A DNA stretch of 64,000 nt from a bacterium (GTDB taxonomy: Bacteria > Elusimicrobiota > Elusimicrobia > UBA1565 > UBA9628). The translations under genes and the position numbers were made by a program. The stretch covers positions 13,472 to 77,471 of the forward strand of contig JAJZAK010000007.1 of assembly GCA_021799485.1 (NCBI GenBank), given 5' to 3'. Positions 1 through 64,000 of this stretch are shown here, in pieces; positions within the stretch are counted from its first letter, which is position 1, and every line of letters starts with the position of its first letter. Under the pieces are notes generated by a model, which was not told the DNA's origin, did not search any database, and worked only from the letters and a program-made list of their open reading frames with translations.

Positions 1-426
1 GAAGGCGATCCGCCCGGGGGCCGAGATCGTCCGCGACATGGGAAGCATGGCGGCCGTTGCGGTGCGCAGGCCGATGAGTTGGCGCTGGCGGGCGTCGAGC
101 TGGAAGGAGGCCGCTTCGGGGACGGCGTTTTCCGGCGGGTCTGGCGGGTCCGTCTCGATTTTCCGGAGCGTCATATGGCAGATAGGGCATTCGCCGGGCC
201 GAGTCCGCACGATCTGGTGGTGCATGGGGCATTGATAGAAGGTCTTCTTGGCGGACTCTTGGGCCGGAGCGGCCCCGCCGCCGGCCGTCGCGGCCGCCTT
301 TTTCCCGCAGGCGGACGTCATGGCGCCGGCGGCAAGCGCAATCAAGACTGAAAAAATGGTGACACCATACCTATTAATCCCCAGATAAGATTGGACGAGA
401 TCAAGAAATGCGTATGGTGTCACCAT
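1..426 (-). CDS. RND-type efflux membrane-fusion (periplasmic adaptor) protein, heavy-metal CusB/CzcB-like class; N-terminal 142 codons, continues past window start
   Basis: Own translation of the minus strand from ATG 426-424 gives MVTPYAFLDLVQSYLGINRYGVTIFSVLIALAAGAMTSACGKK..KTFYQCPMHHQIVRTRPGECPICHMTLRKIE..QLDARQRQLIGLRT. It has a hydrophobic segment plus Cys (lipobox-like TSAC). It also has the YxCPMHxxI..PGxCPxCxM metal-binding motif known from CusB/CzcB-type adaptors. It lies 17 nt downstream of the TolC-like gene. It is not in the ORF track because it is open at the window edge. The exact start is uncertain (ATG 426, GTG 423 or an internal TTG). Confidence 0.7.
   Translation of the reverse strand, partial: MVTPYAFLDLVQSYLGINRYGVTIFSVLIALAAGAMTSACGKKAAATAGGGAAPAQESAKKTFYQCPMHHQIVRTRPGECPICHMTLRKIETDPPDPPENAVPEAASFQLDARQRQLIGLRTATAAMLPMSRTISAPGRIAF
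356..426. repeat. Perfect 15-bp inverted repeat (atggtgacaccatac / gtatggtgtcaccat) with a 41-nt AT-rich spacer; each arm is itself a 13-bp palindrome ATGGTG-N-CACCAT
   Basis: Read directly from the sequence. Positions 356-370 are the exact reverse complement of 412-426. The palindrome centres at 362 and 420 are 58 bp apart. The right arm contains the putative ATG of the adaptor gene. Confidence 0.9.
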
Positions 427-443
427 ATTTGCCGTATTTTGAG

Positions 444-1697
444 TCATGGTTTTTCTCCTTCTTTCAAATCGCCTCCGACCGCTTTTTCGAGCAATGCCCG
501 CTCTTCGCCTTCGCGGCGCAAGCGGTCGTCGTAGCCTAGCTCGACCTCGAGCAGCCTTTCGAAAGAATCCGAGAAGCGGGCGAAGCTTTCGCGCCCGGTC
601 TCGTAATTTTTGAGCGATATCTCGAAGGCCGAGCGGGCAAGAGGGAGAAGTTCGCGGCCGTAGGAAAGCGCGAGCCGCCGCTGGGTCTCGATATTGATCC
701 TGTGGGAACGCACATCCTTGAGAAGATCGTTGAGCGCGGCCTGATAGTCCGCCTGGGCTTCCTCCTGGTGCCGCCTGGCGGCATCGAGCTCGGCGTCCTG
801 TTTCCAGGCCCAGAGGGGAATGCTGAGATTCATCCCGGTGTAGAAAGGCGAGATTTTCCCCCCCGTCTCCTGGGCTTGATAATTAAACTCGAAATCCGGA
901 GCGTAGGCCAGCAGGCCCAAATGATGCCCGAGGTCGGCGTGATGGATCAGGTGGGCGCTCTGGAGGAAATTCGGGTTTTTCTCCCGGGCGAGGCTTTCCA
1001 ATTGTTCGACGGAAGGGGGCGCTTCGCTCGGATTGGGCGGCGGCAGGAGAAGATGCCTTGTCCCAGGCGGCCGCGACAGAAGGGCGTTCAAGGCGGCTTC
1101 TTCGACCGGAACGCCGCGCTCCTTTTCGTAGGCGTCGTTTTCGACCTCCTTGGCCTTAAGCTCCGACAAAAGGGGCTCGTCCGCCCTGGCCTTTCCCGAG
1201 GCCGCGAGCGCCTCGGCGGCCCGGGTGACGGCCATGAGAATCGAAGCCTCGCGCCGCAGGACTTGGGAGGATCTCTGGAGGTAGAGGAGTTGGTGATAAG
1301 CGAGCTTGACTTGAGTCAGGACATCGAGCTGGACGGCGAGATATTTTTGGTAGGCGATTCGGGCCTCGTGGTATTTCATGCCGGACTCGGCGGAGAGCTT
1401 GCCGGGAAACGGAATCTTCTGGCTCACGGAGTACATCGTCATTCCGGTATAACCCGCCGGGCTCGGGATGCGCTCATAACCGTAGCCCAGCGTCGGGTCC
1501 TGCCAGGTCCAGGCTGGCAGGACCCGGTCCTTTTGGACCTCCCAGGCTTTCTTGGCGGCGAGGACCGCGGGGTTGCGGGCCTTGGCTTCCTCAAGAAGCG
1601 CGGCGAGGCTTTGGGGCCCTGCGGACGCGGACGAAACGGCGACCTGGGGCCAAGCCGCGCCGCTAGCAGCCAGCAGAAGGGTTATTAAAATATTCAT
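444..1697 (-). CDS. Outer membrane efflux protein (TolC/CzcC/CusC family OMF)
   Basis: 417-aa ORF with a signal peptide (MNILITLLLAASGAAWPQVAV). It has long helical, Leu/Ala/Glu-rich two-repeat composition typical of OEP-family proteins. It sits immediately upstream of the adaptor gene, as in czcCBA/cusCBA operons. Confidence 0.8.
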   Translation of the reverse strand: MNILITLLLAASGAAWPQVAVSSASAGPQSLAALLEEAKARNPAVLAAKKAWEVQKDRVLPAWTWQDPTLGYGYERIPSPAGYTGMTMYSVSQKIPFPGKLSAESGMKYHEARIAYQKYLAVQLDVLTQVKLAYHQLLYLQRSSQVLRREASILMAVTRAAEALAASGKARADEPLLSELKAKEVENDAYEKERGVPVEEAALNALLSRPPGTRHLLLPPPNPSEAPPSVEQLESLAREKNPNFLQSAHLIHHADLGHHLGLLAYAPDFEFNYQAQETGGKISPFYTGMNLSIPLWAWKQDAELDAARRHQEEAQADYQAALNDLLKDVRSHRINIETQRRLALSYGRELLPLARSAFEISLKNYETGRESFARFSDSFERLLEVELGYDDRLRREGEERALLEKAVGGDLKEGEKP

Positions 1698-1801
1698 GGT
1701 TCTTCATTTGAGTGCCTCTTGCGATGCTAAAGAATAGAGTCTTGGTTCTTTAGGATCGCCGCGCGACAACGCGCTTCGCGCGACTCCAATTAAGGAGGGA
1801 C

Positions 1802-2143
1802 TTAGGCGAGGCTGGGCGGCGAGAGGCCCGACGCGGCCCCGCGAAAGTCTTGGCGGGGTTGCGTCGGGACAGGGCAAGGAAAGTCGGCGGGAAACCGGAA
1901 GGCGCCGACTGAGCGGATCCCTGGCACGGCGGCGAAGGCTTGGTTGGAGGGTGATCCGGTCCCATGAAGGGCGGCGACAGGCCGGGGGGCGGCGAGGCAG
2001 CAGCTTTTAACCGGGGCCGAGGAGATCGGGCAGCAGGACTTGCAGCAGGAAGGCTTGATCTGGGGCCGAAAAGAGTTCGCGCCCGCGAAAGAAAGCGACA
2101 ACGCGAGCGCGAAGGGGACGGCGACGGGGCTGGGATGCTTCAC
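1802..2143 (-). CDS. Small secreted cysteine-rich protein, hypothetical (possible periplasmic metal binder)
   Basis: GTG-initiated 113-aa ORF with a convincing signal peptide (MKHPSPVAVPFALALSLSFAGANS). This is followed by three CC pairs within 20 residues (SCCKSCCPISSAPVKSCC). Third-codon positions in the first ~35 codons are GC-rich, like real genes here. It is co-oriented with and upstream of the metal-efflux genes. The C-terminal half is low complexity, so the ORF could be spurious. Confidence 0.35.
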   Translation of the reverse strand: MKHPSPVAVPFALALSLSFAGANSFRPQIKPSCCKSCCPISSAPVKSCCLAAPRPVAALHGTGSPSNQAFAAVPGIRSVGAFRFPADFPCPVPTQPRQDFRGAASGLSPPSLA

Positions 2144-2226
2144 GGCGCCTTTTTATACCCCCTTCCCTTCAAAATTTCAAGAGCCGCGTCTTTGCGGACA
2201 ATGCGGCCGGGGAGCGCTTGTGGGTT

Positions 2227-3087
2227 TTACGTCGGCAGCAGCTTGAGGGCGGCGCGGGCGACGGCGGGAACGAAGGCGGGGCGCAGGAGACGCTTGTCGT
2301 AGGGGGCGAGACGCTTTTCATTCTCCGAGAGGCAAAGTTCGACGAAGGCCCGCGGCGAGAAGTCGCCGAAGGACTTGTGGGCGTTCATCGTGAAATTATC
2401 CTGGGTGCCGGCGTTCTTTCCCACCTTGAGGGCGGTCTTCAAGCGGCTCACGGCCTGGAGCCACATCGCAAGGCCTCTGCGAAAGACGTAGCCTGGACGG
2501 CCGGCATAAGGGAGCTTCGCCTGATTGTAGGCGACCCAGTTGACGTGAAAGATGATATGCCGCCCCTCCTCCTGCATGATGGGCTCGAAAAGCGTCACGA
2601 GCTCCGGCGGGAAAAAACCGGAATCCCGAGCGAGCGCGAAGAGGCCGAAGGCGAAGAAGGAGTCGAAGCACTCCCCGTAGCCGATGCGCATGAAGGCCCA
2701 GTTGGGGTCTCGGGGCGCCGCGGGATTAAACGACGGCACGGGGATGCCGTATTTTTGGGTAAGAAGCTTCAAGATTCGGGCGTGGCGGGACTCCTCATAA
2801 CCCTGGAGCTTGATGGCATCGGAGAGGATCGGATCCTTTTCGGCCTCTCCCATCGTCGTCACCGCGAGCGCCGTCTCGGCCTCGGTCTTCACAGCCTCCT
2901 CCCAGATGGGGAGCGCCTTCAGCCGCTGCCGGGCATCGGAGCCGAGGTCCGGCCAGGAGAGCGTTTCGGGCTCATAAGGGTCGTGGGTCTCGACAAAGAA
3001 ACGGCAGAGGATCTCCTTATGTTTCGTGGAGCCGATGAAGCTGTCGGGGGCGCCGCCGGGCGCCTGGGGGTGCGTTGACGTTTTCAT
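2227..3087 (-). CDS. Ferritin-like di-iron carboxylate protein (oxygenase/desaturase-like)
   Basis: Two ExxH motifs are embedded in EESRH and EEGRH, each preceded by a helix with a conserved Glu (WEEAVKTEAE; GYGECFDSFF). This is the E / ExxH / E / ExxH ligand pattern of di-iron four-helix-bundle enzymes. The start was moved to ATG 3087 (MKTSTHPQ) because the 14 upstream codons of the track ORF are AT-rich and contain a promoter-like element. Confidence 0.7.
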   Translation of the reverse strand: MKTSTHPQAPGGAPDSFIGSTKHKEILCRFFVETHDPYEPETLSWPDLGSDARQRLKALPIWEEAVKTEAETALAVTTMGEAEKDPILSDAIKLQGYEESRHARILKLLTQKYGIPVPSFNPAAPRDPNWAFMRIGYGECFDSFFAFGLFALARDSGFFPPELVTLFEPIMQEEGRHIIFHVNWVAYNQAKLPYAGRPGYVFRRGLAMWLQAVSRLKTALKVGKNAGTQDNFTMNAHKSFGDFSPRAFVELCLSENEKRLAPYDKRLLRPAFVPAVARAALKLLPT

Positions 3088-3097
3088 AGGACGCGAC

Positions 3098-3125
3098 AAT
3101 ATAGTAAATTCAATGATAATGTCAA
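3098..3125 (-). promoter_or_regulatory. Sigma70-like promoter for the di-iron gene: TTGACA-N16-TATATT, only 10 nt from the ATG (near-leaderless)
   Basis: The minus strand reads ggTTGACAttatcattgaatttacTATATTgtcgcgtcctATG. The -35 box is at 3125-3120, the -10 box at 3103-3098 and the ATG at 3087. No SD is present. The call is from consensus matching only. Confidence 0.45.
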
Positions 3126-4102
3126 CCATGAATATGAACGGCGATTTTCACGGGAAAGGGCTCTGGGCCGTGATCCTGGGGGGTTCCTCGGGTTTTGGCC
3201 TTGCGACCGCCAAGCGCCTGGCTCGTGCGGGGCTCCATATCATGGTGGCCCACAAGGATAAGGAAGGCGTGGTCGAGACCCAGATCAAGCCCCATTTCGA
3301 GGCCATCCGGCAGACGGGCGTCAAGTTCGTCGCCCACAACGTGAATCTCTTCGACGACGATGACCGGGCCGGAGTCATGGAGTCCATTGAGGAGCAGGCC
3401 GGCCGCGGCAAGGTCCATCTCTTCCTCCACTCGATCGCGGCGGGGGCCTGCAAGCTCCTCGCGGAGCCCAAGGGGCCCGATTTCCGCGCGGACGCGATCA
3501 AAGGGCTTCAGGAAGCGCTGACTTTCGGAGGCGCCGCCGTGACCATTACGCAGCTCCGCGACGCCGTCAACAAGGCTTTCCATGAGAAGCGTTGCGACGC
3601 GCTCTACACCGTCGCCGACAGCAAGATCCCTTACAAAGACGATTTGCTCGAGGAAGAAGACGTCAGCCGCACGGTTTGGATGATGGGTTATGACTATCTC
3701 CTCTGGGGCCGGGAGCTTCTGGCGCGGGAGCTGCTGTCTCCCGAAGCCCGGCTCGTGGCCCTCACCTCCGAGGGCAACGAGATCGCATGGCGGGGCTATG
3801 CGGCCGTCTCCGCCGCCAAGTGCGCGCTCGAGGCCTCCTGTCGGGCGATGGCCCTTGAAATGGGGCCCTATGGGGTGAGGTCCTACATTGTCCAGGCGGG
3901 CATCACCGACACTCCCGCCGGCAACGCGATTCCGCATTTCGACCTCATGATGGCCCAAGCGCGGATGCGCAACCCCTTTCATCGGCTCACGACCCCGGAG
4001 GACGTGGCCGAGGCGATCTACGCCCTCTGCCTGCCGCCGCTCTCCTGGTCCAGCGGCTCCATCATCCGCGTCGACGGCGGCGAGGCGATCTCCGGACTCT
4101 AA
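3113..4102 (+). CDS. Enoyl-ACP/CoA reductase, FabV/TER-like SDR (short form)
   Basis: The glycine motif ILGGSSGFGLATAKRLA resembles FabV GASSGYGLA. HLFLHSIAAG resembles FabV LVVYSLASP. TVWMMGYDYLLWGRELL..IAWRGYAAVSAAKCALE resembles FabV TVTVMGGQDWELWINAL..YWDGALGKAK, with the Tyr/Lys pair retained. The protein ends with SGSIIRVDGGEAI. The start is ambiguous among ATGs at 3113, 3119, 3128 and 3134. I chose 3113 because it sits ~7 nt after a TATAGT box. Confidence 0.65.
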   Translation: MIMSTMNMNGDFHGKGLWAVILGGSSGFGLATAKRLARAGLHIMVAHKDKEGVVETQIKPHFEAIRQTGVKFVAHNVNLFDDDDRAGVMESIEEQAGRGKVHLFLHSIAAGACKLLAEPKGPDFRADAIKGLQEALTFGGAAVTITQLRDAVNKAFHEKRCDALYTVADSKIPYKDDLLEEEDVSRTVWMMGYDYLLWGRELLARELLSPEARLVALTSEGNEIAWRGYAAVSAAKCALEASCRAMALEMGPYGVRSYIVQAGITDTPAGNAIPHFDLMMAQARMRNPFHRLTTPEDVAEAIYALCLPPLSWSSGSIIRVDGGEAISGL

Positions 4103-4109
4103 ACCATTC

Positions 4110-5111
4110 ATGCTATCCATCCTCGGGATGGGCTGGCAGCTCCCCAAAAACGAGATATCGAACGATTTCCTCCACAAGGAAGTCGGGCTTGAACGCGGCA
4201 ATGACTGGGTGGACTCCAGGCTCGGCATCTATACGCGCTACTCGGTGCTTTCGAGGGAATACATCATCAAGACGAAGAACGCGAACCCCGTCCACGCCAT
4301 GATCCACGCGCGCTCCAACGGAGAGACTCCCGTCATCTTGGGCGTCCGGGCCGCCCGGCAAGCCTTGGACGAGGCGGGTGTCAAGCCCGAGAAGATCGGC
4401 TGGGTGATCGCGAACAACGACACTCCCTTCGAGACGATCCCCAGCACCGCGAGCTTGATCGCCAAGGCTCTGGGCGTCGGCTCCGGGCCTCATTGCGACA
4501 TGAACGCCGCCTGCTCGAGCTTCGCCCGCCACATGAAGGCGGTCGCGGACATCAAGGAGGAAAAGCTGCCGGAATTCGTTCTCTGCGTCCAGACGAGTTG
4601 CTACACGGTCCGCACCGACTATTCCCCCTCCTCGATCGACGGCTATATCTGGGGCGACGGCGCCTCGGCCGAGATCTTGTCCGCTCGGCATGAAGGCCCC
4701 CTCGCCATCGAGCCCATGATCTACGAAAGCGACCCTTCGGGGGCGGAGCAAATCATGATCGACTCGACGGGGCATTTCGTCCAGGACGGGGCGGCGGTGC
4801 GCGAGTTCTCTATCCGAAAGACCTGCGAGATGTTCGAGGAAATGGCCCAGAAGAAGGGACTCTACGCCGAGGACGTCTACACCGTGGCGCACCAGGCGAA
4901 CTTCGTGATGCAGAACTCCATCATCGGCCATCTGGGCCTGCCCGCTGAAAGGCATTTGCGCAACGTTCAGAGGCAGGGCAATATCGCCGCCGCCGGGGCG
5001 CCGTCCGTCATCGCCCAGAACAAAGGCCGATTTCACAAGGGCGACAAAATTCTCTACGCCGTTCTGGGTTCGGGGCTCGCCTGGGGCGGCGGCTGCATGG
5101 AGGCTCTCTGA
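4110..5111 (+). CDS. 3-oxoacyl-ACP synthase III (FabH-like KAS III)
   Basis: The Cys-His-Asn triad is in the expected contexts: MNAACSSFARH, VAHQANFVM and RQGNIAAAGAP. Length is 333 aa. Confidence 0.85.
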   Translation: MLSILGMGWQLPKNEISNDFLHKEVGLERGNDWVDSRLGIYTRYSVLSREYIIKTKNANPVHAMIHARSNGETPVILGVRAARQALDEAGVKPEKIGWVIANNDTPFETIPSTASLIAKALGVGSGPHCDMNAACSSFARHMKAVADIKEEKLPEFVLCVQTSCYTVRTDYSPSSIDGYIWGDGASAEILSARHEGPLAIEPMIYESDPSGAEQIMIDSTGHFVQDGAAVREFSIRKTCEMFEEMAQKKGLYAEDVYTVAHQANFVMQNSIIGHLGLPAERHLRNVQRQGNIAAAGAPSVIAQNKGRFHKGDKILYAVLGSGLAWGGGCMEAL

Positions 5112-5839
5112 TGGCGAAAGACGTCGCTGTCGTGACAGGCGCCTCGGGCGGCATCGGGAAGGCGATCGCCCGGATGATCCACGAGAAATCCAACGGCGAA
5201 CTTCAGATCTGTCTGCATTGCCGCGGCAACAAGTCCTCCGCCGAAGAACTTCAAAGGGAAATCCCGGGCTCCTTTGTCGTCCAGGCGGATCTCGCGACGA
5301 CGGAGGGCCGCCGCATGCTTTTGGAGGCGGCGGCTGGAAAGGGCCATCCTTTCGTTCTGGTCAACAATGCCGGCGTGGACAAGCCGCATGAGCCCGCGCT
5401 CATGATCCAGGAATCATCCTTCGACGAGATCCTGGGCGCCAACCTGAAGAGCGCCGCGTTTTTAATGCGGGATTTCGGCAAGGAGATGGCCGGCGCGGGA
5501 GCGGGCGTCATCGTCAACATGAGCTCGGTTTTGGCCGGCAAGGCCCTGATCGGGTCGGCCCTCTACCGGGCGAGCAAGGCGGCGATCGAGGCCTTGACGA
5601 AGCAGTTCGCCTTCGAGCTCGGCCCCAAGGGGGTGCGCGTCAACGCCGTGGCGCCGGGCTTCATTGAGACGCCCATGACGCGGGGAATCCCGCCGGAGAT
5701 GCGCGATAAGATTCGCTCGGAGACGGCCCTCGGCGCCTTCGGCGCCCCGGAGGCCGTCGCCCAGGCCGTCTGTCATTTGATTGAGAACGACTATATCAAC
5801 GGCGCCGTGCTGCCCGTCAACGGAGGCATGTCCCTGTAA
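5111..5839 (+). CDS. 3-oxoacyl-ACP reductase (FabG-like SDR)
   Basis: It has VVTGASGGIGKAIA (TGxxxGIG), NNAG, the YRASKAA (YxxxK) motif and a C-terminal NGAVLPVNGG. Its start overlaps the KAS III stop (TGATG at 5109-5113). Confidence 0.85.
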   Translation: MAKDVAVVTGASGGIGKAIARMIHEKSNGELQICLHCRGNKSSAEELQREIPGSFVVQADLATTEGRRMLLEAAAGKGHPFVLVNNAGVDKPHEPALMIQESSFDEILGANLKSAAFLMRDFGKEMAGAGAGVIVNMSSVLAGKALIGSALYRASKAAIEALTKQFAFELGPKGVRVNAVAPGFIETPMTRGIPPEMRDKIRSETALGAFGAPEAVAQAVCHLIENDYINGAVLPVNGGMSL

Positions 5840-6321
5840 TGGCCCTGACAGCGTCCGAAATCCTCAAGCTCGTTCCCCAGCAGCGCCCCATGCGCTTCAT
5901 CGACGCGATCGAGGAGGTCGATGACGAGCACATCACGGCGACCTACACGTGGAAAGACGAGGACTGCGCGGGGCACTTCCCGGGAAATCCCGTGGTCCCC
6001 GGCGTCAAATTGATCGAGATGGCGGCCCAGGTGGGCAACGTCGCCTGGGGCATCTACCATCTTTCCCTTGATCGTCCCGTCGAAGTTCTCTCCGGGCTTT
6101 TGGGCGTTTTCGCCGGGGTCGAGGAAGGAAGCTTCAAGCGCGTGGTGCGCCCTGGAGAGAAGGTCAGGGCCACGGCCTATTTCAACGACGAAGGATATTT
6201 TCGCAACAACAAAATCATGGCGTTGGTCGAGATCGCCTTCGCCGGCGGCGCCAAGGACGGAGAGATCGTTTTTACTGGAAAAACTTCGGGAATGTGGGTC
6301 CCTAAAGAGGAAGTGGAATGA
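5839..6321 (+). CDS. 3-hydroxyacyl-ACP dehydratase (FabZ/FabA-like hotdog fold)
   Basis: It has LVPQQRPMRFIDAI and the catalytic-His motif GHFPGNPVVPGVKLIEMAAQ. Length is 160 aa. The junction with the preceding gene is a TAATG overlap. Confidence 0.8.
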   Translation: MALTASEILKLVPQQRPMRFIDAIEEVDDEHITATYTWKDEDCAGHFPGNPVVPGVKLIEMAAQVGNVAWGIYHLSLDRPVEVLSGLLGVFAGVEEGSFKRVVRPGEKVRATAYFNDEGYFRNNKIMALVEIAFAGGAKDGEIVFTGKTSGMWVPKEEVE

Positions 6322-7637
6322 ATCGAAAAAGAGTCGTCGTCACCGGCCTGGGCGTGGTCGCCCCCAACGGCGTTGGCCTCGCCGCATTCCGGGAAGCCCT
6401 GAAAGCGGGCAAATCCGGCATCACGCAGCATGAAGAGTTGAAGCGCCTCAATTTCGCGGCGCAGATCGGCGGGACGCCGCCCGTCGGAGAGGAGGAGGCT
6501 CTTGCCGTTATCCCGGAAAGCGAGATCCATAAGCTCTCCGAGGCCATGATCTACGCGGTCATGGCATCCCTTGAGTGCGCGAAGTCCGCGGGACTTCCGG
6601 TTGACGTGGCGGCCGGCCTCAAGGACGGCGCCGTCGACTGGAACGCCGGGGCGGTGATCGGCTGCGGGATCGGCGGCATGGACACGATCTTCGAGCAGAT
6701 GGTCGCGGTCATTCGGGAGGCTCCGACGGCGGACGCGGGGCGCGGAATGGTGGACATGGGGACGAACATCGTTCCGCAGGTGATGGGATCGAGCGTCAGC
6801 GTCGCGGTGGGCCGCTTTCTGGGCGTGGGCGGACAGACCTCGACCAACAGTTCCGCATGCAACACCGGGACCGAGGCGATTTTCGAGGGCTATAAGCACC
6901 TGCAGTTGGGCTACGCGGACGCGATGTATGTCGGCGGAGCCGAAGGAAGCCACTACGCCATCTGGGCTGGGTTTGACGCCATGCGCGACGTGCTCTGCTC
7001 GCGCTACAACGACGCCCCCGAGAAAGGCTCCCAACCCTTGGGGGCCGGCGCCTGCGGCTTCGTTCCCAGCTCGGGGGCCGGAGTGCTGCGGATTGAGACA
7101 CTGGAATCCGCCCAAAAGCGCGGCGCCAAGATTCTCTGCGAGCTGGTCGCCGCCTATTGCAACTCGGGCGGCCAGCGCAACGGCGGGACGATGACCTTCC
7201 CCAATCAGGAGGGCGTCGTGCGCTGCATCCAGCGGGTTCTCCAAGACTCGGGGATCGATCCGGCGCGCATCTCCCTCATCAACGGCCACCTGACTTCGAC
7301 CACCGCCGACCCTCGGGAAGTCGAGAGCTGGCTGAAGGCCCTGGGGCTTGAGCCCGCGCATTTCCCGCTCATCCAGGCGACGAAGTCCATGATCGGACAT
7401 TCGCTCGGCGCCGCAGGGGCGATCGAGTCCATCGCCGTCGTCGACCAGATCGTCAACGGCTACGTCCATCCTTCGATCAACTGCGACGAGGTCCATCCCA
7501 ACATCCAGAAGCTGGGCGTGGCGAATTCGATCCCGCACCGGCTCCTTGAGCGCCGGCTTGATTATGTGATCAAGGCCTCCTTCGGCTTCGGCGATGTGAA
7601 CGGTTGCCTCTTGTTTAAGCGATGGGATGGTAGGTAA
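6318..7637 (+). CDS. Beta-ketoacyl-ACP synthase (KAS I/II, FabF/FabB-like)
   Basis: It has RVVVTGLGVVAPNG, the active-site Cys in NSSACNTGTEAI, and two His residues in INGHLTSTTADP and KSMIGHSLGAAGAIE. It has an ATGA overlap with the dehydratase gene. Confidence 0.85.
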   Translation: MNRKRVVVTGLGVVAPNGVGLAAFREALKAGKSGITQHEELKRLNFAAQIGGTPPVGEEEALAVIPESEIHKLSEAMIYAVMASLECAKSAGLPVDVAAGLKDGAVDWNAGAVIGCGIGGMDTIFEQMVAVIREAPTADAGRGMVDMGTNIVPQVMGSSVSVAVGRFLGVGGQTSTNSSACNTGTEAIFEGYKHLQLGYADAMYVGGAEGSHYAIWAGFDAMRDVLCSRYNDAPEKGSQPLGAGACGFVPSSGAGVLRIETLESAQKRGAKILCELVAAYCNSGGQRNGGTMTFPNQEGVVRCIQRVLQDSGIDPARISLINGHLTSTTADPREVESWLKALGLEPAHFPLIQATKSMIGHSLGAAGAIESIAVVDQIVNGYVHPSINCDEVHPNIQKLGVANSIPHRLLERRLDYVIKASFGFGDVNGCLLFKRWDGR

Positions 7638-7727
7638 AATATAAACTCTCGGCCTTCAGTTTTCGAAAGGCGAATGAAGATTTGTGAAGATGAACGCTGA
7701 TAAGAATTCTTAAGGAGGTTTCCCAAG

Positions 7728-8630
7728 ATGGCATTTAAGCGTCGCGAGGCTCCAACGGTCGAGGCAGTCGACCTGAACACGATTTCCCCCAAGGATGCGG
7801 AAACTCGCATCATCCAAGGGGTCAAGAAGTACGCCACTAACGAGGCCAACTGGTCCAAAGCCGACGCGAACACGCCTTTTTTGGGCTCGATCATCGGCAT
7901 GGGGATCGAATCGAGCAACCTCGCGGATGTGACGATGTCGATCGAGCGCCAGTTCCTCACCCGCAAGACGAACCGCGTTCCGGTCAACGGCGGCTCCGAG
8001 TTCAGGCTTGAGGATGGGGAGCTGGGGAAGCTGCGCATCCTCGACGGGCAGGACGCCACCGCCGCGACGCCGGGACTCTCGGTCAAGATGCTCATGGATT
8101 TAGGCCACATGCCCAAGGATGCCGGCTACCTGGCGGGCGTCGTGTCCTACGCCTATATCGTCGCGGTCGGCGACGGCTACCGCATGAACGACGGCCTCAA
8201 GAAGGCCATGGAGAAAGTGGGGCGCCTCTCAGGGGGCGAACGCGATGAGGCCCTCGCCAATCTCCGGGCCCTCGTCGTCAAGGCGCGCGAATACGTGGCC
8301 TTGCTGGGAGACGTTAAGGCCCTGGCCGAGAACCGCAGGAAGACATACGATAACGACAGGCAGACGGTCGACAATCTGCGCCAAGAGCTGTCCATGATCG
8401 GCGAAAAGCTCAAGGGGGCGACGGCGTCCGGGGATTCCGGCCAAGTCGCGGCGTTGCGCTCCGAGGAAACGAGCGTCCGCTCCCGCCTCAAGATGGGCGA
8501 GCAGCGCTATAAAATCTCGGAGCAAGTGGTCGCCGAGTCGGCCAGCCGCAAGGACGTCGAGGAAGCCAAGGTGCGCGAGATCTCGGCTCTCCTCTCGCGG
8601 ACGATCGCAGACGCCCAGCGCGTCGCCTAG
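7728..8630 (+). CDS. Hypothetical protein: putative atypical acyl-carrier-like N-terminal domain plus a ~170-aa coiled-coil/amphipathic C-terminal domain
   Basis: It has the only strong SD in the cluster (AAGGAGG at 7712-7718, 9 nt before the ATG) and follows a 90-nt AT-rich gap. Residues 59-76 (GIESSNLADVTMSIERQF) align with E. coli AcpP GADSLDTVELVMALEEEF, placing Ser62 on the phosphopantetheine Ser36. A helix-I-like AETRIIQGVKKYA lies ~35 residues upstream. The C-terminal region is rich in heptad-like charged repeats. The carrier assignment is inference. Confidence 0.6.
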   Translation: MAFKRREAPTVEAVDLNTISPKDAETRIIQGVKKYATNEANWSKADANTPFLGSIIGMGIESSNLADVTMSIERQFLTRKTNRVPVNGGSEFRLEDGELGKLRILDGQDATAATPGLSVKMLMDLGHMPKDAGYLAGVVSYAYIVAVGDGYRMNDGLKKAMEKVGRLSGGERDEALANLRALVVKAREYVALLGDVKALAENRRKTYDNDRQTVDNLRQELSMIGEKLKGATASGDSGQVAALRSEETSVRSRLKMGEQRYKISEQVVAESASRKDVEEAKVREISALLSRTIADAQRVA

Positions 8631-8646
8631 GCCGCGTAGCCTGTAA

Positions 8647-10044
8647 GTGCTCAGCGACGTCGATGTCCGGTCGCTCCGGTTGCAGGAAAGTCTGAGCGCC
8701 TGGGCCCGCTGGCCGATCTACCTATTTCTCTTCGTCTCGTTGCGATTCTATCACCGTTACCGCTTTGATGGCATCGAGGAGTTTCGGCGGTCCCTCTGGC
8801 AGAAACTCGACAAGCACCATGGCCCTATTATCTGGGCCGCTAACCATCTGACTCTCATCGACTCCTTTCTGATCTTCTGGGCCCTGGTTCCTCCGGGCCG
8901 AATATCCCGCACCAAGATCATCCCTTGGTCCACTCCCGAATATCGCAACTATTATCATCTGGGAGGCCCTATCTATAAGCGATTCATCCGGTTCCTGATG
9001 TACGCGTGCCGCTGCATCCCCTTCCTGCGCGGGGGCGACGACGAGGTTTCGGTTCAATGGCGCGAGAACGTCTACCAGAAATGCCGCTGGATACTGCTTA
9101 ACGGGGGCTCGGTTTTCATCTTCCCGGAAGCCGGCCGCTCGAAAAACGGCTGGTTCGACCCTCACCGCCCCAAGGATCTGCTGGGAAGGCTCGCTCAGGA
9201 GGTGCCCGGCGTCAAGTTTTTGTGCGTCTATCTCAGGGGCGAGGGGCAGATCCTGCGTTCCATTTACCCGCGCCAGGGCGAGCGATTCCGCATGGTCGGC
9301 GATCTCATCGACGGGATCGTCCCCGGCGAGACGAGTCCGCGCATGACGAGCCAAAGGCTTTTCAACCGCCTGGCCGAGCTTCAAAACGATTGGTTTGCCG
9401 GAAGCGGGCTCGCGAAGAACTGCGCGGGCAACGACGTCATCGATCTTGCCTCCCCCCACGCCAGGGACATTTTCCCGCCGGACGGCGACCCGGAGACGAT
9501 CGAGGAGGTCTTCTCGCGGCGGTTGACGGCAAAGGAAACGGCCTACCTCTCTGAATTTTCGGGGGAGGAGCGCTACCGGACTTTCTGGAAATTCATCGCC
9601 GCCAAGGAGGCCGCCATGAAAGCGCTCGCGCAAAGCGGCGTCATGTGCAATTTCAAGGATCTCGAAGCCGACCTGTTCCGTCGGCGCATCGTCCATCTTC
9701 CCACCGCCTGCGAAATGGATATCGCCCTGACGGTGGACGACCCCGAGAAAGTCCATGCGATCTGCGTCCTGCGCGGGGGTTACGTGGGCGACGACCAGCA
9801 CCCCGGGGATGTGCTTTGGGAAGTCCAGCAAGTCCCCGACGGCATTTCCCCCTCCGAGTTCGCCCGAGAGCGCTGCCTGGCCTTCATCGCGGCTTCCTCC
9901 GACGATATCCGCACGCCGGACGTCCTCGCGATGACCGACGACGGCGGCATTCCCAAGGTCCTTCGCAATGGACGCGTCTGCGATTGGGGCGTCTCCCTCT
10001 CGCATTCAGGGCGTTTCGCCGCGTATAGCTTCATGGTGTCATGA
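8647..10044 (+). CDS. Fusion protein: PlsC/LPLAT-type acyltransferase (N-terminal) plus 4'-phosphopantetheinyl transferase (C-terminal)
   Basis: The N-terminal half has acyltransferase motif I NHLTLID (H67-x4-D72) and motif III FIFPEAGRS (158-165). The C-terminal half has PPTase motifs GNDVIDL (261-267), FWKFIAAKEAAMKAL (WxxKEAxxK) and GVSLSHSGRFAAYSF. It starts with GTG and ends in an ATGA overlap with the next gene. Confidence 0.75.
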   Translation: MLSDVDVRSLRLQESLSAWARWPIYLFLFVSLRFYHRYRFDGIEEFRRSLWQKLDKHHGPIIWAANHLTLIDSFLIFWALVPPGRISRTKIIPWSTPEYRNYYHLGGPIYKRFIRFLMYACRCIPFLRGGDDEVSVQWRENVYQKCRWILLNGGSVFIFPEAGRSKNGWFDPHRPKDLLGRLAQEVPGVKFLCVYLRGEGQILRSIYPRQGERFRMVGDLIDGIVPGETSPRMTSQRLFNRLAELQNDWFAGSGLAKNCAGNDVIDLASPHARDIFPPDGDPETIEEVFSRRLTAKETAYLSEFSGEERYRTFWKFIAAKEAAMKALAQSGVMCNFKDLEADLFRRRIVHLPTACEMDIALTVDDPEKVHAICVLRGGYVGDDQHPGDVLWEVQQVPDGISPSEFARERCLAFIAASSDDIRTPDVLAMTDDGGIPKVLRNGRVCDWGVSLSHSGRFAAYSFMVS

Positions 10045-11006
10045 GCAAGCCCATGGGCGTCTGCGTCCTTTTCGCCGGCCAGTCGGTTCAGGAAAGCGGC
10101 ATGTGCCGCGAGCTCTGGGCATATCCCGCCGCGCGCGATATTTTAAAACGCCTGGCGCCGTCTCTCGGGGAGGACCTCGAACGGATCACGACCGAGATGC
10201 CTGATCCGGAGCTGGCGCTCACCTTCAACGCCCAGCGGGCGATTCACGCCCATCACCTGGGGCACTGGTTCGCCTTGAGGGCCGCCCATCCCGAGATCGT
10301 CCTCGAGGGAGCGCTGGGACACTCGATGGGGATCGTCGCGGCTCTCGTCGCCGCCGGGGCGATGTCCGTGGAGGATTCGGGGATCTTCATCCGCGCGCGA
10401 GCCCAGGCTTTTTCCGACGTTTGCAAGGGCTTTTCGGAGCCGATGGGCCTTGCCGCGATCTCGGCTGAGTTCTTCGAGGATGTCTCCGCGAGGCTTTCGG
10501 AGTTTCCGGGAGTGTCCATGGCCCTTCATAACACGATCGGCCGCGGTGTCGCCGGCGGGACTTTGCGCGCGATCGAAGATTTCGCCAGGAGGGCCCAGGA
10601 AGATGGATGGGAGGCGAAAATCAAGCTCCTGAAGGTCGAGGGCCCCTACCACACATCGGCCTTCGCCCCGGCTCGCGCCCCTCTGCGCAAGGCCCTGGAC
10701 CGAATCGAAATTCGAAAGCCTCAAGTCCCCGTGTTCATGGGAACATCCGGGAAGCTTGAAGAGGACCCCGGGCGCATTCGCGAGCTTCTCGTTGCTCAGG
10801 CGGATTCTCCGGAGCTCTACTTCCAGGCCGTCTGGGAGGCCTATGATCACGGCATGAGACGCTTTCTGGAGGCCGCCTACAAGCCCCAGCCAGTGACCTG
10901 GATGGGGGAGCAGCTTCTTGATGAGGATGGAAAGCTGATGCCCGGGGTCGTGCCGATCGCCATCAAGACATCGGATCTCGGAGCGGCGCTCTCCGTCGGG
11001 GCGTAA
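10041..11006 (+). CDS. ACP S-malonyltransferase (FabD-like)
   Basis: It has VLFAGQSVQ (FAGQGSQ-like), the nucleophile elbow GHSMGIVAAL, a conserved Arg in FIRARAQAF, and KVEGPYHTSAF (the xVSxxFH-like His). Confidence 0.8.
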   Translation: MSKPMGVCVLFAGQSVQESGMCRELWAYPAARDILKRLAPSLGEDLERITTEMPDPELALTFNAQRAIHAHHLGHWFALRAAHPEIVLEGALGHSMGIVAALVAAGAMSVEDSGIFIRARAQAFSDVCKGFSEPMGLAAISAEFFEDVSARLSEFPGVSMALHNTIGRGVAGGTLRAIEDFARRAQEDGWEAKIKLLKVEGPYHTSAFAPARAPLRKALDRIEIRKPQVPVFMGTSGKLEEDPGRIRELLVAQADSPELYFQAVWEAYDHGMRRFLEAAYKPQPVTWMGEQLLDEDGKLMPGVVPIAIKTSDLGAALSVGA

Positions 11007-11007
11007 T

Positions 11008-11634
11008 TCAGGGCAAGACGGACGTTCTCTCGGCGCACTTGTTGCAGCGTCCGCACGGGCGGCCCCGCACGGGGGCTAAGCAGGAGAACGCGAGTCCCAG
11101 CCACGAGGGCATCGGGAATCGACGAAGAATCTCCCTCTTGGAAAGAGTTCGATAAGGCGCCAAGACCTTGAAGGGCATGCCGAATGCCGATGCGATGGCG
11201 TGCTCCATGGATCTCAAGAACGCCGGTCGGGCGTCCGGAAAGGGGTTTCCTTTTAGGATGCCGATGGCGGCCGCGGGGATGCTCCGCGCGGCGCAATAAA
11301 GTCCTGCTTGCGCCAAAAGAACAAGGTTGCGTCCCGGCAGGAAGACGCTGGAAGCCGCGCTGCGCCGTCCGGGGACCGCCTTGCCAGAGAGGCTCCAGTG
11401 CCTCTTTCCTAAAAATCCGGAAACGGCCGCCCGGGATACCTCAAGCGGGCGCAAGCGCGGATGGGCGGCGGCTTTCAACATCCGGCGCAAGCGGCGCAGT
11501 TCGGCCGCCTCCCAACGGAGCCCGCAGCGCACATAGAGCGGATGAACCGCAAAGCCCAGTCGAAGGAAATCCGCCGTCAAAACGGCGCTGTCGACGCCGC
11601 CGCTGGCTAGAACGCAAACCGTTCGGACTTTAAT
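11008..11634 (-). CDS. queC: QueC-like PP-loop ATPase (7-cyano-7-deazaguanine synthase family), probable non-canonical ATT start
   Basis: The track ORF (TTG at 11580) lacks the P-loop. The same frame continues upstream as IKVRTVCVLASGGVDSAVL, which carries the SGGxDS motif, with no ATG/GTG/TTG before it. Other family features are FLPGRNLVLL, NPFPDARPAF and the C-terminal Zn cluster C..CGRCNKCAER. The ATT at 11634-11632 overlaps the TAA of the upstream gene (cATTAAa). Confidence 0.6.
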   Translation of the reverse strand: MKVRTVCVLASGGVDSAVLTADFLRLGFAVHPLYVRCGLRWEAAELRRLRRMLKAAAHPRLRPLEVSRAAVSGFLGKRHWSLSGKAVPGRRSAASSVFLPGRNLVLLAQAGLYCAARSIPAAAIGILKGNPFPDARPAFLRSMEHAIASAFGMPFKVLAPYRTLSKREILRRFPMPSWLGLAFSCLAPVRGRPCGRCNKCAERTSVLP

Positions 11635-12553
11635 GTGTGTGCCGGGAAACGAGCTTCCTGAGGCGCTCGACCAAGGCCTTATGGGCCAAATTTTCCTCGG
11701 GAATTTCCTCGGCCCCCGCTTCCGCTTGGGAAGGACCCGGGGCCGCTGGCTTGGGGGAGCGCGGCGGCTCGGGAGCGGGCTTGGCCGCGGCCTCCTCCTG
11801 CTGTCTCGATGAATCTTTCGGGAATCGAGAGGCGGCTCCCATCTGCGGCAAATCCTCCTCGAGCTTGCGGATGATGCCCAGGGATTTCGCGAGTTGGAGC
11901 TCCTTTTCCGTAAGCTCCAGGCTCAGCTTGTTGACGAGGCGATTGCGAATCGCGAGATCGTTTTGGGCGTCGCCGAGGCGCTTATGGAGGCTCTCCTGCT
12001 CGGCCCGCAGTTTCTCAAAGGCGACGCGCAGGGCCGCCGTCTGTTGTCCTTCCCTGGCGGCAGAGGCCTCCAAGGCCTGCGCGCGATCCTTTTCCTGAGA
12101 CAGGCTCTTCTCGAGATCCGCTATGCGGCCTTTCTCGGACTTTAAATGGGCGTCCTTTTCGATGAGACGCGCGTCCGACTCCTCGACGCGGCTTTTGAGA
12201 TTCATGATCTCAAGCTCGAGGCGGCGCAGGAGCTCCTGCTCTTCTCGCCTGTTTTCCAGCTCCTTGACGATGCGGGAGACGTGCTGAAAAAGCTTGGTGC
12301 CCGTGGCATCGATGAAGGCATTGACGTCGGTGGAGGCGGAGGATGCCGGCTTGGCGGAATTTTGCTCGTGGTCCGTGGCTCCCGCGGCCTTCAGGATCTC
12401 CGGAATTTCCGATGCCCGCCGCCAGTTCTTTTCGGCGATCTCCCCCTCGGCCGGACAGACGAGGATCGAAAGAGCGAAATCGGGCAGCCGGACAAGATCC
12501 TCCGGGGAATAGCATCCGGGAACTTCTCCGCGCAGATAGGCCCAGTATTTCAT
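11630..12553 (-). CDS. GYF_2 (DUF4339)-like N-terminal domain plus long coiled-coil protein, hypothetical
   Basis: The N-terminus is MKYWAYLRGEVPGCYSPEDLVRLPDF..NWRRASEIPEI (W-Y..G...GP-like GYF_2 pattern). The central ~170 aa are heptad-rich (LELEIMNLKSRVEESDARLIEKDAHLK...). The tail is Pro/Ala-rich. The SD is AGGAG, 6 nt before the ATG. Confidence 0.6.
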   Translation of the reverse strand: MKYWAYLRGEVPGCYSPEDLVRLPDFALSILVCPAEGEIAEKNWRRASEIPEILKAAGATDHEQNSAKPASSASTDVNAFIDATGTKLFQHVSRIVKELENRREEQELLRRLELEIMNLKSRVEESDARLIEKDAHLKSEKGRIADLEKSLSQEKDRAQALEASAAREGQQTAALRVAFEKLRAEQESLHKRLGDAQNDLAIRNRLVNKLSLELTEKELQLAKSLGIIRKLEEDLPQMGAASRFPKDSSRQQEEAAAKPAPEPPRSPKPAAPGPSQAEAGAEEIPEENLAHKALVERLRKLVSRHTH

Positions 12554-12612
12554 GGTTGTCTCCTAGAAGATAATCAAGGATAGGAAGAGGCCGTTACAAA
12601 TTCAAGTCGCAA

Positions 12613-13965
12613 TTATTTGGCGCGCGGCGGCATGGCGAGGTTCTTGAGATAGACTTCAAGGGCCTTCGCATCGCAGCGCTTTGCGAGGCAGAAGCGGGCT
12701 CTCGCCTGGTTGTCCCAGAAAGCGGGATAATCCGAAAGGACGCGTTCATAATCCGCGCTGGCGAGCTTGCGCAGCCCCAGAATGCTCTCGGCGTAGCCGC
12801 GATAGAGATAGAGGGTTGAAAGCCATGCCTGATGCTCCCTTGGCCCCCAGCCGGGCTTGCGGGCCGCAACTTTCAGGGACTCTTCCTCGCTGATCGCCTG
12901 GCGCAGCCAGCCCAGAGAGAGTTCCGTCTGATCGCGGTCGGGGCAGGATTTCGGGGCGAAGGCGCAAAGAAGAGTCAGAAGCTTCGGCTGCGACGTCTTT
13001 TCGTCCCGGGAGAAAGGAGCGAAAAACTCGCGGGCTTCATGGAAGGAGCCCGTAGAATCCTTCGTTTCGTAGAGCATCACGGATTCAAGGAACTGGAAAT
13101 AGGGGCTCTGGGGGTAGGAACGGCGAAGGACCCGGAGCATCTCGAGGGCTTTGGGAAAATCATGCTTATCCTCGATATAAATCGAGGCCAGGATGATTTG
13201 GGCCTGCTTCGAAACATAGACGGCGTGCTGGGCCGCGGTGTTGAGCAGATCGAGTCCCTTGGCCTCGTCTCCCTTGACGTCCAGAAGATGCCGGCTCAGA
13301 AAGCCCAGGAGGCCCGAGTAGCGCGAGACGTCGTATTCGAACCAGCCGAGGCCCAGCTTCGCGTCATCGTAGTCGGGATCGATATCGAGGCATTGGTGCA
13401 AATGGGCCACCGCCTTCTTGCCGGCGAAATAAGCCTTGAGCCAATGCCGTTCAAGGAGCTCCCACTGGCCGCGGGCGCCGAGAGCCATGCCGACGATAAA
13501 ATGGCCGTCGGTCTGCTCGCGAGGATCGTTGGATTCAAGAAGCGGCTTGGAGTGGGCGATGGCTTGACGGACGTCCTCCTCGAAGCGTTTGCGCAGGTCG
13601 GCGCGCCTTTTAAAAAGCCCCGCTTCGTTGGAGGCTTCCCACCAGAGGGCGCCCGCCTCGAAAAGATAGCTGAACGCCTTGTCGGGCTCGTTGCGGACGA
13701 GCATCTCAAAGGTCGCCCGGGACTGCGCGTAATCAAGGTCGTAGAGATCCTTGAAGCCTTGTTCGGAGAGTCCCAGGGCGACGGCGTCCATGCCGTAGGG
13801 GTTGGCGTTCGCATCAGGGCAAAAGAAGGCCGCGGAAGGACACAGAAAGACGCAGAAGGCCGCAAAACGCAGAAGGCCGCGGAAGGCCGCGAGGGGCCGG
13901 GAACGGCAAGAGATGCCTTTCCCAGCGGGGCCCCGTCGTTTTCCCTTGTCACTTCCAAAGCGCAT
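12613..13965 (-). CDS. Secreted all-helical TPR-like repeat protein, hypothetical
   Basis: It has a hydrophobic signal-like segment (LLRFAAFCVFLCPSAAFFCPDANA) followed by repetitive helical, Tyr/Leu/Ala-rich sequence. The start was set at the internal ATG 13965 (MRFGSDKGK) to limit overlap with the LOG gene, and is uncertain. Confidence 0.55.
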   Translation of the reverse strand: MRFGSDKGKRRGPAGKGISCRSRPLAAFRGLLRFAAFCVFLCPSAAFFCPDANANPYGMDAVALGLSEQGFKDLYDLDYAQSRATFEMLVRNEPDKAFSYLFEAGALWWEASNEAGLFKRRADLRKRFEEDVRQAIAHSKPLLESNDPREQTDGHFIVGMALGARGQWELLERHWLKAYFAGKKAVAHLHQCLDIDPDYDDAKLGLGWFEYDVSRYSGLLGFLSRHLLDVKGDEAKGLDLLNTAAQHAVYVSKQAQIILASIYIEDKHDFPKALEMLRVLRRSYPQSPYFQFLESVMLYETKDSTGSFHEAREFFAPFSRDEKTSQPKLLTLLCAFAPKSCPDRDQTELSLGWLRQAISEEESLKVAARKPGWGPREHQAWLSTLYLYRGYAESILGLRKLASADYERVLSDYPAFWDNQARARFCLAKRCDAKALEVYLKNLAMPPRAK

Positions 13966-14836
13966 AGCGATGCTCCTTCCAAAAATCCTGGATGTATTCC
14001 CAGCCATCCTCGGCCCTCTCGACGACTTTGAAAAGCCGGCGATCCTCCGGAGTGATCATGTCCTGATCGAGCAGATAGTCGAAATTCACCGCCTTCGACC
14101 AGAATTCCGTTCCGAAGAGGACGATGGGGATGGGGCGCTTCTTTCCGGTCTGTACCAGAGTGAGCGTCTCGAACAGCTCATCGAAAGTGCCGTATCCTCC
14201 CGGAAAGGCGACGAGCGCCCTCGCGCGCATGAGGAAGTGCATTTTGCGCAGAGAGAAATAATGGAAGCGAAAGGTGATCTCCGGGGTGATATAGGGATTG
14301 GGGTCCGGCTCGTGGGGAAGGGTGATCGCGAAGCCCACGCTTTTGGCGCCGCTCTCGAAGGCCCCGCGGTTGGCGGCTTCCATGGCGCCCGGCCCCCCGC
14401 CTGTCGCGATGACGAACTCAAGCTGGCGGTTGGGCGGCTGGTTCCGGGCGGCCAAGGCCGCGAAACGCCGCGCCTCCTCGTAGTATTTCGAGAGATTGAG
14501 GGCGCGCCGAGCCCGGCGAAGGGCTTTGCGCCCCTCGGGCGTTTCCGGCCGGGAGCCGAAGTCCTCGAGGACGGCGTTTAATTCTTCACGGGCCTTGGCG
14601 CGGGAGCGCAGTCGAGCGGAGCCGAAGACGACGATCGTCGAACGGATGCGGTGCTCGCGCAGGATGAGTTCGGGCTTGAGGAGCTCGAGCTGGAGCCTCA
14701 CGGGGCGAAGATCTTTTTTCTTGAGGAACTCCAGGTCCTCGTGGGCCATGACGTAGCCGTGGGCTTCCTTGATCCGGTCGATGAGAGCCTGTCGCTGCTG
14801 CGGCGAGAGCTCGTTTTTTAATAGGGAGTTCTTCAT
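13949..14836 (-). CDS. LOG family protein (TIGR00730-type, nucleotide 5'-monophosphate nucleosidase-like)
   Basis: It has TIVVFGSARL, ATGGGPGAMEAANRGA and the PGGYGTFDELFE motif. The start was set at ATG 14836, which forms an ATGA overlap with the dctM stop. Confidence 0.8.
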   Translation of the reverse strand: MKNSLLKNELSPQQRQALIDRIKEAHGYVMAHEDLEFLKKKDLRPVRLQLELLKPELILREHRIRSTIVVFGSARLRSRAKAREELNAVLEDFGSRPETPEGRKALRRARRALNLSKYYEEARRFAALAARNQPPNRQLEFVIATGGGPGAMEAANRGAFESGAKSVGFAITLPHEPDPNPYITPEITFRFHYFSLRKMHFLMRARALVAFPGGYGTFDELFETLTLVQTGKKRPIPIVLFGTEFWSKAVNFDYLLDQDMITPEDRRLFKVVERAEDGWEYIQDFWKEHRYALWK

Positions 14837-16101
14837 AAGTGAAAGAGCCGAGGCAGCCACAGGCTCAGGGCCGGAGTGTAGCTCACGACGGCAAGGAGGG
14901 AGATGAGGATGAGCCAGAAGGGAAGGCTCGCGCGGTAGAGCGTCGGCAAGGACAGGTCGAAGCGCCGGCTTGAGAGAAACAGATTCAGGCCCATGGGAGG
15001 GGTCAAATATCCGATTTCAAGATTGAGAAGGAAAAGGACCCCCAGGTGGATGGGATCGATGCCATAGTGCATCGCCACCGGCACGATGATCGGCACCATG
15101 AGGACGATCGCGGAGAAAATTTCCACCATGTTGACGAGCAATAGAAAGGCGTTGAGAAGAGCCAAAAACAAAATCTTCCCCGAGACGTGCGCGTTGAGGA
15201 AGGAAAAGAGCTTCGCGGGAGCTTGGGCGTCGATGAAATAGCTCGTCAGTCCTATCGCGCAACCCAGGACAAGAAGGATCGCCCCGACGAGCATCTGGCT
15301 TTTGAGGGCGATCGACGGGAGCGCGGAGAGCTTGATGTCTTTGTAAATGAGGACCTCGGCGACGAGAGAGTAGAAGGCCATGACGGCGGCGGCCTCGGCG
15401 GCCGTGAACTTGCCCATGTAAATCCCTCCGATCGCCAGGATAGGCATGGGGATCTCCCAGATAGAGCGCCGGAAGGCCGAACGGAGCGCGCTCCAAGAGA
15501 AAGAAGTCGCCTTGACGTCGTGTCGCGCGGAGATCCAGACGGCGTAGGCCGAAAGCGCGGCGATGAGGAGAAGAGCGGGAAGAAGAGCCGCGGCGAAAAG
15601 CCTTTCAAGGGAGACCTGAGCCACGAGGGCGTAAAGGATGATGGGCAGCGATGGAGGGAGCAGGAGGCCCAGGCTGCCGCTTGTCGTGACGAGGCCGAGG
15701 GCGAAGTCCTTGGGATAGGCCTTTTGAAGGAGAAGGGGATAGACGATGCCTCCCAGGGCGATAATCGTGACGCCCGAGGCTCCGGTGAAAGCCGTGAAAA
15801 GGGAGCAGGAAGCAAGCGCCGCGATGGCGATCCCTCCGGGGATCCAGCCGAAGGCCGCCTCGGCAAGCTCCAGGGTCCGCTGGGGCGCCTTGCTTTCGGC
15901 TAGGAGATAGCCCGCGAACGTGAACAGCGGGATCGCCGTCAGGGATGGCATGTCGGTCAGCCTTGTAAGCTCGATCGTGACGGCGGAAAGCGGCACTTGC
16001 TCCAAGTGAAAAAGAAGGAGGGCAAGCCCGCCGAGTATCGCGTAGATCGGAATCCCGGCCGCCGCCGCGACGGCCGTGCCGGCGATGAGGGCCGAGGTCA
16101 C
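14833..16101 (-). CDS. dctM: TRAP transporter large permease subunit
   Basis: 422-aa polytopic membrane protein with typical DctM composition. It has a GTGA overlap with the small permease gene. Confidence 0.85.
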   Translation of the reverse strand: MTSALIAGTAVAAAAGIPIYAILGGLALLLFHLEQVPLSAVTIELTRLTDMPSLTAIPLFTFAGYLLAESKAPQRTLELAEAAFGWIPGGIAIAALASCSLFTAFTGASGVTIIALGGIVYPLLLQKAYPKDFALGLVTTSGSLGLLLPPSLPIILYALVAQVSLERLFAAALLPALLLIAALSAYAVWISARHDVKATSFSWSALRSAFRRSIWEIPMPILAIGGIYMGKFTAAEAAAVMAFYSLVAEVLIYKDIKLSALPSIALKSQMLVGAILLVLGCAIGLTSYFIDAQAPAKLFSFLNAHVSGKILFLALLNAFLLLVNMVEIFSAIVLMVPIIVPVAMHYGIDPIHLGVLFLLNLEIGYLTPPMGLNLFLSSRRFDLSLPTLYRASLPFWLILISLLAVVSYTPALSLWLPRLFHL

Positions 16102-16628
16102 GTCTTGGTGTCGCTGGAAGGCGCCATGCGGCTTTGCCGCCCGCCAAGTTCGAGGGACTCCTCGACGGCGCGCAGCAGCGTGTGGAGGCCAACAAGCGAG
16201 AATCCGACGGGGATCACGGCGGCGAAGGTCCAGCGGGGGATGCGCAGGTTCCCAAACCCCACGAGCATTCCTCCCGAGGCGCGCTCATCCTGGAGGAATT
16301 CCCAGGCGGCGTAGGCTAGGAAGCCGCACGCGACGCAGGCGGCGATGGAGGCCGCCGCATCAAGGGACTTGCGCAGCGTGCCTTCGGGGATATGAAGGGC
16401 CTCAAAGGCGAAGTGCTTGCCCTCGGCCGCGGAGACGGCCGCGCCCAAAAAGCCGATCCAGAGCACCATATGCCGCATCAGGATATCGGCGCCCACCATG
16501 CCCACCCCGAAAAGATCGCGTAGGAGAACTCCTCCGAAGGAGAGGAGGACGAGACTGAGAAGCAGGAAAAAAAGAACCGCCGTCTCGATGGACTTAAGAA
16601 TTCCTTGGGTCCGGGAAACGGCGTTCAT
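16098..16628 (-). CDS. dctQ: TRAP transporter small permease subunit
   Basis: 176-aa protein with four hydrophobic segments, positioned between DctP and DctM. Both junctions are 4-nt overlaps. Confidence 0.8.
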   Translation of the reverse strand: MNAVSRTQGILKSIETAVLFFLLLSLVLLSFGGVLLRDLFGVGMVGADILMRHMVLWIGFLGAAVSAAEGKHFAFEALHIPEGTLRKSLDAAASIAACVACGFLAYAAWEFLQDERASGGMLVGFGNLRIPRWTFAAVIPVGFSLVGLHTLLRAVEESLELGGRQSRMAPSSDTKT

Positions 16629-17671
16629 TCTCCTCGGGAGGGCTTGGAGGGTCTTTGAGGGCCGCGTCGCCGCAGGGATTGGAGGAGAGAATCCGCTTCT
16701 TTGACGATATCGGAACTGAACAGCCCCTGGGAAACGAGAGTCTTCTGAGCCTTTTTCCCGGCAGCCTCGAAATAGGCCAGGTCGGCGGCGCTTGGGGCCT
16801 TGCCCATCTTCAGGCCGCGCGACTCAAGCGTTTTAAGAGACTGCGCGGCCTCTTGGCCCGAGAGAACGTTGAGCCGGTCGAGGTGCTTGCGCGAGAGGGA
16901 GACAAGGAGCTTCTTCTGGGCGGGCGTTAGGGAGTCGAAGAAGCGTCTGGCGATGAGAACGGCCCCTGCCGAATAGGCCACGGGCACGGGATAAATGTAG
17001 TTGGTGCGGGTGAACCATTCAAGAGCGATGACTCCCAGGGGAGGGCCGTAAACGCCGTTGACGAGGCCGGTCTCGAGCGAACTCATCACGTCGATGATGG
17101 AAAGCGGGACGGGGCTCACGTCGATCGCCCGGTAGGCGGCCTGGGCAATGGGATCGTCGACCCAAACCCACATCTTGAACTTGGAATTCTTAAGGTTCTC
17201 GGGACTTTGGACGGCATCGCGAGTGAAAAAATAGACGAAGCCGGGATCGACCCAGCCGAGGAGCACCATTCCCCCCTTTTTGAGATCGTCCGCAAGGCGG
17301 CCGGCGAGTTTTTTGCGCAGAGCGCGGATTTCTCCTTCATTTCGAAAGAGCCAAGGGCTGTCGAAAAGCCGCACTTCCGGGGCGATCGAACCGATCCCGA
17401 CGCCCGTGAATCCGGCGGCTTGAATCTCCCCGATGCGCATCTTGCGCACGACGTCCTTCTCATCGCCAGCCACGCCCCCGGGATACATCTTGAAGCGCAA
17501 AGAGCCCCCGCTGCGTTCCTGGAGCTCCTTGTTGAGTTCGTCCATGACCTTCATCCAGGTGGAGGCCTGGGGGGCGAGGGTGGCGAACTTGATATAGCGC
17601 ACGGGGCCCTCGGCCCGGGCGAGCCCCGGCAAGGCCAGAAGCGCGGCCAGAAGCGCGTTAAAAATAGTCAT
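16625..17671 (-). CDS. dctP: TRAP transporter substrate-binding protein
   Basis: It has a signal peptide (MTIFNALLAALLALPGLARA) and DctP-like sequence (IKFATLAPQASTWMKVM..RMRIGEIQAAGFTGVG). Confidence 0.8.
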   Translation of the reverse strand: MTIFNALLAALLALPGLARAEGPVRYIKFATLAPQASTWMKVMDELNKELQERSGGSLRFKMYPGGVAGDEKDVVRKMRIGEIQAAGFTGVGIGSIAPEVRLFDSPWLFRNEGEIRALRKKLAGRLADDLKKGGMVLLGWVDPGFVYFFTRDAVQSPENLKNSKFKMWVWVDDPIAQAAYRAIDVSPVPLSIIDVMSSLETGLVNGVYGPPLGVIALEWFTRTNYIYPVPVAYSAGAVLIARRFFDSLTPAQKKLLVSLSRKHLDRLNVLSGQEAAQSLKTLESRGLKMGKAPSAADLAYFEAAGKKAQKTLVSQGLFSSDIVKEADSLLQSLRRRGPQRPSKPSRGE

Positions 17672-18524
17672 TGATTTTCTTGAGCATGGCCTGCGCTTTC
17701 TCCTTGGCGACTTGATCGGCGAGCCCCGCGTGCGGCAGGACTCCCGGCTTGGCTTCCAAGACCTGGGACAAAAGTCTTTTATAGAGGGCTCGGTCTTGGA
17801 CCGTGGTGGCGTAGTAGCGGGCCTCGAGCACCGGGGTCATGAGGAAAGCGTGGTGGGTCAACTCTTCGGCGCGCTCGAAATGGTCCTTGGCCTCGGCGGG
17901 ATTTCCTCCCAGCATCCGGGGCTTCGAGGCGTAATAGACTCCGAGAACGACGTCCGCTCCCGCGAAATAATAGGACTCATCAAGCTTCCGAACCCGCTTC
18001 ATGAGGAGCACGATCTTGGGGAGGTCCGCGAGGGCGTCCGGGGAGTCCCCCGAAAGGCGGATGCGTCCCGCTTGGCCGAAGCCGTACCAAAAAAGGTCGG
18101 GAACGTCGCCGCGCCGGGCTTTGCGTAGAACGGCTTGGAATTCTGGAAGGGTCTTGGCGCCAAGGAGATTCTTGAGCCGATGGTTGAGGGCGAGAGAGCG
18201 GGCTGCGTATTGGCTTGCGCGCTCATAGATTTCCTTCGCGCGCGCGGGCTGGACGTCGTCGAGAAAGAGGAAGGCGTATCCGGCGAAGGCCTGGGACGTC
18301 AGGCGCAGGAGTTTTTTGTTGTTCGGGGCGTTCGCGAGAAGGGCCTTGAGAGACTCGAGCTGGGCCGGGAAGGCGTCCTGCGCGAGGCGCGTGTCGGTCT
18401 CCTCGTCGAGGGCGGATCGGCCCTTTTCAAGGAAGCCCTCGCTGATATGGATCGCCAAGGGCTTGCAGCCCGGAGCCATAAGAAGAAATGCCAAGGGCCA
18501 AGTGCGTTGAAGCGCGCGGAGCAT
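17658..18524 (-). CDS. TRAP-T-associated TPR protein (TatT family)
   Basis: It has a lipoprotein-like N-terminus (LLMAPGCKP) and an all-helical TPR-like body (AFPAQLESLKALLANAPNNKKLLRLTSQAFAGYAFLF). It lies immediately upstream of, and overlapping, dctP. This resembles the TatT component of TPR-protein-associated TRAP transporters. Confidence 0.6.
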   Translation of the reverse strand: MLRALQRTWPLAFLLMAPGCKPLAIHISEGFLEKGRSALDEETDTRLAQDAFPAQLESLKALLANAPNNKKLLRLTSQAFAGYAFLFLDDVQPARAKEIYERASQYAARSLALNHRLKNLLGAKTLPEFQAVLRKARRGDVPDLFWYGFGQAGRIRLSGDSPDALADLPKIVLLMKRVRKLDESYYFAGADVVLGVYYASKPRMLGGNPAEAKDHFERAEELTHHAFLMTPVLEARYYATTVQDRALYKRLLSQVLEAKPGVLPHAGLADQVAKEKAQAMLKKINDYF

Positions 18525-18535
18525 CGCGATGAATT

Positions 18536-19432
18536 CTAATATATCCGTCGCGGCGGCTCAATCGGAGCCTGAAGGCTTCGAAGCCGCGAGAGGATCTCGG
18601 CGGTGGCGCGCGTGCGGTTGAGGGTGTAGAAGTGAATGCCCGGCGCTCCGCCGGCCAGAAGCTCTCGGCATTGGCGCGTCGCATAGTCGACGCCGAAGGC
18701 GGCCAGGGCCTCCGGGGAGTCCTTGAGCTCCTCGACTTGCTCCCGCATCGGCGCGGGCAGGCGCACGCCGCAAAGGGCCGAAAATCGCTTGAGCTGAGAG
18801 TAATTCGTGACCGGCATGATTCCCGGGACGACGGGCACATGGACGCCCGCCTTGCGGGCGCGCTCGACGAAGCCGAAGTAGGAGGCGTTGTCGAAAAAGA
18901 GCTGGGTCGTGACCCACTCGCCGCCGCATCGGACCTTCGCCGCCAGATGGCGCATGTCGTCATCGGGCGAGGCGGCCTCCGGATGGGTTTCGGGGTAGCC
19001 CGCGACGCCGATTCGGAAGCCTCCGCGTGTCCGGATAAAGCGGACGAGGTCGACGGCGTTGGGAAACTCGCGATCACCCGCGGAGCTTGCTCGGGCGCCT
19101 TCGGGGAGATCCCCGCGCAGGGCGAGGACATGCGAGACGCCGCGTTCCGCCAGGCGGTCGAGAAACTTGGAGATTTCCCGGCGCGTGTGGAGGAAGCCGG
19201 TCATATGGGAGACGGTCGGGATGCCGAAGTCCTTCTGGATGCGGGCGGCCGCGGCGGCGTTTTTGTCCTGAGCGCCGTCTCCGGCGCGATAGGTCAGGGT
19301 GATGTAGGAGGGCATGAGGGGGGCCAGCTCTCGCACGAGATCGAAAAGCGGGTCGAGCGCCTCCGGAGGGCGCGGCAGAAACAGTTCAAAGGAGAAGGCG
19401 GGCTTTTTGTCGAGAAGGGCGGCGATAATCAA
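18536..19432 (-). CDS. metF: Methylenetetrahydrofolate reductase
   Basis: TTG start; FSFELFLPRPPE, ITLTYRAGDG and YPETHPEA are MetF-like blocks. Length is 298 aa. Confidence 0.85.
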   Translation of the reverse strand: MIIAALLDKKPAFSFELFLPRPPEALDPLFDLVRELAPLMPSYITLTYRAGDGAQDKNAAAAARIQKDFGIPTVSHMTGFLHTRREISKFLDRLAERGVSHVLALRGDLPEGARASSAGDREFPNAVDLVRFIRTRGGFRIGVAGYPETHPEAASPDDDMRHLAAKVRCGGEWVTTQLFFDNASYFGFVERARKAGVHVPVVPGIMPVTNYSQLKRFSALCGVRLPAPMREQVEELKDSPEALAAFGVDYATRQCRELLAGGAPGIHFYTLNRTRATAEILSRLRSLQAPIEPPRRIY

Positions 19433-19444
19433 GAAATGCGCGGT

Positions 19445-20449
19445 CTAGTTGTAAAAATCCCGCACCCAGCGATGCTTGGCGATAGTCGCGAGCTCCTCCG
19501 GGCCGTAATAGTTGCCGTCGGCCGCGCGAGCGTTCTGGCGGACGTGGGACTCGCGGCGCATGCCGGGAATCACGGTCGAGACCTCCGAAAAGCTCAAAGG
19601 ATACTTAAGCGCCGCGACGGCGAGCGCCTGGGCTTTGGCTCCCAAAACGGCCTTCTCGAGGGCCTTGACCCTCTCGACGGTCTCGACGAGCCTTTCGCCA
19701 CCGAAATAGTGGCTGCGAAAATCCTGGGGCTCAAAGCGCGTGTCCGCTCGAAGATCGCCCGTGAGCCCCCCCTCGTCGAAGGGGCAGCGGACGACGATCC
19801 CGACGCCTTTGTCGCGGCAGAGACCAAAGAGGCGGTCTTGAGCCCTCTGGTCGAAGAGGTTGAAGAGCACCTGCACCTGGTCGACAAAGCCCGACTCGAT
19901 GAGCGCGAGAGCCGATTCCGGATCGTCATTGTTGAGCGAGGCGCCGATGAAGCCGATTTTTCCCTCACGTCGAAGGCGCGAAAGGGCCGCCGAGACCTCC
20001 CCCCAGAGGGGATCCTTGAGCCAATGGTCGCTCCAAACATGGAACTGCTCCAGCGGCAACCGCTCCAGGCGGAGGTTTCTCAAGGAGTTTTCGACGCAGG
20101 AGACGATCCAGTCAGGCGGGAAAGCGAGCTTGAGCGGCGTCGTGGGCCTTGCGGGCCATTCCATGTTCTTGGGAGGGATCTTCGTCGAGACGACGAGATC
20201 GGCGCGGGTTTCGCGCAGGAGGCGCCCGATGAGGCGTTCGGAGTGCCCATGGCCGTAGGCAAAGGCCGTATCGAAGTAGTTGATGCCGACGTCGATCGAG
20301 GCGAAAAGCGCGCGCATCGACTCCGCGTCGTCGGTCTGTCCCCACATGCTCTTGCCGATCCCCCACCCGCCGAATCCGATCTCGGAGACCTTGAGACCCG
20401 TATGGCCGAGGGGCCTGCGCCGCAAAGCCAAGGGCGCCGTGGCCTTCAT
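19445..20449 (-). CDS. Aldo/keto reductase
   Basis: It has LGHTGLKVSEIGFGGWGIG and FDTAFAYGHGHSERLIG. The start was set at the internal ATG 20449 (MKATAPLAL), which forms an ATGA overlap with the upstream ClpS-like gene. The Arg-rich N-terminal extension in the track ORF was rejected. Confidence 0.85.
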   Translation of the reverse strand: MKATAPLALRRRPLGHTGLKVSEIGFGGWGIGKSMWGQTDDAESMRALFASIDVGINYFDTAFAYGHGHSERLIGRLLRETRADLVVSTKIPPKNMEWPARPTTPLKLAFPPDWIVSCVENSLRNLRLERLPLEQFHVWSDHWLKDPLWGEVSAALSRLRREGKIGFIGASLNNDDPESALALIESGFVDQVQVLFNLFDQRAQDRLFGLCRDKGVGIVVRCPFDEGGLTGDLRADTRFEPQDFRSHYFGGERLVETVERVKALEKAVLGAKAQALAVAALKYPLSFSEVSTVIPGMRRESHVRQNARAADGNYYGPEELATIAKHRWVRDFYN

Positions 20450-20733
20450 CGCCGGACTTGGACGACCAATCGAATATCCTCGAGCACGGCGGCGACGGCC
20501 TCGCAGTGTTCGCGCGGCCCTTCGTAGACGACGGCGAAGCCTTGGGTGTGAACCTCCCAGGCGATGCGCTTGGAGCGTTCCGCGTCGCAACGGATGGCTT
20601 TGACGAGTTGGCGTTCCACATCGTCGAAGCTGTGGCAGTCACAGTTAAAAAGGATGGTCTTCCAGTCCGCGCCGCGCGCCGTCCGCTCGGTTGTTTTTTC
20701 GTCCTCGCGCGTCAATGTTTCGGCCACGGGCAC
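20446..20733 (-). CDS. clpS: ClpS-like adaptor domain protein
   Basis: WKTILFNCDCHSFDDVERQLVKAI..AWEVHTQGFAVVYEGPREHCE follows the ClpS pattern (vvL.NDd..t..fV...L......A......vH..G.a.v). The start was placed at GTG 20733 (or 20727) so that it does not overlap the GT4 gene. Confidence 0.6.
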   Translation of the reverse strand: MPVAETLTREDEKTTERTARGADWKTILFNCDCHSFDDVERQLVKAIRCDAERSKRIAWEVHTQGFAVVYEGPREHCEAVAAVLEDIRLVVQVRR

Positions 20734-20759
20734 AGGGTAACACCTCTGGGCGAGGGGCG

Positions 20760-21866
20760 TCAAGGTTTTTCGCCGAGACGGGCGAGGAGGCCGTCCCATT
20801 GGCGGCCGATCTCCTCCAGACTGAATCGGCGGGTGACGGCGAGGGCCTCGCGTCCCAGGGCGCGGCGCAAGGCCGGGTCGCCGGTCAAGCGATCGAGCGC
20901 CGCGGCGAGGGCCCCCGCGTTCCCGGCGGGGACGAGGAGGCCGTCGACGCCGTCGCGGACAATGTGCCGAGGGCCCGTGGGACAGTCGGCCGAGACGACG
21001 GCCAAACCGCAGGCCATCGCCTCCAAGAGGACGTTGGGAAAACCCTCATAATGCGAGGAAAGAGCGAAAACCTGGGCGGCGCGGAAGCGTTCCATGGGGA
21101 TGCGCGAAAGGCCCGGCAAAAAGACCCGATCCACCACCCCCAGACGATGGACGAGGTCTTCCAGCCGTCCGCGTTCCGGACCTTCTCCGATGATTTCAAG
21201 GCGCCATCCGGGACGCGCCGCCGATATTTTGGCGAATGCCTCAATGAGCAGGTCGAAGCCCTTCGAATCGATAAGCCGCCCCATGCTGATGATCGTTCTT
21301 TCGGCTTCATGAGCCGCTGGTGAAGCGGGGGGCGCGGGCGCCGGGTTGGGGATGACGTGGATCTTGGAGCCCATGAAAGGCTCGAACCGCTTTTTGATGG
21401 AGTCGGTTTGGACGACGATGGCGTCGGCGAAAGAATAGGTCAAACGCCGGGCGGCATTCCACGAGCGGCCTACCTTGTGAACGGCGGGGTCCGTGCGTTC
21501 CGAGATGACGACCGGGACGCGGAGTCCGCGGCTGGCGAGAAGGGTGAGGACGTTCACTTGGTCCATGAACGAAATGATGGTCTCGGGACGGCTTTGGGCT
21601 AGAGCCCGGCGCAAGAGGCGCATTCTAACGGCGTTGCGGACGACGCCGCCCGCCCAGTGGGCGGAGCGTCCCGACAGGGCCAAGGGCTGCAGGTCAATAG
21701 AAGGACGAAGTTCGAAAAAGGGAGGCTCCGATCCGTCGTCGAAGGTCAGCAAGGCGACGGAGCGGCCCTGATCGGCCCATCGGTTGGCTAATAGGGACAG
21801 CACTCGTTCGGCGCCTCCCATGCCCACGGAGGAGATGACGAGGGTCAGGCGTTGGGGCTCTGCCAT
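20760..21866 (-). CDS. Glycosyltransferase family 4 (GT-B)
   Basis: It has LVISSVGMGGAERV at the N-terminus and the EGFPNVLLEAMACGLAVV (E-x7-E) motif. Confidence 0.85.
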   Translation of the reverse strand: MAEPQRLTLVISSVGMGGAERVLSLLANRWADQGRSVALLTFDDGSEPPFFELRPSIDLQPLALSGRSAHWAGGVVRNAVRMRLLRRALAQSRPETIISFMDQVNVLTLLASRGLRVPVVISERTDPAVHKVGRSWNAARRLTYSFADAIVVQTDSIKKRFEPFMGSKIHVIPNPAPAPPASPAAHEAERTIISMGRLIDSKGFDLLIEAFAKISAARPGWRLEIIGEGPERGRLEDLVHRLGVVDRVFLPGLSRIPMERFRAAQVFALSSHYEGFPNVLLEAMACGLAVVSADCPTGPRHIVRDGVDGLLVPAGNAGALAAALDRLTGDPALRRALGREALAVTRRFSLEEIGRQWDGLLARLGEKP

Positions 21867-22726
21867 GACGCGGCCAACCGCGAGAAAACGAATTCGTTGC
21901 AGCCGTGCCCGCCCATCACTGTTTTGAGTTTTCGAAGGACCAAGCCGCGCGAGCGGCAGAATTCAATGACTTCCTCGGGTTTGGCCACCTCATAAGGATA
22001 TCCTCCGATCCAATCGACGGCATTCCGCCACACCGACATGCCGCGATTGCGCTGGTAATGGCGCAGGGATTGAAGCCCTCGTCCCAGCGCGATGTCGATG
22101 AGCAGGGGAGGCAGCCAAAGATAGACGAAGGCGGGGATAAGGACAGTCCAACGCGCGCCTCGCGGAAGCCGATTGTAAAGGCGCTTCACTTTCCGCCAGA
22201 CGCGGCTGCGAGTCCCCTGATCGTTATAGATGGATGCAAAGAGAAGGCCGCCGTTGGCGACTCGGGCGCCAATCAGGTCGAGAGCGTTCCACATGTCGCC
22301 CGTATGATGAAGCACGCCCCATGAATAGACGATGTCGAATGTCCCCAGCTTCGATAGGTATTCGCGATCAAGGACGGAACCTTGCTCGATCTTCCAGCGG
22401 CCGTCCTCCCGGTCGAAACGGGAACGCAAGGCCAGGGCGCAGGAGACGGAGTCCGGATCGCAATCGAAGGAAACAACTTCGGCGCCGAGCCGCTTCGCGG
22501 CCAGGCTGAAAAGACCGGAGCCGGAGCCGGCGTCCAGAAATCTTTTTCCGGAGAGCGTCTGAAGCTCCAACATGGATTGAAGAGACGACGCGGCTTGCGC
22601 GATCCGTTCTTCGTCGACGGTTTTTAAAAAACGAATCCAGTTTTCCCCGAAAAGAAAGCGCAGAGGCTCTCGGGCTTTCGCGGCAGGGCGCTCCTCGCGG
22701 CGCGCATCCCTAACGGCTTTGGCCAT
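21845..22726 (-). CDS. Class I SAM-dependent methyltransferase
   Basis: SAM-binding motif I is FLDAGSGSGLFSLAAKRLGAEVVSFDCD. Confidence 0.8.
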   Translation of the reverse strand: MAKAVRDARREERPAAKAREPLRFLFGENWIRFLKTVDEERIAQAASSLQSMLELQTLSGKRFLDAGSGSGLFSLAAKRLGAEVVSFDCDPDSVSCALALRSRFDREDGRWKIEQGSVLDREYLSKLGTFDIVYSWGVLHHTGDMWNALDLIGARVANGGLLFASIYNDQGTRSRVWRKVKRLYNRLPRGARWTVLIPAFVYLWLPPLLIDIALGRGLQSLRHYQRNRGMSVWRNAVDWIGGYPYEVAKPEEVIEFCRSRGLVLRKLKTVMGGHGCNEFVFSRLAASWQSPNA

Positions 22727-22774
22727 AACTTATAGGGCTCATTATAGTAAGATCAATGCGGCTCCATAAGGCTC

Positions 22775-23785
22775 GTGTCAGCGCCAAGCCTTTCCGTCGT
22801 CGTCCCCAGTTATAATCACGCGCCCTTTCTTGGGGAGGCGTTGGAGGCCGTCGCCCGCCAGTCGTTACCGCCCGATGAGATTATCGTCGTCGACGACGCG
22901 TCGACCGACGGGAGCTTGGAGGTTTTTGAACGATTCGCGCGCGGCTGCAAGTCCGCGAGGCTCATCCGCCACGAACGAAACCTTGGAGTATGCCCGACGG
23001 TCAATGCCGGCCTGGCTGCGGCGACCGGCGATTACGTCAGAATCCAGTCGGCCGACGACCTCATTTTGCCCGGTTTCTTCGAAAAATCCATGGCGATGCT
23101 GGCCACCTACCCGCGGGCGGCGTTTTCTTCGGCCTTGGGACTTGTCGTCGGCAGGGACGGCTCGGTCCTCGGCCCGAACCGCACGCCCGTCATCGCTTCT
23201 TGTCCGATCTATGTGCCTCCGGAAGAGGCAGCCCGCTCCTTGGAGCACCACGGCTTCTGGATCGTCTCGTATGCGGCTATTTTCAAGCGATCCTCGATGT
23301 TGCGGGAAGGAGGCAACGACCCGGAGTTGGGAGCCATGGCCGACAGCTACCTTGACGTGGCTCTTCTCATCAAGGAGGGCGGCTGTTTCATCCCGGAGCG
23401 CTTGGCGTGCTGGCGGAAGCTCGACGGGAGTTATGCGCTGGGCCAGTCGATCGCCGCCTTCATGGCGGCCAATGCCCGGCTCAATGAACGGTTGGCGGCT
23501 CTGCCTGGACTGCCGAAGACCTTCGTGCGCCGTTGGACGAGGGAACGCGTCAACGCGGTCCTCTATGAAGCCGACCGCCAAGGCGAGGTTTCCGCGGCCG
23601 ACGCCTCCCGCATGATCGGCCTGATGCCGGCTCGCGGAATCTCGGAGAAGCTCCTGCTCCTTTTGCTCAAGCGCCGCCCCGAGAGGAGACGGCTTTGGAT
23701 CAAGCTGTACATTTTTCTCCAACAATCGCTACGCGACAAGATGCGCATCGCGGCGGGCAAGTTCGCCAAGATTTTTTCAGACTGA
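22775..23785 (+). CDS. Glycosyltransferase family 2
   Basis: It has LSVVVPSYNHAPFLGEALEAV..IIVVDDASTDGS and the QSADD (DxD-like) block. It starts with GTG. Confidence 0.85.
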   Translation: MSAPSLSVVVPSYNHAPFLGEALEAVARQSLPPDEIIVVDDASTDGSLEVFERFARGCKSARLIRHERNLGVCPTVNAGLAAATGDYVRIQSADDLILPGFFEKSMAMLATYPRAAFSSALGLVVGRDGSVLGPNRTPVIASCPIYVPPEEAARSLEHHGFWIVSYAAIFKRSSMLREGGNDPELGAMADSYLDVALLIKEGGCFIPERLACWRKLDGSYALGQSIAAFMAANARLNERLAALPGLPKTFVRRWTRERVNAVLYEADRQGEVSAADASRMIGLMPARGISEKLLLLLLKRRPERRRLWIKLYIFLQQSLRDKMRIAAGKFAKIFSD

Positions 23786-25321
23786 ACTGGCTTGGCCCGC
23801 GAACCAGGCCTTCGCCGCGGCCATGCCCTGGACCATCTCATCGAGCTTGAGGGCGTGCGCCGTCGCGGCGAGAGCGAGGCCTCCGCTCGCGACGGCCAAG
23901 GCGAGGCGCTCCCACGGAGTCCCGGCCGGGCAGGATCGGTAGGCGGCCTCGGCCGCCAAGGCCATGGCGGCCGTCGGGGGCAGATAGGGAAGAGCGGCTT
24001 TTCCCACCAGGCGCAGGCTCAGCCAGGGATGGCTCTTCTTGAGGAGATGGATCTGAACCGCAAACGAGAGCGCCGTGGTCAGCGTCGTGGATAAGGCGAT
24101 GCCCGCGATCGGCGGATCCCAGAGCCGCATCAAAACCAAGTCGAGAAGCGCGTTGATCGCGACGCCGGCGACGCTGACCGTCAGGATCAGCCAAGTATCC
24201 TTTCGGATCATGATGAGCCTCGCAAGAAGATAAAGGGGCACGATCAGGGGGAGCGAGACGGCCGATGCCGACAGGGTCCTGGCGACGAGCCGGGTCGCCA
24301 TCGGATCGAAATGTCCCCGTTGGAAGAGGATGACGATGGCCGAGCCCGAATAACGAAGGAGGAAATACGTCGCGGGCAGGAGAAGAGCGAAGCTCAGGCG
24401 GCAGGATTTTTCAAAATCCTCCTTGAGGGCGTTTTCGTCCGCGTGCGCGACCCTGGTCGCCAGGACGGGATAGGCGACGGTGACGATGGGGATGCAGAGG
24501 ACCATATAGGGCACGGTGAAAAGCTTGAGGGCATATCCCAGCGCGGCCACCGACCCGGCCGGCAGCAGGGAGGCCATGAAGCGGTCGGTGACATTATTGA
24601 ATTCTCCCATCCCCGAGGTCGCCATGATGGCGGCCAAAAACGGCACGACGGCCCGCAGTTCCGGGTCGCGCCAGTGGAGCGCGCGACCTCGCAGGGGAAG
24701 AGCGAGGGCCTTTCGGGAGCGCAGGAGAAGCCAGGCGGCCTGAAGAATCGTGCCGGCGAGAAGCCCTGCCGCCAGACACACGGCTCCGCGGCGATGGAAC
24801 GCCGCGATCGCGGCAAGGGTCGCCAGGGTCACGATCGAACCGGAAAGAGACGGTCCCGCGAAGGTGCCGTCCGCGTTGAACATGCCGATGAGCACGTTGG
24901 CGAGGCCGCTCGCTGCGGCGGCCCAGGCCATGATCCGTTCGAACTGGGCCGCTCGAACCAGGACTGATGGCGGCAAGCCCGGAAAGAAAATCCTCATCAG
25001 AGGCGCGGCGCCGAGAGCCATGCCGGCGGAGAGCGCCGTGAGGCCGAGACACGAATCTCTCAGGACAAGACGCATCAGACCCGCCGCCCGCTCCGGGCGG
25101 TGGATCCTCCATTCGACGTAGACGGGGACCATGACCGCGGTCACCGCGAAGCCCAAGAGCGAGATGACGAGATTGGGCAGGGTCAGCGCGGCGTAATAAG
25201 CGTCCATTTCGGGGCCGGTGCCATAGAGCCATGCGACGACCGCTTCCTTACCAAACGATAGGGCGTAGCCCGCCGTCGTGGCGGCCATGAGCGCGACGGC
25301 GGAGCGGCGGAGGCTGATCAC
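23777..25321 (-). CDS. murJ: MurJ/MviN-family (MOP superfamily) flippase
   Basis: Polytopic protein with a MurJ-like N-terminal block (LYGTGPEMDAYYAALTLPNLV). The start was set at GTG 25321, which forms a GTGA overlap with the O-methyltransferase stop. The Arg-rich upstream extension was rejected. Whether it handles lipid II or another glycolipid is unknown. Confidence 0.7.
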   Translation of the reverse strand: MISLRRSAVALMAATTAGYALSFGKEAVVAWLYGTGPEMDAYYAALTLPNLVISLLGFAVTAVMVPVYVEWRIHRPERAAGLMRLVLRDSCLGLTALSAGMALGAAPLMRIFFPGLPPSVLVRAAQFERIMAWAAAASGLANVLIGMFNADGTFAGPSLSGSIVTLATLAAIAAFHRRGAVCLAAGLLAGTILQAAWLLLRSRKALALPLRGRALHWRDPELRAVVPFLAAIMATSGMGEFNNVTDRFMASLLPAGSVAALGYALKLFTVPYMVLCIPIVTVAYPVLATRVAHADENALKEDFEKSCRLSFALLLPATYFLLRYSGSAIVILFQRGHFDPMATRLVARTLSASAVSLPLIVPLYLLARLIMIRKDTWLILTVSVAGVAINALLDLVLMRLWDPPIAGIALSTTLTTALSFAVQIHLLKKSHPWLSLRLVGKAALPYLPPTAAMALAAEAAYRSCPAGTPWERLALAVASGGLALAATAHALKLDEMVQGMAAAKAWFAGQASSV

Positions 25322-26004
25322 CGGCGCCAGCCGACGGCCATTCCTTCCGGAGTCGGAATCATGGCCGAGGCCGCGAAATAACGGGGGTCGGACAGCATTT
25401 TGAGAAAACGCCGCATCGCCGTCACGCCGGCGGCATCCTCTCCGGCTGCCGCGGGCGAAAGGTGCAGCTTGCCGAAAAGGTAGGCGTTGTCTCCCACGAC
25501 GAGGCCGCCGGGGCGCACGTTCTTGACGGCCCACGCGAGATACTTCGCGTAGTTGGCTTTATCGGCGTCGATGAAGCAGAAATCGTAAGGGCCCAGTTTC
25601 GAGAGTCCGGGCAGAACTTGGAGGGCCGGTCCCTCGTGGATTACGACCTTTTTTAAAAGGCCGGCGCGCCGGAGGCTTGCCCGCGCGACCGCGGCATGGA
25701 CGGGAGAGATTTCCAATGTATCCAGGATCCCGTTCCTCGGAAGAGCCCGGGCGATCCACGCGGCGGAGTAGCCTCCCAGGGTCCCGATCTCGACCGCCCT
25801 GCGGATGCCCAAGGCTTTCACGAAGAATTCGAGGATTTTCCCCTCCTCGGGCCCGATGGCGATCGAAGGAAGACCCTGCCTCGCGCTTTCCGCGCGGATG
25901 GCCCGAAGCCGCGGACCCTCGCCTCCCATGATTCCGTCGACCATGCGGAAGAGGCCCGGCGGGCGTCCCAACGATTCCGCGATCGAACGGTGCCCGTGGT
26001 TCAT
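25318..26004 (-). CDS. O-methyltransferase (caffeoyl-CoA OMT-like, class I SAM-dependent)
   Basis: It has RAVEIGTLGGYSAAWIA, LEISPVHAAVAR, FCFIDADKANY and GGLVVGDN. Confidence 0.8.
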   Translation of the reverse strand: MNHGHRSIAESLGRPPGLFRMVDGIMGGEGPRLRAIRAESARQGLPSIAIGPEEGKILEFFVKALGIRRAVEIGTLGGYSAAWIARALPRNGILDTLEISPVHAAVARASLRRAGLLKKVVIHEGPALQVLPGLSKLGPYDFCFIDADKANYAKYLAWAVKNVRPGGLVVGDNAYLFGKLHLSPAAAGEDAAGVTAMRRFLKMLSDPRYFAASAMIPTPEGMAVGWRR

Positions 26005-26426
26005 GGATGGCCGGGAGGCGGCGGGAGGAGGACCTTGGCGACGAGGGCCGCGAGCTTGTCCGGTTCGATGGGCTTCGTCATGTAGCCGTTGGCGCCCCAG
26101 GCGATCGCCTTTTCCATGTCCTTGAGCCGGTCGAGAGCCGTGAGCATGTAGACCGGGATGGCGGCGGTCTTGGGGTCCTTCTTGATCAAGGAACAGGCGT
26201 CGAGGCCGTCGAGTCCCGGCATCTGGACGTCGAGCAGGATGAGCCCCGGCAGGAGGTCCTTCGCCTTTTTAACGGCCCCGGCTCCATCCTCGGCGTTGAC
26301 GATCTCAATTGGGAACTCCTCCAGGATCGCCCGGACGAGGGCGATGTTGACGTCCTCATCGTCCGCATGGAGGAGCAGCGGTTTTTGGCGCTTGGAGCCT
26401 TTCCATTTGAAGGGATTGAGGTTCAT
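26001..26426 (-). CDS. Single-domain response regulator (CheY-like receiver)
   Basis: It has LLLHADDEDV, the phospho-acceptor context LILLDVQMPGLDG, and YMLTA..K. Confidence 0.85.
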   Translation of the reverse strand: MNLNPFKWKGSKRQKPLLLHADDEDVNIALVRAILEEFPIEIVNAEDGAGAVKKAKDLLPGLILLDVQMPGLDGLDACSLIKKDPKTAAIPVYMLTALDRLKDMEKAIAWGANGYMTKPIEPDKLAALVAKVLLPPPPGHP

Positions 26427-28273
26427 CGGTATCCTTGGGCCTGAAGCTCGAAGAGATCGGCGTAGATTCCGCGGCGGGCAAGGAGTTCGTCATGGGAGCC
26501 GAGTTCCGCCAAGCGCCCGCCGCTGAGCACCGCGATGCGGTCCGCGGAGCGCACGGTGCTGAAGCGGTGGCTCACGAGGATCGCGATCTTGAGCCGGGTG
26601 ATCTCCCGGAAGCGTTTGAAAATCTCGTACTCCGCCTCCGCGTCAAGGGAGGCCGTGGGCTCGTCGAGGACGAGGATCTCGCCCCGGCTCATGAAGGAGC
26701 GCGCGATGGCGATCTTCTGCCATTGGCCGCCGGAGAGCTCGACGCCGGCGTCGAACCAGCGGCCCAGGACGCTGTCGTAGCCCTTGGGGAGGGACCGCGC
26801 GAAAGCGGCCGCCCCGGACTCCTTGGCGGCTTCCTCAATGCGTGAGGAGTCCGCCAAGTCTTCAATGGAACCGAAACCGATGTTCTCGCGCAGGGTCATG
26901 TGGTAGCGTACGAAGTCCTGGAAGATGGCGCCGATGCGGCGGTGGATCTCTTGGGGCGGAAAATACTTCAAGTTGACGCCGCGGTAGTAGATCTCCCCCC
27001 TCGTCGGCTCATAGAGGCGGGTGAGGAGCTTGATGAGGGTGGTCTTGCCGGATCCGTTTTGGCCCACGAGCGCGAGCTTTTCCGCGGGACGGATGGAGAG
27101 GGAGAAGTCCTGAAGCGCCCATTCCGAGCTTCCGGGGTAGCGAAACCAGACATTCTTGAACTCGATGCCCCGGTGGGGATCTTCCGCGGGGCGGGTGCTG
27201 GAGTCGAGAACCTCGACTCTCGACTCGAGATTCAAAAAGTCGAAGAGGTCGTTGAGAAAGAGGCCGTTCTCGTAGAAGCTTCCCAGGTTGTCGAGCATCC
27301 CGTTGAAGGCGCCCTGGCTTTGGCTAAAGAGCGTCGTGTAAAGCGTCATCCTGCCAAGCGAGATGCGCCCCAGCACGGTCTCGTAGATGGAATAGGCGTA
27401 GGCCGCGAAATAGGAGAGGGTCGATAGGATGCCCCAGCCCAAGGACTTCGCCGAGCGGCTTTTCGCGAGGTCGGAGTCCTCGCGGAAGGTCTTCCAGAAT
27501 AGGCCGTCGTGGCGCTTCAGCAGCGGCTCGCCCAGGCCGAAGAGCTTCACTTCCTTGACCGAGCTGTCCTGCGTGAGGAGCTGCTCCAAATAGGCCATGC
27601 TGCGGGTCTCGGGAGCGCGCCACGTCTCCAGGCGGAAGCTCAGGCTGCTGTAGCGGCACTGAATGAGGAAGGCCGGGATTCCGGCCGTGAAGAGAAGAAG
27701 GGCCACCCAGGGGCTGAAGGCGACGAGCACGACAAGAAAGGAAAGAAGGCTCAGGGCGTTTTGGACGAGGAGAAATCCGTGGGTGACGATCGCGTGGGCG
27801 CGAAATTCAGATTGGCGGCGGACGATTTGCATTTTGTCGTAGAAGGAAGGATCCTCGAACCAGCGCGCCTCGAGGGAGATCGCCTTTCCGATAACGCGGA
27901 CGGTGATGAGCCGGCCCAGCTTAAGCGAGATAAAGCGGTCCGTCAGGGAGCGCAACTGGCCCGTGAGAGAGCCCGTCATGATGAGCCCGAATTGGAAAAA
28001 GAGGTAGGGCGCCACCTGCCTGAGACCCTCCATCGGCGCCGCGTGCGAGCGCCACGCCCTGAGGACCCCGTCGACGATGAGCCGGGTCGCCCAGGCCTGC
28101 GAGACGGGCAGGGCCGAGCTTGCGAGCACGATCGCTCCCATTCCCATGGCGCTCCAGCGGTCCGCCTCCCAAAGAAGACGGAAGGCCTTGGGGACGTTTC
28201 TGAGGGCGTCGGAGAATTCGGAGAGTTTCTCGCGCCAGGTCTTGGCGGAACGGGTTTGTTCGGCGATGCTCAC
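26423..28273 (-). CDS. ABC transporter permease/ATP-binding fusion (MsbA-like exporter)
   Basis: The N-terminal half has six hydrophobic segments. It has Walker A GQNGSGKTT, signature LSGGQWQK and Walker B ILVLDEPTA. It starts with GTG. Confidence 0.9.
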   Translation of the reverse strand: MSIAEQTRSAKTWREKLSEFSDALRNVPKAFRLLWEADRWSAMGMGAIVLASSALPVSQAWATRLIVDGVLRAWRSHAAPMEGLRQVAPYLFFQFGLIMTGSLTGQLRSLTDRFISLKLGRLITVRVIGKAISLEARWFEDPSFYDKMQIVRRQSEFRAHAIVTHGFLLVQNALSLLSFLVVLVAFSPWVALLLFTAGIPAFLIQCRYSSLSFRLETWRAPETRSMAYLEQLLTQDSSVKEVKLFGLGEPLLKRHDGLFWKTFREDSDLAKSRSAKSLGWGILSTLSYFAAYAYSIYETVLGRISLGRMTLYTTLFSQSQGAFNGMLDNLGSFYENGLFLNDLFDFLNLESRVEVLDSSTRPAEDPHRGIEFKNVWFRYPGSSEWALQDFSLSIRPAEKLALVGQNGSGKTTLIKLLTRLYEPTRGEIYYRGVNLKYFPPQEIHRRIGAIFQDFVRYHMTLRENIGFGSIEDLADSSRIEEAAKESGAAAFARSLPKGYDSVLGRWFDAGVELSGGQWQKIAIARSFMSRGEILVLDEPTASLDAEAEYEIFKRFREITRLKIAILVSHRFSTVRSADRIAVLSGGRLAELGSHDELLARRGIYADLFELQAQGYR

Positions 28274-28343
28274 GATGGCGTCGACGGGGCCGAGCGGGAC
28301 ATTCTTTCAACATTAAGGATACTAAATCTCCTCCGCAGAGGCG

Positions 28344-28372
28344 TTGACGGAGGGATGTTCCGGACTTATACT
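28344..28372 (+). promoter_or_regulatory. Sigma70-like promoter TTGACG-N17-TATACT upstream of the EEP gene
   Basis: TTGACG is at 28344-28349, followed by a 17-nt spacer and TATACT at 28367-28372, 42 nt upstream of ATG 28415. The call is from consensus matching only. Confidence 0.5.
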
Positions 28373-28414
28373 TCTTTAAGGCGAGCGAAAAGATTGCCCT
28401 TATCCCGATCGGCC

Positions 28415-29146
28415 ATGCAGATGCGGTTTCTGACTTACAATATCCATAAATGCGTCGGCGGTCTTGATCGTCGCTGCGATCCCTGGAGGGTCGCGGACGC
28501 CATCGCCGGTTTTCATCCTGATATCATCCTGCTCCAAGAGGTGGCGGAGCCCTCTGTCGCAGGGCAATTCTCTCGGCAAGTCGGCATTCTGAGCGAGCGT
28601 CTCGGCTGTCGTTACAGCCATTTCGTTCCCCATACTCAGAAATGGAACGGCAGCCGCTACGGCAACGCGATCCTGAGCCGACATCCGATCGTCGACGCGG
28701 GGCTCATCGACTTGACGATTCCGCTCAAAAAGCGCCGAGCGGCGATTCATGCCCGCCTGCGAATCCGCTCGGCCCGCGGGCGTTCGCGCACCATCCATGT
28801 CTACAATCTCCACCTGGGGCTTTCCGGTTTTGAGCGGCGGCTTCAACTGCGGCGGTTTTTGAAAAGCTGGCCGCTTTCGAGGCTGGATCGTCGCGCTCCC
28901 GTCGTTGTCGGGGGCGACTTCAATGATCTTTGGGGAAGCCTGGGGCGCCGGGTTCTCGCAAAGGAGGGCTTCCGCAGCCCCGGAGGCCGGCTCTCGACGT
29001 TCCCCGCCTTTGCGCCGATGGGCGCCTTGGACGCGTTTTATTGGCGCGGCGATGTCGTCTTGTCCCGACTCGTGCGGGGGTGGGACCCATCGGTCCGCGA
29101 TGCCTCCGACCACCTGCCTCTGATCGCCGACATCCGCTTCGCCTAG
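28415..29146 (+). CDS. Endonuclease/exonuclease/phosphatase (EEP) family protein
   Basis: It has FLTYNIHKC, DIILLQEV, VVVGGDFND and DASDHLPLIADI. The start was set at ATG 28415; the upstream 300 codons of the track ORF are antisense to the ABC gene. Confidence 0.85.
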   Translation: MQMRFLTYNIHKCVGGLDRRCDPWRVADAIAGFHPDIILLQEVAEPSVAGQFSRQVGILSERLGCRYSHFVPHTQKWNGSRYGNAILSRHPIVDAGLIDLTIPLKKRRAAIHARLRIRSARGRSRTIHVYNLHLGLSGFERRLQLRRFLKSWPLSRLDRRAPVVVGGDFNDLWGSLGRRVLAKEGFRSPGGRLSTFPAFAPMGALDAFYWRGDVVLSRLVRGWDPSVRDASDHLPLIADIRFA

Positions 29147-29152
29147 GGCGCC

Positions 29153-30250
29153 CTAAGCCCTTGGAAGCGTGAAGTGAAAATGGGAGCCTTTGCCGGGATC
29201 GCTTTCAAACCACAGGCGTCCGCCATTGCGCTCGACCGCGCGCTTGGTGATGGAGAGTCCGAGCCCCGTCCCCGAGATTTTCTTGGAGGTCGCGTAGCGG
29301 GTGCGGTGGAAGGGCGTGAAAATGAGCGGCGTTTCATCCTTGGCGATTCCGACTCCCGTATCGGACACCGTGACTTCCACCGCGCCGTCCGACTCCTGGG
29401 CGGTGATTCGGACGCTTCCCCCCGTCTTGTTGTACTTGATGGCGTTCTCCGTCAGGTTATGTAGGATTTCGATGAGATGATCGGGATCGGCCCAAACCCT
29501 CATCTTGTCGAAGCCATCCGCCGAAAGGGATATCTTGGCGGCCGCCGCCTTGGAGGCGAAGTCGTCGAGCATCTGGCGAACGATGGTCCCCAGTTCGAGA
29601 GCCTGCGGATTGGCGCCGAGGCCCCCTGATTCAAGGGTCGCGACGGCGAGCATCTCTTCCACCAGCCTGGCGAGATGCTCCGTCTGGCGTTCGATCGCGG
29701 CGATGAAGCGCTCCCTTGTTGGCGGGTCTGACAAGCCGCCGCGGCGCAAGGATTCCAGCGACGCCTTGATCGCCGTCAAGGGAGTCCGAAGTTCGTGGGA
29801 GACGTTGGCGACGAATTCCCTCTGCAGGGCCTCCCGCTGGCGCAGGTTGGCGGCCTCATCGGCCGCCCGTTGGCGCTCGATGGCGTAACGGACGGCCCGA
29901 ATGATGAGGCCGGCATCGAGCTTGTCCTTGACGAGGTAATCCTGGGCGCCTTCCTGAACGGCGTCGACCCCAAGGGCTTCGTCGTGAAATCCCGTGAGGA
30001 CAAGGAAGGGGATCGACCCGAAGCCCAGGCGGGCGCGCCTCACCGTCTTGAGCCCCTCGGCATCCGGCAGGGTGAGGTCGAGAAGAACGACGTCGGGGCG
30101 TGTTTTCGTCGCGGCCGTCAGCGCCGAGGAGAGGCGGTCGACGCGCTCGATCTCGAACTGGACGTCGTGGGCGCGATCAAGGATCGCCGCGAGATACTCC
30201 GCGTCCTCCGGGTCATCCTCGACGAGAAGAATGCGAATCGGGGCGGTCAT
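29153..30250 (-). CDS. Hybrid response regulator-histidine kinase (REC-HisKA-HATPase)
   Basis: It has a receiver (ILLVEDDPEDAEY..VVLLDLTLPD), an H-box VSHELRTPLTAI, a G1 box SDTGVGI and a G2 box GTGLGLSI. Confidence 0.9.
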   Translation of the reverse strand: MTAPIRILLVEDDPEDAEYLAAILDRAHDVQFEIERVDRLSSALTAATKTRPDVVLLDLTLPDAEGLKTVRRARLGFGSIPFLVLTGFHDEALGVDAVQEGAQDYLVKDKLDAGLIIRAVRYAIERQRAADEAANLRQREALQREFVANVSHELRTPLTAIKASLESLRRGGLSDPPTRERFIAAIERQTEHLARLVEEMLAVATLESGGLGANPQALELGTIVRQMLDDFASKAAAAKISLSADGFDKMRVWADPDHLIEILHNLTENAIKYNKTGGSVRITAQESDGAVEVTVSDTGVGIAKDETPLIFTPFHRTRYATSKKISGTGLGLSITKRAVERNGGRLWFESDPGKGSHFHFTLPRA

Positions 30251-31416
30251 CAGGAAGGGAGGGCCAAGGTGAAGTAGAAGGTGGTCCCGCTCGCCGGCTT
30301 GGATTCGACCCAGATGCTGCCCCCGTGGCGCTCGACGATCTTCCTGCAGAGGGCCAGGCCTAATCCGGCCCCGGGGTATTCGTGGCGGGGATGAAGCCTC
30401 TTGAAAATCCGAAAAAGCCTGTCTTTTTGATCGGGGTCGATGCCGATGCCGTTGTCCTGCAAGCGAAACGTCGCTCTCGATCCGTCGGCCTGGCAGGCCA
30501 GGTGAACGCGCGGCGGACTCTCCGAGCGGAATTTGATGGCGTTCGACAGGAGATTCCTCAAGAGTTGGCGCATGAGCACCGGATCGGCCGCGACCTCGGG
30601 GAGCTCGTCTCGAGTCGCGTGTCCCGAGGCATCGGCGAGGATCGGGCGAAAATCGTCGACGATCTCATCGAAAATCTCCCCCATCGGGGAGATCCGCTGG
30701 TTCGTGGATAAGGAGTCCTGGCGAGCGAGGCGGGCGTAGCGGAAAAGGCCGTCGATCATGCTCTGCAGGCGCTCGGCTCCGTTCTTGATGCGGTCGAGAT
30801 AATGCCGGGATTGCGCGTCGAGGTTGCGGCCGGATCGGTCATCCAAAAGCTCCGCGAAGTTTGAAATCTTGCGCAGGGGCTCCTGAAGATCGTGGGAGGC
30901 CGCGTAGGCGAACTCCTCCAAATCCTTGTTGGAGCGCTCAAGTTCCCCCGCCATGGAGGCAAGCTGCCGCCTGAACCGCCTGTATTCCGTGACGTCCCGG
31001 GCAAGAACAAGCCGCGCCGATGGGCGGCCCTCGTGCGGGACGGCATGCTCGGCGATCCATAATTCGCGAATGGCCCCGTCCTTGCGCCGGTAAAGCCGCA
31101 TCGAGCCCGCGTCGGGGTCTGGATGGAGGAGTTGAAGAAACTCGCCATGGGGCTCCGCGGCGAGTTCGTCGATCGTCATGCGCAGGAGCTCCGCGCGCCT
31201 ATAGCCGAAAAGCTCGACGCACGCGTCATTGGCGTCAAGAAGGACGCGGCTCTCCGCGTCGTAGATCCATATGGGAACGGGATTCGTCATGAAAAGGAGG
31301 GCGCGCTCCTGTCGCGATCGGCGCCGCAAGGCTGCGCGGGCACGCCAACGTTCCGTCGCCAGCAAGGCAAGAAGGACATAGGGGACGGCGACGGCGCAAG
31401 CGAGGGAAGGGTTCAT
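30250..31416 (-). CDS. PAS-domain sensor histidine kinase
   Basis: It has a TM segment (ACAVAVPYVLLALLA), a PAS-like region (NPVPIWIYDAESRVLLDANDA), an H-box ASHDLQEPLRKI, then QDNGIGI and GAGLGLALC. The start was set at the internal ATG 31416. Confidence 0.85.
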   Translation of the reverse strand: MNPSLACAVAVPYVLLALLATERWRARAALRRRSRQERALLFMTNPVPIWIYDAESRVLLDANDACVELFGYRRAELLRMTIDELAAEPHGEFLQLLHPDPDAGSMRLYRRKDGAIRELWIAEHAVPHEGRPSARLVLARDVTEYRRFRRQLASMAGELERSNKDLEEFAYAASHDLQEPLRKISNFAELLDDRSGRNLDAQSRHYLDRIKNGAERLQSMIDGLFRYARLARQDSLSTNQRISPMGEIFDEIVDDFRPILADASGHATRDELPEVAADPVLMRQLLRNLLSNAIKFRSESPPRVHLACQADGSRATFRLQDNGIGIDPDQKDRLFRIFKRLHPRHEYPGAGLGLALCRKIVERHGGSIWVESKPASGTTFYFTLALPS

Positions 31417-31451
31417 CGGGTTCCGTCCGGGACGATTCCCAATTGTAGCTC

Positions 31452-31934
31452 TTAGAACGCTTCGGTTAGCGTTCGTCTTCGGCCCCTGACGCAGGGGACC
31501 CAACGGCGGGCCACGAGCCGCGTCTCGCCCGCGGCATGGCAGCGGCTCATGGCGTTGGAGACGGCATCATGAAGAACGCGCATGCAGCGCCCCTGTCCAG
31601 CGGCTTCCTCCGCCGCGCATTCCCCGCCGACCTCGACAACAAGCTCCATCCCCGCCGCGCGGTGGCTCGATATGTCGCGCAGAAGGAGACGGGCGCTGGA
31701 ATGGCGGCGGCTAAACAGGAGATCGGCGATCTCATGAACCAGAAGCTTGATGCTCCAGCATTCCTCAGGGGGAAGGCCCAGGGATCGGCAGAACCTGGAA
31801 ACGGAAATTTGCGCTTCCGCGATGTCAAGAACATGCCGGAGGCCCAAGACCACGGTTTCTCGCTTCCTTAGGGGAAATGCAGGCATGGGCATCGCGGGGC
31901 GACTCGAAAGGATCGATGGATTCATCGCGAACAT
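31452..31934 (-). CDS. Hypothetical 160-aa protein (possibly a degenerate GHKL/anti-sigma-kinase-like fold)
   Basis: An SD GGAGG lies 4 nt before ATG 31934. The pattern ..LLVHEIADLLFSR..MELVVEVGGE loosely resembles RsbW-type N- and G1-boxes but lacks the Asn. It is co-oriented with the downstream kinases. The 355-aa track ORF is an artefactual extension. Confidence 0.45.
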   Translation of the reverse strand: MFAMNPSILSSRPAMPMPAFPLRKRETVVLGLRHVLDIAEAQISVSRFCRSLGLPPEECWSIKLLVHEIADLLFSRRHSSARLLLRDISSHRAAGMELVVEVGGECAAEEAAGQGRCMRVLHDAVSNAMSRCHAAGETRLVARRWVPCVRGRRRTLTEAF

Positions 31935-32004
31935 TTGACCTCCGAGGGCGGGCCGGAAAAACTCGCGCGCCGTTTTCCGGACCCGCCCGGCCGTGCCGAC
32001 GACA

Positions 32005-32277
32005 TCAACGGCTCGTAAGGGCTTCCTTGCCGGAATCCCTGTACGAGCGCCGCTCCAATCCGGAGTGGCTCTCAGCGGGTTCCTTCCGGAAGCTGTTGAT
32101 GGCTTCCTTTCCCTGCTCCCTCTTCTCTCTGAGCCAGCGGGAGAAGTTGCGGCGGTTCTCCTCTCCTGACGCCGGCGCGTAGAGCATGCCCAGGGCGACG
32201 CCCACCACGGTTCCAACAAGGAACGCCGGCCAGACGCTGCTCCGGCCCTCCGTGCCTCGCACATCCTCGATTTCCAT
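32005..32277 (-). CDS. YtxH domain-containing small membrane-anchored protein
   Basis: A strong SD (GAGGAGG) precedes ATG 32277. It has a TM segment and the YtxH-like motif (FLVGTVVGVALGMLYAPASGEENRRNF). Confidence 0.65.
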   Translation of the reverse strand: MEIEDVRGTEGRSSVWPAFLVGTVVGVALGMLYAPASGEENRRNFSRWLREKREQGKEAINSFRKEPAESHSGLERRSYRDSGKEALTSR

Positions 32278-32368
32278 AAGCTTCCTCCTCGGATAAGAAT
32301 TCCTTCCAGGGCTTCCGCGGCGCCGGCTCCGTGCGGCCAACGCCGGACGCCGCGGAAGCGAAGGGGTT

Positions 32369-32794
32369 TTAGGCGGCCACGTGCGTTTTCTCCGCGTACT
32401 TGCCGAGCGCCGTCTGGGCTTTGTCGACCTGGTCGACGGCGAGAACGAGCTTGGCGTTCCCGGCCGCATGCGTCGTGCCGTAGAGGCTCTCGATATTGAT
32501 GTCCTCGTCGGCCAGGCATTTGGCCAGTCCGGAAATCTCCCCGGGATGGTTGGGGAGGTCCAGCAGGAATGCCGGCCTCTCGAAGACCTTGAAACCGGCG
32601 CTCTCAAGGGCTCGACGGACGGGCTTGGTGTCCTTCTCGGCGAGGAAGGTGACGACCGAGATATCGGAATATCTTTCGGCCATGAGCCCGGCCACGTTGA
32701 TTTGCTCCTCGCTCAAGACCTTCGTGAGGCGCGAGATCGAGGCGACGTCGTTGGGCATCGGCACGCAATACTGGGTCACTTTTTGTCGGATCAT
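32369..32794 (-). CDS. ACT domain-containing protein (tandem paralogue 2)
   Basis: An SD AAGGAG precedes ATG 32794. The protein has two beta-alpha-beta-beta-alpha-beta-like halves (VTQYCVPMPNDVASISRLTKVLSEEQINVAGL.. and FLLDLPNHPGEISGLAKCLADEDINIESLYG). It is clearly similar to the adjacent 32872-33288 product. Confidence 0.7.
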   Translation of the reverse strand: MIRQKVTQYCVPMPNDVASISRLTKVLSEEQINVAGLMAERYSDISVVTFLAEKDTKPVRRALESAGFKVFERPAFLLDLPNHPGEISGLAKCLADEDINIESLYGTTHAAGNAKLVLAVDQVDKAQTALGKYAEKTHVAA

Positions 32795-32871
32795 GGTCTT
32801 CTCCTTGTGTTTGGCTCCTTGTCTGGAATGTTGAAAACCTCGCGTTTCGCCTCTGGGCGATGGATCGCTCT

Positions 32872-33288
32872 CTAGCGGCTTTTGCCCCCCATGCGGTTGA
32901 AGGCCGCTCGGGCCTTCTCCGGGCGGTCCACGCATACGACGAGACGCGCCCCTTCCCCCTCGTCCGCGGTCCCGTAGAGACGGACGATCTGGACGTCCTC
33001 GTCGGCAAGCTTGTCGATGATCTTTCGGATCGCCTCGGGATCCATCGGGCATTCCACGATGAATGCCGCGTTCTCAAAGACCTGGTAGCCGGCGTTCTCA
33101 AGCGGTCGGCGCACCGCTCCCGCATCCTTGTCCGCCTGGAAATGGATGTAGGACATCTCCCCGTACGTTTGGGATGCGATTCCGCTGAGGTTGACGCCCA
33201 CCTCGGATAGGATTTGCGCCATTCTGAAAAGCGTTCCCGGCTGGTTGCGCACGGGGACGCTGAACTGCGTTATCTTCTGCTCCGCCAT
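32872..33288 (-). CDS. ACT domain-containing protein (tandem paralogue 1)
   Basis: A strong SD (AAGGAGG) lies 5 nt before ATG 33288. ITQFSVPVRNQPGTLFRMAQILSEVGVNLSGI.. and FIVECPMDPEAIRKIIDKLADEDVQIVRLYG parallel the neighbouring paralogue. Confidence 0.7.
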   Translation of the reverse strand: MAEQKITQFSVPVRNQPGTLFRMAQILSEVGVNLSGIASQTYGEMSYIHFQADKDAGAVRRPLENAGYQVFENAAFIVECPMDPEAIRKIIDKLADEDVQIVRLYGTADEGEGARLVVCVDRPEKARAAFNRMGGKSR

Positions 33289-33319
33289 CGATTCCTCCTT
33301 GTGTGCCGCGTCGATGTTA

Positions 33320-33715
33320 TTAGGATGAGGCATCGGAAGCCCTCCCGGGTTCCAAGGCCACCAAGAAATTTCTCGGCGCTGCCGAGAGGACCAGGCCTTC
33401 GGGGGTCCTCACGCGGGCCGACACTTGATGCGGTCCGGATTTGTATCCCGACCACTCATAGCAGTAGCCGCCGTCCTCTCCTCGGCAGGCCTGGACGGCG
33501 CCTTTGTCGATGCGAATCTCCACCCGGCAGGGGCGGGAGGCGATTTTGGCCCCCAGCGCGATGCGAAGCGTGTAGACGGAGCTGGTGATGCGTTCGTTTT
33601 CCCGCGGTCTTTCAAGCGCGACGGGGCCCGCGGGAAGGGAGGGCTGCGTCGCTGGGTGATCGGTTGGCATGAGGGTCATGGCTACATTGTAGGCGCGACG
33701 CCTGTTCAAGGCCAT
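33320..33715 (-). CDS. Hypothetical small protein
   Basis: 131-aa ORF with GC-rich third positions, filling the gap between the OmpR-type regulator and the ACT genes. I recognised no family motif. The start could be the internal ATG (MTLMPTD). Confidence 0.4.
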   Translation of the reverse strand: MALNRRRAYNVAMTLMPTDHPATQPSLPAGPVALERPRENERITSSVYTLRIALGAKIASRPCRVEIRIDKGAVQACRGEDGGYCYEWSGYKSGPHQVSARVRTPEGLVLSAAPRNFLVALEPGRASDASS

Positions 33716-33813
33716 TGTGGCGCCGTAAACTTATCGTCAAGAAAACGGCCGCGGAGAGCGCGCGCGTCTTCCTCAGCGCGCGGCTTGGATATGACGGAGG
33801 CGTGACGACGCGG

Positions 33814-34521
33814 TTACGAGCGCGCGGGGGATGAGAGGAACTTGTAGCCCGCGGTGGCGACCGTCATGATGCGTTCGCGCTCGGACTTAAGCTTGCGGCG
33901 CAGACGCGCGATGTGCTGGTCGACGGTCCTGGTATCGAGCTGGGACTGCTTGTCGTGGCCCCAGACGCTCTCAAGGATGTGATCGCGGGAGAGGACCTTG
34001 CCCTTGGCCTCGATCAAGAGCTTGAGAAGCGCGAACTCCTTCGGGGTGAGCTGCGCCGGTTCTCCGGAGACCGTGACGTCGTAGCGCGCCCAATCGACCT
34101 GCATCGAGCCGATCGACAGCGCGCCGTTGACGGCGCCGTCCGAGACGACCGAGGCGCGGCGAAGGATGCCCTGGATGCGGGCGAGGAGCTCCCCGACGGA
34201 GAATGGCTTGACCATGTAGTCGTCCGCGCCGAGCCGAAGCCCTAGAATGCGGTCCATCTCCTTGGCCTTGGCGGTGAGGATGAGCACGGGAGTCGAGTTC
34301 TCGCGGCGAATCTGGCGCAGCACTTCGAGCCCGTCCACGTGGGGGAGCATGATGTCGAGGACGACGAAATCGGGCTTCGCCTTATTGAAAAGAGCGAGCG
34401 CGGCCTTTCCGTCCGAGGCGCAGACGACTTCGTAGCCCTCGCGCTTGAGATTGTATTGAAGGGCGTGGCGGATATCTTGTTCGTCCTCGACAAGAAGGAT
34501 CTTTTCTTTGGTCGGTTTCAT
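33814..34521 (-). CDS. OmpR/PhoB-family DNA-binding response regulator
   Basis: The receiver is ILLVEDEQDI..VVLDIMLPHVDG..ILTAK..GADDYMVKPF. The winged-helix output is LTPKEFALLKLL..VLSRDHILESVWG..RTVDQHIARLRRKL. Confidence 0.9.
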   Translation of the reverse strand: MKPTKEKILLVEDEQDIRHALQYNLKREGYEVVCASDGKAALALFNKAKPDFVVLDIMLPHVDGLEVLRQIRRENSTPVLILTAKAKEMDRILGLRLGADDYMVKPFSVGELLARIQGILRRASVVSDGAVNGALSIGSMQVDWARYDVTVSGEPAQLTPKEFALLKLLIEAKGKVLSRDHILESVWGHDKQSQLDTRTVDQHIARLRRKLKSERERIMTVATAGYKFLSSPARS

Positions 34522-34667
34522 GGGAACGGGATGGAAGCGGCTGGCGGATGATGGGATGGGCGTCTCTGGCTAGAGCTGACATCGACAATCATATCTAAAT
34601 TCATAGCCAATTTACATCTGACGCCCGTTGATTTCACGTCGGAATAATCGCAACGTTCCAGCCCGTG

Positions 34668-34697
34668 AATGGCGTCTTAATGCCGGAAGACGCCATT
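34668..34697 (-). terminator. Perfect 11-bp stem / 8-nt loop hairpin spanning the stop codon of the ParB-like gene (possible terminator or mRNA stabiliser; no U-tract)
   Basis: aatggcgtctt (34668-34678), loop aatgccgg, aagacgccatt (34687-34697); the arms are exact reverse complements. No T-run follows on either strand, so the terminator function is uncertain. Confidence 0.3.
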
Positions 34698-35366
34698 GCC
34701 GCCAGCGGGAGCGTAGCCCGGGAGGCTTTCGGCGGCGGGAGCGTGGGCCAGGACGATTCCTTCTTCGACGGCCTTGTTGAATTCGTCCCGGATCATCCCG
34801 CGGGAGATCCGCGGCCTGAGATAATCGGCCCACTGGAATTCGGCGAAGGGGACGCTTGACTTGCGCCAGCCTCCCGCCTTGCGGACGGCGCGAGCCAGGG
34901 AGCGGTAGGGGTCGTCCGTCATCTCGGCCACGGTCCCGGGTAGCTCGGAGGGGCGGAGCGGGCCGCGGCCCTCGTCGTAGAGCCAGACCCATTGCCGTTC
35001 GCTCATGCGGCGCCAGAATTCGTCCTCGGAGAGTCCGCTCCAATCCGCCTTGATGACCGCGACCATGCGGGTTTCTCCGATTTCAAGGAGGGCCCGGGCG
35101 AAGTGGTGCCGGTCGAAGATATAGAAGGCGCCGCCCGGGCCGACGGCGACGGGAGCGGGATGGCCGTCGATGCAGCTTTGAAGTTCTGCGCGAGGCATCC
35201 GGCGCATCTTGTCGGCGCGAGATCGCACTTCGATCATGCCCAGGTTGAACTGCGTCGGCCGCAGCTTTAGAATCGGGGCTTCGATGCGGGTCCCGGCCTC
35301 GGCCTGGGCGAAAGCCCGAGGCGCGCCGAGAGTCGGCGCCAAAACGCACAAAAGCGTCGGGAGCAT
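34677..35366 (-). CDS. Secreted ParB-like nuclease domain protein (ParBc_2-like)
   Basis: The signal peptide is MLPTLLCVLAPTLGAPRAFAQA. It has ILKLRPTQFNLGMIEV and FYIFDRHHFARAL blocks like the putative ParB-like nuclease family. The start was set at the internal ATG 35366. Confidence 0.55.
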   Translation of the reverse strand: MLPTLLCVLAPTLGAPRAFAQAEAGTRIEAPILKLRPTQFNLGMIEVRSRADKMRRMPRAELQSCIDGHPAPVAVGPGGAFYIFDRHHFARALLEIGETRMVAVIKADWSGLSEDEFWRRMSERQWVWLYDEGRGPLRPSELPGTVAEMTDDPYRSLARAVRKAGGWRKSSVPFAEFQWADYLRPRISRGMIRDEFNKAVEEGIVLAHAPAAESLPGYAPAGGNGVFRH

Positions 35367-35457
35367 AGTCTGATAATGATAGAAAATTAAGGATTCTAAA
35401 GGCTCGTGAAAATAATCTAAACTTTGGGCGCAGGAAATCCTTAGAGGAGGTCGCGAG

Positions 35458-35844
35458 ATGCCAACAAAAAGGAATGCTTGCATGGCGGTGGCGCTGGCTT
35501 TTCTGACGGGTTGCGCCACTCTGGCCAACAACAATCAACAAGTCAACATCGACAGCAAGCCCGATCACGCCGACGTGACGATCGGGAAAATTACGGGCGT
35601 GACGCCCATGGCGGTGGGAGTTCCCGGGGGCTGGGGCATACCGCGCAGTATCGAGATCGGCAAGGAAGGCTGGCAGGGGCAAACCGTGGCTGTCGCTCGC
35701 GGTTTTCGAACCAGCGACCTGATCCTGGATATTTTGCCAGGACTCCTTCTGGGGCCCTTCCCTTTGCTGATCGATCTCATGACGGGCGATTTCTACTATG
35801 TCTCGAACACTTCTTATTACGTCCGGCTAAACCCGGTCAAGTAG
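35458..35844 (+). CDS. PEGA-like domain lipoprotein
   Basis: The SD GAGGAGG precedes the ATG. The lipobox is AFLTGC. The PEGA-like segment is VNIDSKPDHADVTIGKITGVTPMAV..IEIGKEGWQGQTVAV. Confidence 0.65.
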   Translation: MPTKRNACMAVALAFLTGCATLANNNQQVNIDSKPDHADVTIGKITGVTPMAVGVPGGWGIPRSIEIGKEGWQGQTVAVARGFRTSDLILDILPGLLLGPFPLLIDLMTGDFYYVSNTSYYVRLNPVK

Positions 35845-35873
35845 GCTCCGGGCAACGGCCTCGATTGATTTTT

Positions 35874-35963
35874 GGAGAGGTGGCCGAGCGGCTTAAGGCG
35901 GCGGTTTGCTAAACCGCTATATCCTGTAAAGGGGTATCGGGGGTTCGAATCCCCCCCTCTCCG
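35874..35963 (+). tRNA. tRNA-Ser (anticodon GCT)
   Basis: Hand-folded cloverleaf. The acceptor stem is GGAGAGG/CCTCTCC. The D-stem has 3 bp (GCC/GGC). The anticodon stem is GCGGT/ACCGC with loop TTGCTAA. There is a long variable arm with a 6-bp stem. The T-arm is GGGGG-TTCGAAT-CCCCC and the discriminator is G. CCA is not encoded. Confidence 0.9.
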
Positions 35964-35996
35964 TTGATCCTTCCTCCGGCCAACAAGAACGCGCGC

Positions 35997-36380
35997 TCAG
36001 CGCTCCGGCAGATAGGAAAGAACCCAGCGGGCGGGCGCCGAGCGCGGGTCGAAGCCGCGGCGGCGCAGGCTCGCGGCCGCCGCTTCCCTCGTGGGACAAT
36101 GCTCGTTCCACCAAGCCTTGATCGGCGGCAGGCCGGTCGAGGGCGGCAAGGAGAATCCCAAATACGTCATGACCCCGACGACGAAGATGATCTCCAGCGT
36201 CAGCTTGAAGGCTTTCGCGCTCATCTCCAAGAGCTTGAGAAGGAGCGCGAAAACGGCGGCCGCGGCGGCGATCTTGACGATGCTTGCAAGATGGGCCTGG
36301 GCGTACGGGGGCCGGTAGAGAACCAGATAGGCAAGGTAGGTGATGCCCCCCAAGACGATCAATCTCCAGAACCTTTTCAT
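35997..36380 (-). CDS. Hypothetical small integral membrane protein (3 predicted TM segments)
   Basis: 127-aa ORF starting 2 nt after the tonB stop. Hydrophobic segments are LIVLGGITYLAYLVL, IAAAAAVFALLLKLL and IIFVVGVMTYLGF. Confidence 0.5.
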   Translation of the reverse strand: MKRFWRLIVLGGITYLAYLVLYRPPYAQAHLASIVKIAAAAAVFALLLKLLEMSAKAFKLTLEIIFVVGVMTYLGFSLPPSTGLPPIKAWWNEHCPTREAAAASLRRRGFDPRSAPARWVLSYLPER

Positions 36381-36381
36381 G

Positions 36382-37071
36382 TTATTGGCTGCTCATTGTC
36401 GCGTGGATTTTAAGGAACGGCTCGCGGAATTCGGACGGCAACGGCGGGTAGGGCTCCCCATCGGCGACCGCCCCTTGGGCGGCCAAGTCAAAAGCGGAGT
36501 CTCCGGAACTCGTTTCGACTTTCAGGTCCGTCACGCGGCCGTCCCGCAGCAACGTGAAGACCACGGTCGCGGCTCCCGGCTGCGAGGGGCGGTCCTTGTT
36601 CCATGAATCCCAGAGCATGGAGCGAAGCCTCGTCAGATACCAGGGCGACGGGAAGTTGATTTCGGTGGAGAGAGCCGGCATGGCCGCGGCACCGGCGGTA
36701 TTGGTCGCCTCGGCGGAGGCGGCAGGAGTCGCGACGGCCTTCAACGAGGCGGACGCCGGACGCGGCGCGACGGCGCGGAGAGAGCCATCGAGCAGGCTCG
36801 GAGGCGGCAGCGGACGGCGGCGCGTGAGAGCGGCGGGGGCCGCGGCTTTCGTGGCGGCCGGAGAGATGACGCGGGCGGAGGGCGGCGCCTGATGGGAGGC
36901 CGACGGCGGCGTGTTCGTCAAGGGAGACGGCGGCCCGACGAAGTCGATCGTGTACGACGGCGAAAAAACGGGAGTTTTTCCTTTTAAAGGAAGGAGGACG
37001 CTCAGGAGAGCGAAATGGGCCAAGCCGGAATTGACGACGTAGGGCCTGAGGGGGTTGGCTTGCGGCGTCAT
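36382..37071 (-). CDS. tonB: Energy transducer TonB
   Basis: It has an N-terminal TM, a Pro/Ala-rich spacer and a C-terminal TonB_C-like domain (ATVVFTLLRDGRVTDLKVETSSGDSAFDLAAQGAV). It follows exbB-exbD. Confidence 0.8.
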   Translation of the reverse strand: MTPQANPLRPYVVNSGLAHFALLSVLLPLKGKTPVFSPSYTIDFVGPPSPLTNTPPSASHQAPPSARVISPAATKAAAPAALTRRRPLPPPSLLDGSLRAVAPRPASASLKAVATPAASAEATNTAGAAAMPALSTEINFPSPWYLTRLRSMLWDSWNKDRPSQPGAATVVFTLLRDGRVTDLKVETSSGDSAFDLAAQGAVADGEPYPPLPSEFREPFLKIHATMSSQ

Positions 37072-37083
37072 GGGATCATCCGT

Positions 37084-37497
37084 CTAGCCGCCCTTGACGC
37101 CCACACCGAGCTTTCCCACGCCCAGCCGCTTTCCAAGATCCAGGACCTGGACCACCTTCTCGACGGCGACGGCGCGGTCGGCCTGGACGAGCAGGCTTTT
37201 CTGGGCCGCTCGGCCCAGCCGCAAGACGAGCTCGGGTTCAAGACGGTCGGCGCGCACGGCGGCGCCGTCGAGGATGAAGTGGCCGTTCCGGTCGATTTGA
37301 ACGACGATGGTTCCGTGGTCCGAGACGGGAGCGGCCGAATGGGCCTTGGGAAGCTTGACCGCGAGCTCCGAGCGAACCAGGATCGGCGTGAGCAACATGA
37401 AGATGACGACCAGGATCAACGAAACGTCGATCAACGGGATGAGGTTGATCTCGCCGAAGCTCCGCAGGCCGCGACGACGCCGAGCGCCGGAAATCAA
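37084..37497 (-). CDS. exbD: Biopolymer transporter ExbD/TolR
   Basis: It has EINLIPLIDVSLILVVIFML. Length is 137 aa. The TTG start overlaps the exbB stop (TTGA). Confidence 0.85.
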   Translation of the reverse strand: MISGARRRRGLRSFGEINLIPLIDVSLILVVIFMLLTPILVRSELAVKLPKAHSAAPVSDHGTIVVQIDRNGHFILDGAAVRADRLEPELVLRLGRAAQKSLLVQADRAVAVEKVVQVLDLGKRLGVGKLGVGVKGG

Positions 37498-38108
37498 TGG
37501 GTCTCCTCGGCCAGCTTCTCGAGAATCTCATCCGAGATCCAATCCATTTCCTGGGCGAAGCCTTGGGCGCGGCGGGCGAGATGGTTGAAGGCGACGACCG
37601 CCGGGATCGCGACGAAGAGCCCCGCGGCCGTGTTGACGAGCGCCTCGGAGATGCCCGCGGCGACGACTCCCGGGCCGGCGCCTGAAGCGAAGGCCAGGTC
37701 CCGGAAGGCCCGGATGACTCCGATCACGGTTCCAAAAAGGCCGATGAAGGGAGCCGTCGCGGCGATCGTCTGGAGGGCATTGAGGCGCTCCTCAAGCGCC
37801 GCGGCGCCGCGTTCGGCTTCTCGGGCCGCCTGGCGCTTGCGCTCCTCGCGGTGCGCCGCGCCGGAAAGGCTCGCCAAAACGACGGACGCGGCAAGCCCCT
37901 TGTAGGCGTGGGCGGCCCTTATTGATTTTGCAAGATCCCCGTCCTTGTTGTTGCGCCGGATCTCCGCGAGAAAATGATCCAACCCACCCAGCGACCGCTT
38001 GTAATAGCGCAGACGCTCCCAAATGAGGGCGATCGAATAGACGGAGAGGGCGACGAGAAACCCGAGGGTCCAGCCTCCCGAGAAAAAGAGGCCTTTGACG
38101 CTCATCAT
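37494..38108 (-). CDS. exbB: MotA/TolQ/ExbB proton channel protein
   Basis: It has three TM segments and a conserved block (TAPFIGLFGTVIGVIRAF..GISEALVNTAAGLFVAIPAVVAFN). Confidence 0.85.
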   Translation of the reverse strand: MMSVKGLFFSGGWTLGFLVALSVYSIALIWERLRYYKRSLGGLDHFLAEIRRNNKDGDLAKSIRAAHAYKGLAASVVLASLSGAAHREERKRQAAREAERGAAALEERLNALQTIAATAPFIGLFGTVIGVIRAFRDLAFASGAGPGVVAAGISEALVNTAAGLFVAIPAVVAFNHLARRAQGFAQEMDWISDEILEKLAEETH

Positions 38109-38182
38109 AGAGACGAATCAATTATGTCAAAAATTCAGCCGACTTTTTCCTATTTTGAACCTTTTTGGTAGTCTATACCGCG

Positions 38183-39193
38183 ATGGCCAAGCAGGGCGAA
38201 GATTCCGATCGCGCCTCCGTGAAGGACCGGGACATGGCGGAGCGCTTCTTTGACGCCAAGAACCAGGTGCTCAAGGAATTTCACTCGGTGATCTTCGGCC
38301 AGGACGAGGCCGTCGAGCAGATACTCATCGCCCTCTTCGCGGGCGGGCATTGCCTGCTCGAGGGGGTGCCCGGCCTCGCTAAAACCCTCATGGTCTCGAC
38401 TCTTTCGCGCCTCCTCAAGCTTCATTTCTCCCGCATCCAGTTCACGCCGGATCTCATGCCGGCCGATATCACGGGTTCCGAGGTTCTTGAGGAGAATCCC
38501 GCGACTCGGGCGCGCTCCTTCCGCTTCATCCAGGGGCCGCTCTTCGCGAACATGATCCTGGCGGACGAAATCAACAGGACGCCCCCCAAAACGCAGTCGG
38601 CTCTCCTCCAAGCCATGCAGGAAGGGCAAGTGACGGTTTCAGGAAACACCTTTTCCCTTCCGCGCCCTTTCTTCGTCATGGCGACGCAAAACCCGATCGA
38701 ACAGGAGGGGACCTACCCGCTTCCCGAGGCCCAGTTGGACCGGTTTTTAATGAAAATTGACATCGGATATCCCACCCTCGCCGAGGAGCTTCGGATCGCC
38801 GCGGAAACGACGGTGCCTCGCGATGCGCAGCCGCCCGGGGTGATCGATGACAAGGACGTGATGGCGTTTAGGGATCTCGTGCTGCGGGTCCCGGCGACCG
38901 ATTCCACCGTGGACTACGCGGTCGGCCTCGCCAGGCGCAGCCGTCCCGCAGACCCCGCCGCTCCGGAGGAGGTCCGGAAGAGCGTCGCCTGGGGCGCGGG
39001 CCCCAGGGCGAGCCAAGCCATGATCTTGGCCGCCAAGTCCCGTGCTCTCTTGTCGGGGCGCGTCGCGGCCTCGATCGAGGATGTCCGTGCGGTCGCGGCC
39101 CCCGTCCTGCGCCACAGAATCATCCTTAATTTCGAGGGCCAGGCGGAAGGCCTGACTTCCGCCGCGGTCATCGAGACGCTGCTCAAGACGTAG
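38183..39193 (+). CDS. MoxR-family AAA+ ATPase
   Basis: It has VIFGQDEAVEQILIALFAGGHCLLEGVPGLAKT (Walker A) and ILADEINRTPPKTQSALLQAMQE (Walker B / sensor). The start was set at ATG 38183. Confidence 0.9.
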   Translation: MAKQGEDSDRASVKDRDMAERFFDAKNQVLKEFHSVIFGQDEAVEQILIALFAGGHCLLEGVPGLAKTLMVSTLSRLLKLHFSRIQFTPDLMPADITGSEVLEENPATRARSFRFIQGPLFANMILADEINRTPPKTQSALLQAMQEGQVTVSGNTFSLPRPFFVMATQNPIEQEGTYPLPEAQLDRFLMKIDIGYPTLAEELRIAAETTVPRDAQPPGVIDDKDVMAFRDLVLRVPATDSTVDYAVGLARRSRPADPAAPEEVRKSVAWGAGPRASQAMILAAKSRALLSGRVAASIEDVRAVAAPVLRHRIILNFEGQAEGLTSAAVIETLLKT

Positions 39194-39196
39194 AAG

Positions 39197-40069
39197 GTGA
39201 GGTACCTCGACGCGCTCGCCCTCGCCAAGCTCCGGCGCCTGAGCCTGCACATCAAGCGTCCCAAGGTGGAGGGGCTCTTGTCGGGCGCGCGCGCGAGCGC
39301 CCTCAAGGGCTCCTCCCAGGAGTTCGCCGAATACCGCGCGTACGCCCCGGGCGACGACCCTCGCCGGCTGGACTGGAAGGTTCTCGCGCGGACGGACCGC
39401 TACTACGTGCGCGAACGCCAGGCGGAATCCATGATGGCGTTTTACGCCTTGCTCGACGGCTCGGGATCGATGGGATACGCGTCGGAGGGCCGGGAGCGAA
39501 AATGGGACTACGCCTGCCGTCTCGGGCTCGCTTTCGCGTACCTCGCCATGGCGGCCAAGGACGCGGCCGGAATCGGCGTCTTCGGAACGCGCCCGGCGGC
39601 CTTCCATCCGCCCCGGCAGGGCTTGGAGCATCTCTCAAGGCTCGACGAGCTTCTAGCGCGTTTCGAGCCCGGAGGGACGTTCCCGACCGGGAGCTTCCCT
39701 TCCGAGGCGGCCTCGCGCGTCGCCGAGCGGTCCCACGTCCTCTTCATCTCCGATTTCCTCGGGAATCCGGAGGATTTTTTCAGGGCCGTGAGGGCCCTGA
39801 AGATGCGCCGGGGCGTTTGGGCGATTCAGATCCTGGACCCCGCCGAGCGCGACTTCGACTTCAGAGGCCCCCTGCTCCTCGAGTCCTTGGAGGACCGTTC
39901 GGCGCTTTCCGTCGAGCCCGCCGGGCTGCGGGAGGAGTACCGCTCCGAATTGGCCCGGCTTGTGCGTTACTACCAAGCCGCCTTCTCGGATTCCCAAATA
40001 CGCTTCGGTGTTTACTTCACCGACGAGCCTTGGGATCGCGCCCTTTCGAGATTCTTGGGCCTCGCCTGA
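39197..40069 (+). CDS. DUF58 domain-containing protein (vWA-fold, MoxR partner)
   Basis: It has GSSQEFAEYRAYAPGDDPRRLDWKVLARTDRYYVRE, the hallmark DUF58 block. It starts with GTG, 3 nt after the moxR stop. Confidence 0.85.
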   Translation: MRYLDALALAKLRRLSLHIKRPKVEGLLSGARASALKGSSQEFAEYRAYAPGDDPRRLDWKVLARTDRYYVRERQAESMMAFYALLDGSGSMGYASEGRERKWDYACRLGLAFAYLAMAAKDAAGIGVFGTRPAAFHPPRQGLEHLSRLDELLARFEPGGTFPTGSFPSEAASRVAERSHVLFISDFLGNPEDFFRAVRALKMRRGVWAIQILDPAERDFDFRGPLLLESLEDRSALSVEPAGLREEYRSELARLVRYYQAAFSDSQIRFGVYFTDEPWDRALSRFLGLA

Positions 40070-40070
40070 C

Positions 40071-42827
40071 ATGTGGGAGCGGCCGTGGGCGCTTTGGGCC
40101 TTGCCGCTGGCCATCGTGCCGGTCCTCATTCATTGGCTCTCGCGGAGGAGCTTGAGGCGCGTTCCTTTTGGCGACCTCTATCTGGTACGGCAAGCCTTGT
40201 CGCGGGCGAGGCGAGCCTCGCGATGGCGGGACGCGGCGCTGCTGGCGTCTCGAATCGCGGTCTTTCTCGCCCTTCTCTTAAGTTGCGCCGCCCCCGTCGC
40301 GAGGGCGCCTGGCGGCGCAAGGCGAGGGAGCAAGCCTTCCGAGTCCTTGAGTCTTCTCGTCTGGCTTGACTCCTCTTACTCCATGCGCTGCCAAGAGTCG
40401 GGAGAGTCGCGCTTTAAGCTCGCGAAAAGGGCCGGCCGCGAGGCTCTGGCAACCCTTCGTCCGGGAGACCGCGTCGCTTTCGCCTCCTTTTCCGATCGCG
40501 TCGACGCCCCTGCGTCGGGTTTTCGCTGGATGGGCCGCGAAGAGGCGGCGGCCGCGCTCGCCTCGGCCCGGCCGGGCTTTTCGGGAACCGATTTCGCCGC
40601 GCCCCTCGCAGCCGGGGATGTCTTCCTCTCCTCCGCCCCGGGCCGCCGCGTCGAGCTTTTCCTCACGGATGGAGCGGCGCATGGCTTCCGCGGCAAGCCC
40701 GTGCCGCTTGGATCGGGAATCTTGCGGCTGGGACTTCAATGGCCCGAAAAGCCGAATGCCTACCTCGCGCGCGCCGTCGCGCAAGTCTCGCCGGGAGCTC
40801 CCGGCATCAGGCTTCGCCTCGAAGCCCGAGGCCTCGATCGGCCCCGGAATGTCAAAATATGGCTGGGAGGGCGCCCGGTCGGACGCGCCAGGGTCGCGCC
40901 GGGGTCTTCCTGGACCGAGGTAACCTTGCCGGAGGAGCCGTCGGGACTGTATTCCGGTCGCGTCGTCCTGGCTCCCGACGATCTCGTGGTCGATGACGAG
41001 CGCTGGTTCTCCTTCAAAGTCTCACCCCGCCCCCGTGTTCTTTGCCTCTATCGCGACGCGAGCTTCCTCAGGGCCCCGGCAGGCGGTTATTTCCTCAAAA
41101 GGCTTTGCGGCGCCGCCGAGGGCCCGCTGATCGGCTACGATTGCGACTTTCTCGACATCGCGAGCATCGAGAAGGCCTCCCTCCCCGATTATCGGGCGGT
41201 CCTTTTGGCGGACTGGTCCGTCCTGCCGGCGCAGGACTCCGAACGATTGGCTAGATTCGCCTTAGCGGGCGGCGGCGTGTGGATATTTCCAAGCCATGAG
41301 AGCGGCTCGGAGCCGGACCTGGGCAGGCTGGGAGAGCTCGCGGGCGCCCAACTTGGCCCCCTCGTCGCGGCCGAAGCCCGTGGCGTCGCGGCGGCGCCCG
41401 GCTTTCTTTTTGGGGAGTCCGGCTCTTTCGAGCTATCCCGCGTCTTCTTCTCGGCCTATCGGCTGATGACGGTGAAGCCCGGCGCGCGGGTTCTCCTTCG
41501 CTCCGCCTCGGGATATCCGCTCGAGTGCGTGGGCAAGGCGGGCGCGGGCGCCGTCGCCGTCTCGGCTTTTGGCCTGGGTTCCCGATGGGGCAATCTGGCG
41601 CTCAAGCCCTTTTTCGCGCCTTGGATCGAGCGCAGCTTGAAACTCATGGCGCCCGGGCCTCCGCGCCTTCAAGCCTTGGGCGGACCGGTGGGACGCCCCC
41701 TGGAGATCTCCTGGGAACGACGCGTCGCGGCTCCCCTGGCGGCTTTGGTGACGGACCCCCAAGGAAGAGCGCTTAAGATTTGGGCGCGGGACCGCCGGGC
41801 GAACTTCGACGGGACTCATCGCCCCGGGCTCTACCGCGTCGAGGATGTTCCCGGAGGCCATGACAGGCTTTACGCCGTCAACCTCGATCCCGCAAGCGGC
41901 GAAAGCGATCTCAAGCCGGAGCCCTCCCCGCCCTGGAAGACGCTTTCCCCGGAAAGTTTCCAACGCGACTTCGACCAGGCCGTCCGCGGACGTCCCCTCT
42001 CGGGAGTGCTTTTGGCTCTTGCGGCCCTGGCTCTGGGGCTCGAGATGCTTTTATCGCTCCCGCGCCGGGCTCTTCCCGCGAAGCCGTTCCTGGCGCTCCT
42101 TCTCGCGGCTCTCACGGCTTTCCCGCATCCCGCCGTGGCCCAGGAGGACGGCCGTTTCACGCTGACCCAATGGCGCCTCGGGGATTCCTGGGATCCTTAC
42201 CCGGAGGTTCCAGGCCTCATCCTGCGCGACCTGGACTTGACGACGAGCGTTCTAACCTCCCCCGTTCGTCGCGTGATCACCTTGGAGGACTCGGGCTTTT
42301 TCTTCTCACCGCTCATCCTCCTCGCGGGCAAGGACGCGCCGCCTTCCCTCGGCAAGAAAGACTTGGCCAAGCTTCGGGATTTTCTCGATGCCGGGGGGAT
42401 GCTCTGGATCGAGGATGTTTCGGGGCTTCCCGAAAGCCCCTTCGACCGCTGGGTCCGCATGACGCTGGCGAGCCTCCGGCCGGGAGATTCCCTGGCTCCC
42501 ATCCCCCTCTCGAACGCCGTCTTCAAAAGCTTCTATCTTTTGCGGCGGCCCGCGGGCCGGGCGCTTGTCGAGCCGGAGATCTGGGGGCTCGCGCGCGGAC
42601 GACGTTGGTCCGTCGTCTATTCCCGCAATGATATCCTCGGCGCCTGGGCCGTCGATCCTCTGGGAAAGCCCCTCTACCTTTGCGCTCCCGGCGGCGAGCA
42701 GCAGCGGCTTGAAGCGAGGCGTCTGGCCATTAACATCATTCTCTACGCCCTGACTGGAAACTACAAATCCGACGCGGTCCATCAGCCCTATCTGATGCGC
42801 AAGATGCGCGAAGGGACGCTGCCGTGA
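40071..42827 (+). CDS. Large membrane protein: BatA-type N-terminal double-TM domain plus vWA-like domain plus C-terminal DUF4159-like domain
   Basis: The N-terminus WALPLAIVPVLIHWLSRRSLRRVPF resembles the aerotolerance-regulator N-terminal domain. It has a vWA-like start LLVWLDSSYSM. A TM segment lies near residue 690. The C-terminal region (FFFSPLILLAGKD..LRDFLDAGGMLWIED..VVYSRNDILGAW..INIILYALTGNYK) resembles DUF4159. The start was set at ATG 40071, 1 nt after the DUF58 stop. Confidence 0.7.
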   Translation: MWERPWALWALPLAIVPVLIHWLSRRSLRRVPFGDLYLVRQALSRARRASRWRDAALLASRIAVFLALLLSCAAPVARAPGGARRGSKPSESLSLLVWLDSSYSMRCQESGESRFKLAKRAGREALATLRPGDRVAFASFSDRVDAPASGFRWMGREEAAAALASARPGFSGTDFAAPLAAGDVFLSSAPGRRVELFLTDGAAHGFRGKPVPLGSGILRLGLQWPEKPNAYLARAVAQVSPGAPGIRLRLEARGLDRPRNVKIWLGGRPVGRARVAPGSSWTEVTLPEEPSGLYSGRVVLAPDDLVVDDERWFSFKVSPRPRVLCLYRDASFLRAPAGGYFLKRLCGAAEGPLIGYDCDFLDIASIEKASLPDYRAVLLADWSVLPAQDSERLARFALAGGGVWIFPSHESGSEPDLGRLGELAGAQLGPLVAAEARGVAAAPGFLFGESGSFELSRVFFSAYRLMTVKPGARVLLRSASGYPLECVGKAGAGAVAVSAFGLGSRWGNLALKPFFAPWIERSLKLMAPGPPRLQALGGPVGRPLEISWERRVAAPLAALVTDPQGRALKIWARDRRANFDGTHRPGLYRVEDVPGGHDRLYAVNLDPASGESDLKPEPSPPWKTLSPESFQRDFDQAVRGRPLSGVLLALAALALGLEMLLSLPRRALPAKPFLALLLAALTAFPHPAVAQEDGRFTLTQWRLGDSWDPYPEVPGLILRDLDLTTSVLTSPVRRVITLEDSGFFFSPLILLAGKDAPPSLGKKDLAKLRDFLDAGGMLWIEDVSGLPESPFDRWVRMTLASLRPGDSLAPIPLSNAVFKSFYLLRRPAGRALVEPEIWGLARGRRWSVVYSRNDILGAWAVDPLGKPLYLCAPGGEQQRLEARRLAINIILYALTGNYKSDAVHQPYLMRKMREGTLP

Positions 42828-45019
42828 CGCCCTGGTCCATCGCGTGGGAAGGAGGCCGCCTGGGCCTCGCCGCCGCGGCGGCGCTTCTGGCGGGGTTTTG
42901 GTGGCACGCCCGCCGAACGCCTCTCTCGGGGCCGTCGCTGGCCCTCAGGGGACTCGCGGTCCTGCTCGTCGCCGCGGCGCTTCTGCGGCCGGCCGTCCTC
43001 GTCAAGCGGGCGGCATGGGACAAGCCCGAAATCGCCGTTCTCATCGACAGAAGCCGCTCGATGGGCGGCGCCGCGGGAGCATCGTCCGGCGATCTGGCGG
43101 CGGTCTTGCGTTGGCTGGCCTCTCATCGCCGGGAGATGGAGGAGGCGGCGCGGGTGCGATTCTTCGCGCTTGCGGGCTCGGGCAGGCGGCTCGATGGCTT
43201 TGAGGCCGTAAAGGGCCTGCGAACCTCCGACGAGGATTTCCGACCCGCGGAGGCCTTCTCCGAGATCGCGGACGGCATGAAGGGCGCCTCGAGGGCGTGG
43301 CTCTTCTCCAATGGAAACGCCGCGAGTTCGGACCGTCTCAGCGCCGCCATCCGCTCTTTCGGGATCCCGATCGACGCCTTCGCGCCCGGAGTCGCCGTCT
43401 CCCGCGAGGAGATCCGCGTCGCCGACATCCGGCTCCCCGATTTCGCCTTTCTCCACCATGTCTTCGACGTCCGCCCCGAGATCGAGGCGCGGGGCCTTCA
43501 GGGCTCCCGCCTTCGCCTGCGCTTGTCGCGGCTCACTCCCGAAGGCCGCTGGCGATCCGAGGCGGAATCGGCGATCGAGGTCCCCTCCGCGGACGCGGTC
43601 CTTTCCGCCACGTTCACGCTCCATGCCTCCCTTCTGGGCCGGTCTCTCTACCGCCTGGAGGTTCTCCGCGGCGGGGGCGTCGCCGCCGCGCGCCGCTTCG
43701 GCATCGACGTCGTCCGGCACAAATACCGGATTATGTACCTTTGCGGACGTCCCGGCTACGGTTATTCCTTCCTGCGCCGTTTTCTCAACGCGGACCCGAA
43801 CCGGGAGCTCGTGAGCTTCGTGATCCTTCGCAATCCCCAAAACCCGGTCGTCGTCCCGGATCGCGATCTCTCTCTCATTCCCTTCCCCGCCCAGGACATC
43901 TTCGTGCGCGACCTGCCTCAATTCGATCTCTTCATCCTTGAGAACTTCTCGTTTTCGCGATTCCGCCTGCCCGCGGCCTACGCCGAGTCCCTGAGGTCCT
44001 TCGTCGCGGAAGGCGGCGCGCTCACGGTGATCGGCGGGGAAAACGCCGCGTCTCCCAATGGCTGGCGGGGAACGGCCATCGAGGAGCTTCTTCCGGTGAC
44101 GATCGCCGAAGGGGCCGCCGTCAGGACGTTTAAGGCCCTGCCCAACGGCCTTCGCCACCCTCTCACGGCGCTCTATGACGGGGACGATCTGTCTCGGGAG
44201 GGGTGGTCGAGCTTGCCCGATCTCGTGGGAGCGCCGCTCTTCGCGGGACTTAAGCCCGGCGCGCAGCTCGTCGCCTCGGCGCGGATCGCCGAGAGCGCCG
44301 GCGCCGAGCCCCGCCCGCTCATCGCCATCCGCGATTACGGGCGGGGGCGCGTGATGGCCGTCGCGACGGACTCTCTGTGGCGCTGGAAGCTGGGCCTGGC
44401 GCGAGATCGCCGCTTCTCCGATTTCTACGATCGGTTCTGGAACCGGGCGGTCGAATACTTGACCGGAAGCCTCGCCGTTTCCCGGGTGCGCCTTGAATCG
44501 GTGGGCGAATTTCCGCCGCGCCTGGAGCCCGTGCGCTTGACCCTTCGCGTTTTTAATTCGGCCTTTGCTCCCGCCGCCTCGGCCGAGGCCCGAGTCTTAT
44601 GGCGGCTTCCGGGAGGAAGCGCGAGGGAGCTGTTTCCCCGCGAGGAGGGGCCCGGCGTTTTTTCCATCGACTTGACGGGGATTCCCGAGGGCGTGAACGT
44701 CGTCGAGGCCACCGCGCGGGCGGACGGCCGTCCGGCGGGCTCGGACCGGCTCGAATGGCGCTGGGAACCAGGCCTCGCGGGGGCCGAGAGGGCGGTCAAT
44801 GAGGCTTGGCTCAGGGGGCTCGCCGCGCAGACCGGGGGGCGCTATAAGCCCTTGGCTCTCGCGGACGCCTCGGAGCTTCTCAAGGCTCTCCCGCCGCCCG
44901 TGCCGAGCGCGCGGGTCTCGGAAATTCTGAGGCCGGCTTCGGGGCCTCCCTGGCTTGCTTTAACGGGCTTTTTGCTGGCCGCGGAGTGGTATTGGCGGCG
45001 CAGGAAGGGTCAGGCGTGA
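42824..45019 (+). CDS. Membrane protein with vWA-like start and class-I glutamine-amidotransferase-like (DUF1355-type) domain, Bat-operon member
   Basis: It has two N-terminal TM segments, IAVLIDRSRSMGG, and YRIMYLCGRPGYGYSFLRRFLNADPNRELVSFVIL..FDLFILENFS..GGALTVIGGENA, with a C-terminal TM. It has a GTGA overlap with the previous gene. Confidence 0.6.
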   Translation: MTPWSIAWEGGRLGLAAAAALLAGFWWHARRTPLSGPSLALRGLAVLLVAAALLRPAVLVKRAAWDKPEIAVLIDRSRSMGGAAGASSGDLAAVLRWLASHRREMEEAARVRFFALAGSGRRLDGFEAVKGLRTSDEDFRPAEAFSEIADGMKGASRAWLFSNGNAASSDRLSAAIRSFGIPIDAFAPGVAVSREEIRVADIRLPDFAFLHHVFDVRPEIEARGLQGSRLRLRLSRLTPEGRWRSEAESAIEVPSADAVLSATFTLHASLLGRSLYRLEVLRGGGVAAARRFGIDVVRHKYRIMYLCGRPGYGYSFLRRFLNADPNRELVSFVILRNPQNPVVVPDRDLSLIPFPAQDIFVRDLPQFDLFILENFSFSRFRLPAAYAESLRSFVAEGGALTVIGGENAASPNGWRGTAIEELLPVTIAEGAAVRTFKALPNGLRHPLTALYDGDDLSREGWSSLPDLVGAPLFAGLKPGAQLVASARIAESAGAEPRPLIAIRDYGRGRVMAVATDSLWRWKLGLARDRRFSDFYDRFWNRAVEYLTGSLAVSRVRLESVGEFPPRLEPVRLTLRVFNSAFAPAASAEARVLWRLPGGSARELFPREEGPGVFSIDLTGIPEGVNVVEATARADGRPAGSDRLEWRWEPGLAGAERAVNEAWLRGLAAQTGGRYKPLALADASELLKALPPPVPSARVSEILRPASGPPWLALTGFLLAAEWYWRRRKGQA

Positions 45020-45156
45020 GGCTTTCCGGGACGATCAGAGTCCCTCGTCGAGGTCGGCATGGAGAGCCGCCGGGTTTTGGCGAATGTCCCAATAAGTCAA
45101 AAATTCAATGTATGACACCCGAGTCAAATCGCCGCCGCGTATACTAAAATTTCTCC

Positions 45157-47418
45157 GTGCGCCTCCCCTCCCGCCGCCTGCTCGCGGCCGCGCTCTTCCT
45201 GGGTTTCTGGTTCTACTATCAGGCGGGAGCGGGGCCGGGCCTCGTTGCCTACAGGGATTCAGGGGAGATGGTTGTCAGCGCTTGGACGCTCGGCGTCTCC
45301 CACCCCACGGGCTATCCCCTCTATATCCTGCTCGGAAGGCTCTTTGAAGCGGCCGTTCCGTTGGGAAATCCGGCTTATCGCCTAAGCCTGCTCTCCTCCT
45401 TGCCGATGGCCGCGGGCGTGGCTCTTTTTTTCTCCGCGGCGATGGAACTGCTCGGCGCGCTTCCCGCCTTCGGCGCCGCGGCGCTTCTGGGCCTGAGCAG
45501 CCAGGCGCTGACGCTCGCGCGCGTCCAGGAGATGTACGCCCTGGGTTTCCTGGGCGCCGCCGGACTCATGATCTTCGCCCTGCGGCTTCACCGCGCGCGC
45601 GGCGTCCCCGTCGAAAAGGAATGGCTCGGCTTCTGTTTCCTTTACGGTCTCTTCCTCGCCAATCGCCTTGATCTGCTCCTGCTCGCCCCGGGCCTCTTGG
45701 TCTGCGCTCTGGGATTGCGGCGGAAGTCGTGGTTGTCGCCGTGGTTCGGGCTTGCGTTCCTGGCCTTTCCGGCCGCGATGTTTTACACAGGCTCGAACTA
45801 TTGGGAACCGCTCCTCGTCGCGCTGACCGCATGGCTCGCATCGAGGTCGTCCGGCCGGATCGGCTGGCTTCTTAAGAGCGGGGCCTTCGCCTTGCTGGGG
45901 TTAAGCGTCTATCTGTATCTTCCCATCAGGTCCGCGGGGCATCCATGGCTCGACTGGAACCATCCCGCCCAATGGTCCCATTTCATCCAGGTCCTCCTGC
46001 GCTCCAAATACGGCGGCACTCTCGACTTGATATCGAGGAATTACAAGCCCGGGGAGCTCCTGGGCGCCAATCTCCTTCTCTACGGACGGCATCTGTGGCG
46101 CGACCTCACGCCGGCGGGGGCGGCCTTGAGCCTGGCCGGGCTTTGGAGGCAGTCGCGGCGCGATCCGGAGCTCGCCGCGGGGCTGGGCGCGGTCTTTTGG
46201 TGGGCCGGCCCCGTCTTTCTCCTGTTGAGCAACATGCCCCCCAACCCGCACGCGGCGGCCATCGTCGAACCCTATTATCTCATCCCCGACATGGCGCTGG
46301 CTTTTTGGGCGGCCGAAGGCCTGGCGTGGCTCGCGGCCCGCCCTCCAGGCCGTGGCCTCGCGGCGGCCCTGGCGGCCTTTTTTCTGTTGGGGCCCTTCGT
46401 CTCCGGGCGCACGGCCGAATATGACCACCGCGACGACTTTTTCGACGAGGATTACGCCCGCAACGTCCTGGCGTCCTTGCCGAAAGGGGGCGTCCTCGTT
46501 GCCAAAAAAGACGTCCAGCTCTATTCCCTATGGTACCGGACGATCGCTCTTCGGCGGCGGAGCGACGCGACCGTCGTCGCCCAGGGCTTATCCGGCGCGC
46601 CGTGGTATCAAGAACAGATGAGGCGCGAGAAGCCCCGGCTCGTCCTGCGCTCTCTTAAATCGCCCGAGGACTGGCGGCTCTTCGCCCTGGCCAACGCTCC
46701 CGCCTATGCCGCGATGGACGCGGAAATTCCGGCGGCCGCCGCGGCCCAAGGTTCGATGAGAGGACTGCTCATCGATCTAGGATCGCCCATCGGCTCCTGG
46801 GAGGCGCTCAAGCTTTGGAGGCTTTTCGTTTTCCGCGGCCGGTACGCCTACGAGGAACGGCCTGATTTCTTCAGTTCGGACCTCGTCAACGACGACGCGC
46901 AGGCGCTTTACCGCACGGCGACCGCCCTGACGGGAAGGCCGCCCCTGCCGACCTCCGTCGCGGCCTTGGCGCGGCGTCTTGCGATGGGTTGCTGGGCGCT
47001 TCATTGGCTCATGCCGGATCCCCCCGCCTTCCTGGGATATTTGGCGGCCTTGCAGGGCCGATACAAGGAGGCCCTGGGCTACGAGAAGCTCGCGGAGAGC
47101 CTCGCCGCCGCCATGCTGGGCCTGACGCGGGAGTACCATTCCCTCCCCGACGCCGTCTCGAGCGTGAGACGCAGTCTGGCCGAGGCGCGCCTGCAGAAGG
47201 GAATCATGCTGGCGAAGCTCGGCCGCCCCGAGGAGGCCAAAGCGGCCTACGAGGCCTCTCTTGAAGCCTATCCGCTCGGCAAGGCTCACTACAACCTGGC
47301 CGTCTATTATTGGGACAGGGATCGCGTCCGCGCCGCGCAGGAGCTCGATGAAGCGGTGAGGCTCGATCCCTCGGACGCCCAGTCGCGCCGCTATCTCGAA
47401 GCTCTCCGGCGCCGCTAA
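45157..47418 (+). CDS. DUF2723 (GT-C-like, TMEM260-type) polytopic membrane protein with C-terminal TPR repeats
   Basis: YRDSGEMVVSAWTLGVSHPTGYPLYILLGRLF is the characteristic DUF2723 N-terminal block. It has ~10 hydrophobic segments and a C-terminal TPR-like region (AKAAYEASLEAYPLGKAHYNLAVYYWD). It starts with GTG. Confidence 0.75.
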   Translation: MRLPSRRLLAAALFLGFWFYYQAGAGPGLVAYRDSGEMVVSAWTLGVSHPTGYPLYILLGRLFEAAVPLGNPAYRLSLLSSLPMAAGVALFFSAAMELLGALPAFGAAALLGLSSQALTLARVQEMYALGFLGAAGLMIFALRLHRARGVPVEKEWLGFCFLYGLFLANRLDLLLLAPGLLVCALGLRRKSWLSPWFGLAFLAFPAAMFYTGSNYWEPLLVALTAWLASRSSGRIGWLLKSGAFALLGLSVYLYLPIRSAGHPWLDWNHPAQWSHFIQVLLRSKYGGTLDLISRNYKPGELLGANLLLYGRHLWRDLTPAGAALSLAGLWRQSRRDPELAAGLGAVFWWAGPVFLLLSNMPPNPHAAAIVEPYYLIPDMALAFWAAEGLAWLAARPPGRGLAAALAAFFLLGPFVSGRTAEYDHRDDFFDEDYARNVLASLPKGGVLVAKKDVQLYSLWYRTIALRRRSDATVVAQGLSGAPWYQEQMRREKPRLVLRSLKSPEDWRLFALANAPAYAAMDAEIPAAAAAQGSMRGLLIDLGSPIGSWEALKLWRLFVFRGRYAYEERPDFFSSDLVNDDAQALYRTATALTGRPPLPTSVAALARRLAMGCWALHWLMPDPPAFLGYLAALQGRYKEALGYEKLAESLAAAMLGLTREYHSLPDAVSSVRRSLAEARLQKGIMLAKLGRPEEAKAAYEASLEAYPLGKAHYNLAVYYWDRDRVRAAQELDEAVRLDPSDAQSRRYLEALRRR

Positions 47419-47422
47419 TCGT

Positions 47423-48799
47423 TCAAAGGGGGCCCAGCCTCGGGTAGAGCGTGTAGCGGAACTGGATGAGGCCAAGGACGTCGTAGCCGCCGTTGAAGTG
47501 CAGGTAGCCGAGGTTGAAGTCGAGCTTGAGGAAGTATCCGGCCTTGAGGTCGATGAGCCAAGGATCGAGGAGGGCGCCGTTGAACTTGATAGCCTCGACC
47601 CCCAGTTGATGCTCGGGTTTCGGGGTGAAGAAGATGTTCGCGAAAGGCATCGTGTTGCTTTTAACCTCCGCGCCGCCGGGGATCCCTTCAAACGCGAGAT
47701 TCTGGGGGTTCAGGAATTCCGAGAACTGCGACACGGCATCCCCGAAATCGCCTTCCATGAGGCCGAGGCTGGAACGGACGGGGCCGATTTTCTTGCTGAC
47801 GACGCCGTAGTAGTCGGTGAGAAACTGGCTATTGGGGTTGGCGTTGACGCTGAAGCTGGTGCCGGCGGTCGATCCGGCCTGCGGCTGGGGCGTTTGCCGC
47901 AGGAGAGCCGTCGCCTGCACGCCGAAGGAGGTCGCGGGCGTGTAGCGCTCTTCCTTGGCGACCTGCATCTTCCCATCCGCCGTGAGCAGCCAGACTCCCA
48001 CTTGGTCGAGGTAGTTCGTGTGGGGGGTGACGTTGGAAAAAGAGTTTCTGCCGTAGAGCCGCCCGATCAGATACACCGCGTTGATGTCGAGGCTAAGGCC
48101 CGGGTCCGTGTAATAGCCGGTGCCACGCCAAGCGGTCGGGGTCAGGATGAGGCCCGAGACGTCCAGAGGCTTTCTGGGACCGCCCGCGAGGGTTCCCATC
48201 GAGGCGGCGGGCAGCGCCCCTTGCGGAGAGAGACGGTAGATCAATAGGACCTCGGAATTAGAAGAAACAAGCCCGAAGAAATCCTTGGGAACGCGCTCGT
48301 TTGGCATCTCGAAGAGCCTGGGCGTGACGGCGGCGAACTGCTTGGTGCCCATGAGGGCATCGACGTCGTAGAGAATGTCCGATTTCGTGTAGAGAATTCC
48401 TTTTTCCCCCCGCACGAGCTCCCGCCAGGCGGGATTGTCGACAACCCGGCCTTGGATGCTGAGAACCACCTTCCCGAGGACCCACGGGCCTTCTTCTAGG
48501 GGTATTTCCTTCGCGTTGCCGATGAGGGTCGCGATCGAGACGGGGGCCGAGGAAGCCTCCGGCGCCTTGACCGGGGCCGCGGCCGGCGGTAGCGGAGCCT
48601 GGGGGCGGGAGCCCGGCGCGCCTGGCGCCGTCGGACGGTGAAAGCCTCCCGACGGGAAGGACTGGGCGGAGGTCTTCAGCGCCATGAAAGACAACAAAAG
48701 GGCACAGAGGACTGCGGCGGGCCAGAGAGGACAAGGGATGCCGACAACCTTCCTTCGCCCTCCGCGGCCTTTCGTTGCGCGCGGGCCGGTCGGCGTCAT
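47423..48799 (-). CDS. Hypothetical outer-membrane protein (POTRA-like N-terminal module plus putative beta-barrel)
   Basis: It has a signal-like segment (AAVLCALLLSFMALKTSAQS) and a Pro/Ala linker. The POTRA-like stretch is VVLSIQGRVVDN..ILYTKSDILYDVDALMGTKQF. The rest has alternating aromatic/Gly-rich C-terminal strands (GYFLKLDFNLGYLHFNGGYDVLGLIQFRY). The start was set at ATG 48799, adjacent to the pgsA stop. The function is inferred only. Confidence 0.5.
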   Translation of the reverse strand: MTPTGPRATKGRGGRRKVVGIPCPLWPAAVLCALLLSFMALKTSAQSFPSGGFHRPTAPGAPGSRPQAPLPPAAAPVKAPEASSAPVSIATLIGNAKEIPLEEGPWVLGKVVLSIQGRVVDNPAWRELVRGEKGILYTKSDILYDVDALMGTKQFAAVTPRLFEMPNERVPKDFFGLVSSNSEVLLIYRLSPQGALPAASMGTLAGGPRKPLDVSGLILTPTAWRGTGYYTDPGLSLDINAVYLIGRLYGRNSFSNVTPHTNYLDQVGVWLLTADGKMQVAKEERYTPATSFGVQATALLRQTPQPQAGSTAGTSFSVNANPNSQFLTDYYGVVSKKIGPVRSSLGLMEGDFGDAVSQFSEFLNPQNLAFEGIPGGAEVKSNTMPFANIFFTPKPEHQLGVEAIKFNGALLDPWLIDLKAGYFLKLDFNLGYLHFNGGYDVLGLIQFRYTLYPRLGPL

Positions 48800-49368
48800 T
48801 CCCAGGATTTTTCCAGCCAGTGCCTCGATTCTCGAAAATAAAGATAGCCGGAATACCACGCGCTCGACGCCGCAACGAGAGTCAGCGCGTATGGCAGGGC
48901 CTGAAGCCAGGTCGGCGCCGAGCGCGCGCTCTCGGCGATGATGAGAATCAAGAGGATGGCGAGGACGCAGACGCTCTGAATCGCCATGGCCTGCTTTCCC
49001 CAAGTCTGGGCCGCGATGATGCGTCCTTGTTGGGCGCTCGCCAAGATCCGAAGGCCGGCGACCAAAAACTCGCGCATGAGGATCAATACGACGCCCCAGA
49101 GCGGTATATGCAGCGTTCGGTGCTTGGCGAGGGCGATGAGAGTCCCCAGGACAAGGAGCTTGTCCGCGATAGGGTCCGCCACTTTGCCGAAGGGGCTTTC
49201 GCGGCGGAGATGCCTCGCGAGGTAGCCGTCGGCGGCGTCCGTCAGAATGGCGAGGAGAAAGAAGGAAAGGGCTATTTCATGCCAACCGAGTCCGGGGTTT
49301 AACAGGGACCAGACGACGACGAGGGCCAGGACGATGCGGCCGACGGTGAGTTGGTTGGCGACGTTCAC
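48796..49368 (-). CDS. pgsA: CDP-diacylglycerol--glycerol-3-phosphate 3-phosphatidyltransferase
   Basis: The CDP-alcohol phosphatidyltransferase motif is DAADGYLARHLRRESPFGKVADPIADKL (D-x2-DG-x2-AR..G-x3-D-x3-D). It has NQLTVGRI at the N-terminus. It has a GTGA overlap with the upstream gene. Confidence 0.85.
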   Translation of the reverse strand: MNVANQLTVGRIVLALVVVWSLLNPGLGWHEIALSFFLLAILTDAADGYLARHLRRESPFGKVADPIADKLLVLGTLIALAKHRTLHIPLWGVVLILMREFLVAGLRILASAQQGRIIAAQTWGKQAMAIQSVCVLAILLILIIAESARSAPTWLQALPYALTLVAASSAWYSGYLYFRESRHWLEKSWE

Positions 49369-50168
49369 GGATGACGCGCCGCGGCCGTCGCCGCATAGAC
49401 GCGGTAAGTGCCGTCCGGGTCCGGAGAAGGGAGCGGCACCTGTTTGTCATTGACGCGCAATTGGATGGCGTTCGGGGAGCTCAGCTTGAACGCCAGCGAC
49501 TTCTTGAACTTCCATCGCTGCTCCTTGCCTTTGGGGACGCGTCCCTCGAAATGCGGGACTCCATCGGCGGCGATGCTGGCCCAGACGTCCTGGCCGAACT
49601 CGATGACGGCGTGGTTGAGATGGACGGGCTTCCCCGCGGAAGGATGGGGCGGCGGGGTCTTCCCGTCGGGCGGCGCCGGCTTTAAGACGGGAGCTTGGGC
49701 GGCGGCCGGCGCGGGAGGCGGGACTTGCCGCGGCGTCGAAGAGGCATGGTTCCTCGCGATCCAGAAGGCGATTCCTAGGGCCGCGAGAAAGGCGGCTCCC
49801 CCAAGGATGGCGGGCCAGAGCCATCCGGGCATGCCGCGTGACGGGTTCTGCGGCGCCTGGGGACGCTGGGAATCCCGAGAATCATCGGATTGCCGCAGGG
49901 CGTCCCAAAGCGATCCGAAGTCCGCGTCAATTTCGCGGCAGTAGCTTTCAAGGAAGCCCCGGAGATAGCATCGTGCCGGGAAGGCATCGCGGCGGTTGCT
50001 CTCCAGCGCCTTCAGATACTTAAGCGGGATGCGGGATCGTTTGCTGAGAACCTCGAGGGTTTCGCCGCGCTTCTCGCGAGCCTTGCGTAGCTCCTTGCCG
50101 ACATCGACGGCCGGAGCGGGAGCTTTTCTGTCGGACGAATCGGAATCGACGCGGGCTTCATCGTTCAT
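49365..50168 (-). CDS. rodZ: RodZ-like cytoskeleton protein (HTH plus TM plus DUF4115-like C-terminal domain)
   Basis: The HTH is VGKELRKAREKRGETLEVLSKRSRIPLKYLKALE. It has a single TM (WLWPAILGGAAFLAALGIAFWIA), a Pro-rich linker and a beta-rich C-terminal domain. Confidence 0.65.
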   Translation of the reverse strand: MNDEARVDSDSSDRKAPAPAVDVGKELRKAREKRGETLEVLSKRSRIPLKYLKALESNRRDAFPARCYLRGFLESYCREIDADFGSLWDALRQSDDSRDSQRPQAPQNPSRGMPGWLWPAILGGAAFLAALGIAFWIARNHASSTPRQVPPPAPAAAQAPVLKPAPPDGKTPPPHPSAGKPVHLNHAVIEFGQDVWASIAADGVPHFEGRVPKGKEQRWKFKKSLAFKLSSPNAIQLRVNDKQVPLPSPDPDGTYRVYAATAAARHP

Positions 50169-50208
50169 GAACTGCTCCTATTATAGCGAGTTCGATATTT
50201 CAAAGTTA

Positions 50209-50970
50209 TCACTGATTGACGACGCCGGGAAGGGACGGATTATCGAAGACCTCCGCGTCCGGCGGAGGTCGGAAGCGGAACATTGAATCCGGGACGGGCT
50301 CGTTGAAATGGATGGCGCTAAAGAGCGTACGGATGGAAAGGTCCCCGGCCGAGAGCAGAGCCTCTCGCGGGAAAAAATCGTCGCTTGAAAGCATGAGGGC
50401 GAGGCGGAACCGGGCCTTCGGGTCCCGGGGCTTGAGCCTGATATCAATGTCGCGCTCTCCGGAGGAGGCGATGGCGGCCGTGGCGCCGACAAGCTCGTAG
50501 CGCGACAGCAGGCTCGCGTAGTGGCCGAGGTCGAGAAGGTTCTGGGCGAGCGGTTCCGAGCGTTTCCAGGCGTCGAGGCGGGTCTTGATCACTTGGTTCG
50601 TGGAGATGCGCCAGACCCAGATGCGTCGGCCGTCCGAGACCGTCACTTGAGCCTCGGGCGTGCTTTGCTCGATGCGGAAGAGATCGGGGGTTTGGTAAAA
50701 AAATCTTCCGCCGGCCCGTTGGCTCGTTCCCGAGCCCTCCCACTCAAGCTCCTGGGAAAAGGAGGCCTGAACCGTCTTGAGGGCGCTGTCGAGGCGTTCG
50801 AAGCCCTTAAGGACGATTTCCGCCGTCACGGGAGCCGTCGCTGGCAGGACGAAGGCGCCCGGAAGCCCCGAGGACGTGCTTGAGAGATCGACAGCCTGGG
50901 GGGGCGGGCCGGAAGGCGGTTGCGCGCAAAGGGGCGCTGCGGCCAGCCATATCCAGAGGCCCGCGTTCAT
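50209..50970 (-). CDS. lolA: LolA-like outer-membrane lipoprotein carrier protein
   Basis: It has a signal peptide, ASFSQELEWEGSG..RAGGRFFYQTPDLFRIEQSTPEAQVTVSDGRRIWVW, and the classic ftsK-lolA adjacency with an ATGA overlap. Confidence 0.7.
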   Translation of the reverse strand: MNAGLWIWLAAAPLCAQPPSGPPPQAVDLSSTSSGLPGAFVLPATAPVTAEIVLKGFERLDSALKTVQASFSQELEWEGSGTSQRAGGRFFYQTPDLFRIEQSTPEAQVTVSDGRRIWVWRISTNQVIKTRLDAWKRSEPLAQNLLDLGHYASLLSRYELVGATAAIASSGERDIDIRLKPRDPKARFRLALMLSSDDFFPREALLSAGDLSIRTLFSAIHFNEPVPDSMFRFRPPPDAEVFDNPSLPGVVNQ

Positions 50971-53258
50971 GGCGCGGGGGTTCCGGAAGCGCTCGAGAAG
51001 TTTTTCTTGAGGCAGTCCTCGATCTGGTCAAAGCGGATTTCCCAACGGTTGGAGCCGTCCGGTTTGTGGATGAGACCCTTGACCTCGAGAAGGCTGAGGA
51101 GATTCGTCGCGCGGGCGGAGGAGCCGAACTGGGACTTAAGGAGGTCTTGGGAGACGCGCCTCCTCTCGATGATGAGCTTCAAGGCGCGGGCGAAGTCCTC
51201 GGGAGCCACCCCGTGAGGACCGAGGTCGGCGGAAAGAGCGGAGGGGGCCGCTTCCCATGGAGCATAGGAAGGTCCGCCCTGCGCGACGAGATGCGCGGTC
51301 ACGCGGCGGATTTCCTCCTCGCTCACGTAGGCTCCCTGGCAGCGTTCGGGCTTTTGCGCGCCGGCCGCGAGGAAGAGGAGGTCGCCCCTCCCCTGCAGGG
51401 ACTCCGCTCCCGAGGAGTCTAGGATGACCTTGGAGTCGATTCTGGAGATGACCTGCAGGGCGACGCGGCAAGGAAGGTTCGCCTTGATGACGCCCGTGAT
51501 GACGTCCACCGAGGGCCTCTGTGTGGATAAAACGAGATGGATGCCCACGGCCCGGGCCATCTGGGCCAAGCGTTGAATGGCGGTCTCGACGCTGTCGCGC
51601 GAGAGGAGCATGAGATCCGCAAGCTCGTCGATGACGACGATGACGAAATATTCCCTGGGCTCGCCGCGGCGGTCGGCCTCCTGATTGTAGGAGTCAATGT
51701 TACGCACCCCCCACTTCGCGAATTTTTCGTAGCGCGCGTCCATGAAGCGAACGAGGGCATCGAGGGCTTGGCGGGCGTGCTTGGCGCTCGTGATGACCGA
51801 GGCATTCTCCGGAGAGGCGGTCGGATCAAAGAGGTGCGGGATGCCGCTGTAGAAGGTCATCTCAAGGCGTTTGGGATCGATCATGACGAACTTGAGCTCG
51901 TCGGGCCGGGCCCGATAGAGGATCGAAAGGATCATGACGTGGAGGAAGACGGATTTGCCGCTGTTGGTCGCGCCGGCGACGAGAAGATGCGGCATCTTTT
52001 GAAGATCGGCGGTTCTTTGCTCCCCGTCGGCCGAAAGGCCGAGGATGAAAGAGGTCAGGGGATCCTTGGAGCCCAGCGCCCCGCGTTCAAGAAGCTCCCG
52101 CAGAACGACGAAGGCTGGACGAGGATTTGGAATCTCGACGCCGACCGCGCCCTTGCCGGGAATAGGCGCCAGAAGCCGAATCCCTTTCGCCTTGAGAGCG
52201 AGGGCGATGTCGGACTCCCTCGCGACGATCGAGCTCACTTTCACCCCCGCGGCGGGTTCGAGCTCATAGCGCGTGATGACGGGGCCCGGCGTCACGCCCA
52301 CGACGGCGGCCGAAATCCCGAAATCGTGCAGCGTCTTCTCGAGGCGACGGCTCGTCGTATCGAGCTCCTCGGACGGCGGCTTGCCGGAGCCGGCTTGGTT
52401 TTTGGGAAGGTCGAGCAAATCGGCGGAGGGCGGCGCGTATCCAGCGAAGGGCGAGGCGGGATCCGGAGGACGCCTCTTTGGGGCGGCCTGGGCCGCATCC
52501 GCGGGGGCATGGCGCGACGGCTTGCCGGAGTTTGGCTCGGACTCAGCGGACTCGGCGGCGGCCGGGACGAGCCTGGGCGACGGCTTGCTGGAGCTTGACG
52601 ACGCGCTGACAGGCGCGGATGTCATCGGAGCCGGCTTTTCCAGCGCTGCGGCGGCCTTGGCCTCTCGAAGTTTCTGGGCTACTGATTGACGATCTCGCCT
52701 CCAGTCGTTGAAATCGTCGCGAAGGAGTCGGCCGACGGCCTTGACCCCCTCGAGATAGTCAAGTCCGTAGAGAACGTTGAGCGCCACGAGCAGAAAGGGC
52801 GCCGCCACAAGAAAAGCGCCGAAAGCCCCGAAGACATTGACGAGCAGGCCCTGCAGGCGGTTTCCGACGGCGCCGCCCCAAGCAACGGGCGAGGCGCCGA
52901 AGAGGGCGGCGAGAAGCCCTAGAAGCGCGGCGGCAAACGCGAGAGCGGCCGCCAGGCTGACCCAAAGAAGGCTGCGGCGCGCCGCGTCTTTTCGGGCGGC
53001 CTTTCGAGCGAGGATACCCACCAAGGACAAGGGAAGAAACCACGCCGAGCGCCCGAGAGCGCCTTGGAGAACGAGGGCTATTTTAGCGCCGACGCGGCCC
53101 GCGCTTTGGGGTTGGGGCCAAGCCAAAAGCCATGCCAGATAAAGGCCTAGCGCGCCTCCCAGCAGCCCGCCTCCAAGCCCCTTGAGGCGCGCCCGCCTGC
53201 CGGAGGTCTGGCGGCGCTCCTTGGAGAGCTTGAGCTGGGCGCGCCCGGGTTTAGGCAC
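50967..53258 (-). CDS. ftsK: DNA translocase FtsK
   Basis: It has N-terminal TM segments and a Pro/Ala linker. Walker A is LLVAGATNSGKSV and Walker B is FVIVVIDELADLM. The C-terminal winged-helix gamma-like domain is RRRVSQDLLKSQFGSSARATNLLSLLEVKGLI. Confidence 0.9.
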   Translation of the reverse strand: MPKPGRAQLKLSKERRQTSGRRARLKGLGGGLLGGALGLYLAWLLAWPQPQSAGRVGAKIALVLQGALGRSAWFLPLSLVGILARKAARKDAARRSLLWVSLAAALAFAAALLGLLAALFGASPVAWGGAVGNRLQGLLVNVFGAFGAFLVAAPFLLVALNVLYGLDYLEGVKAVGRLLRDDFNDWRRDRQSVAQKLREAKAAAALEKPAPMTSAPVSASSSSSKPSPRLVPAAAESAESEPNSGKPSRHAPADAAQAAPKRRPPDPASPFAGYAPPSADLLDLPKNQAGSGKPPSEELDTTSRRLEKTLHDFGISAAVVGVTPGPVITRYELEPAAGVKVSSIVARESDIALALKAKGIRLLAPIPGKGAVGVEIPNPRPAFVVLRELLERGALGSKDPLTSFILGLSADGEQRTADLQKMPHLLVAGATNSGKSVFLHVMILSILYRARPDELKFVMIDPKRLEMTFYSGIPHLFDPTASPENASVITSAKHARQALDALVRFMDARYEKFAKWGVRNIDSYNQEADRRGEPREYFVIVVIDELADLMLLSRDSVETAIQRLAQMARAVGIHLVLSTQRPSVDVITGVIKANLPCRVALQVISRIDSKVILDSSGAESLQGRGDLLFLAAGAQKPERCQGAYVSEEEIRRVTAHLVAQGGPSYAPWEAAPSALSADLGPHGVAPEDFARALKLIIERRRVSQDLLKSQFGSSARATNLLSLLEVKGLIHKPDGSNRWEIRFDQIEDCLKKNFSSASGTPAP

Positions 53259-53260
53259 GA

Positions 53261-53770
53261 CTAGCGTTTAATGAGAAAGAGATCCTGTCCCGATTTGACG
53301 GGCTTTCCGTTCTCGACGAGCGCCCGGAGGACCGTGCAGTCAAAGTCGGCCTTGATCTCGTTGAAAACCTTCATGGCCTCGATCATGCAGATGACCTGGC
53401 CCGAGGCGACGCGCTCCCCGTCCTTGGCGTAAGGCGGTGCCGACGGCGTGCTCGCGCGATAAAAGATGCCCATCATGGGCGCCTTGATCGTTTCGGAGCC
53501 GGCGGGCGCAGCCTGGGCGGCGGCGCGTTGAGCGGCGGCCGCGGGAGCGCTCGCGGCCGCCGCTCCCGCGGCGGGTCCCACGAAAACCGGAACGGGGACG
53601 GGGGCCTGCTCGGAGGGTTTTCTGACAAGGCGCACGTGGAGGTCGTCATCATCGAGCTCCAAGCGTTCGAGGCCATGGGAGCGCATGAACTCATAGAACT
53701 CCTTGAGCCTCTCCAAGGCGCGTGTCCCCCTCGGTTGCTGGGAGGGTTTCGACGGCGCTTTGCGGGCCAT
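53261..53770 (-). CDS. accB: Acetyl-CoA carboxylase biotin carboxyl carrier protein
   Basis: It has an Ala/Pro-rich linker and the biotinyl domain APMMGIFYRA..GQVICMIEAMKVFNEIKAD, which contains the EAMK biotinylation motif. Confidence 0.9.
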   Translation of the reverse strand: MARKAPSKPSQQPRGTRALERLKEFYEFMRSHGLERLELDDDDLHVRLVRKPSEQAPVPVPVFVGPAAGAAAASAPAAAAQRAAAQAAPAGSETIKAPMMGIFYRASTPSAPPYAKDGERVASGQVICMIEAMKVFNEIKADFDCTVLRALVENGKPVKSGQDLFLIKR

Positions 53771-56004
53771 CAGCGCGAATTCCTCGGGCGCTGTCCGCCG
53801 CCAGGAAAGACCGGGTTGCGGCGGCCGCCGCGGTGGCCGCCACCGGGGCTCTTGCCGTCCTGCGGCGGTTCGCCTTCTCCTCCCCCGGCGAGCAACACTC
53901 GGCGCGACAGGCGGATGCGGCCCGAGTTATCGATCTCGATGACCTTCACTTGGACCGTATCGCCCTGCTTGAGGACATCCTCCACGCGCGCGACACGCTT
54001 CGTGTCGATCTGGGAAATGTGGAGCAGGCCCTCCTTGCCCGGTAGAATTTCGATGAACGCGCCGAACTCCTTGATGGAGACGACGCGGCCCTCATAGACC
54101 TTGCCGATCTCGGCTTCCTGGGTCAGGGCCTCCACTTCGGCCCGGGCCCTATCGCAGGAGTCGGCATCCACGCCCGAAATAAAGACCGTGCCGTCGTCCT
54201 CAACCTCGATTTCGACGCCGTACGTGTCGATCAGCCGACGGATGTTCTTGCCACCGGGCCCGATGAGCTGGCCGATGTAATCCGTGGGGATCGTCAGCCG
54301 ATAGAGCCTCGGCGCGTAGACCGAGAGCTGCTGGCGCGGCTGAGTGATCGCCTGGGCCATCTTGTCGAGAATGAAGAGCCGGCCGCGTTTGGCCTGCGCG
54401 AGGGCTTCCTTGAGAATATCGACGGAAAGCCCCGCGACTTTCATGTCAAGCTGAAAGCTCGTGATGCCCTTCGTCGTTCCGGCAACCTTGAAATCCATGT
54501 CGCCGTTGTGGTCCTCGATGCCCGCGATGTCGGTGAGGATGGCGTGGCGGCCGTCCTCGAGGATAAGTCCCATGGCGACGCCGGCGCAGGCCGCCTTCAT
54601 GGGAACCCCGGCGTCAAAAAGCGCCAAGGAACCGCCGCACACGCTTGCCATGGACGAGGATCCGTTTGACTCGAGGATATCGGATACGATGCGGATCGTA
54701 TAGCCGAAATCCTCCTCGGAAGGGAGGAGCGGCGCCAGCGCCCGGCGGGCGAGCGCTCCATGGCCGATCTCCCGGCGAGCGGGGCCCCGTTCAGGCTTGA
54801 CCTCGCCGACGGAGAAGCCGGGGAAGTTGTAGTGGAGAAGGAATCGCTCCTTGTATTCTCCCTCGAGCTCGTCCATGACCTGCATGTCCGCGGGGCTTCC
54901 CAGCGTCGCGGTGCAGAGGGCCTGAGTCTGTCCGCGCGTGAAGAGAGCCGAGCCGTGGATGCGGGGCAGGAAGGGAACTTGGATGGAGATCGGACGGATC
55001 TCTTCAAAGCCGCGGCCGTCGGGACGCTGCCGGTCCCTTAGGGCCATGGCGCGGCTTTCGTGGTAGAGGATGTCTTCGACGATGGGAGAGACGTGCGTTT
55101 CCCCCCCCGCAAGCGCGGGCGTCTGAGCCTCGGCGGCGATCGCCGCCTTGATGGACTCCTTTAAGGAAGAGAGCTTTTCATCCAAGCCGCGCTTGTCAAG
55201 CTTCAGGCGCAGGGCCGACTTGACGCCTTCGACGGCCCGGGACTTGATGAAATCTAGGATTTCCCGGGGGCGCTCCGGCGCCTTGACGGCGCGTTTGGCC
55301 ACGCTCCGCCCGGAGGCGGCCGAAGCCGCGACGAGGCGCGCTTGGAGCTCGCAGAGCTTGTCGATCGCCGCCTGGGCGACCTGCAAGGCCTCGATGACGA
55401 ATTCCTCCGTCACCTCTCTGGCCCCGCCCTCCACCATGAGAATCGAGCCCTTCTTGCCGGCGACAACGAGCTCCATGTCGGCGCGGTCTCGCTCTTCGAA
55501 GGTCGGGAAAAGGACGAGCTTGCCTTCCAACGCGGCGACGCGGGTCGCGGCGACGGGTCCTTCCCAGGGCACGTCCGAGAGCATCAAGGCCGACGAAGCG
55601 CTCGTGATCGCGAGCACGTCCGAGTCGTTCTCGATGTCGGAGGCGATGACGAGGCTATGGACCATCGTCTCGAAGTTCCAGCCCTCGGGGAACAAAGGCC
55701 TGATCGGGCGGTCGACGAGGCGCGAGGACAGGACTTCTTTCTCTCGGGGACGGTTCTCGCGCTTGAAAAATCCTCCCGGAATTCGGCCCGCGGCGTAGGT
55801 GCGCTCGCGGTATTCGGAAGTGAGCGGAATGAAGCTCACGTCCTTGGGAGTCTGCGAGGCCGTCGCGCTCGTGAGAACCACGGTGTCGCCGAGACGCACC
55901 GTCGCGGCGCCGCCCGCTTGCTTGGCGATGGTGCCAGTTTCCAGCGTCAGGGTTTTCCCCCCGACGGTTTCCTGGAGGGAGATCTTTTGGAGGGAGTTCG
56001 ACAT
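53770..56004 (-). CDS. pnp: Polyribonucleotide nucleotidyltransferase (PNPase) with Gly/Arg-rich C-terminal tail
   Basis: It has two RNase PH-like halves (FFKRENRPREKEVLSSRLVDRPIRPLFPEG; GPARREIGHGALARRAL), a KH domain (GQLIGPGGKNIRRL) and an S1 domain (GKVYEGRVVSIKEFGAFIEILPGKEGLLHISQI). These are followed by ~45 aa of GGGEGEPPQDGKSPGGGHRGGRRNPVFPGGGQRPRNSR. Confidence 0.95.
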   Translation of the reverse strand: MSNSLQKISLQETVGGKTLTLETGTIAKQAGGAATVRLGDTVVLTSATASQTPKDVSFIPLTSEYRERTYAAGRIPGGFFKRENRPREKEVLSSRLVDRPIRPLFPEGWNFETMVHSLVIASDIENDSDVLAITSASSALMLSDVPWEGPVAATRVAALEGKLVLFPTFEERDRADMELVVAGKKGSILMVEGGAREVTEEFVIEALQVAQAAIDKLCELQARLVAASAASGRSVAKRAVKAPERPREILDFIKSRAVEGVKSALRLKLDKRGLDEKLSSLKESIKAAIAAEAQTPALAGGETHVSPIVEDILYHESRAMALRDRQRPDGRGFEEIRPISIQVPFLPRIHGSALFTRGQTQALCTATLGSPADMQVMDELEGEYKERFLLHYNFPGFSVGEVKPERGPARREIGHGALARRALAPLLPSEEDFGYTIRIVSDILESNGSSSMASVCGGSLALFDAGVPMKAACAGVAMGLILEDGRHAILTDIAGIEDHNGDMDFKVAGTTKGITSFQLDMKVAGLSVDILKEALAQAKRGRLFILDKMAQAITQPRQQLSVYAPRLYRLTIPTDYIGQLIGPGGKNIRRLIDTYGVEIEVEDDGTVFISGVDADSCDRARAEVEALTQEAEIGKVYEGRVVSIKEFGAFIEILPGKEGLLHISQIDTKRVARVEDVLKQGDTVQVKVIEIDNSGRIRLSRRVLLAGGGEGEPPQDGKSPGGGHRGGRRNPVFPGGGQRPRNSR

Positions 56005-56005
56005 G

Positions 56006-56272
56006 CTACTTTCTCAGATCAAGCTGCTTGATGATCTGGGCGTATCCTCCGCGGTCGAAGCTCTTCAAGTATTCCAGAAGCCGGCGCCGGCGGCCGACCA
56101 GCTTGAGAAGCCCCCGCTGGGAGGAGAAGTCCTTCGTGTGACCCTTGAGATGAGAGGAGATGCTCTTGATCCTTTCACTCAAGATCGCGATTTGGGAGCG
56201 GGAGCTTCCCGTATCAGAGGGAGTCTTCCCGAATTTTCCGACAATGTCTGCTTTGGCTTGTTTTGTGATCAT
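56006..56272 (-). CDS. rpsO: 30S ribosomal protein S15
   Basis: MITKQAKADIVGKFGKTPSDTGSSRSQIAILSERIKSISSHLKGHTKDFSSQRGLLKLVGRRRRLLEYL is S15-like. It has the canonical rpsO-pnp order. The upstream Lys-rich extension in the track ORF is translated poly-A/T intergenic DNA and was rejected. Confidence 0.9.
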   Translation of the reverse strand: MITKQAKADIVGKFGKTPSDTGSSRSQIAILSERIKSISSHLKGHTKDFSSQRGLLKLVGRRRRLLEYLKSFDRGGYAQIIKQLDLRK

Positions 56273-56291
56273 AGCGTTTTCAACGAGGCTT

Positions 56292-56313
56292 CCCCGGCTG
56301 TGGCGGGCCGGGG
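56292..56313 (-). promoter_or_regulatory. GC-rich hairpin in the rpsO 5' leader (candidate S15 autoregulatory element)
   Basis: ccccggc (56292-56298), loop tgtggcgg, gccgggg (56307-56313); a perfect 7-bp stem 20-40 nt upstream of the rpsO ATG. The functional assignment is by analogy to known rpsO leaders only. Confidence 0.3.
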
Positions 56314-56340
56314 AGTAGATGGGTCCCGGTGTTTTTTTGA

Positions 56341-56380
56341 AAAAAAGAAAACGACTTCGTTTCTTTTTTTTTTTCTTTTT
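56341..56380 (-). terminator. AT-rich hairpin flanked by A- and T-runs (possible bidirectional intrinsic terminator after cinA)
   Basis: aaaaaa-gaaaacg-actt-cgtttc-tttttttttttt. The stem is short and weak (5 bp plus a bulge). A U-tract would follow on both strands. It is located ~80 nt downstream of the cinA stop. Confidence 0.35.
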
Positions 56381-56442
56381 TATAATTTTGTTTTCAGTCT
56401 CTTTATTATCTGGGACAGTATAGTAATGTTTCCGCGAAAGGG

Positions 56443-57738
56443 TCAAACTTCCGCGGATTGCCGGAGGGCCCTTAGGAGTTGGTGGAGCGCGAAGGCGCAG
56501 GCGCGGCGGCGCACGGTTTCACGGTCGCCCGAGAACCAGCGCTCGAAGACTTCGGTCCTGGAGTCATGGGGGCCAGAAAGGCCGAAGAAGACGGTTCCGA
56601 CGGGTTTTCCCGGGGTGCCGCCTCCCGGTCCCGCGATGCCCGTGATGGAAAGGCCCAGGGAGCTCCGGCAGCGCCGGCGCGCGAGACGCGCCATCTCGGC
56701 GGCGCATTCGGCGCTGACCGCGCCGCGGCCTCGGAGCGTTCCGGACTTGACGCCCAGGAGCCGGCGCTTGAGATCGTTGGAGTAGACGAGATAACCCCCC
56801 AGGAAATATCGGGAGCTCCCGGGTACCCGGGTGATCCTGGAGGCGAGCATCCCCGCCGTGCAGGACTCGGCCACCGCGAGCGTGAAGCCGCGGCGAAGAA
56901 GGCGGCGCCCCACGGCGTTCTCAAGGCTGTCTTCTCCCGCGCCGAAGATGTGCGGGCCGACGAGGGCCTTGGTCCGCCGTAAAAGGTGGGACTTGAGCGC
57001 GCGGTTTTTCGAGGGGTTTGGGCCTTCGATCAGGGCGTGAAATTCGACCTCGCCGTCCGAGGCGAGCATCGTGAAGTCGAGCCCGGGGCTTTTTTGGGAC
57101 ACGATCGGCTGGAGAAGCTCCTCCGCCTCCGACTCCGCGACGCCGCTCAAGTGGAGCGAGAAGCCCTCGACGTGGCGGCCGCGGGCGAGCCGGCGCTTGA
57201 GATCAGGCAGGACTTGGCGATCGAAGATGAGGGACATTTCCCGGGGCGGACCCGGCAAAAGATAGACGGTCTTTTCGCCTTTCCCGCGGCCCACGATGAC
57301 TCTCTGGCCCGGCGCCGAGCCGTGGGTGTTGGGGAGCGGCGTGGCCCCCTCGATGAGATAGGCTTGGCGTCGGTTCGAGGCCGGAATGGCGGCCCCGTGA
57401 CGGCGGAGCTTGCGCTCGATCTCACGGAAGAGTTCGGGGCGGAATTGGAGCCCGCGTTTGAGCGCCCTCGCGGCGCCCTCCCGCGTGACGTCGTCGAAGG
57501 TGGGGCCCAGCCCTCCGCAAACGACCGCCGCCTCGGATCGCGACAGGGCCTCTCCCAGGGCTCGGGAGATCTCGGCGTCGTCGTCCGGGACTTGGGAGGC
57601 CTTGCCGACGACGAGTCCGGCCGCGCGTAGTTTCTTGGCGATATACGGGCCGTCGCCGTCGGCTCGGCCGCTCAGAAGTTCCGTGCCCACGCAGAGAATT
57701 TCGACGCGCGCGGTCTCCGCTTTCCGATTTGAGTTCAT
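56443..57738 (-). CDS. cinA: Competence/damage-inducible protein CinA (MoCF-binding domain plus PncC-like nicotinamide-nucleotide amidase domain)
   Basis: The N-terminus has VEILCVGTELLSGR and GGLGPTFDDVT. The C-terminal domain has TLAVAESCTAGMLASRIT and SITGIAGPGGG. Confidence 0.9.
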   Translation of the reverse strand: MNSNRKAETARVEILCVGTELLSGRADGDGPYIAKKLRAAGLVVGKASQVPDDDAEISRALGEALSRSEAAVVCGGLGPTFDDVTREGAARALKRGLQFRPELFREIERKLRRHGAAIPASNRRQAYLIEGATPLPNTHGSAPGQRVIVGRGKGEKTVYLLPGPPREMSLIFDRQVLPDLKRRLARGRHVEGFSLHLSGVAESEAEELLQPIVSQKSPGLDFTMLASDGEVEFHALIEGPNPSKNRALKSHLLRRTKALVGPHIFGAGEDSLENAVGRRLLRRGFTLAVAESCTAGMLASRITRVPGSSRYFLGGYLVYSNDLKRRLLGVKSGTLRGRGAVSAECAAEMARLARRRCRSSLGLSITGIAGPGGGTPGKPVGTVFFGLSGPHDSRTEVFERWFSGDRETVRRRACAFALHQLLRALRQSAEV

Positions 57739-57775
57739 TTTCCCGTTTATGATACTTTATCCCGAGTCCAACTGA

Positions 57776-58414
57776 ATGCAGGGATTCCCGATCGTCATCT
57801 CCGCGCCCTCCGGGGCTGGCAAGTCCACCATATGCCGCAAGCTTCTGGAGCGACGGCGGGACCTCGCCTACTCGATCTCCTGCACGACCCGCCGCCCCCG
57901 CCCGGGCGAAAAAGACGGCCGCCAGTACCATTTCATGACCCGCGAGCAGTTTAAGCACGCCGTCCACAAGGGCGAGTTTCTTGAGTGGGCCGTGGTCCAC
58001 GATGAATACTATGGGACGCCGCGTCGCTTCATCCAGGAAATGATGGAAAAAGGCAAAAATCCTCTCCTGGCGATCGACGTCCAAGGGGCCATCGCCTTGC
58101 GGCGAAAGCTTCCCCAGGCGGTGCTCGTCTTTGTCGCGCCTCCCTCTCTGCGGGTGCTCCGGGAGCGGCTTGTCGCCCGGCGCGACGAGGAATCCTCCAT
58201 CGAGAAGCGCCTGGCTCGGGCGCGCGAGGAGATGGAGGAGGCCGGTCATTACGATTACTTGGTCGTCAACGACGATCTGGAGAAGGCCGTTATCTCCATC
58301 GACGCTGTCATTACGGCCGAGAGCCTTAGGATCAAACGCTGGACGCCGCCGAAGTTTTTTTTTGAAGCCGAAGAAGCCGTGCCGCAAGAACGCGTGACCT
58401 GGAGGAAGCGATGA
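57776..58414 (+). CDS. gmk: Guanylate kinase
   Basis: It has the P-loop ISAPSGAGKST, then SCTTRRPRPGEKDGRQYHF and EWAVVHDEYYGTP. Confidence 0.9.
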   Translation: MQGFPIVISAPSGAGKSTICRKLLERRRDLAYSISCTTRRPRPGEKDGRQYHFMTREQFKHAVHKGEFLEWAVVHDEYYGTPRRFIQEMMEKGKNPLLAIDVQGAIALRRKLPQAVLVFVAPPSLRVLRERLVARRDEESSIEKRLARAREEMEEAGHYDYLVVNDDLEKAVISIDAVITAESLRIKRWTPPKFFFEAEEAVPQERVTWRKR

Positions 58415-58881
58415 GCAAGAAAGCGAAGACGCCCGCCGAAGAATCCGTCGCGGAGGAAAAGACCGCGCCCCGGGAGGATGCCGCAGCGCCAATCCCGCCG
58501 CTTCTGCCGTCGGCGGCCGCGATGGTTCATGTGCCCCAGGAGGGCTGGGTCTCCCTGGCCCACGTGATGCGCCAAGGAATTGAAGCGCCTAAATCCGAAG
58601 GGGCGCGAGCCAAGCCGCAGGCTCCCGCCGCCACTCTCCAGGAACTGGTTTTGGATTACAAGGGAGCGCGTTACAAGGTCGTTCCCGTCGCCGCGGCTTG
58701 GGCGCGGGTCTTGCGGCGCCAAGAGGAGAACCGCCATCTTACTCCCAATGAAATTTTGCAGCGCGCGCTGCGGGATGTCCTGAGCGGGGCCGTCGATTGG
58801 GACAAGCTTAAGACGGGCGGCGAGCTCGCCGCGGCCGCCGCGCCGACTGAAGAAAGCCCCAAGGAAGGGAAGGCTCGTTGA
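58411..58881 (+). CDS. rpoZ: DNA-directed RNA polymerase omega subunit-like protein with ~65-aa N-terminal extension
   Basis: ARYKVVPVAAAWARVLRR...NEILQRALRDVLSG parallels E. coli RpoZ NRFDLVLVAARRARQM...VIALREIEEG. It has the canonical gmk-rpoZ order and an ATGA overlap with gmk. Confidence 0.55.
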   Translation: MSKKAKTPAEESVAEEKTAPREDAAAPIPPLLPSAAAMVHVPQEGWVSLAHVMRQGIEAPKSEGARAKPQAPAATLQELVLDYKGARYKVVPVAAAWARVLRRQEENRHLTPNEILQRALRDVLSGAVDWDKLKTGGELAAAAAPTEESPKEGKAR

Positions 58882-59645
58882 GAGCGGCGGCGGAGGCCGC
58901 CGCTCTCGCCCGCGAGCTGCGCCGTCACCTGCGCGATGCCTTCGAGGACGACATCGCTTCCGTGTCAACGAATTTCGCCAAAACTCCTGCCTTCGGGAGT
59001 TCCGGCGCCGCTCCAACGGCATTAACAGGTTCGAAGGAGGAGGCCTCTCAAAAGCTCGCTGAGGCCATCCGGGCCTGCCGGAGCTGCCCGCTAGGTCGTG
59101 CCCGCCGCAACGCCGTTCCTGGTGAAGGAAGCCTCGCCGCCGACGTCGTCTTCATCGGAGAAGGGCCGGGGCTCGACGAGGACCGTCTCGGACGCCCCTT
59201 CGTGGGCCGGGCTGGCCAACTTCTCGACCGCATCCTGGCATCCATCGGACTTTCACGGGATGCGGTCTATATCGCCAACATGGTCAAATGCCACCCGATG
59301 AAGGACTCTTCTTCTCCGGACTCCCGCGGCAACGACCGCCCGCCCTCTCCTGATGAAATGGAAGCGTGCCGCGGCTATATCGAGGCCCAAATCCGCCTCA
59401 TCGTCCCCCGATTTATCGTGACCTTGGGAGGGGTCGCGAGCAAGGCCTTGTTGCGGGAGGAGACCCCGATCTCCAAGCTGCGCGGGCGATGGCGGGAGTT
59501 TTTTCTGGAGGGACTGGCCGCTCCCATCCGTCTTCTTCCGACGTACCATCCCGCGGCGCTCCTGCGTCAGCCGGAGTTGAAGCGCGCCGTTTGGGAGGAC
59601 ATGAAAACTCTTCGCGACGCTCTGGGAGGGTCGGGCTGTCCGTGA
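58878..59645 (+). CDS. Uracil-DNA glycosylase, family 4
   Basis: It has CRSCPLGRARRNAVPGEGS..VVFIGEGPGLDEDRLGRPFVGRAGQLL..ANMVKCHP..TYHPAALLR. The TTG start overlaps the rpoZ-like stop (TTGA). Confidence 0.85.
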   Translation: MRAAAEAAALARELRRHLRDAFEDDIASVSTNFAKTPAFGSSGAAPTALTGSKEEASQKLAEAIRACRSCPLGRARRNAVPGEGSLAADVVFIGEGPGLDEDRLGRPFVGRAGQLLDRILASIGLSRDAVYIANMVKCHPMKDSSSPDSRGNDRPPSPDEMEACRGYIEAQIRLIVPRFIVTLGGVASKALLREETPISKLRGRWREFFLEGLAAPIRLLPTYHPAALLRQPELKRAVWEDMKTLRDALGGSGCP

Positions 59646-60253
59646 TCTCCGATTCTTCCCTCCCGCCGCGCGGCGAACGGCGGCGGGTTGCCGCGAAGGA
59701 CAACGGCCTTTTCTCCTACCTGAAATATTTTTGGAACGATAAGGCGATCGCGGCGATTACTCCCAGCAGCCGCTACTTGGTCGGCCGCATCATGCGCGCG
59801 GCCGAGGTCGAGGGAGCCCGCCGCGTTGTCGAATATGGCCCCGGAGTGGGGGTCGTCACTCACCAGATCCTGCGGCGCATGTCCAAGGATGGGCGACTGC
59901 TCACGGTCGAAATGAACCCGAAATTCTTCGCCGCGCTTTCCCATCGCATGCACGATCCGCGCGTGGCGCTTCGCCGCGGCGACGCGCGCCAAATCGACCG
60001 GATCGCGAAGGAGGAGGCATTTTCCTCCGTCGACGCGATCGTCTCTGGAATTCCCTTTGCCTTCCTTTCTCCTTCGAGCCGCGGGGAGCTGCTGGGGAAG
60101 ACGGCCGCGTTGCTCAGGCCCGGCGGCCGCTTCGTCGCCTATCAGATCACGCTTCATCTCGTCCCCCTCCTTAAGAAATATTTCCGGAGGACGAACATCG
60201 AATGGGAAGTGCGCAACATCCCTCCTCATTTTGTCATGACGGCGTACAAATGA
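59642..60253 (+). CDS. Class I SAM-dependent methyltransferase (COG3963 phospholipid N-methyltransferase-like)
   Basis: It has IAAITPSSRYLVGRIM and VVEYGPGVGVVTHQIL (motif I). The GTG start at 59642 overlaps the UDG stop (GTGA). The longer track ORF is an out-of-frame overlap with UDG and was rejected. Confidence 0.7.
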   Translation: MISDSSLPPRGERRRVAAKDNGLFSYLKYFWNDKAIAAITPSSRYLVGRIMRAAEVEGARRVVEYGPGVGVVTHQILRRMSKDGRLLTVEMNPKFFAALSHRMHDPRVALRRGDARQIDRIAKEEAFSSVDAIVSGIPFAFLSPSSRGELLGKTAALLRPGGRFVAYQITLHLVPLLKKYFRRTNIEWEVRNIPPHFVMTAYK

Positions 60254-60296
60254 GCGTTACGGAAGGCCATGGAAGGCAGGGGATCGCGGCGCATTC

Positions 60297-62282
60297 ATGA
60301 AAATCGCCGAGGTCGCCTTCGCCCTTCCGCTTCATCAGACGTACCACTATCTGCTGCCCACGGGATCGGACGCCGAGGCGGGATCCCGGGTTCGAGCGCC
60401 GTTCGGCTCTCGGCGCCTGGTGGGGACCGTTCTTAGGATTTTCGACGCGAACCCCGAACGTCCCTTGAAAACGATCGAGGCTGTCATCGACCCCAAGCCC
60501 GTCCTACCGGCGGATCTCTCCGGGTTGGCGCAGTGGCTTTCCTCCCATTATGGGGCGACGGTGGGAGAATGTTTGCGCGCCGTAGCCCCCTCCTTCGTCA
60601 AGACGAGGACCGAAGCCGGCGCCGCGCGGGAACTGGCCGCGATTTCGCCCCAAGATTCGCCTCGGTCCGCGTTCGAGCTTACCGCCGCCCAGTCGCAGGC
60701 CCTGGAGCGGCTCTCGGAGATGCTCGCGAGCGGACGCCATCACTCGGCGCTCCTCTACGGCGTCCCGGCCTCAGGCAAGACCGAAGTCTATCTCAGGCTG
60801 ATCCGGCAGGCGGTTTCGGAAGGCGGCCAGGCGCTCTTTCTTCTTCCGGAAATTTCCCTGACGCTTCCGTTTTACGACGATTTCATGCGGGCTCTCGGCG
60901 TGCCGGTTGGGTTGTGGCACTCCCGCTTGGGACTTCGCGACAAGCGCGCGGTCTGGTCGGCCCTCGCTTCGGGAGAGATGAAAGTCGTCGTCGGGGCCCG
61001 CTCCGCCGCGTTGCTGCCCTTCAAGAAATTGAGGCTCGCGGTTCTCGATGAGGAGCAGGACCCGTCTTACAAGGAAGAGGGCCGCGCGCCGTTCTACCAC
61101 GCCCGCGACGTGGCGGCCGAGCGCGCCCGGCGGTCGGGAGCCCTTCTCGTGCTGGGTTCCGCGACCCCGTCGTTGGAGGCCTGGTCGATGGCGGCCGAAA
61201 ACCAAGCCGAACTCGTCGCCCTCCCCGAGCGCGTATCGAGCCTTCCGCGGCCCAGCGTCCGGCTCATCGCTCCGCCCTCCCCCCAGGACGGCCGGGTTCT
61301 TTCTGAGGAGATCCTTGATCTCCTCAAGGAAGTGCTCCGGCGCCGCGAGCAGGCGATTCTCCTTCTCAACCGCAGGGGATTCAACACCCTTCTTCTTTGC
61401 CGCCGCTGCGGCTGGGTCGACCGTTGCCCTCATTGCGGCGTCGCCAAAATCCGCCACCGCAGCGAAGGAGGTTTTTCTCTCATCTGCCACCACTGCGGCC
61501 GCTCCTATGACGCGCCCTTCGCGTGCGGGCAATGCCGGTCTCCGTCTCTCGTCGCCACGGGCGCGGGCACCCAAAAAGTGGCCGAGGATTTGAAGGCGCG
61601 TCTTCCCGGCGCCCGGGTGCTTCGGCTCGACCGGGACACGCTTGACGGGAAGGGGCTTAAGGAGAGCCGCGTTTATGAGAAGTTCCTGCGCCTGGAAGCC
61701 GATATCTTGGTTGGAACTCAGCTTGTGGCGAAGAGCTTCCACTTTCCCCGCGTGACGCTCGTGGGCGTCGTGGACGCGGACGCCATGCTCCAGATGCCGG
61801 ATTTCCGGGCCTCCGAACGCGCGGCCCAATTGCTCTGCCAGGCGGCCGGGCGCTCGGGTCGGGCGGAGCTGCCCGGTCTCGTCGCCGTCCAAACGAGGCT
61901 GCCCGAGTCTCCGGCGCTCCGGGCGGCCTCGAGCGCCGACTACGCCGCTTTCGCGGAGCGGGAGCTTGAAGTGCGGCGGGAGCTCGGCTACCCCCCTGCG
62001 GGCGGCCTTGTTCGCGTCGTGCTGAGCGGTCCGGAGGAAGGGCCTCTCTGGGAAGGCGCGCGCAGAGCGGCGCAAAGGATCCGAGAGGAACTTCCCGAGC
62101 TTTCGGTCGTCGGCCCCGCTCCCGCGGTCGTCCGTCTCGAGTCGAAGCGGCCCAGGATCCATTTCCTCGTCAAGCTTCCGCGCGGCTTCGACATCGGGAG
62201 GCTGTTTGCTCTTTTGCGCGCCGTTAAAACCCCCTCTGGCCTTAGACGGCGAGTGGATGTCGACCCCTATGACCTCTTCTAG
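60297..62282 (+). CDS. priA: Primosomal protein N' (replication restart helicase PriA)
   Basis: The N-terminus is AEVAFALPLHQTYHYLLP. Walker A is GVPASGKTEVYL and the DEAH-like box is LDEEQD. The Cys-rich zinc region is CRRCGWVDRCPHCGV..CHHCG..CGQCRS. Confidence 0.9.
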   Translation: MKIAEVAFALPLHQTYHYLLPTGSDAEAGSRVRAPFGSRRLVGTVLRIFDANPERPLKTIEAVIDPKPVLPADLSGLAQWLSSHYGATVGECLRAVAPSFVKTRTEAGAARELAAISPQDSPRSAFELTAAQSQALERLSEMLASGRHHSALLYGVPASGKTEVYLRLIRQAVSEGGQALFLLPEISLTLPFYDDFMRALGVPVGLWHSRLGLRDKRAVWSALASGEMKVVVGARSAALLPFKKLRLAVLDEEQDPSYKEEGRAPFYHARDVAAERARRSGALLVLGSATPSLEAWSMAAENQAELVALPERVSSLPRPSVRLIAPPSPQDGRVLSEEILDLLKEVLRRREQAILLLNRRGFNTLLLCRRCGWVDRCPHCGVAKIRHRSEGGFSLICHHCGRSYDAPFACGQCRSPSLVATGAGTQKVAEDLKARLPGARVLRLDRDTLDGKGLKESRVYEKFLRLEADILVGTQLVAKSFHFPRVTLVGVVDADAMLQMPDFRASERAAQLLCQAAGRSGRAELPGLVAVQTRLPESPALRAASSADYAAFAERELEVRRELGYPPAGGLVRVVLSGPEEGPLWEGARRAAQRIREELPELSVVGPAPAVVRLESKRPRIHFLVKLPRGFDIGRLFALLRAVKTPSGLRRRVDVDPYDLF

Positions 62283-63450
62283 CCCTCAGGCGGCCTTTGA
62301 CGCCCAACTGAAGGTCTTCAAGCGCGGAACGACGACGTTTCTGAGTCCCGAGGAGCTCAAGGCGAAGCTCGCGCTTGGCCGGCCCCTGCACGTGAAGCTG
62401 GGCGTGGATCCGACTTCCCCCGAGCTTCATCTGGGCCACAGCGTCGTCCTCGCGAAGCTGCGCGCCCTCCAGGATCTGGGCCACCAGGCCGTGCTCATCA
62501 TTGGCGACTTCACGGCGCGCATCGGCGACCCCTCCGGGCGCGATTCGACGCGGCCGCCCCTCTCCGAGGAGCAGATCGCCAAGAACGCCGCGACCTACGC
62601 GGAGCAGGCGTTCAAGATCCTCGACAGGGGCAAGACGGATCTCCGTCGAAATTCGGAATGGCTGGACGGCTTCCTCGAAAAGGGGCTCCTCGACACCCTG
62701 AAAACCCTGACCGCTCAACAGATCCTCGCTCGCGAGGACTTCAAGGAAAGACTCCAAACCAACGCGCCCTTGACGCTTCTTGAAATGCTTTACCCCGTCT
62801 TCCAGGCCTACGACTCGATCGCGGTGAAAGCCGACGTGGAGTTGGGAGGCAACGACCAGCTCACCAACCTCCTCATGGGCCGGCGTCTGATGGAAACCGC
62901 CGGGATGAAGCCCCAACTCGTCGTGACCACCCCTCTTCTGGTCGGGACCGACGGGGCGCGGAAAATGTCGAAGTCCTACGGCAATTTCGTCGCCCTCAAC
63001 GACGTCCCGGACGAGATGTTCGGCAAGATCCTTCGCATCTCAGACGAACTCATGATGGTCTATTATGAGCTCCTGACCGACGCTCCCCTGGCCGAGATCC
63101 AAAAGCTTCATCCTCTCGATGCCAAGAAAAGTCTCGCGGAGACGATCGTCGCCCGCTACCATGGCCCCGCCGCGGCCCGCCTCGCGAAGGAGCGCTTCGA
63201 GCGGGTCTTCTCCAAGAGGCAGTCTCCCGAGGACGCGCCCAAAATAGGCGTCCCTCCGGGCCTCGCCTTGAGCGAGATCATCGTCCGCGCGGGCGCCGCG
63301 AAGTCGAAAAACGAGGCGCGGCGCCTCTTGTCCCAGGACGCCGTCCGCCTGGACGGCGAGAAGGTCGCCGCGGACTCCCCATTGGCTGAGAGGGGCTCTT
63401 TTCTCCTGCAAGTTGGGCGGCGCCGCTTCGTGCGCGTGGATGTCGAATAG
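62257..63450 (+). CDS. tyrS: Tyrosine--tRNA ligase
   Basis: It has the HIGH-type motif ELHLGH, the KMSKS motif (ARKMSKSYGN) and a C-terminal S4-like domain (SKNEARRLLSQDAVRLDGEKV). The start is ATG 62257 or 62269; both overlap the end of priA. Confidence 0.9.
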   Translation: MSTPMTSSSPQAAFDAQLKVFKRGTTTFLSPEELKAKLALGRPLHVKLGVDPTSPELHLGHSVVLAKLRALQDLGHQAVLIIGDFTARIGDPSGRDSTRPPLSEEQIAKNAATYAEQAFKILDRGKTDLRRNSEWLDGFLEKGLLDTLKTLTAQQILAREDFKERLQTNAPLTLLEMLYPVFQAYDSIAVKADVELGGNDQLTNLLMGRRLMETAGMKPQLVVTTPLLVGTDGARKMSKSYGNFVALNDVPDEMFGKILRISDELMMVYYELLTDAPLAEIQKLHPLDAKKSLAETIVARYHGPAAARLAKERFERVFSKRQSPEDAPKIGVPPGLALSEIIVRAGAAKSKNEARRLLSQDAVRLDGEKVAADSPLAERGSFLLQVGRRRFVRVDVE

Positions 63451-63476
63451 CGGCCTTTTGGTAAGATAATCGATCC

Positions 63477-64000
63477 ATGCCGGCGATGATAGGGGCTCTC
63501 ATGATCTTGGGGGCGATGTCTTGTCCCGCGCGGGCGCAACAGGGCGGGGCCGATTGGGACGCGAGGATTATCCATTCCTCGGGAAGCGTCACCGTCCTTC
63601 TGGCATCGGAGGGTGCCTTAAAGCCTTTCCTCGCGGAGGACGGCCTCCCGCTCTCCCCAGGCGACAGCGTAAAAACCGGGCACGACGGCAGCGCGCTTCT
63701 GACCTTGAGCGGGGTTCACTCGATCACGCTTCTGAGAGACTCGAAGATCAAAATATCCTCCGTCGCGAAGTCCGAAACTCTCCTCGATCTTGCCTTCGGC
63801 CGCATGTTGGCCTTTATTTCTCCCCTCGTGGAGGGCCAGAAGCTTTCGGTCGAGACGCCGCAGGCCGTCGCCGCCGTTCGAGGCACCGAGTTCGGCGTCG
63901 ACGCCGCGGCCTCCGGGTCCTCGGTCGGCGTTTTCGACGAGGGGCACGTCGATGTCTTCAACCCCGCGGGGAAGGTCATGATCGGCCCGAATCAGGAAAC
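63477..64000 (+). CDS. FecR domain-containing secreted protein (partial, continues past window end)
   Basis: Own translation gives MPAMIGALMILGAMSCPARAQQ (signal peptide) ..GDSVKTGHDGSALLTLSGVHSITLLRDSKIKI..LDLAFGRMLAF..LSVETPQAVAAVRGTEFGVD. This has the FecR-domain pattern ending in xVRGTxFxV. It is not in the ORF track because it is open at the window edge. Confidence 0.7.
   Translation, partial: MPAMIGALMILGAMSCPARAQQGGADWDARIIHSSGSVTVLLASEGALKPFLAEDGLPLSPGDSVKTGHDGSALLTLSGVHSITLLRDSKIKISSVAKSETLLDLAFGRMLAFISPLVEGQKLSVETPQAVAAVRGTEFGVDAAASGSSVGVFDEGHVDVFNPAGKVMIGPNQE

Follow-up and report, generated by a model that had tools for sequence, protein, structure and literature searches.

We analyzed an open reading frame (ORF) that encodes, in a single polypeptide of 465 amino acids, an acyltransferase of the PlsC or lysophospholipid acyltransferase (LPLAT) type and a phosphopantetheinyl transferase (PPTase). 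It lies at 8647-10044 (+) of the window, i.e., the whole stretch of 64,000 nucleotides that was studied. We lean towards the view that the product is a genuine bifunctional enzyme, belonging to a self-contained lipid module that resembles type II fatty acid synthesis (FAS), has been kept across a clade of free-living Elusimicrobia, and works by the mechanism proposed below. In the most likely reading, the PPTase domain is predicted to activate X300, a 300-residue orphan protein encoded just upstream, and the acyltransferase domain to unload the acyl chain into a membrane lipid. Few parts of lipid and polyketide biochemistry have been studied as thoroughly as PPTases, acyl carrier proteins (ACPs) and LPLATs. 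To our knowledge, every type II system described so far relies on a small canonical ACP, and the PPTase is normally a separate protein.

Two enzyme domains in one open reading frame

The ORF starts with GTG, has zero internal stops, and comprises the following regions:

8647..9408, + strand: N-terminal LPLAT/PlsC-type acyltransferase domain (residues 1-254; PF01553 at 35.2 bits, motifs, AlphaFold2 (AF2) model, Foldseek)
9412..9780, + strand: PPTase lobe 1, with an AcpS-like fold (residues 256-378; PF01648, hhalign, Foldseek match to 1f7l)
9781..10044, + strand: PPTase lobe 2, an extra alpha/beta lobe, stop codon included (residues 379-465; AF2 model, hhalign, motif invariance)

A first-pass annotation of this DNA had proposed the fusion from a set of motifs, and all of them were found at the positions it gave: NHLTLID (H67, D72), FIFPEAGRS (157-165), GNDVIDL (261-267), FWKFIAAKEAAMKAL (313-327) and GVSLSHSGRFAAYSF (448-462). 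The searches with Pfam models agree with this assignment, since both domains score above the gathering cut-off on the same protein. PF01553 (Acyltransferase) reaches 35.2 bits against a cut-off of 23 (E 1.3e-8, residues 48-189) and PF01648 (ACPS) reaches 28.1 bits against 25 (E 2.2e-6, residues 284-345). The NCBIfam model of the PPTase domain, TIGR00556, scores 21.2, which is under its cut-off of 45.35. The catalytic motifs of the two halves are complete and conserved. Among 38 homologues of the fusion, the invariant residues include H67, D72, R128, E161 and R164 in the acyltransferase half, and G261-N262-D263, D266, K320-E321, K325 and S452-H453 in the PPTase half.

A long ORF of this kind could be an artefact in which two genes are merged, by a chimeric assembly or through an overlooked stop or frameshift, and the first-pass annotation had itself considered that a stop or frameshift might divide the ORF. 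Two contigs at around 3.8x coverage (L068 and L069) do carry the two domains in separate frames, and there the gene caller gives the PPTase portion only. Yet independent assemblies of the source population cross the junction without indels, which excludes such a split in the source organism. In one independent metagenome run, a single 41.5-kb contig spans 7700-11000 with 1 SNP only (C9449A, A268D), and in two more runs the interval 7700-9950 lies in one contig each, again with no indels. The unbroken ORF, of 465-470 residues, is furthermore found in 64 genomes at the species level and in >170 protein clusters drawn from many studies, and its AF2 model as a single chain is confident (pLDDT 90.9, pTM 0.87). 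The uninterrupted fusions and the independent contigs over the junction thus refute a split at 8647-10044, and we give hardly any weight at all to an artefact.

The acyltransferase half

LPLATs are recognized by four sequence blocks: the HX4D catalytic dyad (block I), FxxR, which binds the phosphate or acceptor (block II), a PEGTR-like block (III), and a proline-rich block (IV). The acyltransferase half of the fusion starts with long N-terminal helices (4-35 and 43-54 in the AF2 secondary structure), followed by HX4D (H67, D72), IPFLR (R128) and PEAGRS (E161, R164). In the 38 homologues, N66-H67...D72 of block I and P160-E161-A162-x-R164 of block III are invariant, the latter block reading PEAGRS in place of PEGTRS. 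IPFLR, in which F126 and R128 are invariant, is compatible with block II, and no clear block IV is seen in the alignment of the fusion homologues.

We found zero sequence matches of this half in the PDB at E<=1. Foldseek relates it to the squash G3P acyltransferase 1iuq (E 2.2e-3) and to chain T of 7zkq (E 1.2e-3), which we take to be tafazzin. The half resembles the PlsC/GPAT/LPLAT family (PF01553; 1IUQ, tafazzin) in its HX4D and PEGTR-like blocks, its putative FxxR-like block, its N-terminal helices and its fold. It differs from the family in being very divergent, in having a PPTase at its C-terminus and in the lack of an evident block IV. A PlsC-type domain is also joined to a second lipid-pathway domain in OlsF, the bifunctional ornithine-lipid acyltransferase. 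However, the partner in OlsF is a GNAT-type N-acyltransferase, whereas here it is a PPTase.

The phosphopantetheinyl transferase half

The PPTase domain is 210 residues long and has the GxD/KE signature of these enzymes: G261-N262-D263, D266, W314, K320-E321 and K325 are invariant or almost so in the 38 homologues and in stand-alone forms. Lobe 1 contains GNDVxD (D263, D266) and WxxxAAKEAxxK (E321, K325), and has an RFTDDD-type sequence where the SxSH strand is expected. Lobe 2 carries GxP and an invariant SLSHSGRFAA that is like the ISHSGRW of the N-terminal half of Sfp, and hhalign aligned its LSHSGRFAAYSF to Sfp 88-99. The catalytic residues of lobe 1 and SLSHSGR are invariant in fused and stand-alone PPTases alike. 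Lobe 1 matches AcpS with an hhalign probability of 81-86%, and AcpS 1f7l is the top Foldseek match of the PPTase half (E 2.7e-4, TM 0.77 on target, 128 columns); further matches are 2cg5, 4mrt, 5cxd and 3hyk.

The first-pass annotation had explained the length of the domain by an insertion between the KEA helix and SxSH. We disfavour this explanation because AcpS aligns over some 128 contiguous columns and does not span a 90-residue gap. The predicted structure makes it more likely that the half consists of a complete AcpS-like fold of 118 residues (259-376), followed by an added C-terminal lobe (380-465) that bears SLSHSGR. No similarity between lobes 1 and 2 is detectable by hhalign, so an internal duplication is suggested by secondary structure and motifs only.

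How does this layout compare with the known groups of PPTases? AcpS is a stand-alone enzyme of around 120 residues that forms homotrimers with the active sites between subunits. Lobe 1 (259-376) resembles AcpS of group I (B. subtilis, 1F7L) in length, fold and GxD...WxxKEAxxK, but it has lost its own SxSH strand: SLSHSGR is supplied by the second lobe, and the whole domain is fused behind an acyltransferase. With 210 residues and the SxSH motif in an additional lobe, the domain falls outside a group of proteins of ~120 residues with their own SxSH strand. Group II (Sfp, human AASDHPPT) shares with the fusion the two lobes and a size of ~200-230 residues, SHSGR corresponding to the N-half of Sfp and GxD/KE to its C-half. 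The halves are, however, in reversed order: group II has the SHSG half first and the GxD/KE half second, whereas the fusion has GxD/KEA (261-325) first and SLSHSG (450-455) last. Only about half of Sfp or AASDHPPT aligns structurally in Foldseek (matches 2cg5 and 4mrt; TM 0.36-0.37 on target, 117-138 columns). Our literature search on permuted PPTases found no description of this reversed arrangement. The PPTase of group III, at the C-terminus of the fungal FAS alpha subunit (2WAS/2WAT), is likewise integrated in a polypeptide belonging to the pathway that uses its carrier substrate, and it is among the weak sequence matches of the fusion family profile. In contrast, the fungal enzyme is a type I megasynthase with the ACP inside, whereas here the PPTase is fused to one LPLAT domain in a type II system with a separate, putative carrier gene.

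Operon enzymes of fatty acid synthesis type

The genes around X300 and the fusion encode a set of enzymes that resembles type II FAS:

3026..4102, + strand: enoyl-reductase-like (ER) SDR, FabL/FabI/FabV-like (Pfam adh_short_C2 and Enoyl_reductase; upstream in most loci)
4110..5111, + strand: KAS III (FabH-like) priming ketosynthase (PF08541/PF08545; TIGR00747 121.7 vs cut-off 292; syntenic)
5111..5839, + strand: 3-ketoacyl reductase (KR), FabG-like (adh_short_C2 E 5.6e-47; TIGR01830 173 vs cut-off 298; syntenic)
5839..6321, + strand: 3-hydroxyacyl dehydratase (DH), FabZ/FabA-like hot-dog (PF07977; FabZ model 62 vs cut-off 113)
6318..7637, + strand: elongating ketosynthase (KAS), FabF/FabB-like (PF00109, PF02801; TIGR03150 270 vs cut-off 494)
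10041..11006, + strand: FabD-like malonyl-CoA:carrier transacylase (MCAT) (PF00698 E 1e-20; TIGR00128 99 vs cut-off 261)

All six enzymes score at around 40-60% of the NCBIfam equivalog cut-offs, which is expected if they co-diverged with a different carrier. The FabL and FabI scores of the SDR are far under the equivalog cut-offs. The 5' end of its gene overlaps the divergent gene at 2227-3129, and hence its true start is probably some 90-110 nt downstream. The elongating ketosynthase shares 31% identity with E. coli FabF and keeps the Cys-His-His triad (ACNTG, NGHLTST, IGHSLG). In the MCAT, the Ser of GHSMG, an Arg and a His align with S92, R117 and H201 of E. coli FabD. In around 45 loci, the MCAT gene is the next one after the fusion or lies no more than a few kb beyond it; in the window, its start codon and the fusion's stop codon overlap (ATGA), so that the two are likely translationally coupled.

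Aryl-polyene (APE) clusters are FAS-II-like, have their own carrier(s), and encode an LPLAT (ApeD) proposed to move the product out of the carrier pathway onto a membrane lipid anchor (PMC8253772). Their FAS-II-like genes, dedicated carriers (the ACPs ApeE/F, here the putative carrier X300) and ApeD are points of likeness to the present operon, as is the dehydratase homologue of one locus (L001), which also matches ApeI/ApeP-like families. However, the carriers of APE clusters are canonical small ACPs, and these clusters also encode KS/CLF pairs, an adenylating enzyme, a thioesterase, a glycosyltransferase and Lol/RND exporters; none of these extra genes recurs over the 64 loci that we compared. 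APE clusters are also without enoyl reductase and PPTase, whereas the Elusimicrobia operon has an enoyl reductase.

Distribution and gene order

The conservation of the fusion was confirmed by a survey of its distribution: the 64 species-representative genomes carry it intact and at full length, with 46-91% identity, and nearly all of them are labelled Elusimicrobia. The gene order ER-KASIII-KR-DH-KAS-X300-fusion-(MCAT) is kept in around 45 of the 64 loci. The tightest linkage of the locus is that of X300, which immediately precedes the fusion in all loci where enough sequence is available, as the first-pass annotation had it for the window when it placed the fusion immediately after a putative carrier gene. 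In a low-GC subclade, X300, the fusion and the MCAT alone stay together, between Tol-Pal and PBP genes. In a sister lineage, the full cluster is present with X300, a stand-alone PPTase of 194 residues and the MCAT, and there is no acyltransferase domain. The invariant core of the locus is thus made of X300, PPTase and MCAT. The stand-alone PPTases are 33-42% identical to the PPTase half. Only P0250-P0254 are truly stand-alone; P0241-P0249 were rejected as such, being pieces of the fusion cut off at contig edges or frameshifted gene calls of it.

Beyond the eight genes of this order, no gene family recurs across the 64 loci. We found no canonical ACP within 10 kb at any of 65 loci (around 1.3 Mb of related loci), and no canonical AcpP, AcpS or Sfp within the 64-kb window. 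The di-iron-like gene at 2227-3129 was considered as a desaturase of the pathway and rejected: it is found only in the closest relative (L002) and is hence outside the conserved module. The scan for promoters and terminators gave nothing informative within the operon, the metatranscriptomes from the same study covered it too poorly to be of use, and the literature search on the fusion and on fatty-acid synthesis in Elusimicrobia returned nothing relevant. The cluster sits amid housekeeping genes and looks vertically inherited.

X300, a putative carrier

X300 is probably a new kind of carrier. The features of its gene are:

7728..8630, + strand: X300, orphan 300-aa protein, putative non-canonical carrier (directly upstream of the PPTase; AF2 pLDDT 85.6)
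7911..7913, + strand: codon of Ser62, candidate phosphopantetheine site, GMGIES(62)SNLADVTMSIERQF (invariance, PS00012-type pattern, ACP alignment)

The gene is preceded by a strong Shine-Dalgarno sequence (AAGGAGG at ~7706-7712). The protein has a conserved N-terminal head of ~135 residues and a C-terminal helical bundle (141-299). In the AF2 model, the head comprises a helix (21-33), a loop, Ser62, a helix (65-75), a beta-hairpin (76-101) and a helix (115-124). The pLDDT is <50 at 53-63, in the loop of Ser62, and a clean four-helix ACP bundle is not seen.

The first-pass annotation had called the X300 gene a putative carrier gene, a label against which every standard search for ACP membership speaks. 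X300 has zero Pfam or NCBIfam family matches, and PF00550 has none to the N-terminal sequences of the family (16 + 4), even at E<=10. ACPs are absent from its profile search of the PDB and from its Foldseek matches, which are generic helical bundles with E>0.05. In an exhaustive HMMER search among 1.84 billion proteins, the family profile identified 30 representative clusters, almost all members of the family being labelled Elusimicrobia. These matches are all of its own family or fragments, with no ACP among the relatives, and hence no bridge leads from X300 to known families. There is a sub-threshold Pfam match to Vps5/BAR. Membership in the alpha-pore-forming toxin, BAR or PspA families was rejected, given the weak Foldseek matches (E>0.05, TM 0.2-0.3) and a beta-hairpin that is hydrophilic and missing in some members.

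What favours the label is the motif and a weak profile similarity. Ser62 is invariant in the 36 aligned members of the family and in distant members, and a PS00012-type pattern matches there in 31 of the 36. It is the sole match of this type in the 99,220 six-frame residues of the window, where 0.1 were expected. The pattern and the ACP reference sequences served as approximate queries. A crude ACP HMM and hhalign each put the DSL serine of ACPs on Ser62. The hhalign score of X300 against an alignment of 4 such ACPs is 23.6, with a probability of just 11-14%. As controls, 200 column shuffles gave 11.5 +/- 2.2, none reaching 23.6, and other protein segments gave 9-15. The alignment is in register over DSL/helix II, the 'EF...IxD' segment and the 'T(P/V)...' of helix IV. 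The further proposal that the carrier is dedicated to this system fares better: X300, PPTase and MCAT are found together even where other FAS genes are elsewhere or where the PPTase is unfused, and zero canonical ACPs were found at any of the 65 loci.

Proposed mechanism and alternatives

In the mechanism that we propose, the PPTase would bind CoA and Mg2+ with four residues of lobe 1 (D263, D266, E321 and K325) and with the SLSHSGR strand of lobe 2, and would move 4'-phosphopantetheine onto the module's own carrier, most probably at Ser62 of X300. The head of X300 would be an ACP-like domain that has diverged strongly and has a beta-hairpin inserted. The probably co-translated FabD-like enzyme would put malonyl on holo-X300, and KASIII, KAS, KR, DH and ER would build the acyl chain on it. 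The LPLAT domain, which its long N-terminal helices may tether to the membrane, would use the H67/D72 dyad to shift the finished acyl group, bound to the carrier as a thioester, onto a hydroxyl of a glycerolipid acceptor, probably a phosphorylated one. The fusion would bring carrier activation and unloading together in one membrane-bound protein, encoded beside the carrier gene. What the analysis shows directly is which domains are present, how their motifs are conserved, the fold predicted for them, the synteny and the distribution; we infer the substrates, the carrier and the direction of acyl flow in this scheme, as well as whether it serves as the main or as a second fatty-acid system of the clade.

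A competing account keeps both domains of the fusion active and has them serve a canonical AcpP whose gene lies in another part of the genome, X300 being an accessory protein, for instance a helical bundle that is membrane-associated or acts as a scaffold to organize the enzymes. In its variants, the fusion combines the clade's housekeeping AcpS with a PlsC-like enzyme, or it belongs to a second set of enzymes that works on an ordinary ACP. This would be in line with the undetectable ACP-family membership of X300, with its best structural likenesses, which are weak and are bundles of the BAR, PspA and alpha-pore-forming-toxin type (plus the sub-threshold Vps5/BAR match), and with the position of the cluster among housekeeping genes and its apparently vertical inheritance. 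It is harder to reconcile with the linkage of X300, PPTase and MCAT, which is invariant even without other FAS genes or the acyltransferase domain. The substrates of PPTases and MCATs are carrier proteins, and we know of no other for either enzyme. Also against it are the phosphopantetheine-site-like motif with its invariant Ser, unique in the window, the similarity of X300 to ACPs, in register and above controls, and the strong divergence of all enzymes of the module from housekeeping equivalogs. We judge this account unlikely, though it deserves more credit than the idea that the C-terminal domain derives from a PPTase and is non-catalytic, docking the holo-carrier or binding CoA or acyl-CoA while another PPTase does the activation. 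That idea, which we find quite improbable, draws on the odd architecture, with an AcpS-like fold that lost its SxSH and an extra lobe, and on domain scores barely over the cut-off for PF01648 and under it for TIGR00556. It is at odds with the invariance of the catalytic residues (GxD, the second acidic residue, the Glu and Lys of KEA, SLSHSGR) in fused and stand-alone proteins with 33-62% identity, and with the stand-alone PPTase of 194 residues in the same cluster, where there is no acyltransferase to feed.

Returning to X300 as the carrier, the fullest form of our proposal, on which we are evenly divided, is that it represents a new ACP family of 300 residues with a highly diverged head, a beta-hairpin inserted after helix II, ES in place of DS at the attachment site, and a helical bundle as its tail. 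Its Ser62 would receive phosphopantetheine from a PPTase of new architecture, in which an AcpS-like fold precedes the SHSG lobe at the C-terminus, opposite to the order in Sfp, and which in most of the clade is joined to the acyltransferase responsible for unloading. The whole would form a complete line from carrier to membrane lipid, confined to free-living Elusimicrobia and missed by current domain databases.

Implications

The operon of this clade is unusual on three counts: it has an undescribed two-lobe PPTase, this PPTase is welded to an acyltransferase, and the sole candidate carrier is an orphan of 300 residues that is not recognized by any database. Should X300 turn out not to be a carrier, the fusion would still be a clean and previously undescribed domain architecture. 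If it is one, the range of carrier proteins would be wider than thought, and genome mining with PF00550 would miss some pathways. X300 and its PPTase would then also provide an orthogonal pair for engineering, and the module would be a starting point for studying the membrane lipids of uncultured Elusimicrobia.

An acyltransferase-phosphopantetheinyl transferase fusion within a FAS-like operon

The fusion is encoded in a run of genes (3026-11006), all on the forward strand, whose ends overlap or almost abut. In order, these are:

First in the run, forward strand: enoyl-reductase-like SDR (ER)
Next, forward strand: KASIII
Next, forward strand: ketoreductase (KR)
Next, forward strand: hot-dog dehydratase (DH)
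Next, forward strand: elongating ketosynthase (KAS)
7728-8630, forward strand: X300, a 300-aa protein with no Pfam or NCBIfam match, between KAS and the fusion
8647-10044, forward strand: the fusion, with a GTG start, 465 codons and no stop inside
Last in the run, forward strand: FabD-like acyltransferase (MCAT), whose ATG overlaps the stop of the fusion

The first-pass annotation had the position of the fusion exactly right, and all the motifs that it quoted are found at the residues it gave. Both expected domains exceed the Pfam gathering score: Acyltransferase (PF01553) with 35.2 bits at residues 48-189 (cut-off 23) and ACPS (PF01648) with 28.1 bits at residues 284-345 (cut-off 25). The two halves belong to the LPLAT and phosphopantetheinyl transferase (PPTase) families. 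NCBIfam matched the PPTase domain only, below threshold. Across a 38-member alignment, the invariant residues include N66-H67...D72, F126 and R128 (IPFLR), and P160-E161-A162-x-R164 in the acyltransferase block, and G261-N262-D263, D266, K320-E321, K325 and S452-H453 in the PPTase. The AlphaFold2 model built from this alignment has a pLDDT of 90.9 and a pTM of 0.87, hence the two domains are predicted to have a defined mutual arrangement. Foldseek searches of the PDB matched the C-terminal part to AcpS (1f7l, TM 0.77 on target), human AASDHPPT and Sfp, and the N-terminal part to squash glycerol-3-phosphate acyltransferase (1iuq) and to chain T, presumably tafazzin, of the complex-I assembly intermediate 7zkq. 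The first 54 residues form two long helices in the model, as at the N-terminus of membrane-associated PlsC.

Distribution and integrity of the fusion

A protein search with the fusion gave 178 relatives. The best 120 of these have 438-497 aa and 50-62% identity across 94-100% of the query, nearly all with both Pfam domains, and come almost exclusively from Elusimicrobia/Elusimicrobiota metagenome-assembled genomes. Some relatives had already been named [quoted passage not shown] by the JGI pipeline. When one genome per GTDB species was scanned, the full-length fusion was found at 64 loci (46-91% identity), all but a handful labelled Elusimicrobia; a few stray labels, "Acidobacteriota" and "Endomicrobium", seem to be errors of binning or labelling. 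Two of these contigs, JAKOVQ010000017.1 (L010, "Acidobacteriota bacterium") and CALRXP010000189.1 (L018, "Candidatus Endomicrobium trichonymphae"), have the fusion with the full operon and are probably mis-binned or mislabelled Elusimicrobia contigs.

The population of the window was found in mine-drainage and sediment metagenomes. A 41.5-kb contig from an independent run spans 7700-11000 with a single SNP (C9449A, A268D), and in two further runs the domain junction is crossed in single contigs without indels. Given the HMM matches, these intact independent contigs and the uninterrupted frame at 64 loci, the fusion is neither an assembly chimera nor two genes joined across a hidden stop or frameshift, and the first-pass observation was correct. 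The SNP lies just past the GNDVIDL strand, at a residue that is variable across the family, and is fixed in contigs of three other runs from the same population. In two low-coverage assemblies (L068, 3663-5055; L069, 3607-4999), the reading frame differs between the acyltransferase half and the PPTase half, which could be sequencing error or real fission of the fusion.

Layout of the PPTase domain

The first-pass interpretation was largely reasonable, except that it placed an insertion after the KEA helix and ahead of the SxSH block, where the data suggest a complete AcpS-sized lobe followed by an additional one. In the model, residues 259-376 form beta1 (GNDVID), helices including the long KEA helix, and four strands, and these 118 residues are the size of an entire AcpS. 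AcpS aligns to the model across 128 columns only, gaps included, so that one contiguous stretch is matched and not two pieces 90 residues apart; hhalign gives a probability of 81-86% to the match between this lobe and the AcpS of E. coli and B. subtilis. Its final strands read RFTDDDxDKLHCVAVL, so an SxSH is missing from this lobe. The strand-helix-four-strand lobe that follows (residues 380-465) carries GxP and the invariant SLSHSGRFAA, a motif that hhalign aligned to ISHSGRWVICAF in the N-terminal half of Sfp.

The domain is thus predicted to be two-lobed as in Sfp, with the motif-bearing halves in reverse order. Superposition of Sfp and AASDHPPT covers one half only (Foldseek TM 0.36-0.37 on target), consistent with this order, of which we found no description in a literature search. 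A lobe-versus-lobe comparison revealed no sequence similarity, and an origin by duplication can thus only be inferred. The domain fits neither known type, departing from AcpS in size and in the missing SxSH, and from Sfp in motif order.

Gene neighbourhood and evolutionary core

The Cys-His-His of KAS and the malonyl-transferase Ser, Arg and His of the FabD-like enzyme are retained, as judged by alignment to E. coli references. All FAS enzymes of the operon reach only about 40-60% of the NCBIfam equivalog cut-offs (FabF 270 vs 494; FabD 99 vs 261; FabG 173 vs 298). They are diverged paralogues and not typical housekeeping copies. No further lipid-synthesis gene was found elsewhere in the 64-kb window, which otherwise encodes a TolC-like protein, QueC, a TRAP transporter, MTHFR, glycosyltransferases, MurJ, two-component systems and a Bat/MoxR operon. 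Other features of the window are:

2227-3129, reverse strand: 300-aa ORF with no Pfam or NCBIfam match and two ExxH motifs (EESRH, EEGRH) such as characterise ferritin-like di-iron oxygenases or desaturases; divergent from the operon, its 5' end overlapping the annotated start of ER; homologue only in the closest relative (L002)
11008-11580, reverse strand: QueC-like ORF matching just the C-terminal 60% of the QueC profile, either truncated or with a mis-set start
11630-12553, reverse strand: 307-aa coiled-coil protein lacking any Pfam domain, its matches being SMC/Rad50-like and only weak; shared with the closest relative alone
14833-18524, reverse strand: complete TRAP-type transporter operon (DctM, DctQ, DctP, TAtT T-component), then MTHFR and an aldo/keto reductase
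38165-45019, forward strand: MoxR AAA ATPase, then large BatA/VWA/DUF4159 and GATase1-like proteins, an "aerotolerance" Bat-type operon

The first-pass placement of the fusion right after the putative carrier gene holds at every one of the 64 related loci having upstream sequence. The ER-KASIII-KR-DH-KAS block precedes the pair in about 45 of the 64, and the FabD-like gene follows directly or a few kilobases on. Clustering of all genes in these loci gave downstream QueC as the sole other recurrent family, with no recurrent thioesterase, exporter or glycosyltransferase. In the complete genome CP096137.1 (L001), ER is called as two ORFs of 181 and 141 aa (4554-5521), which could stem from a frameshift or from a real split. 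There, the fusion and the FabD-like gene are separated by two genes (12532-13779), one for a class I/II aminotransferase, a family to which alpha-oxoamine synthases also belong, and the other for a Ser/Thr kinase-TPR protein; neither recurs in the other loci.

In a lower-GC subclade (L046, L047, L049, L051, L052), just X300, the fusion and MCAT are kept together, flanked by Pal/CpoB/TolB genes and a class A PBP. Searching with the PPTase half alone identified stand-alone proteins (P0250-P0254; 194-204 aa, 30-39% identity), which have all catalytic residues and the SLSHSGRFAA strand in common with the fused ones. One such locus (L067) has an X300 homologue (53% identity), 5 nt further a PPTase, and then MCAT; another (L066) has the whole cluster from ER to KAS, then X300, PPTase and MCAT, with no acyltransferase domain within 10 kb. 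The low-GC subclade and these clusters show an evolutionary core of X300, PPTase and malonyl transferase, with the LPLAT domain joined to the PPTase in one branch. The KAS, X300 and MCAT genes of L066 contain several frame breaks (7944-11541 of a 119-kb contig) in what looks like an error-prone assembly, whose gene content is still informative. Other "short" PPTase matches were rejected as stand-alone proteins: they are pieces of the fusion cut off at contig edges, or calls of it that are frameshifted at low coverage.

X300 as a candidate carrier protein

X300 is an orphan: its family profile, searched exhaustively with HMMER against 1.84 billion representative proteins, returned 30 clusters, all members or fragments, and Pfam gave only a sub-threshold Vps5/BAR match. 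In its AF2 model (pLDDT 85.6), about 135 residues make up a conserved head, and residues 141-299 a long helical bundle; Foldseek with this model found only generic helical-bundle matches (E>0.05). The head is the most conserved part, with an invariant stretch, GMGIES62[S/A]NLADxTMSIERQFLT, whose Ser62 is kept even in the most divergent member (GMDIPSADI). This stretch satisfies a PROSITE-type phosphopantetheine-site pattern and is its sole match in the 99,220 six-frame residues of the window (0.1 expected).

A crude HMM made from four ACPs found no true ACP, whether in the window or at 65 loci. The X300 ORFs recurred as its best matches, all insignificant (E 2-10); these alignments stay in register from the first helix through the second and place the DSL serine at Ser62. 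The beta-hairpin 76-101 is missing from some members, which served as the reference for hhalign comparisons with ACPs. These comparisons aligned the following segments:

X300 GIES...ERQF with ACP GADS...EEEF
X300 LRIxDGQD with ACP EIPDEEA
X300 ATPGLxVKM with ACP TTVQAAIDY

The score was 22-24 across 42-55 columns, with a probability of only 11-14%; 200 column shuffles scored 11.5 +/- 2.2 (maximum 21.3), and segments from elsewhere in the two families scored 9-15.

No substrate of PPTases and malonyl transferases is known besides carrier proteins, and of their neighbours only X300 is invariant. This linkage, the conserved Ser62 stretch, the unique pattern match, the in-register matches of the crude ACP HMM and an ACP alignment scoring above shuffles favour the carrier role proposed in the first pass. 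Against it stand the low hhalign probability, a Ser62 loop modelled with pLDDT below 50, and the fact that neither Pfam, even at E<=10, nor a PDB profile search recognises X300 as an ACP. In the main competing explanation, the enzymes act on a canonical AcpP whose gene lies elsewhere, X300 being a scaffold or a membrane-binding accessory. On balance, we give even to slightly better than even chances to X300 being the carrier.

Relation to known systems and proposed pathway

Conceptually, the closest parallel to a PPTase integrated into its pathway is found at the C-terminus of fungal FAS, whose PPTase domain is among the weak profile matches of the fusion. The nearest known cluster logic is that of the aryl-polyene system, with dedicated ACPs and an LPLAT, ApeD, whose proposed role is to link the product to a membrane anchor (PMC8253772). 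In contrast to that system, the operon has an enoyl reductase and lacks any APE-specific gene. Our literature search found no paper dealing with the fusion, with X300 or with fatty-acid synthesis in Elusimicrobia.

The observed domain identities, conservation and linkage can be fitted to the following pathway. If X300 is indeed the carrier, the PPTase domain would turn apo-X300 into holo-X300 at Ser62 and the FabD-like enzyme would malonylate it. KASIII, KAS, KR, DH and ER would then extend a largely saturated acyl chain on X300 from presumed substrates, and the membrane-bound LPLAT domain would move this chain to a putative glycerolipid-type acceptor. The most interesting point is the orphan X300 beside the fusion, rather than the fusion itself.
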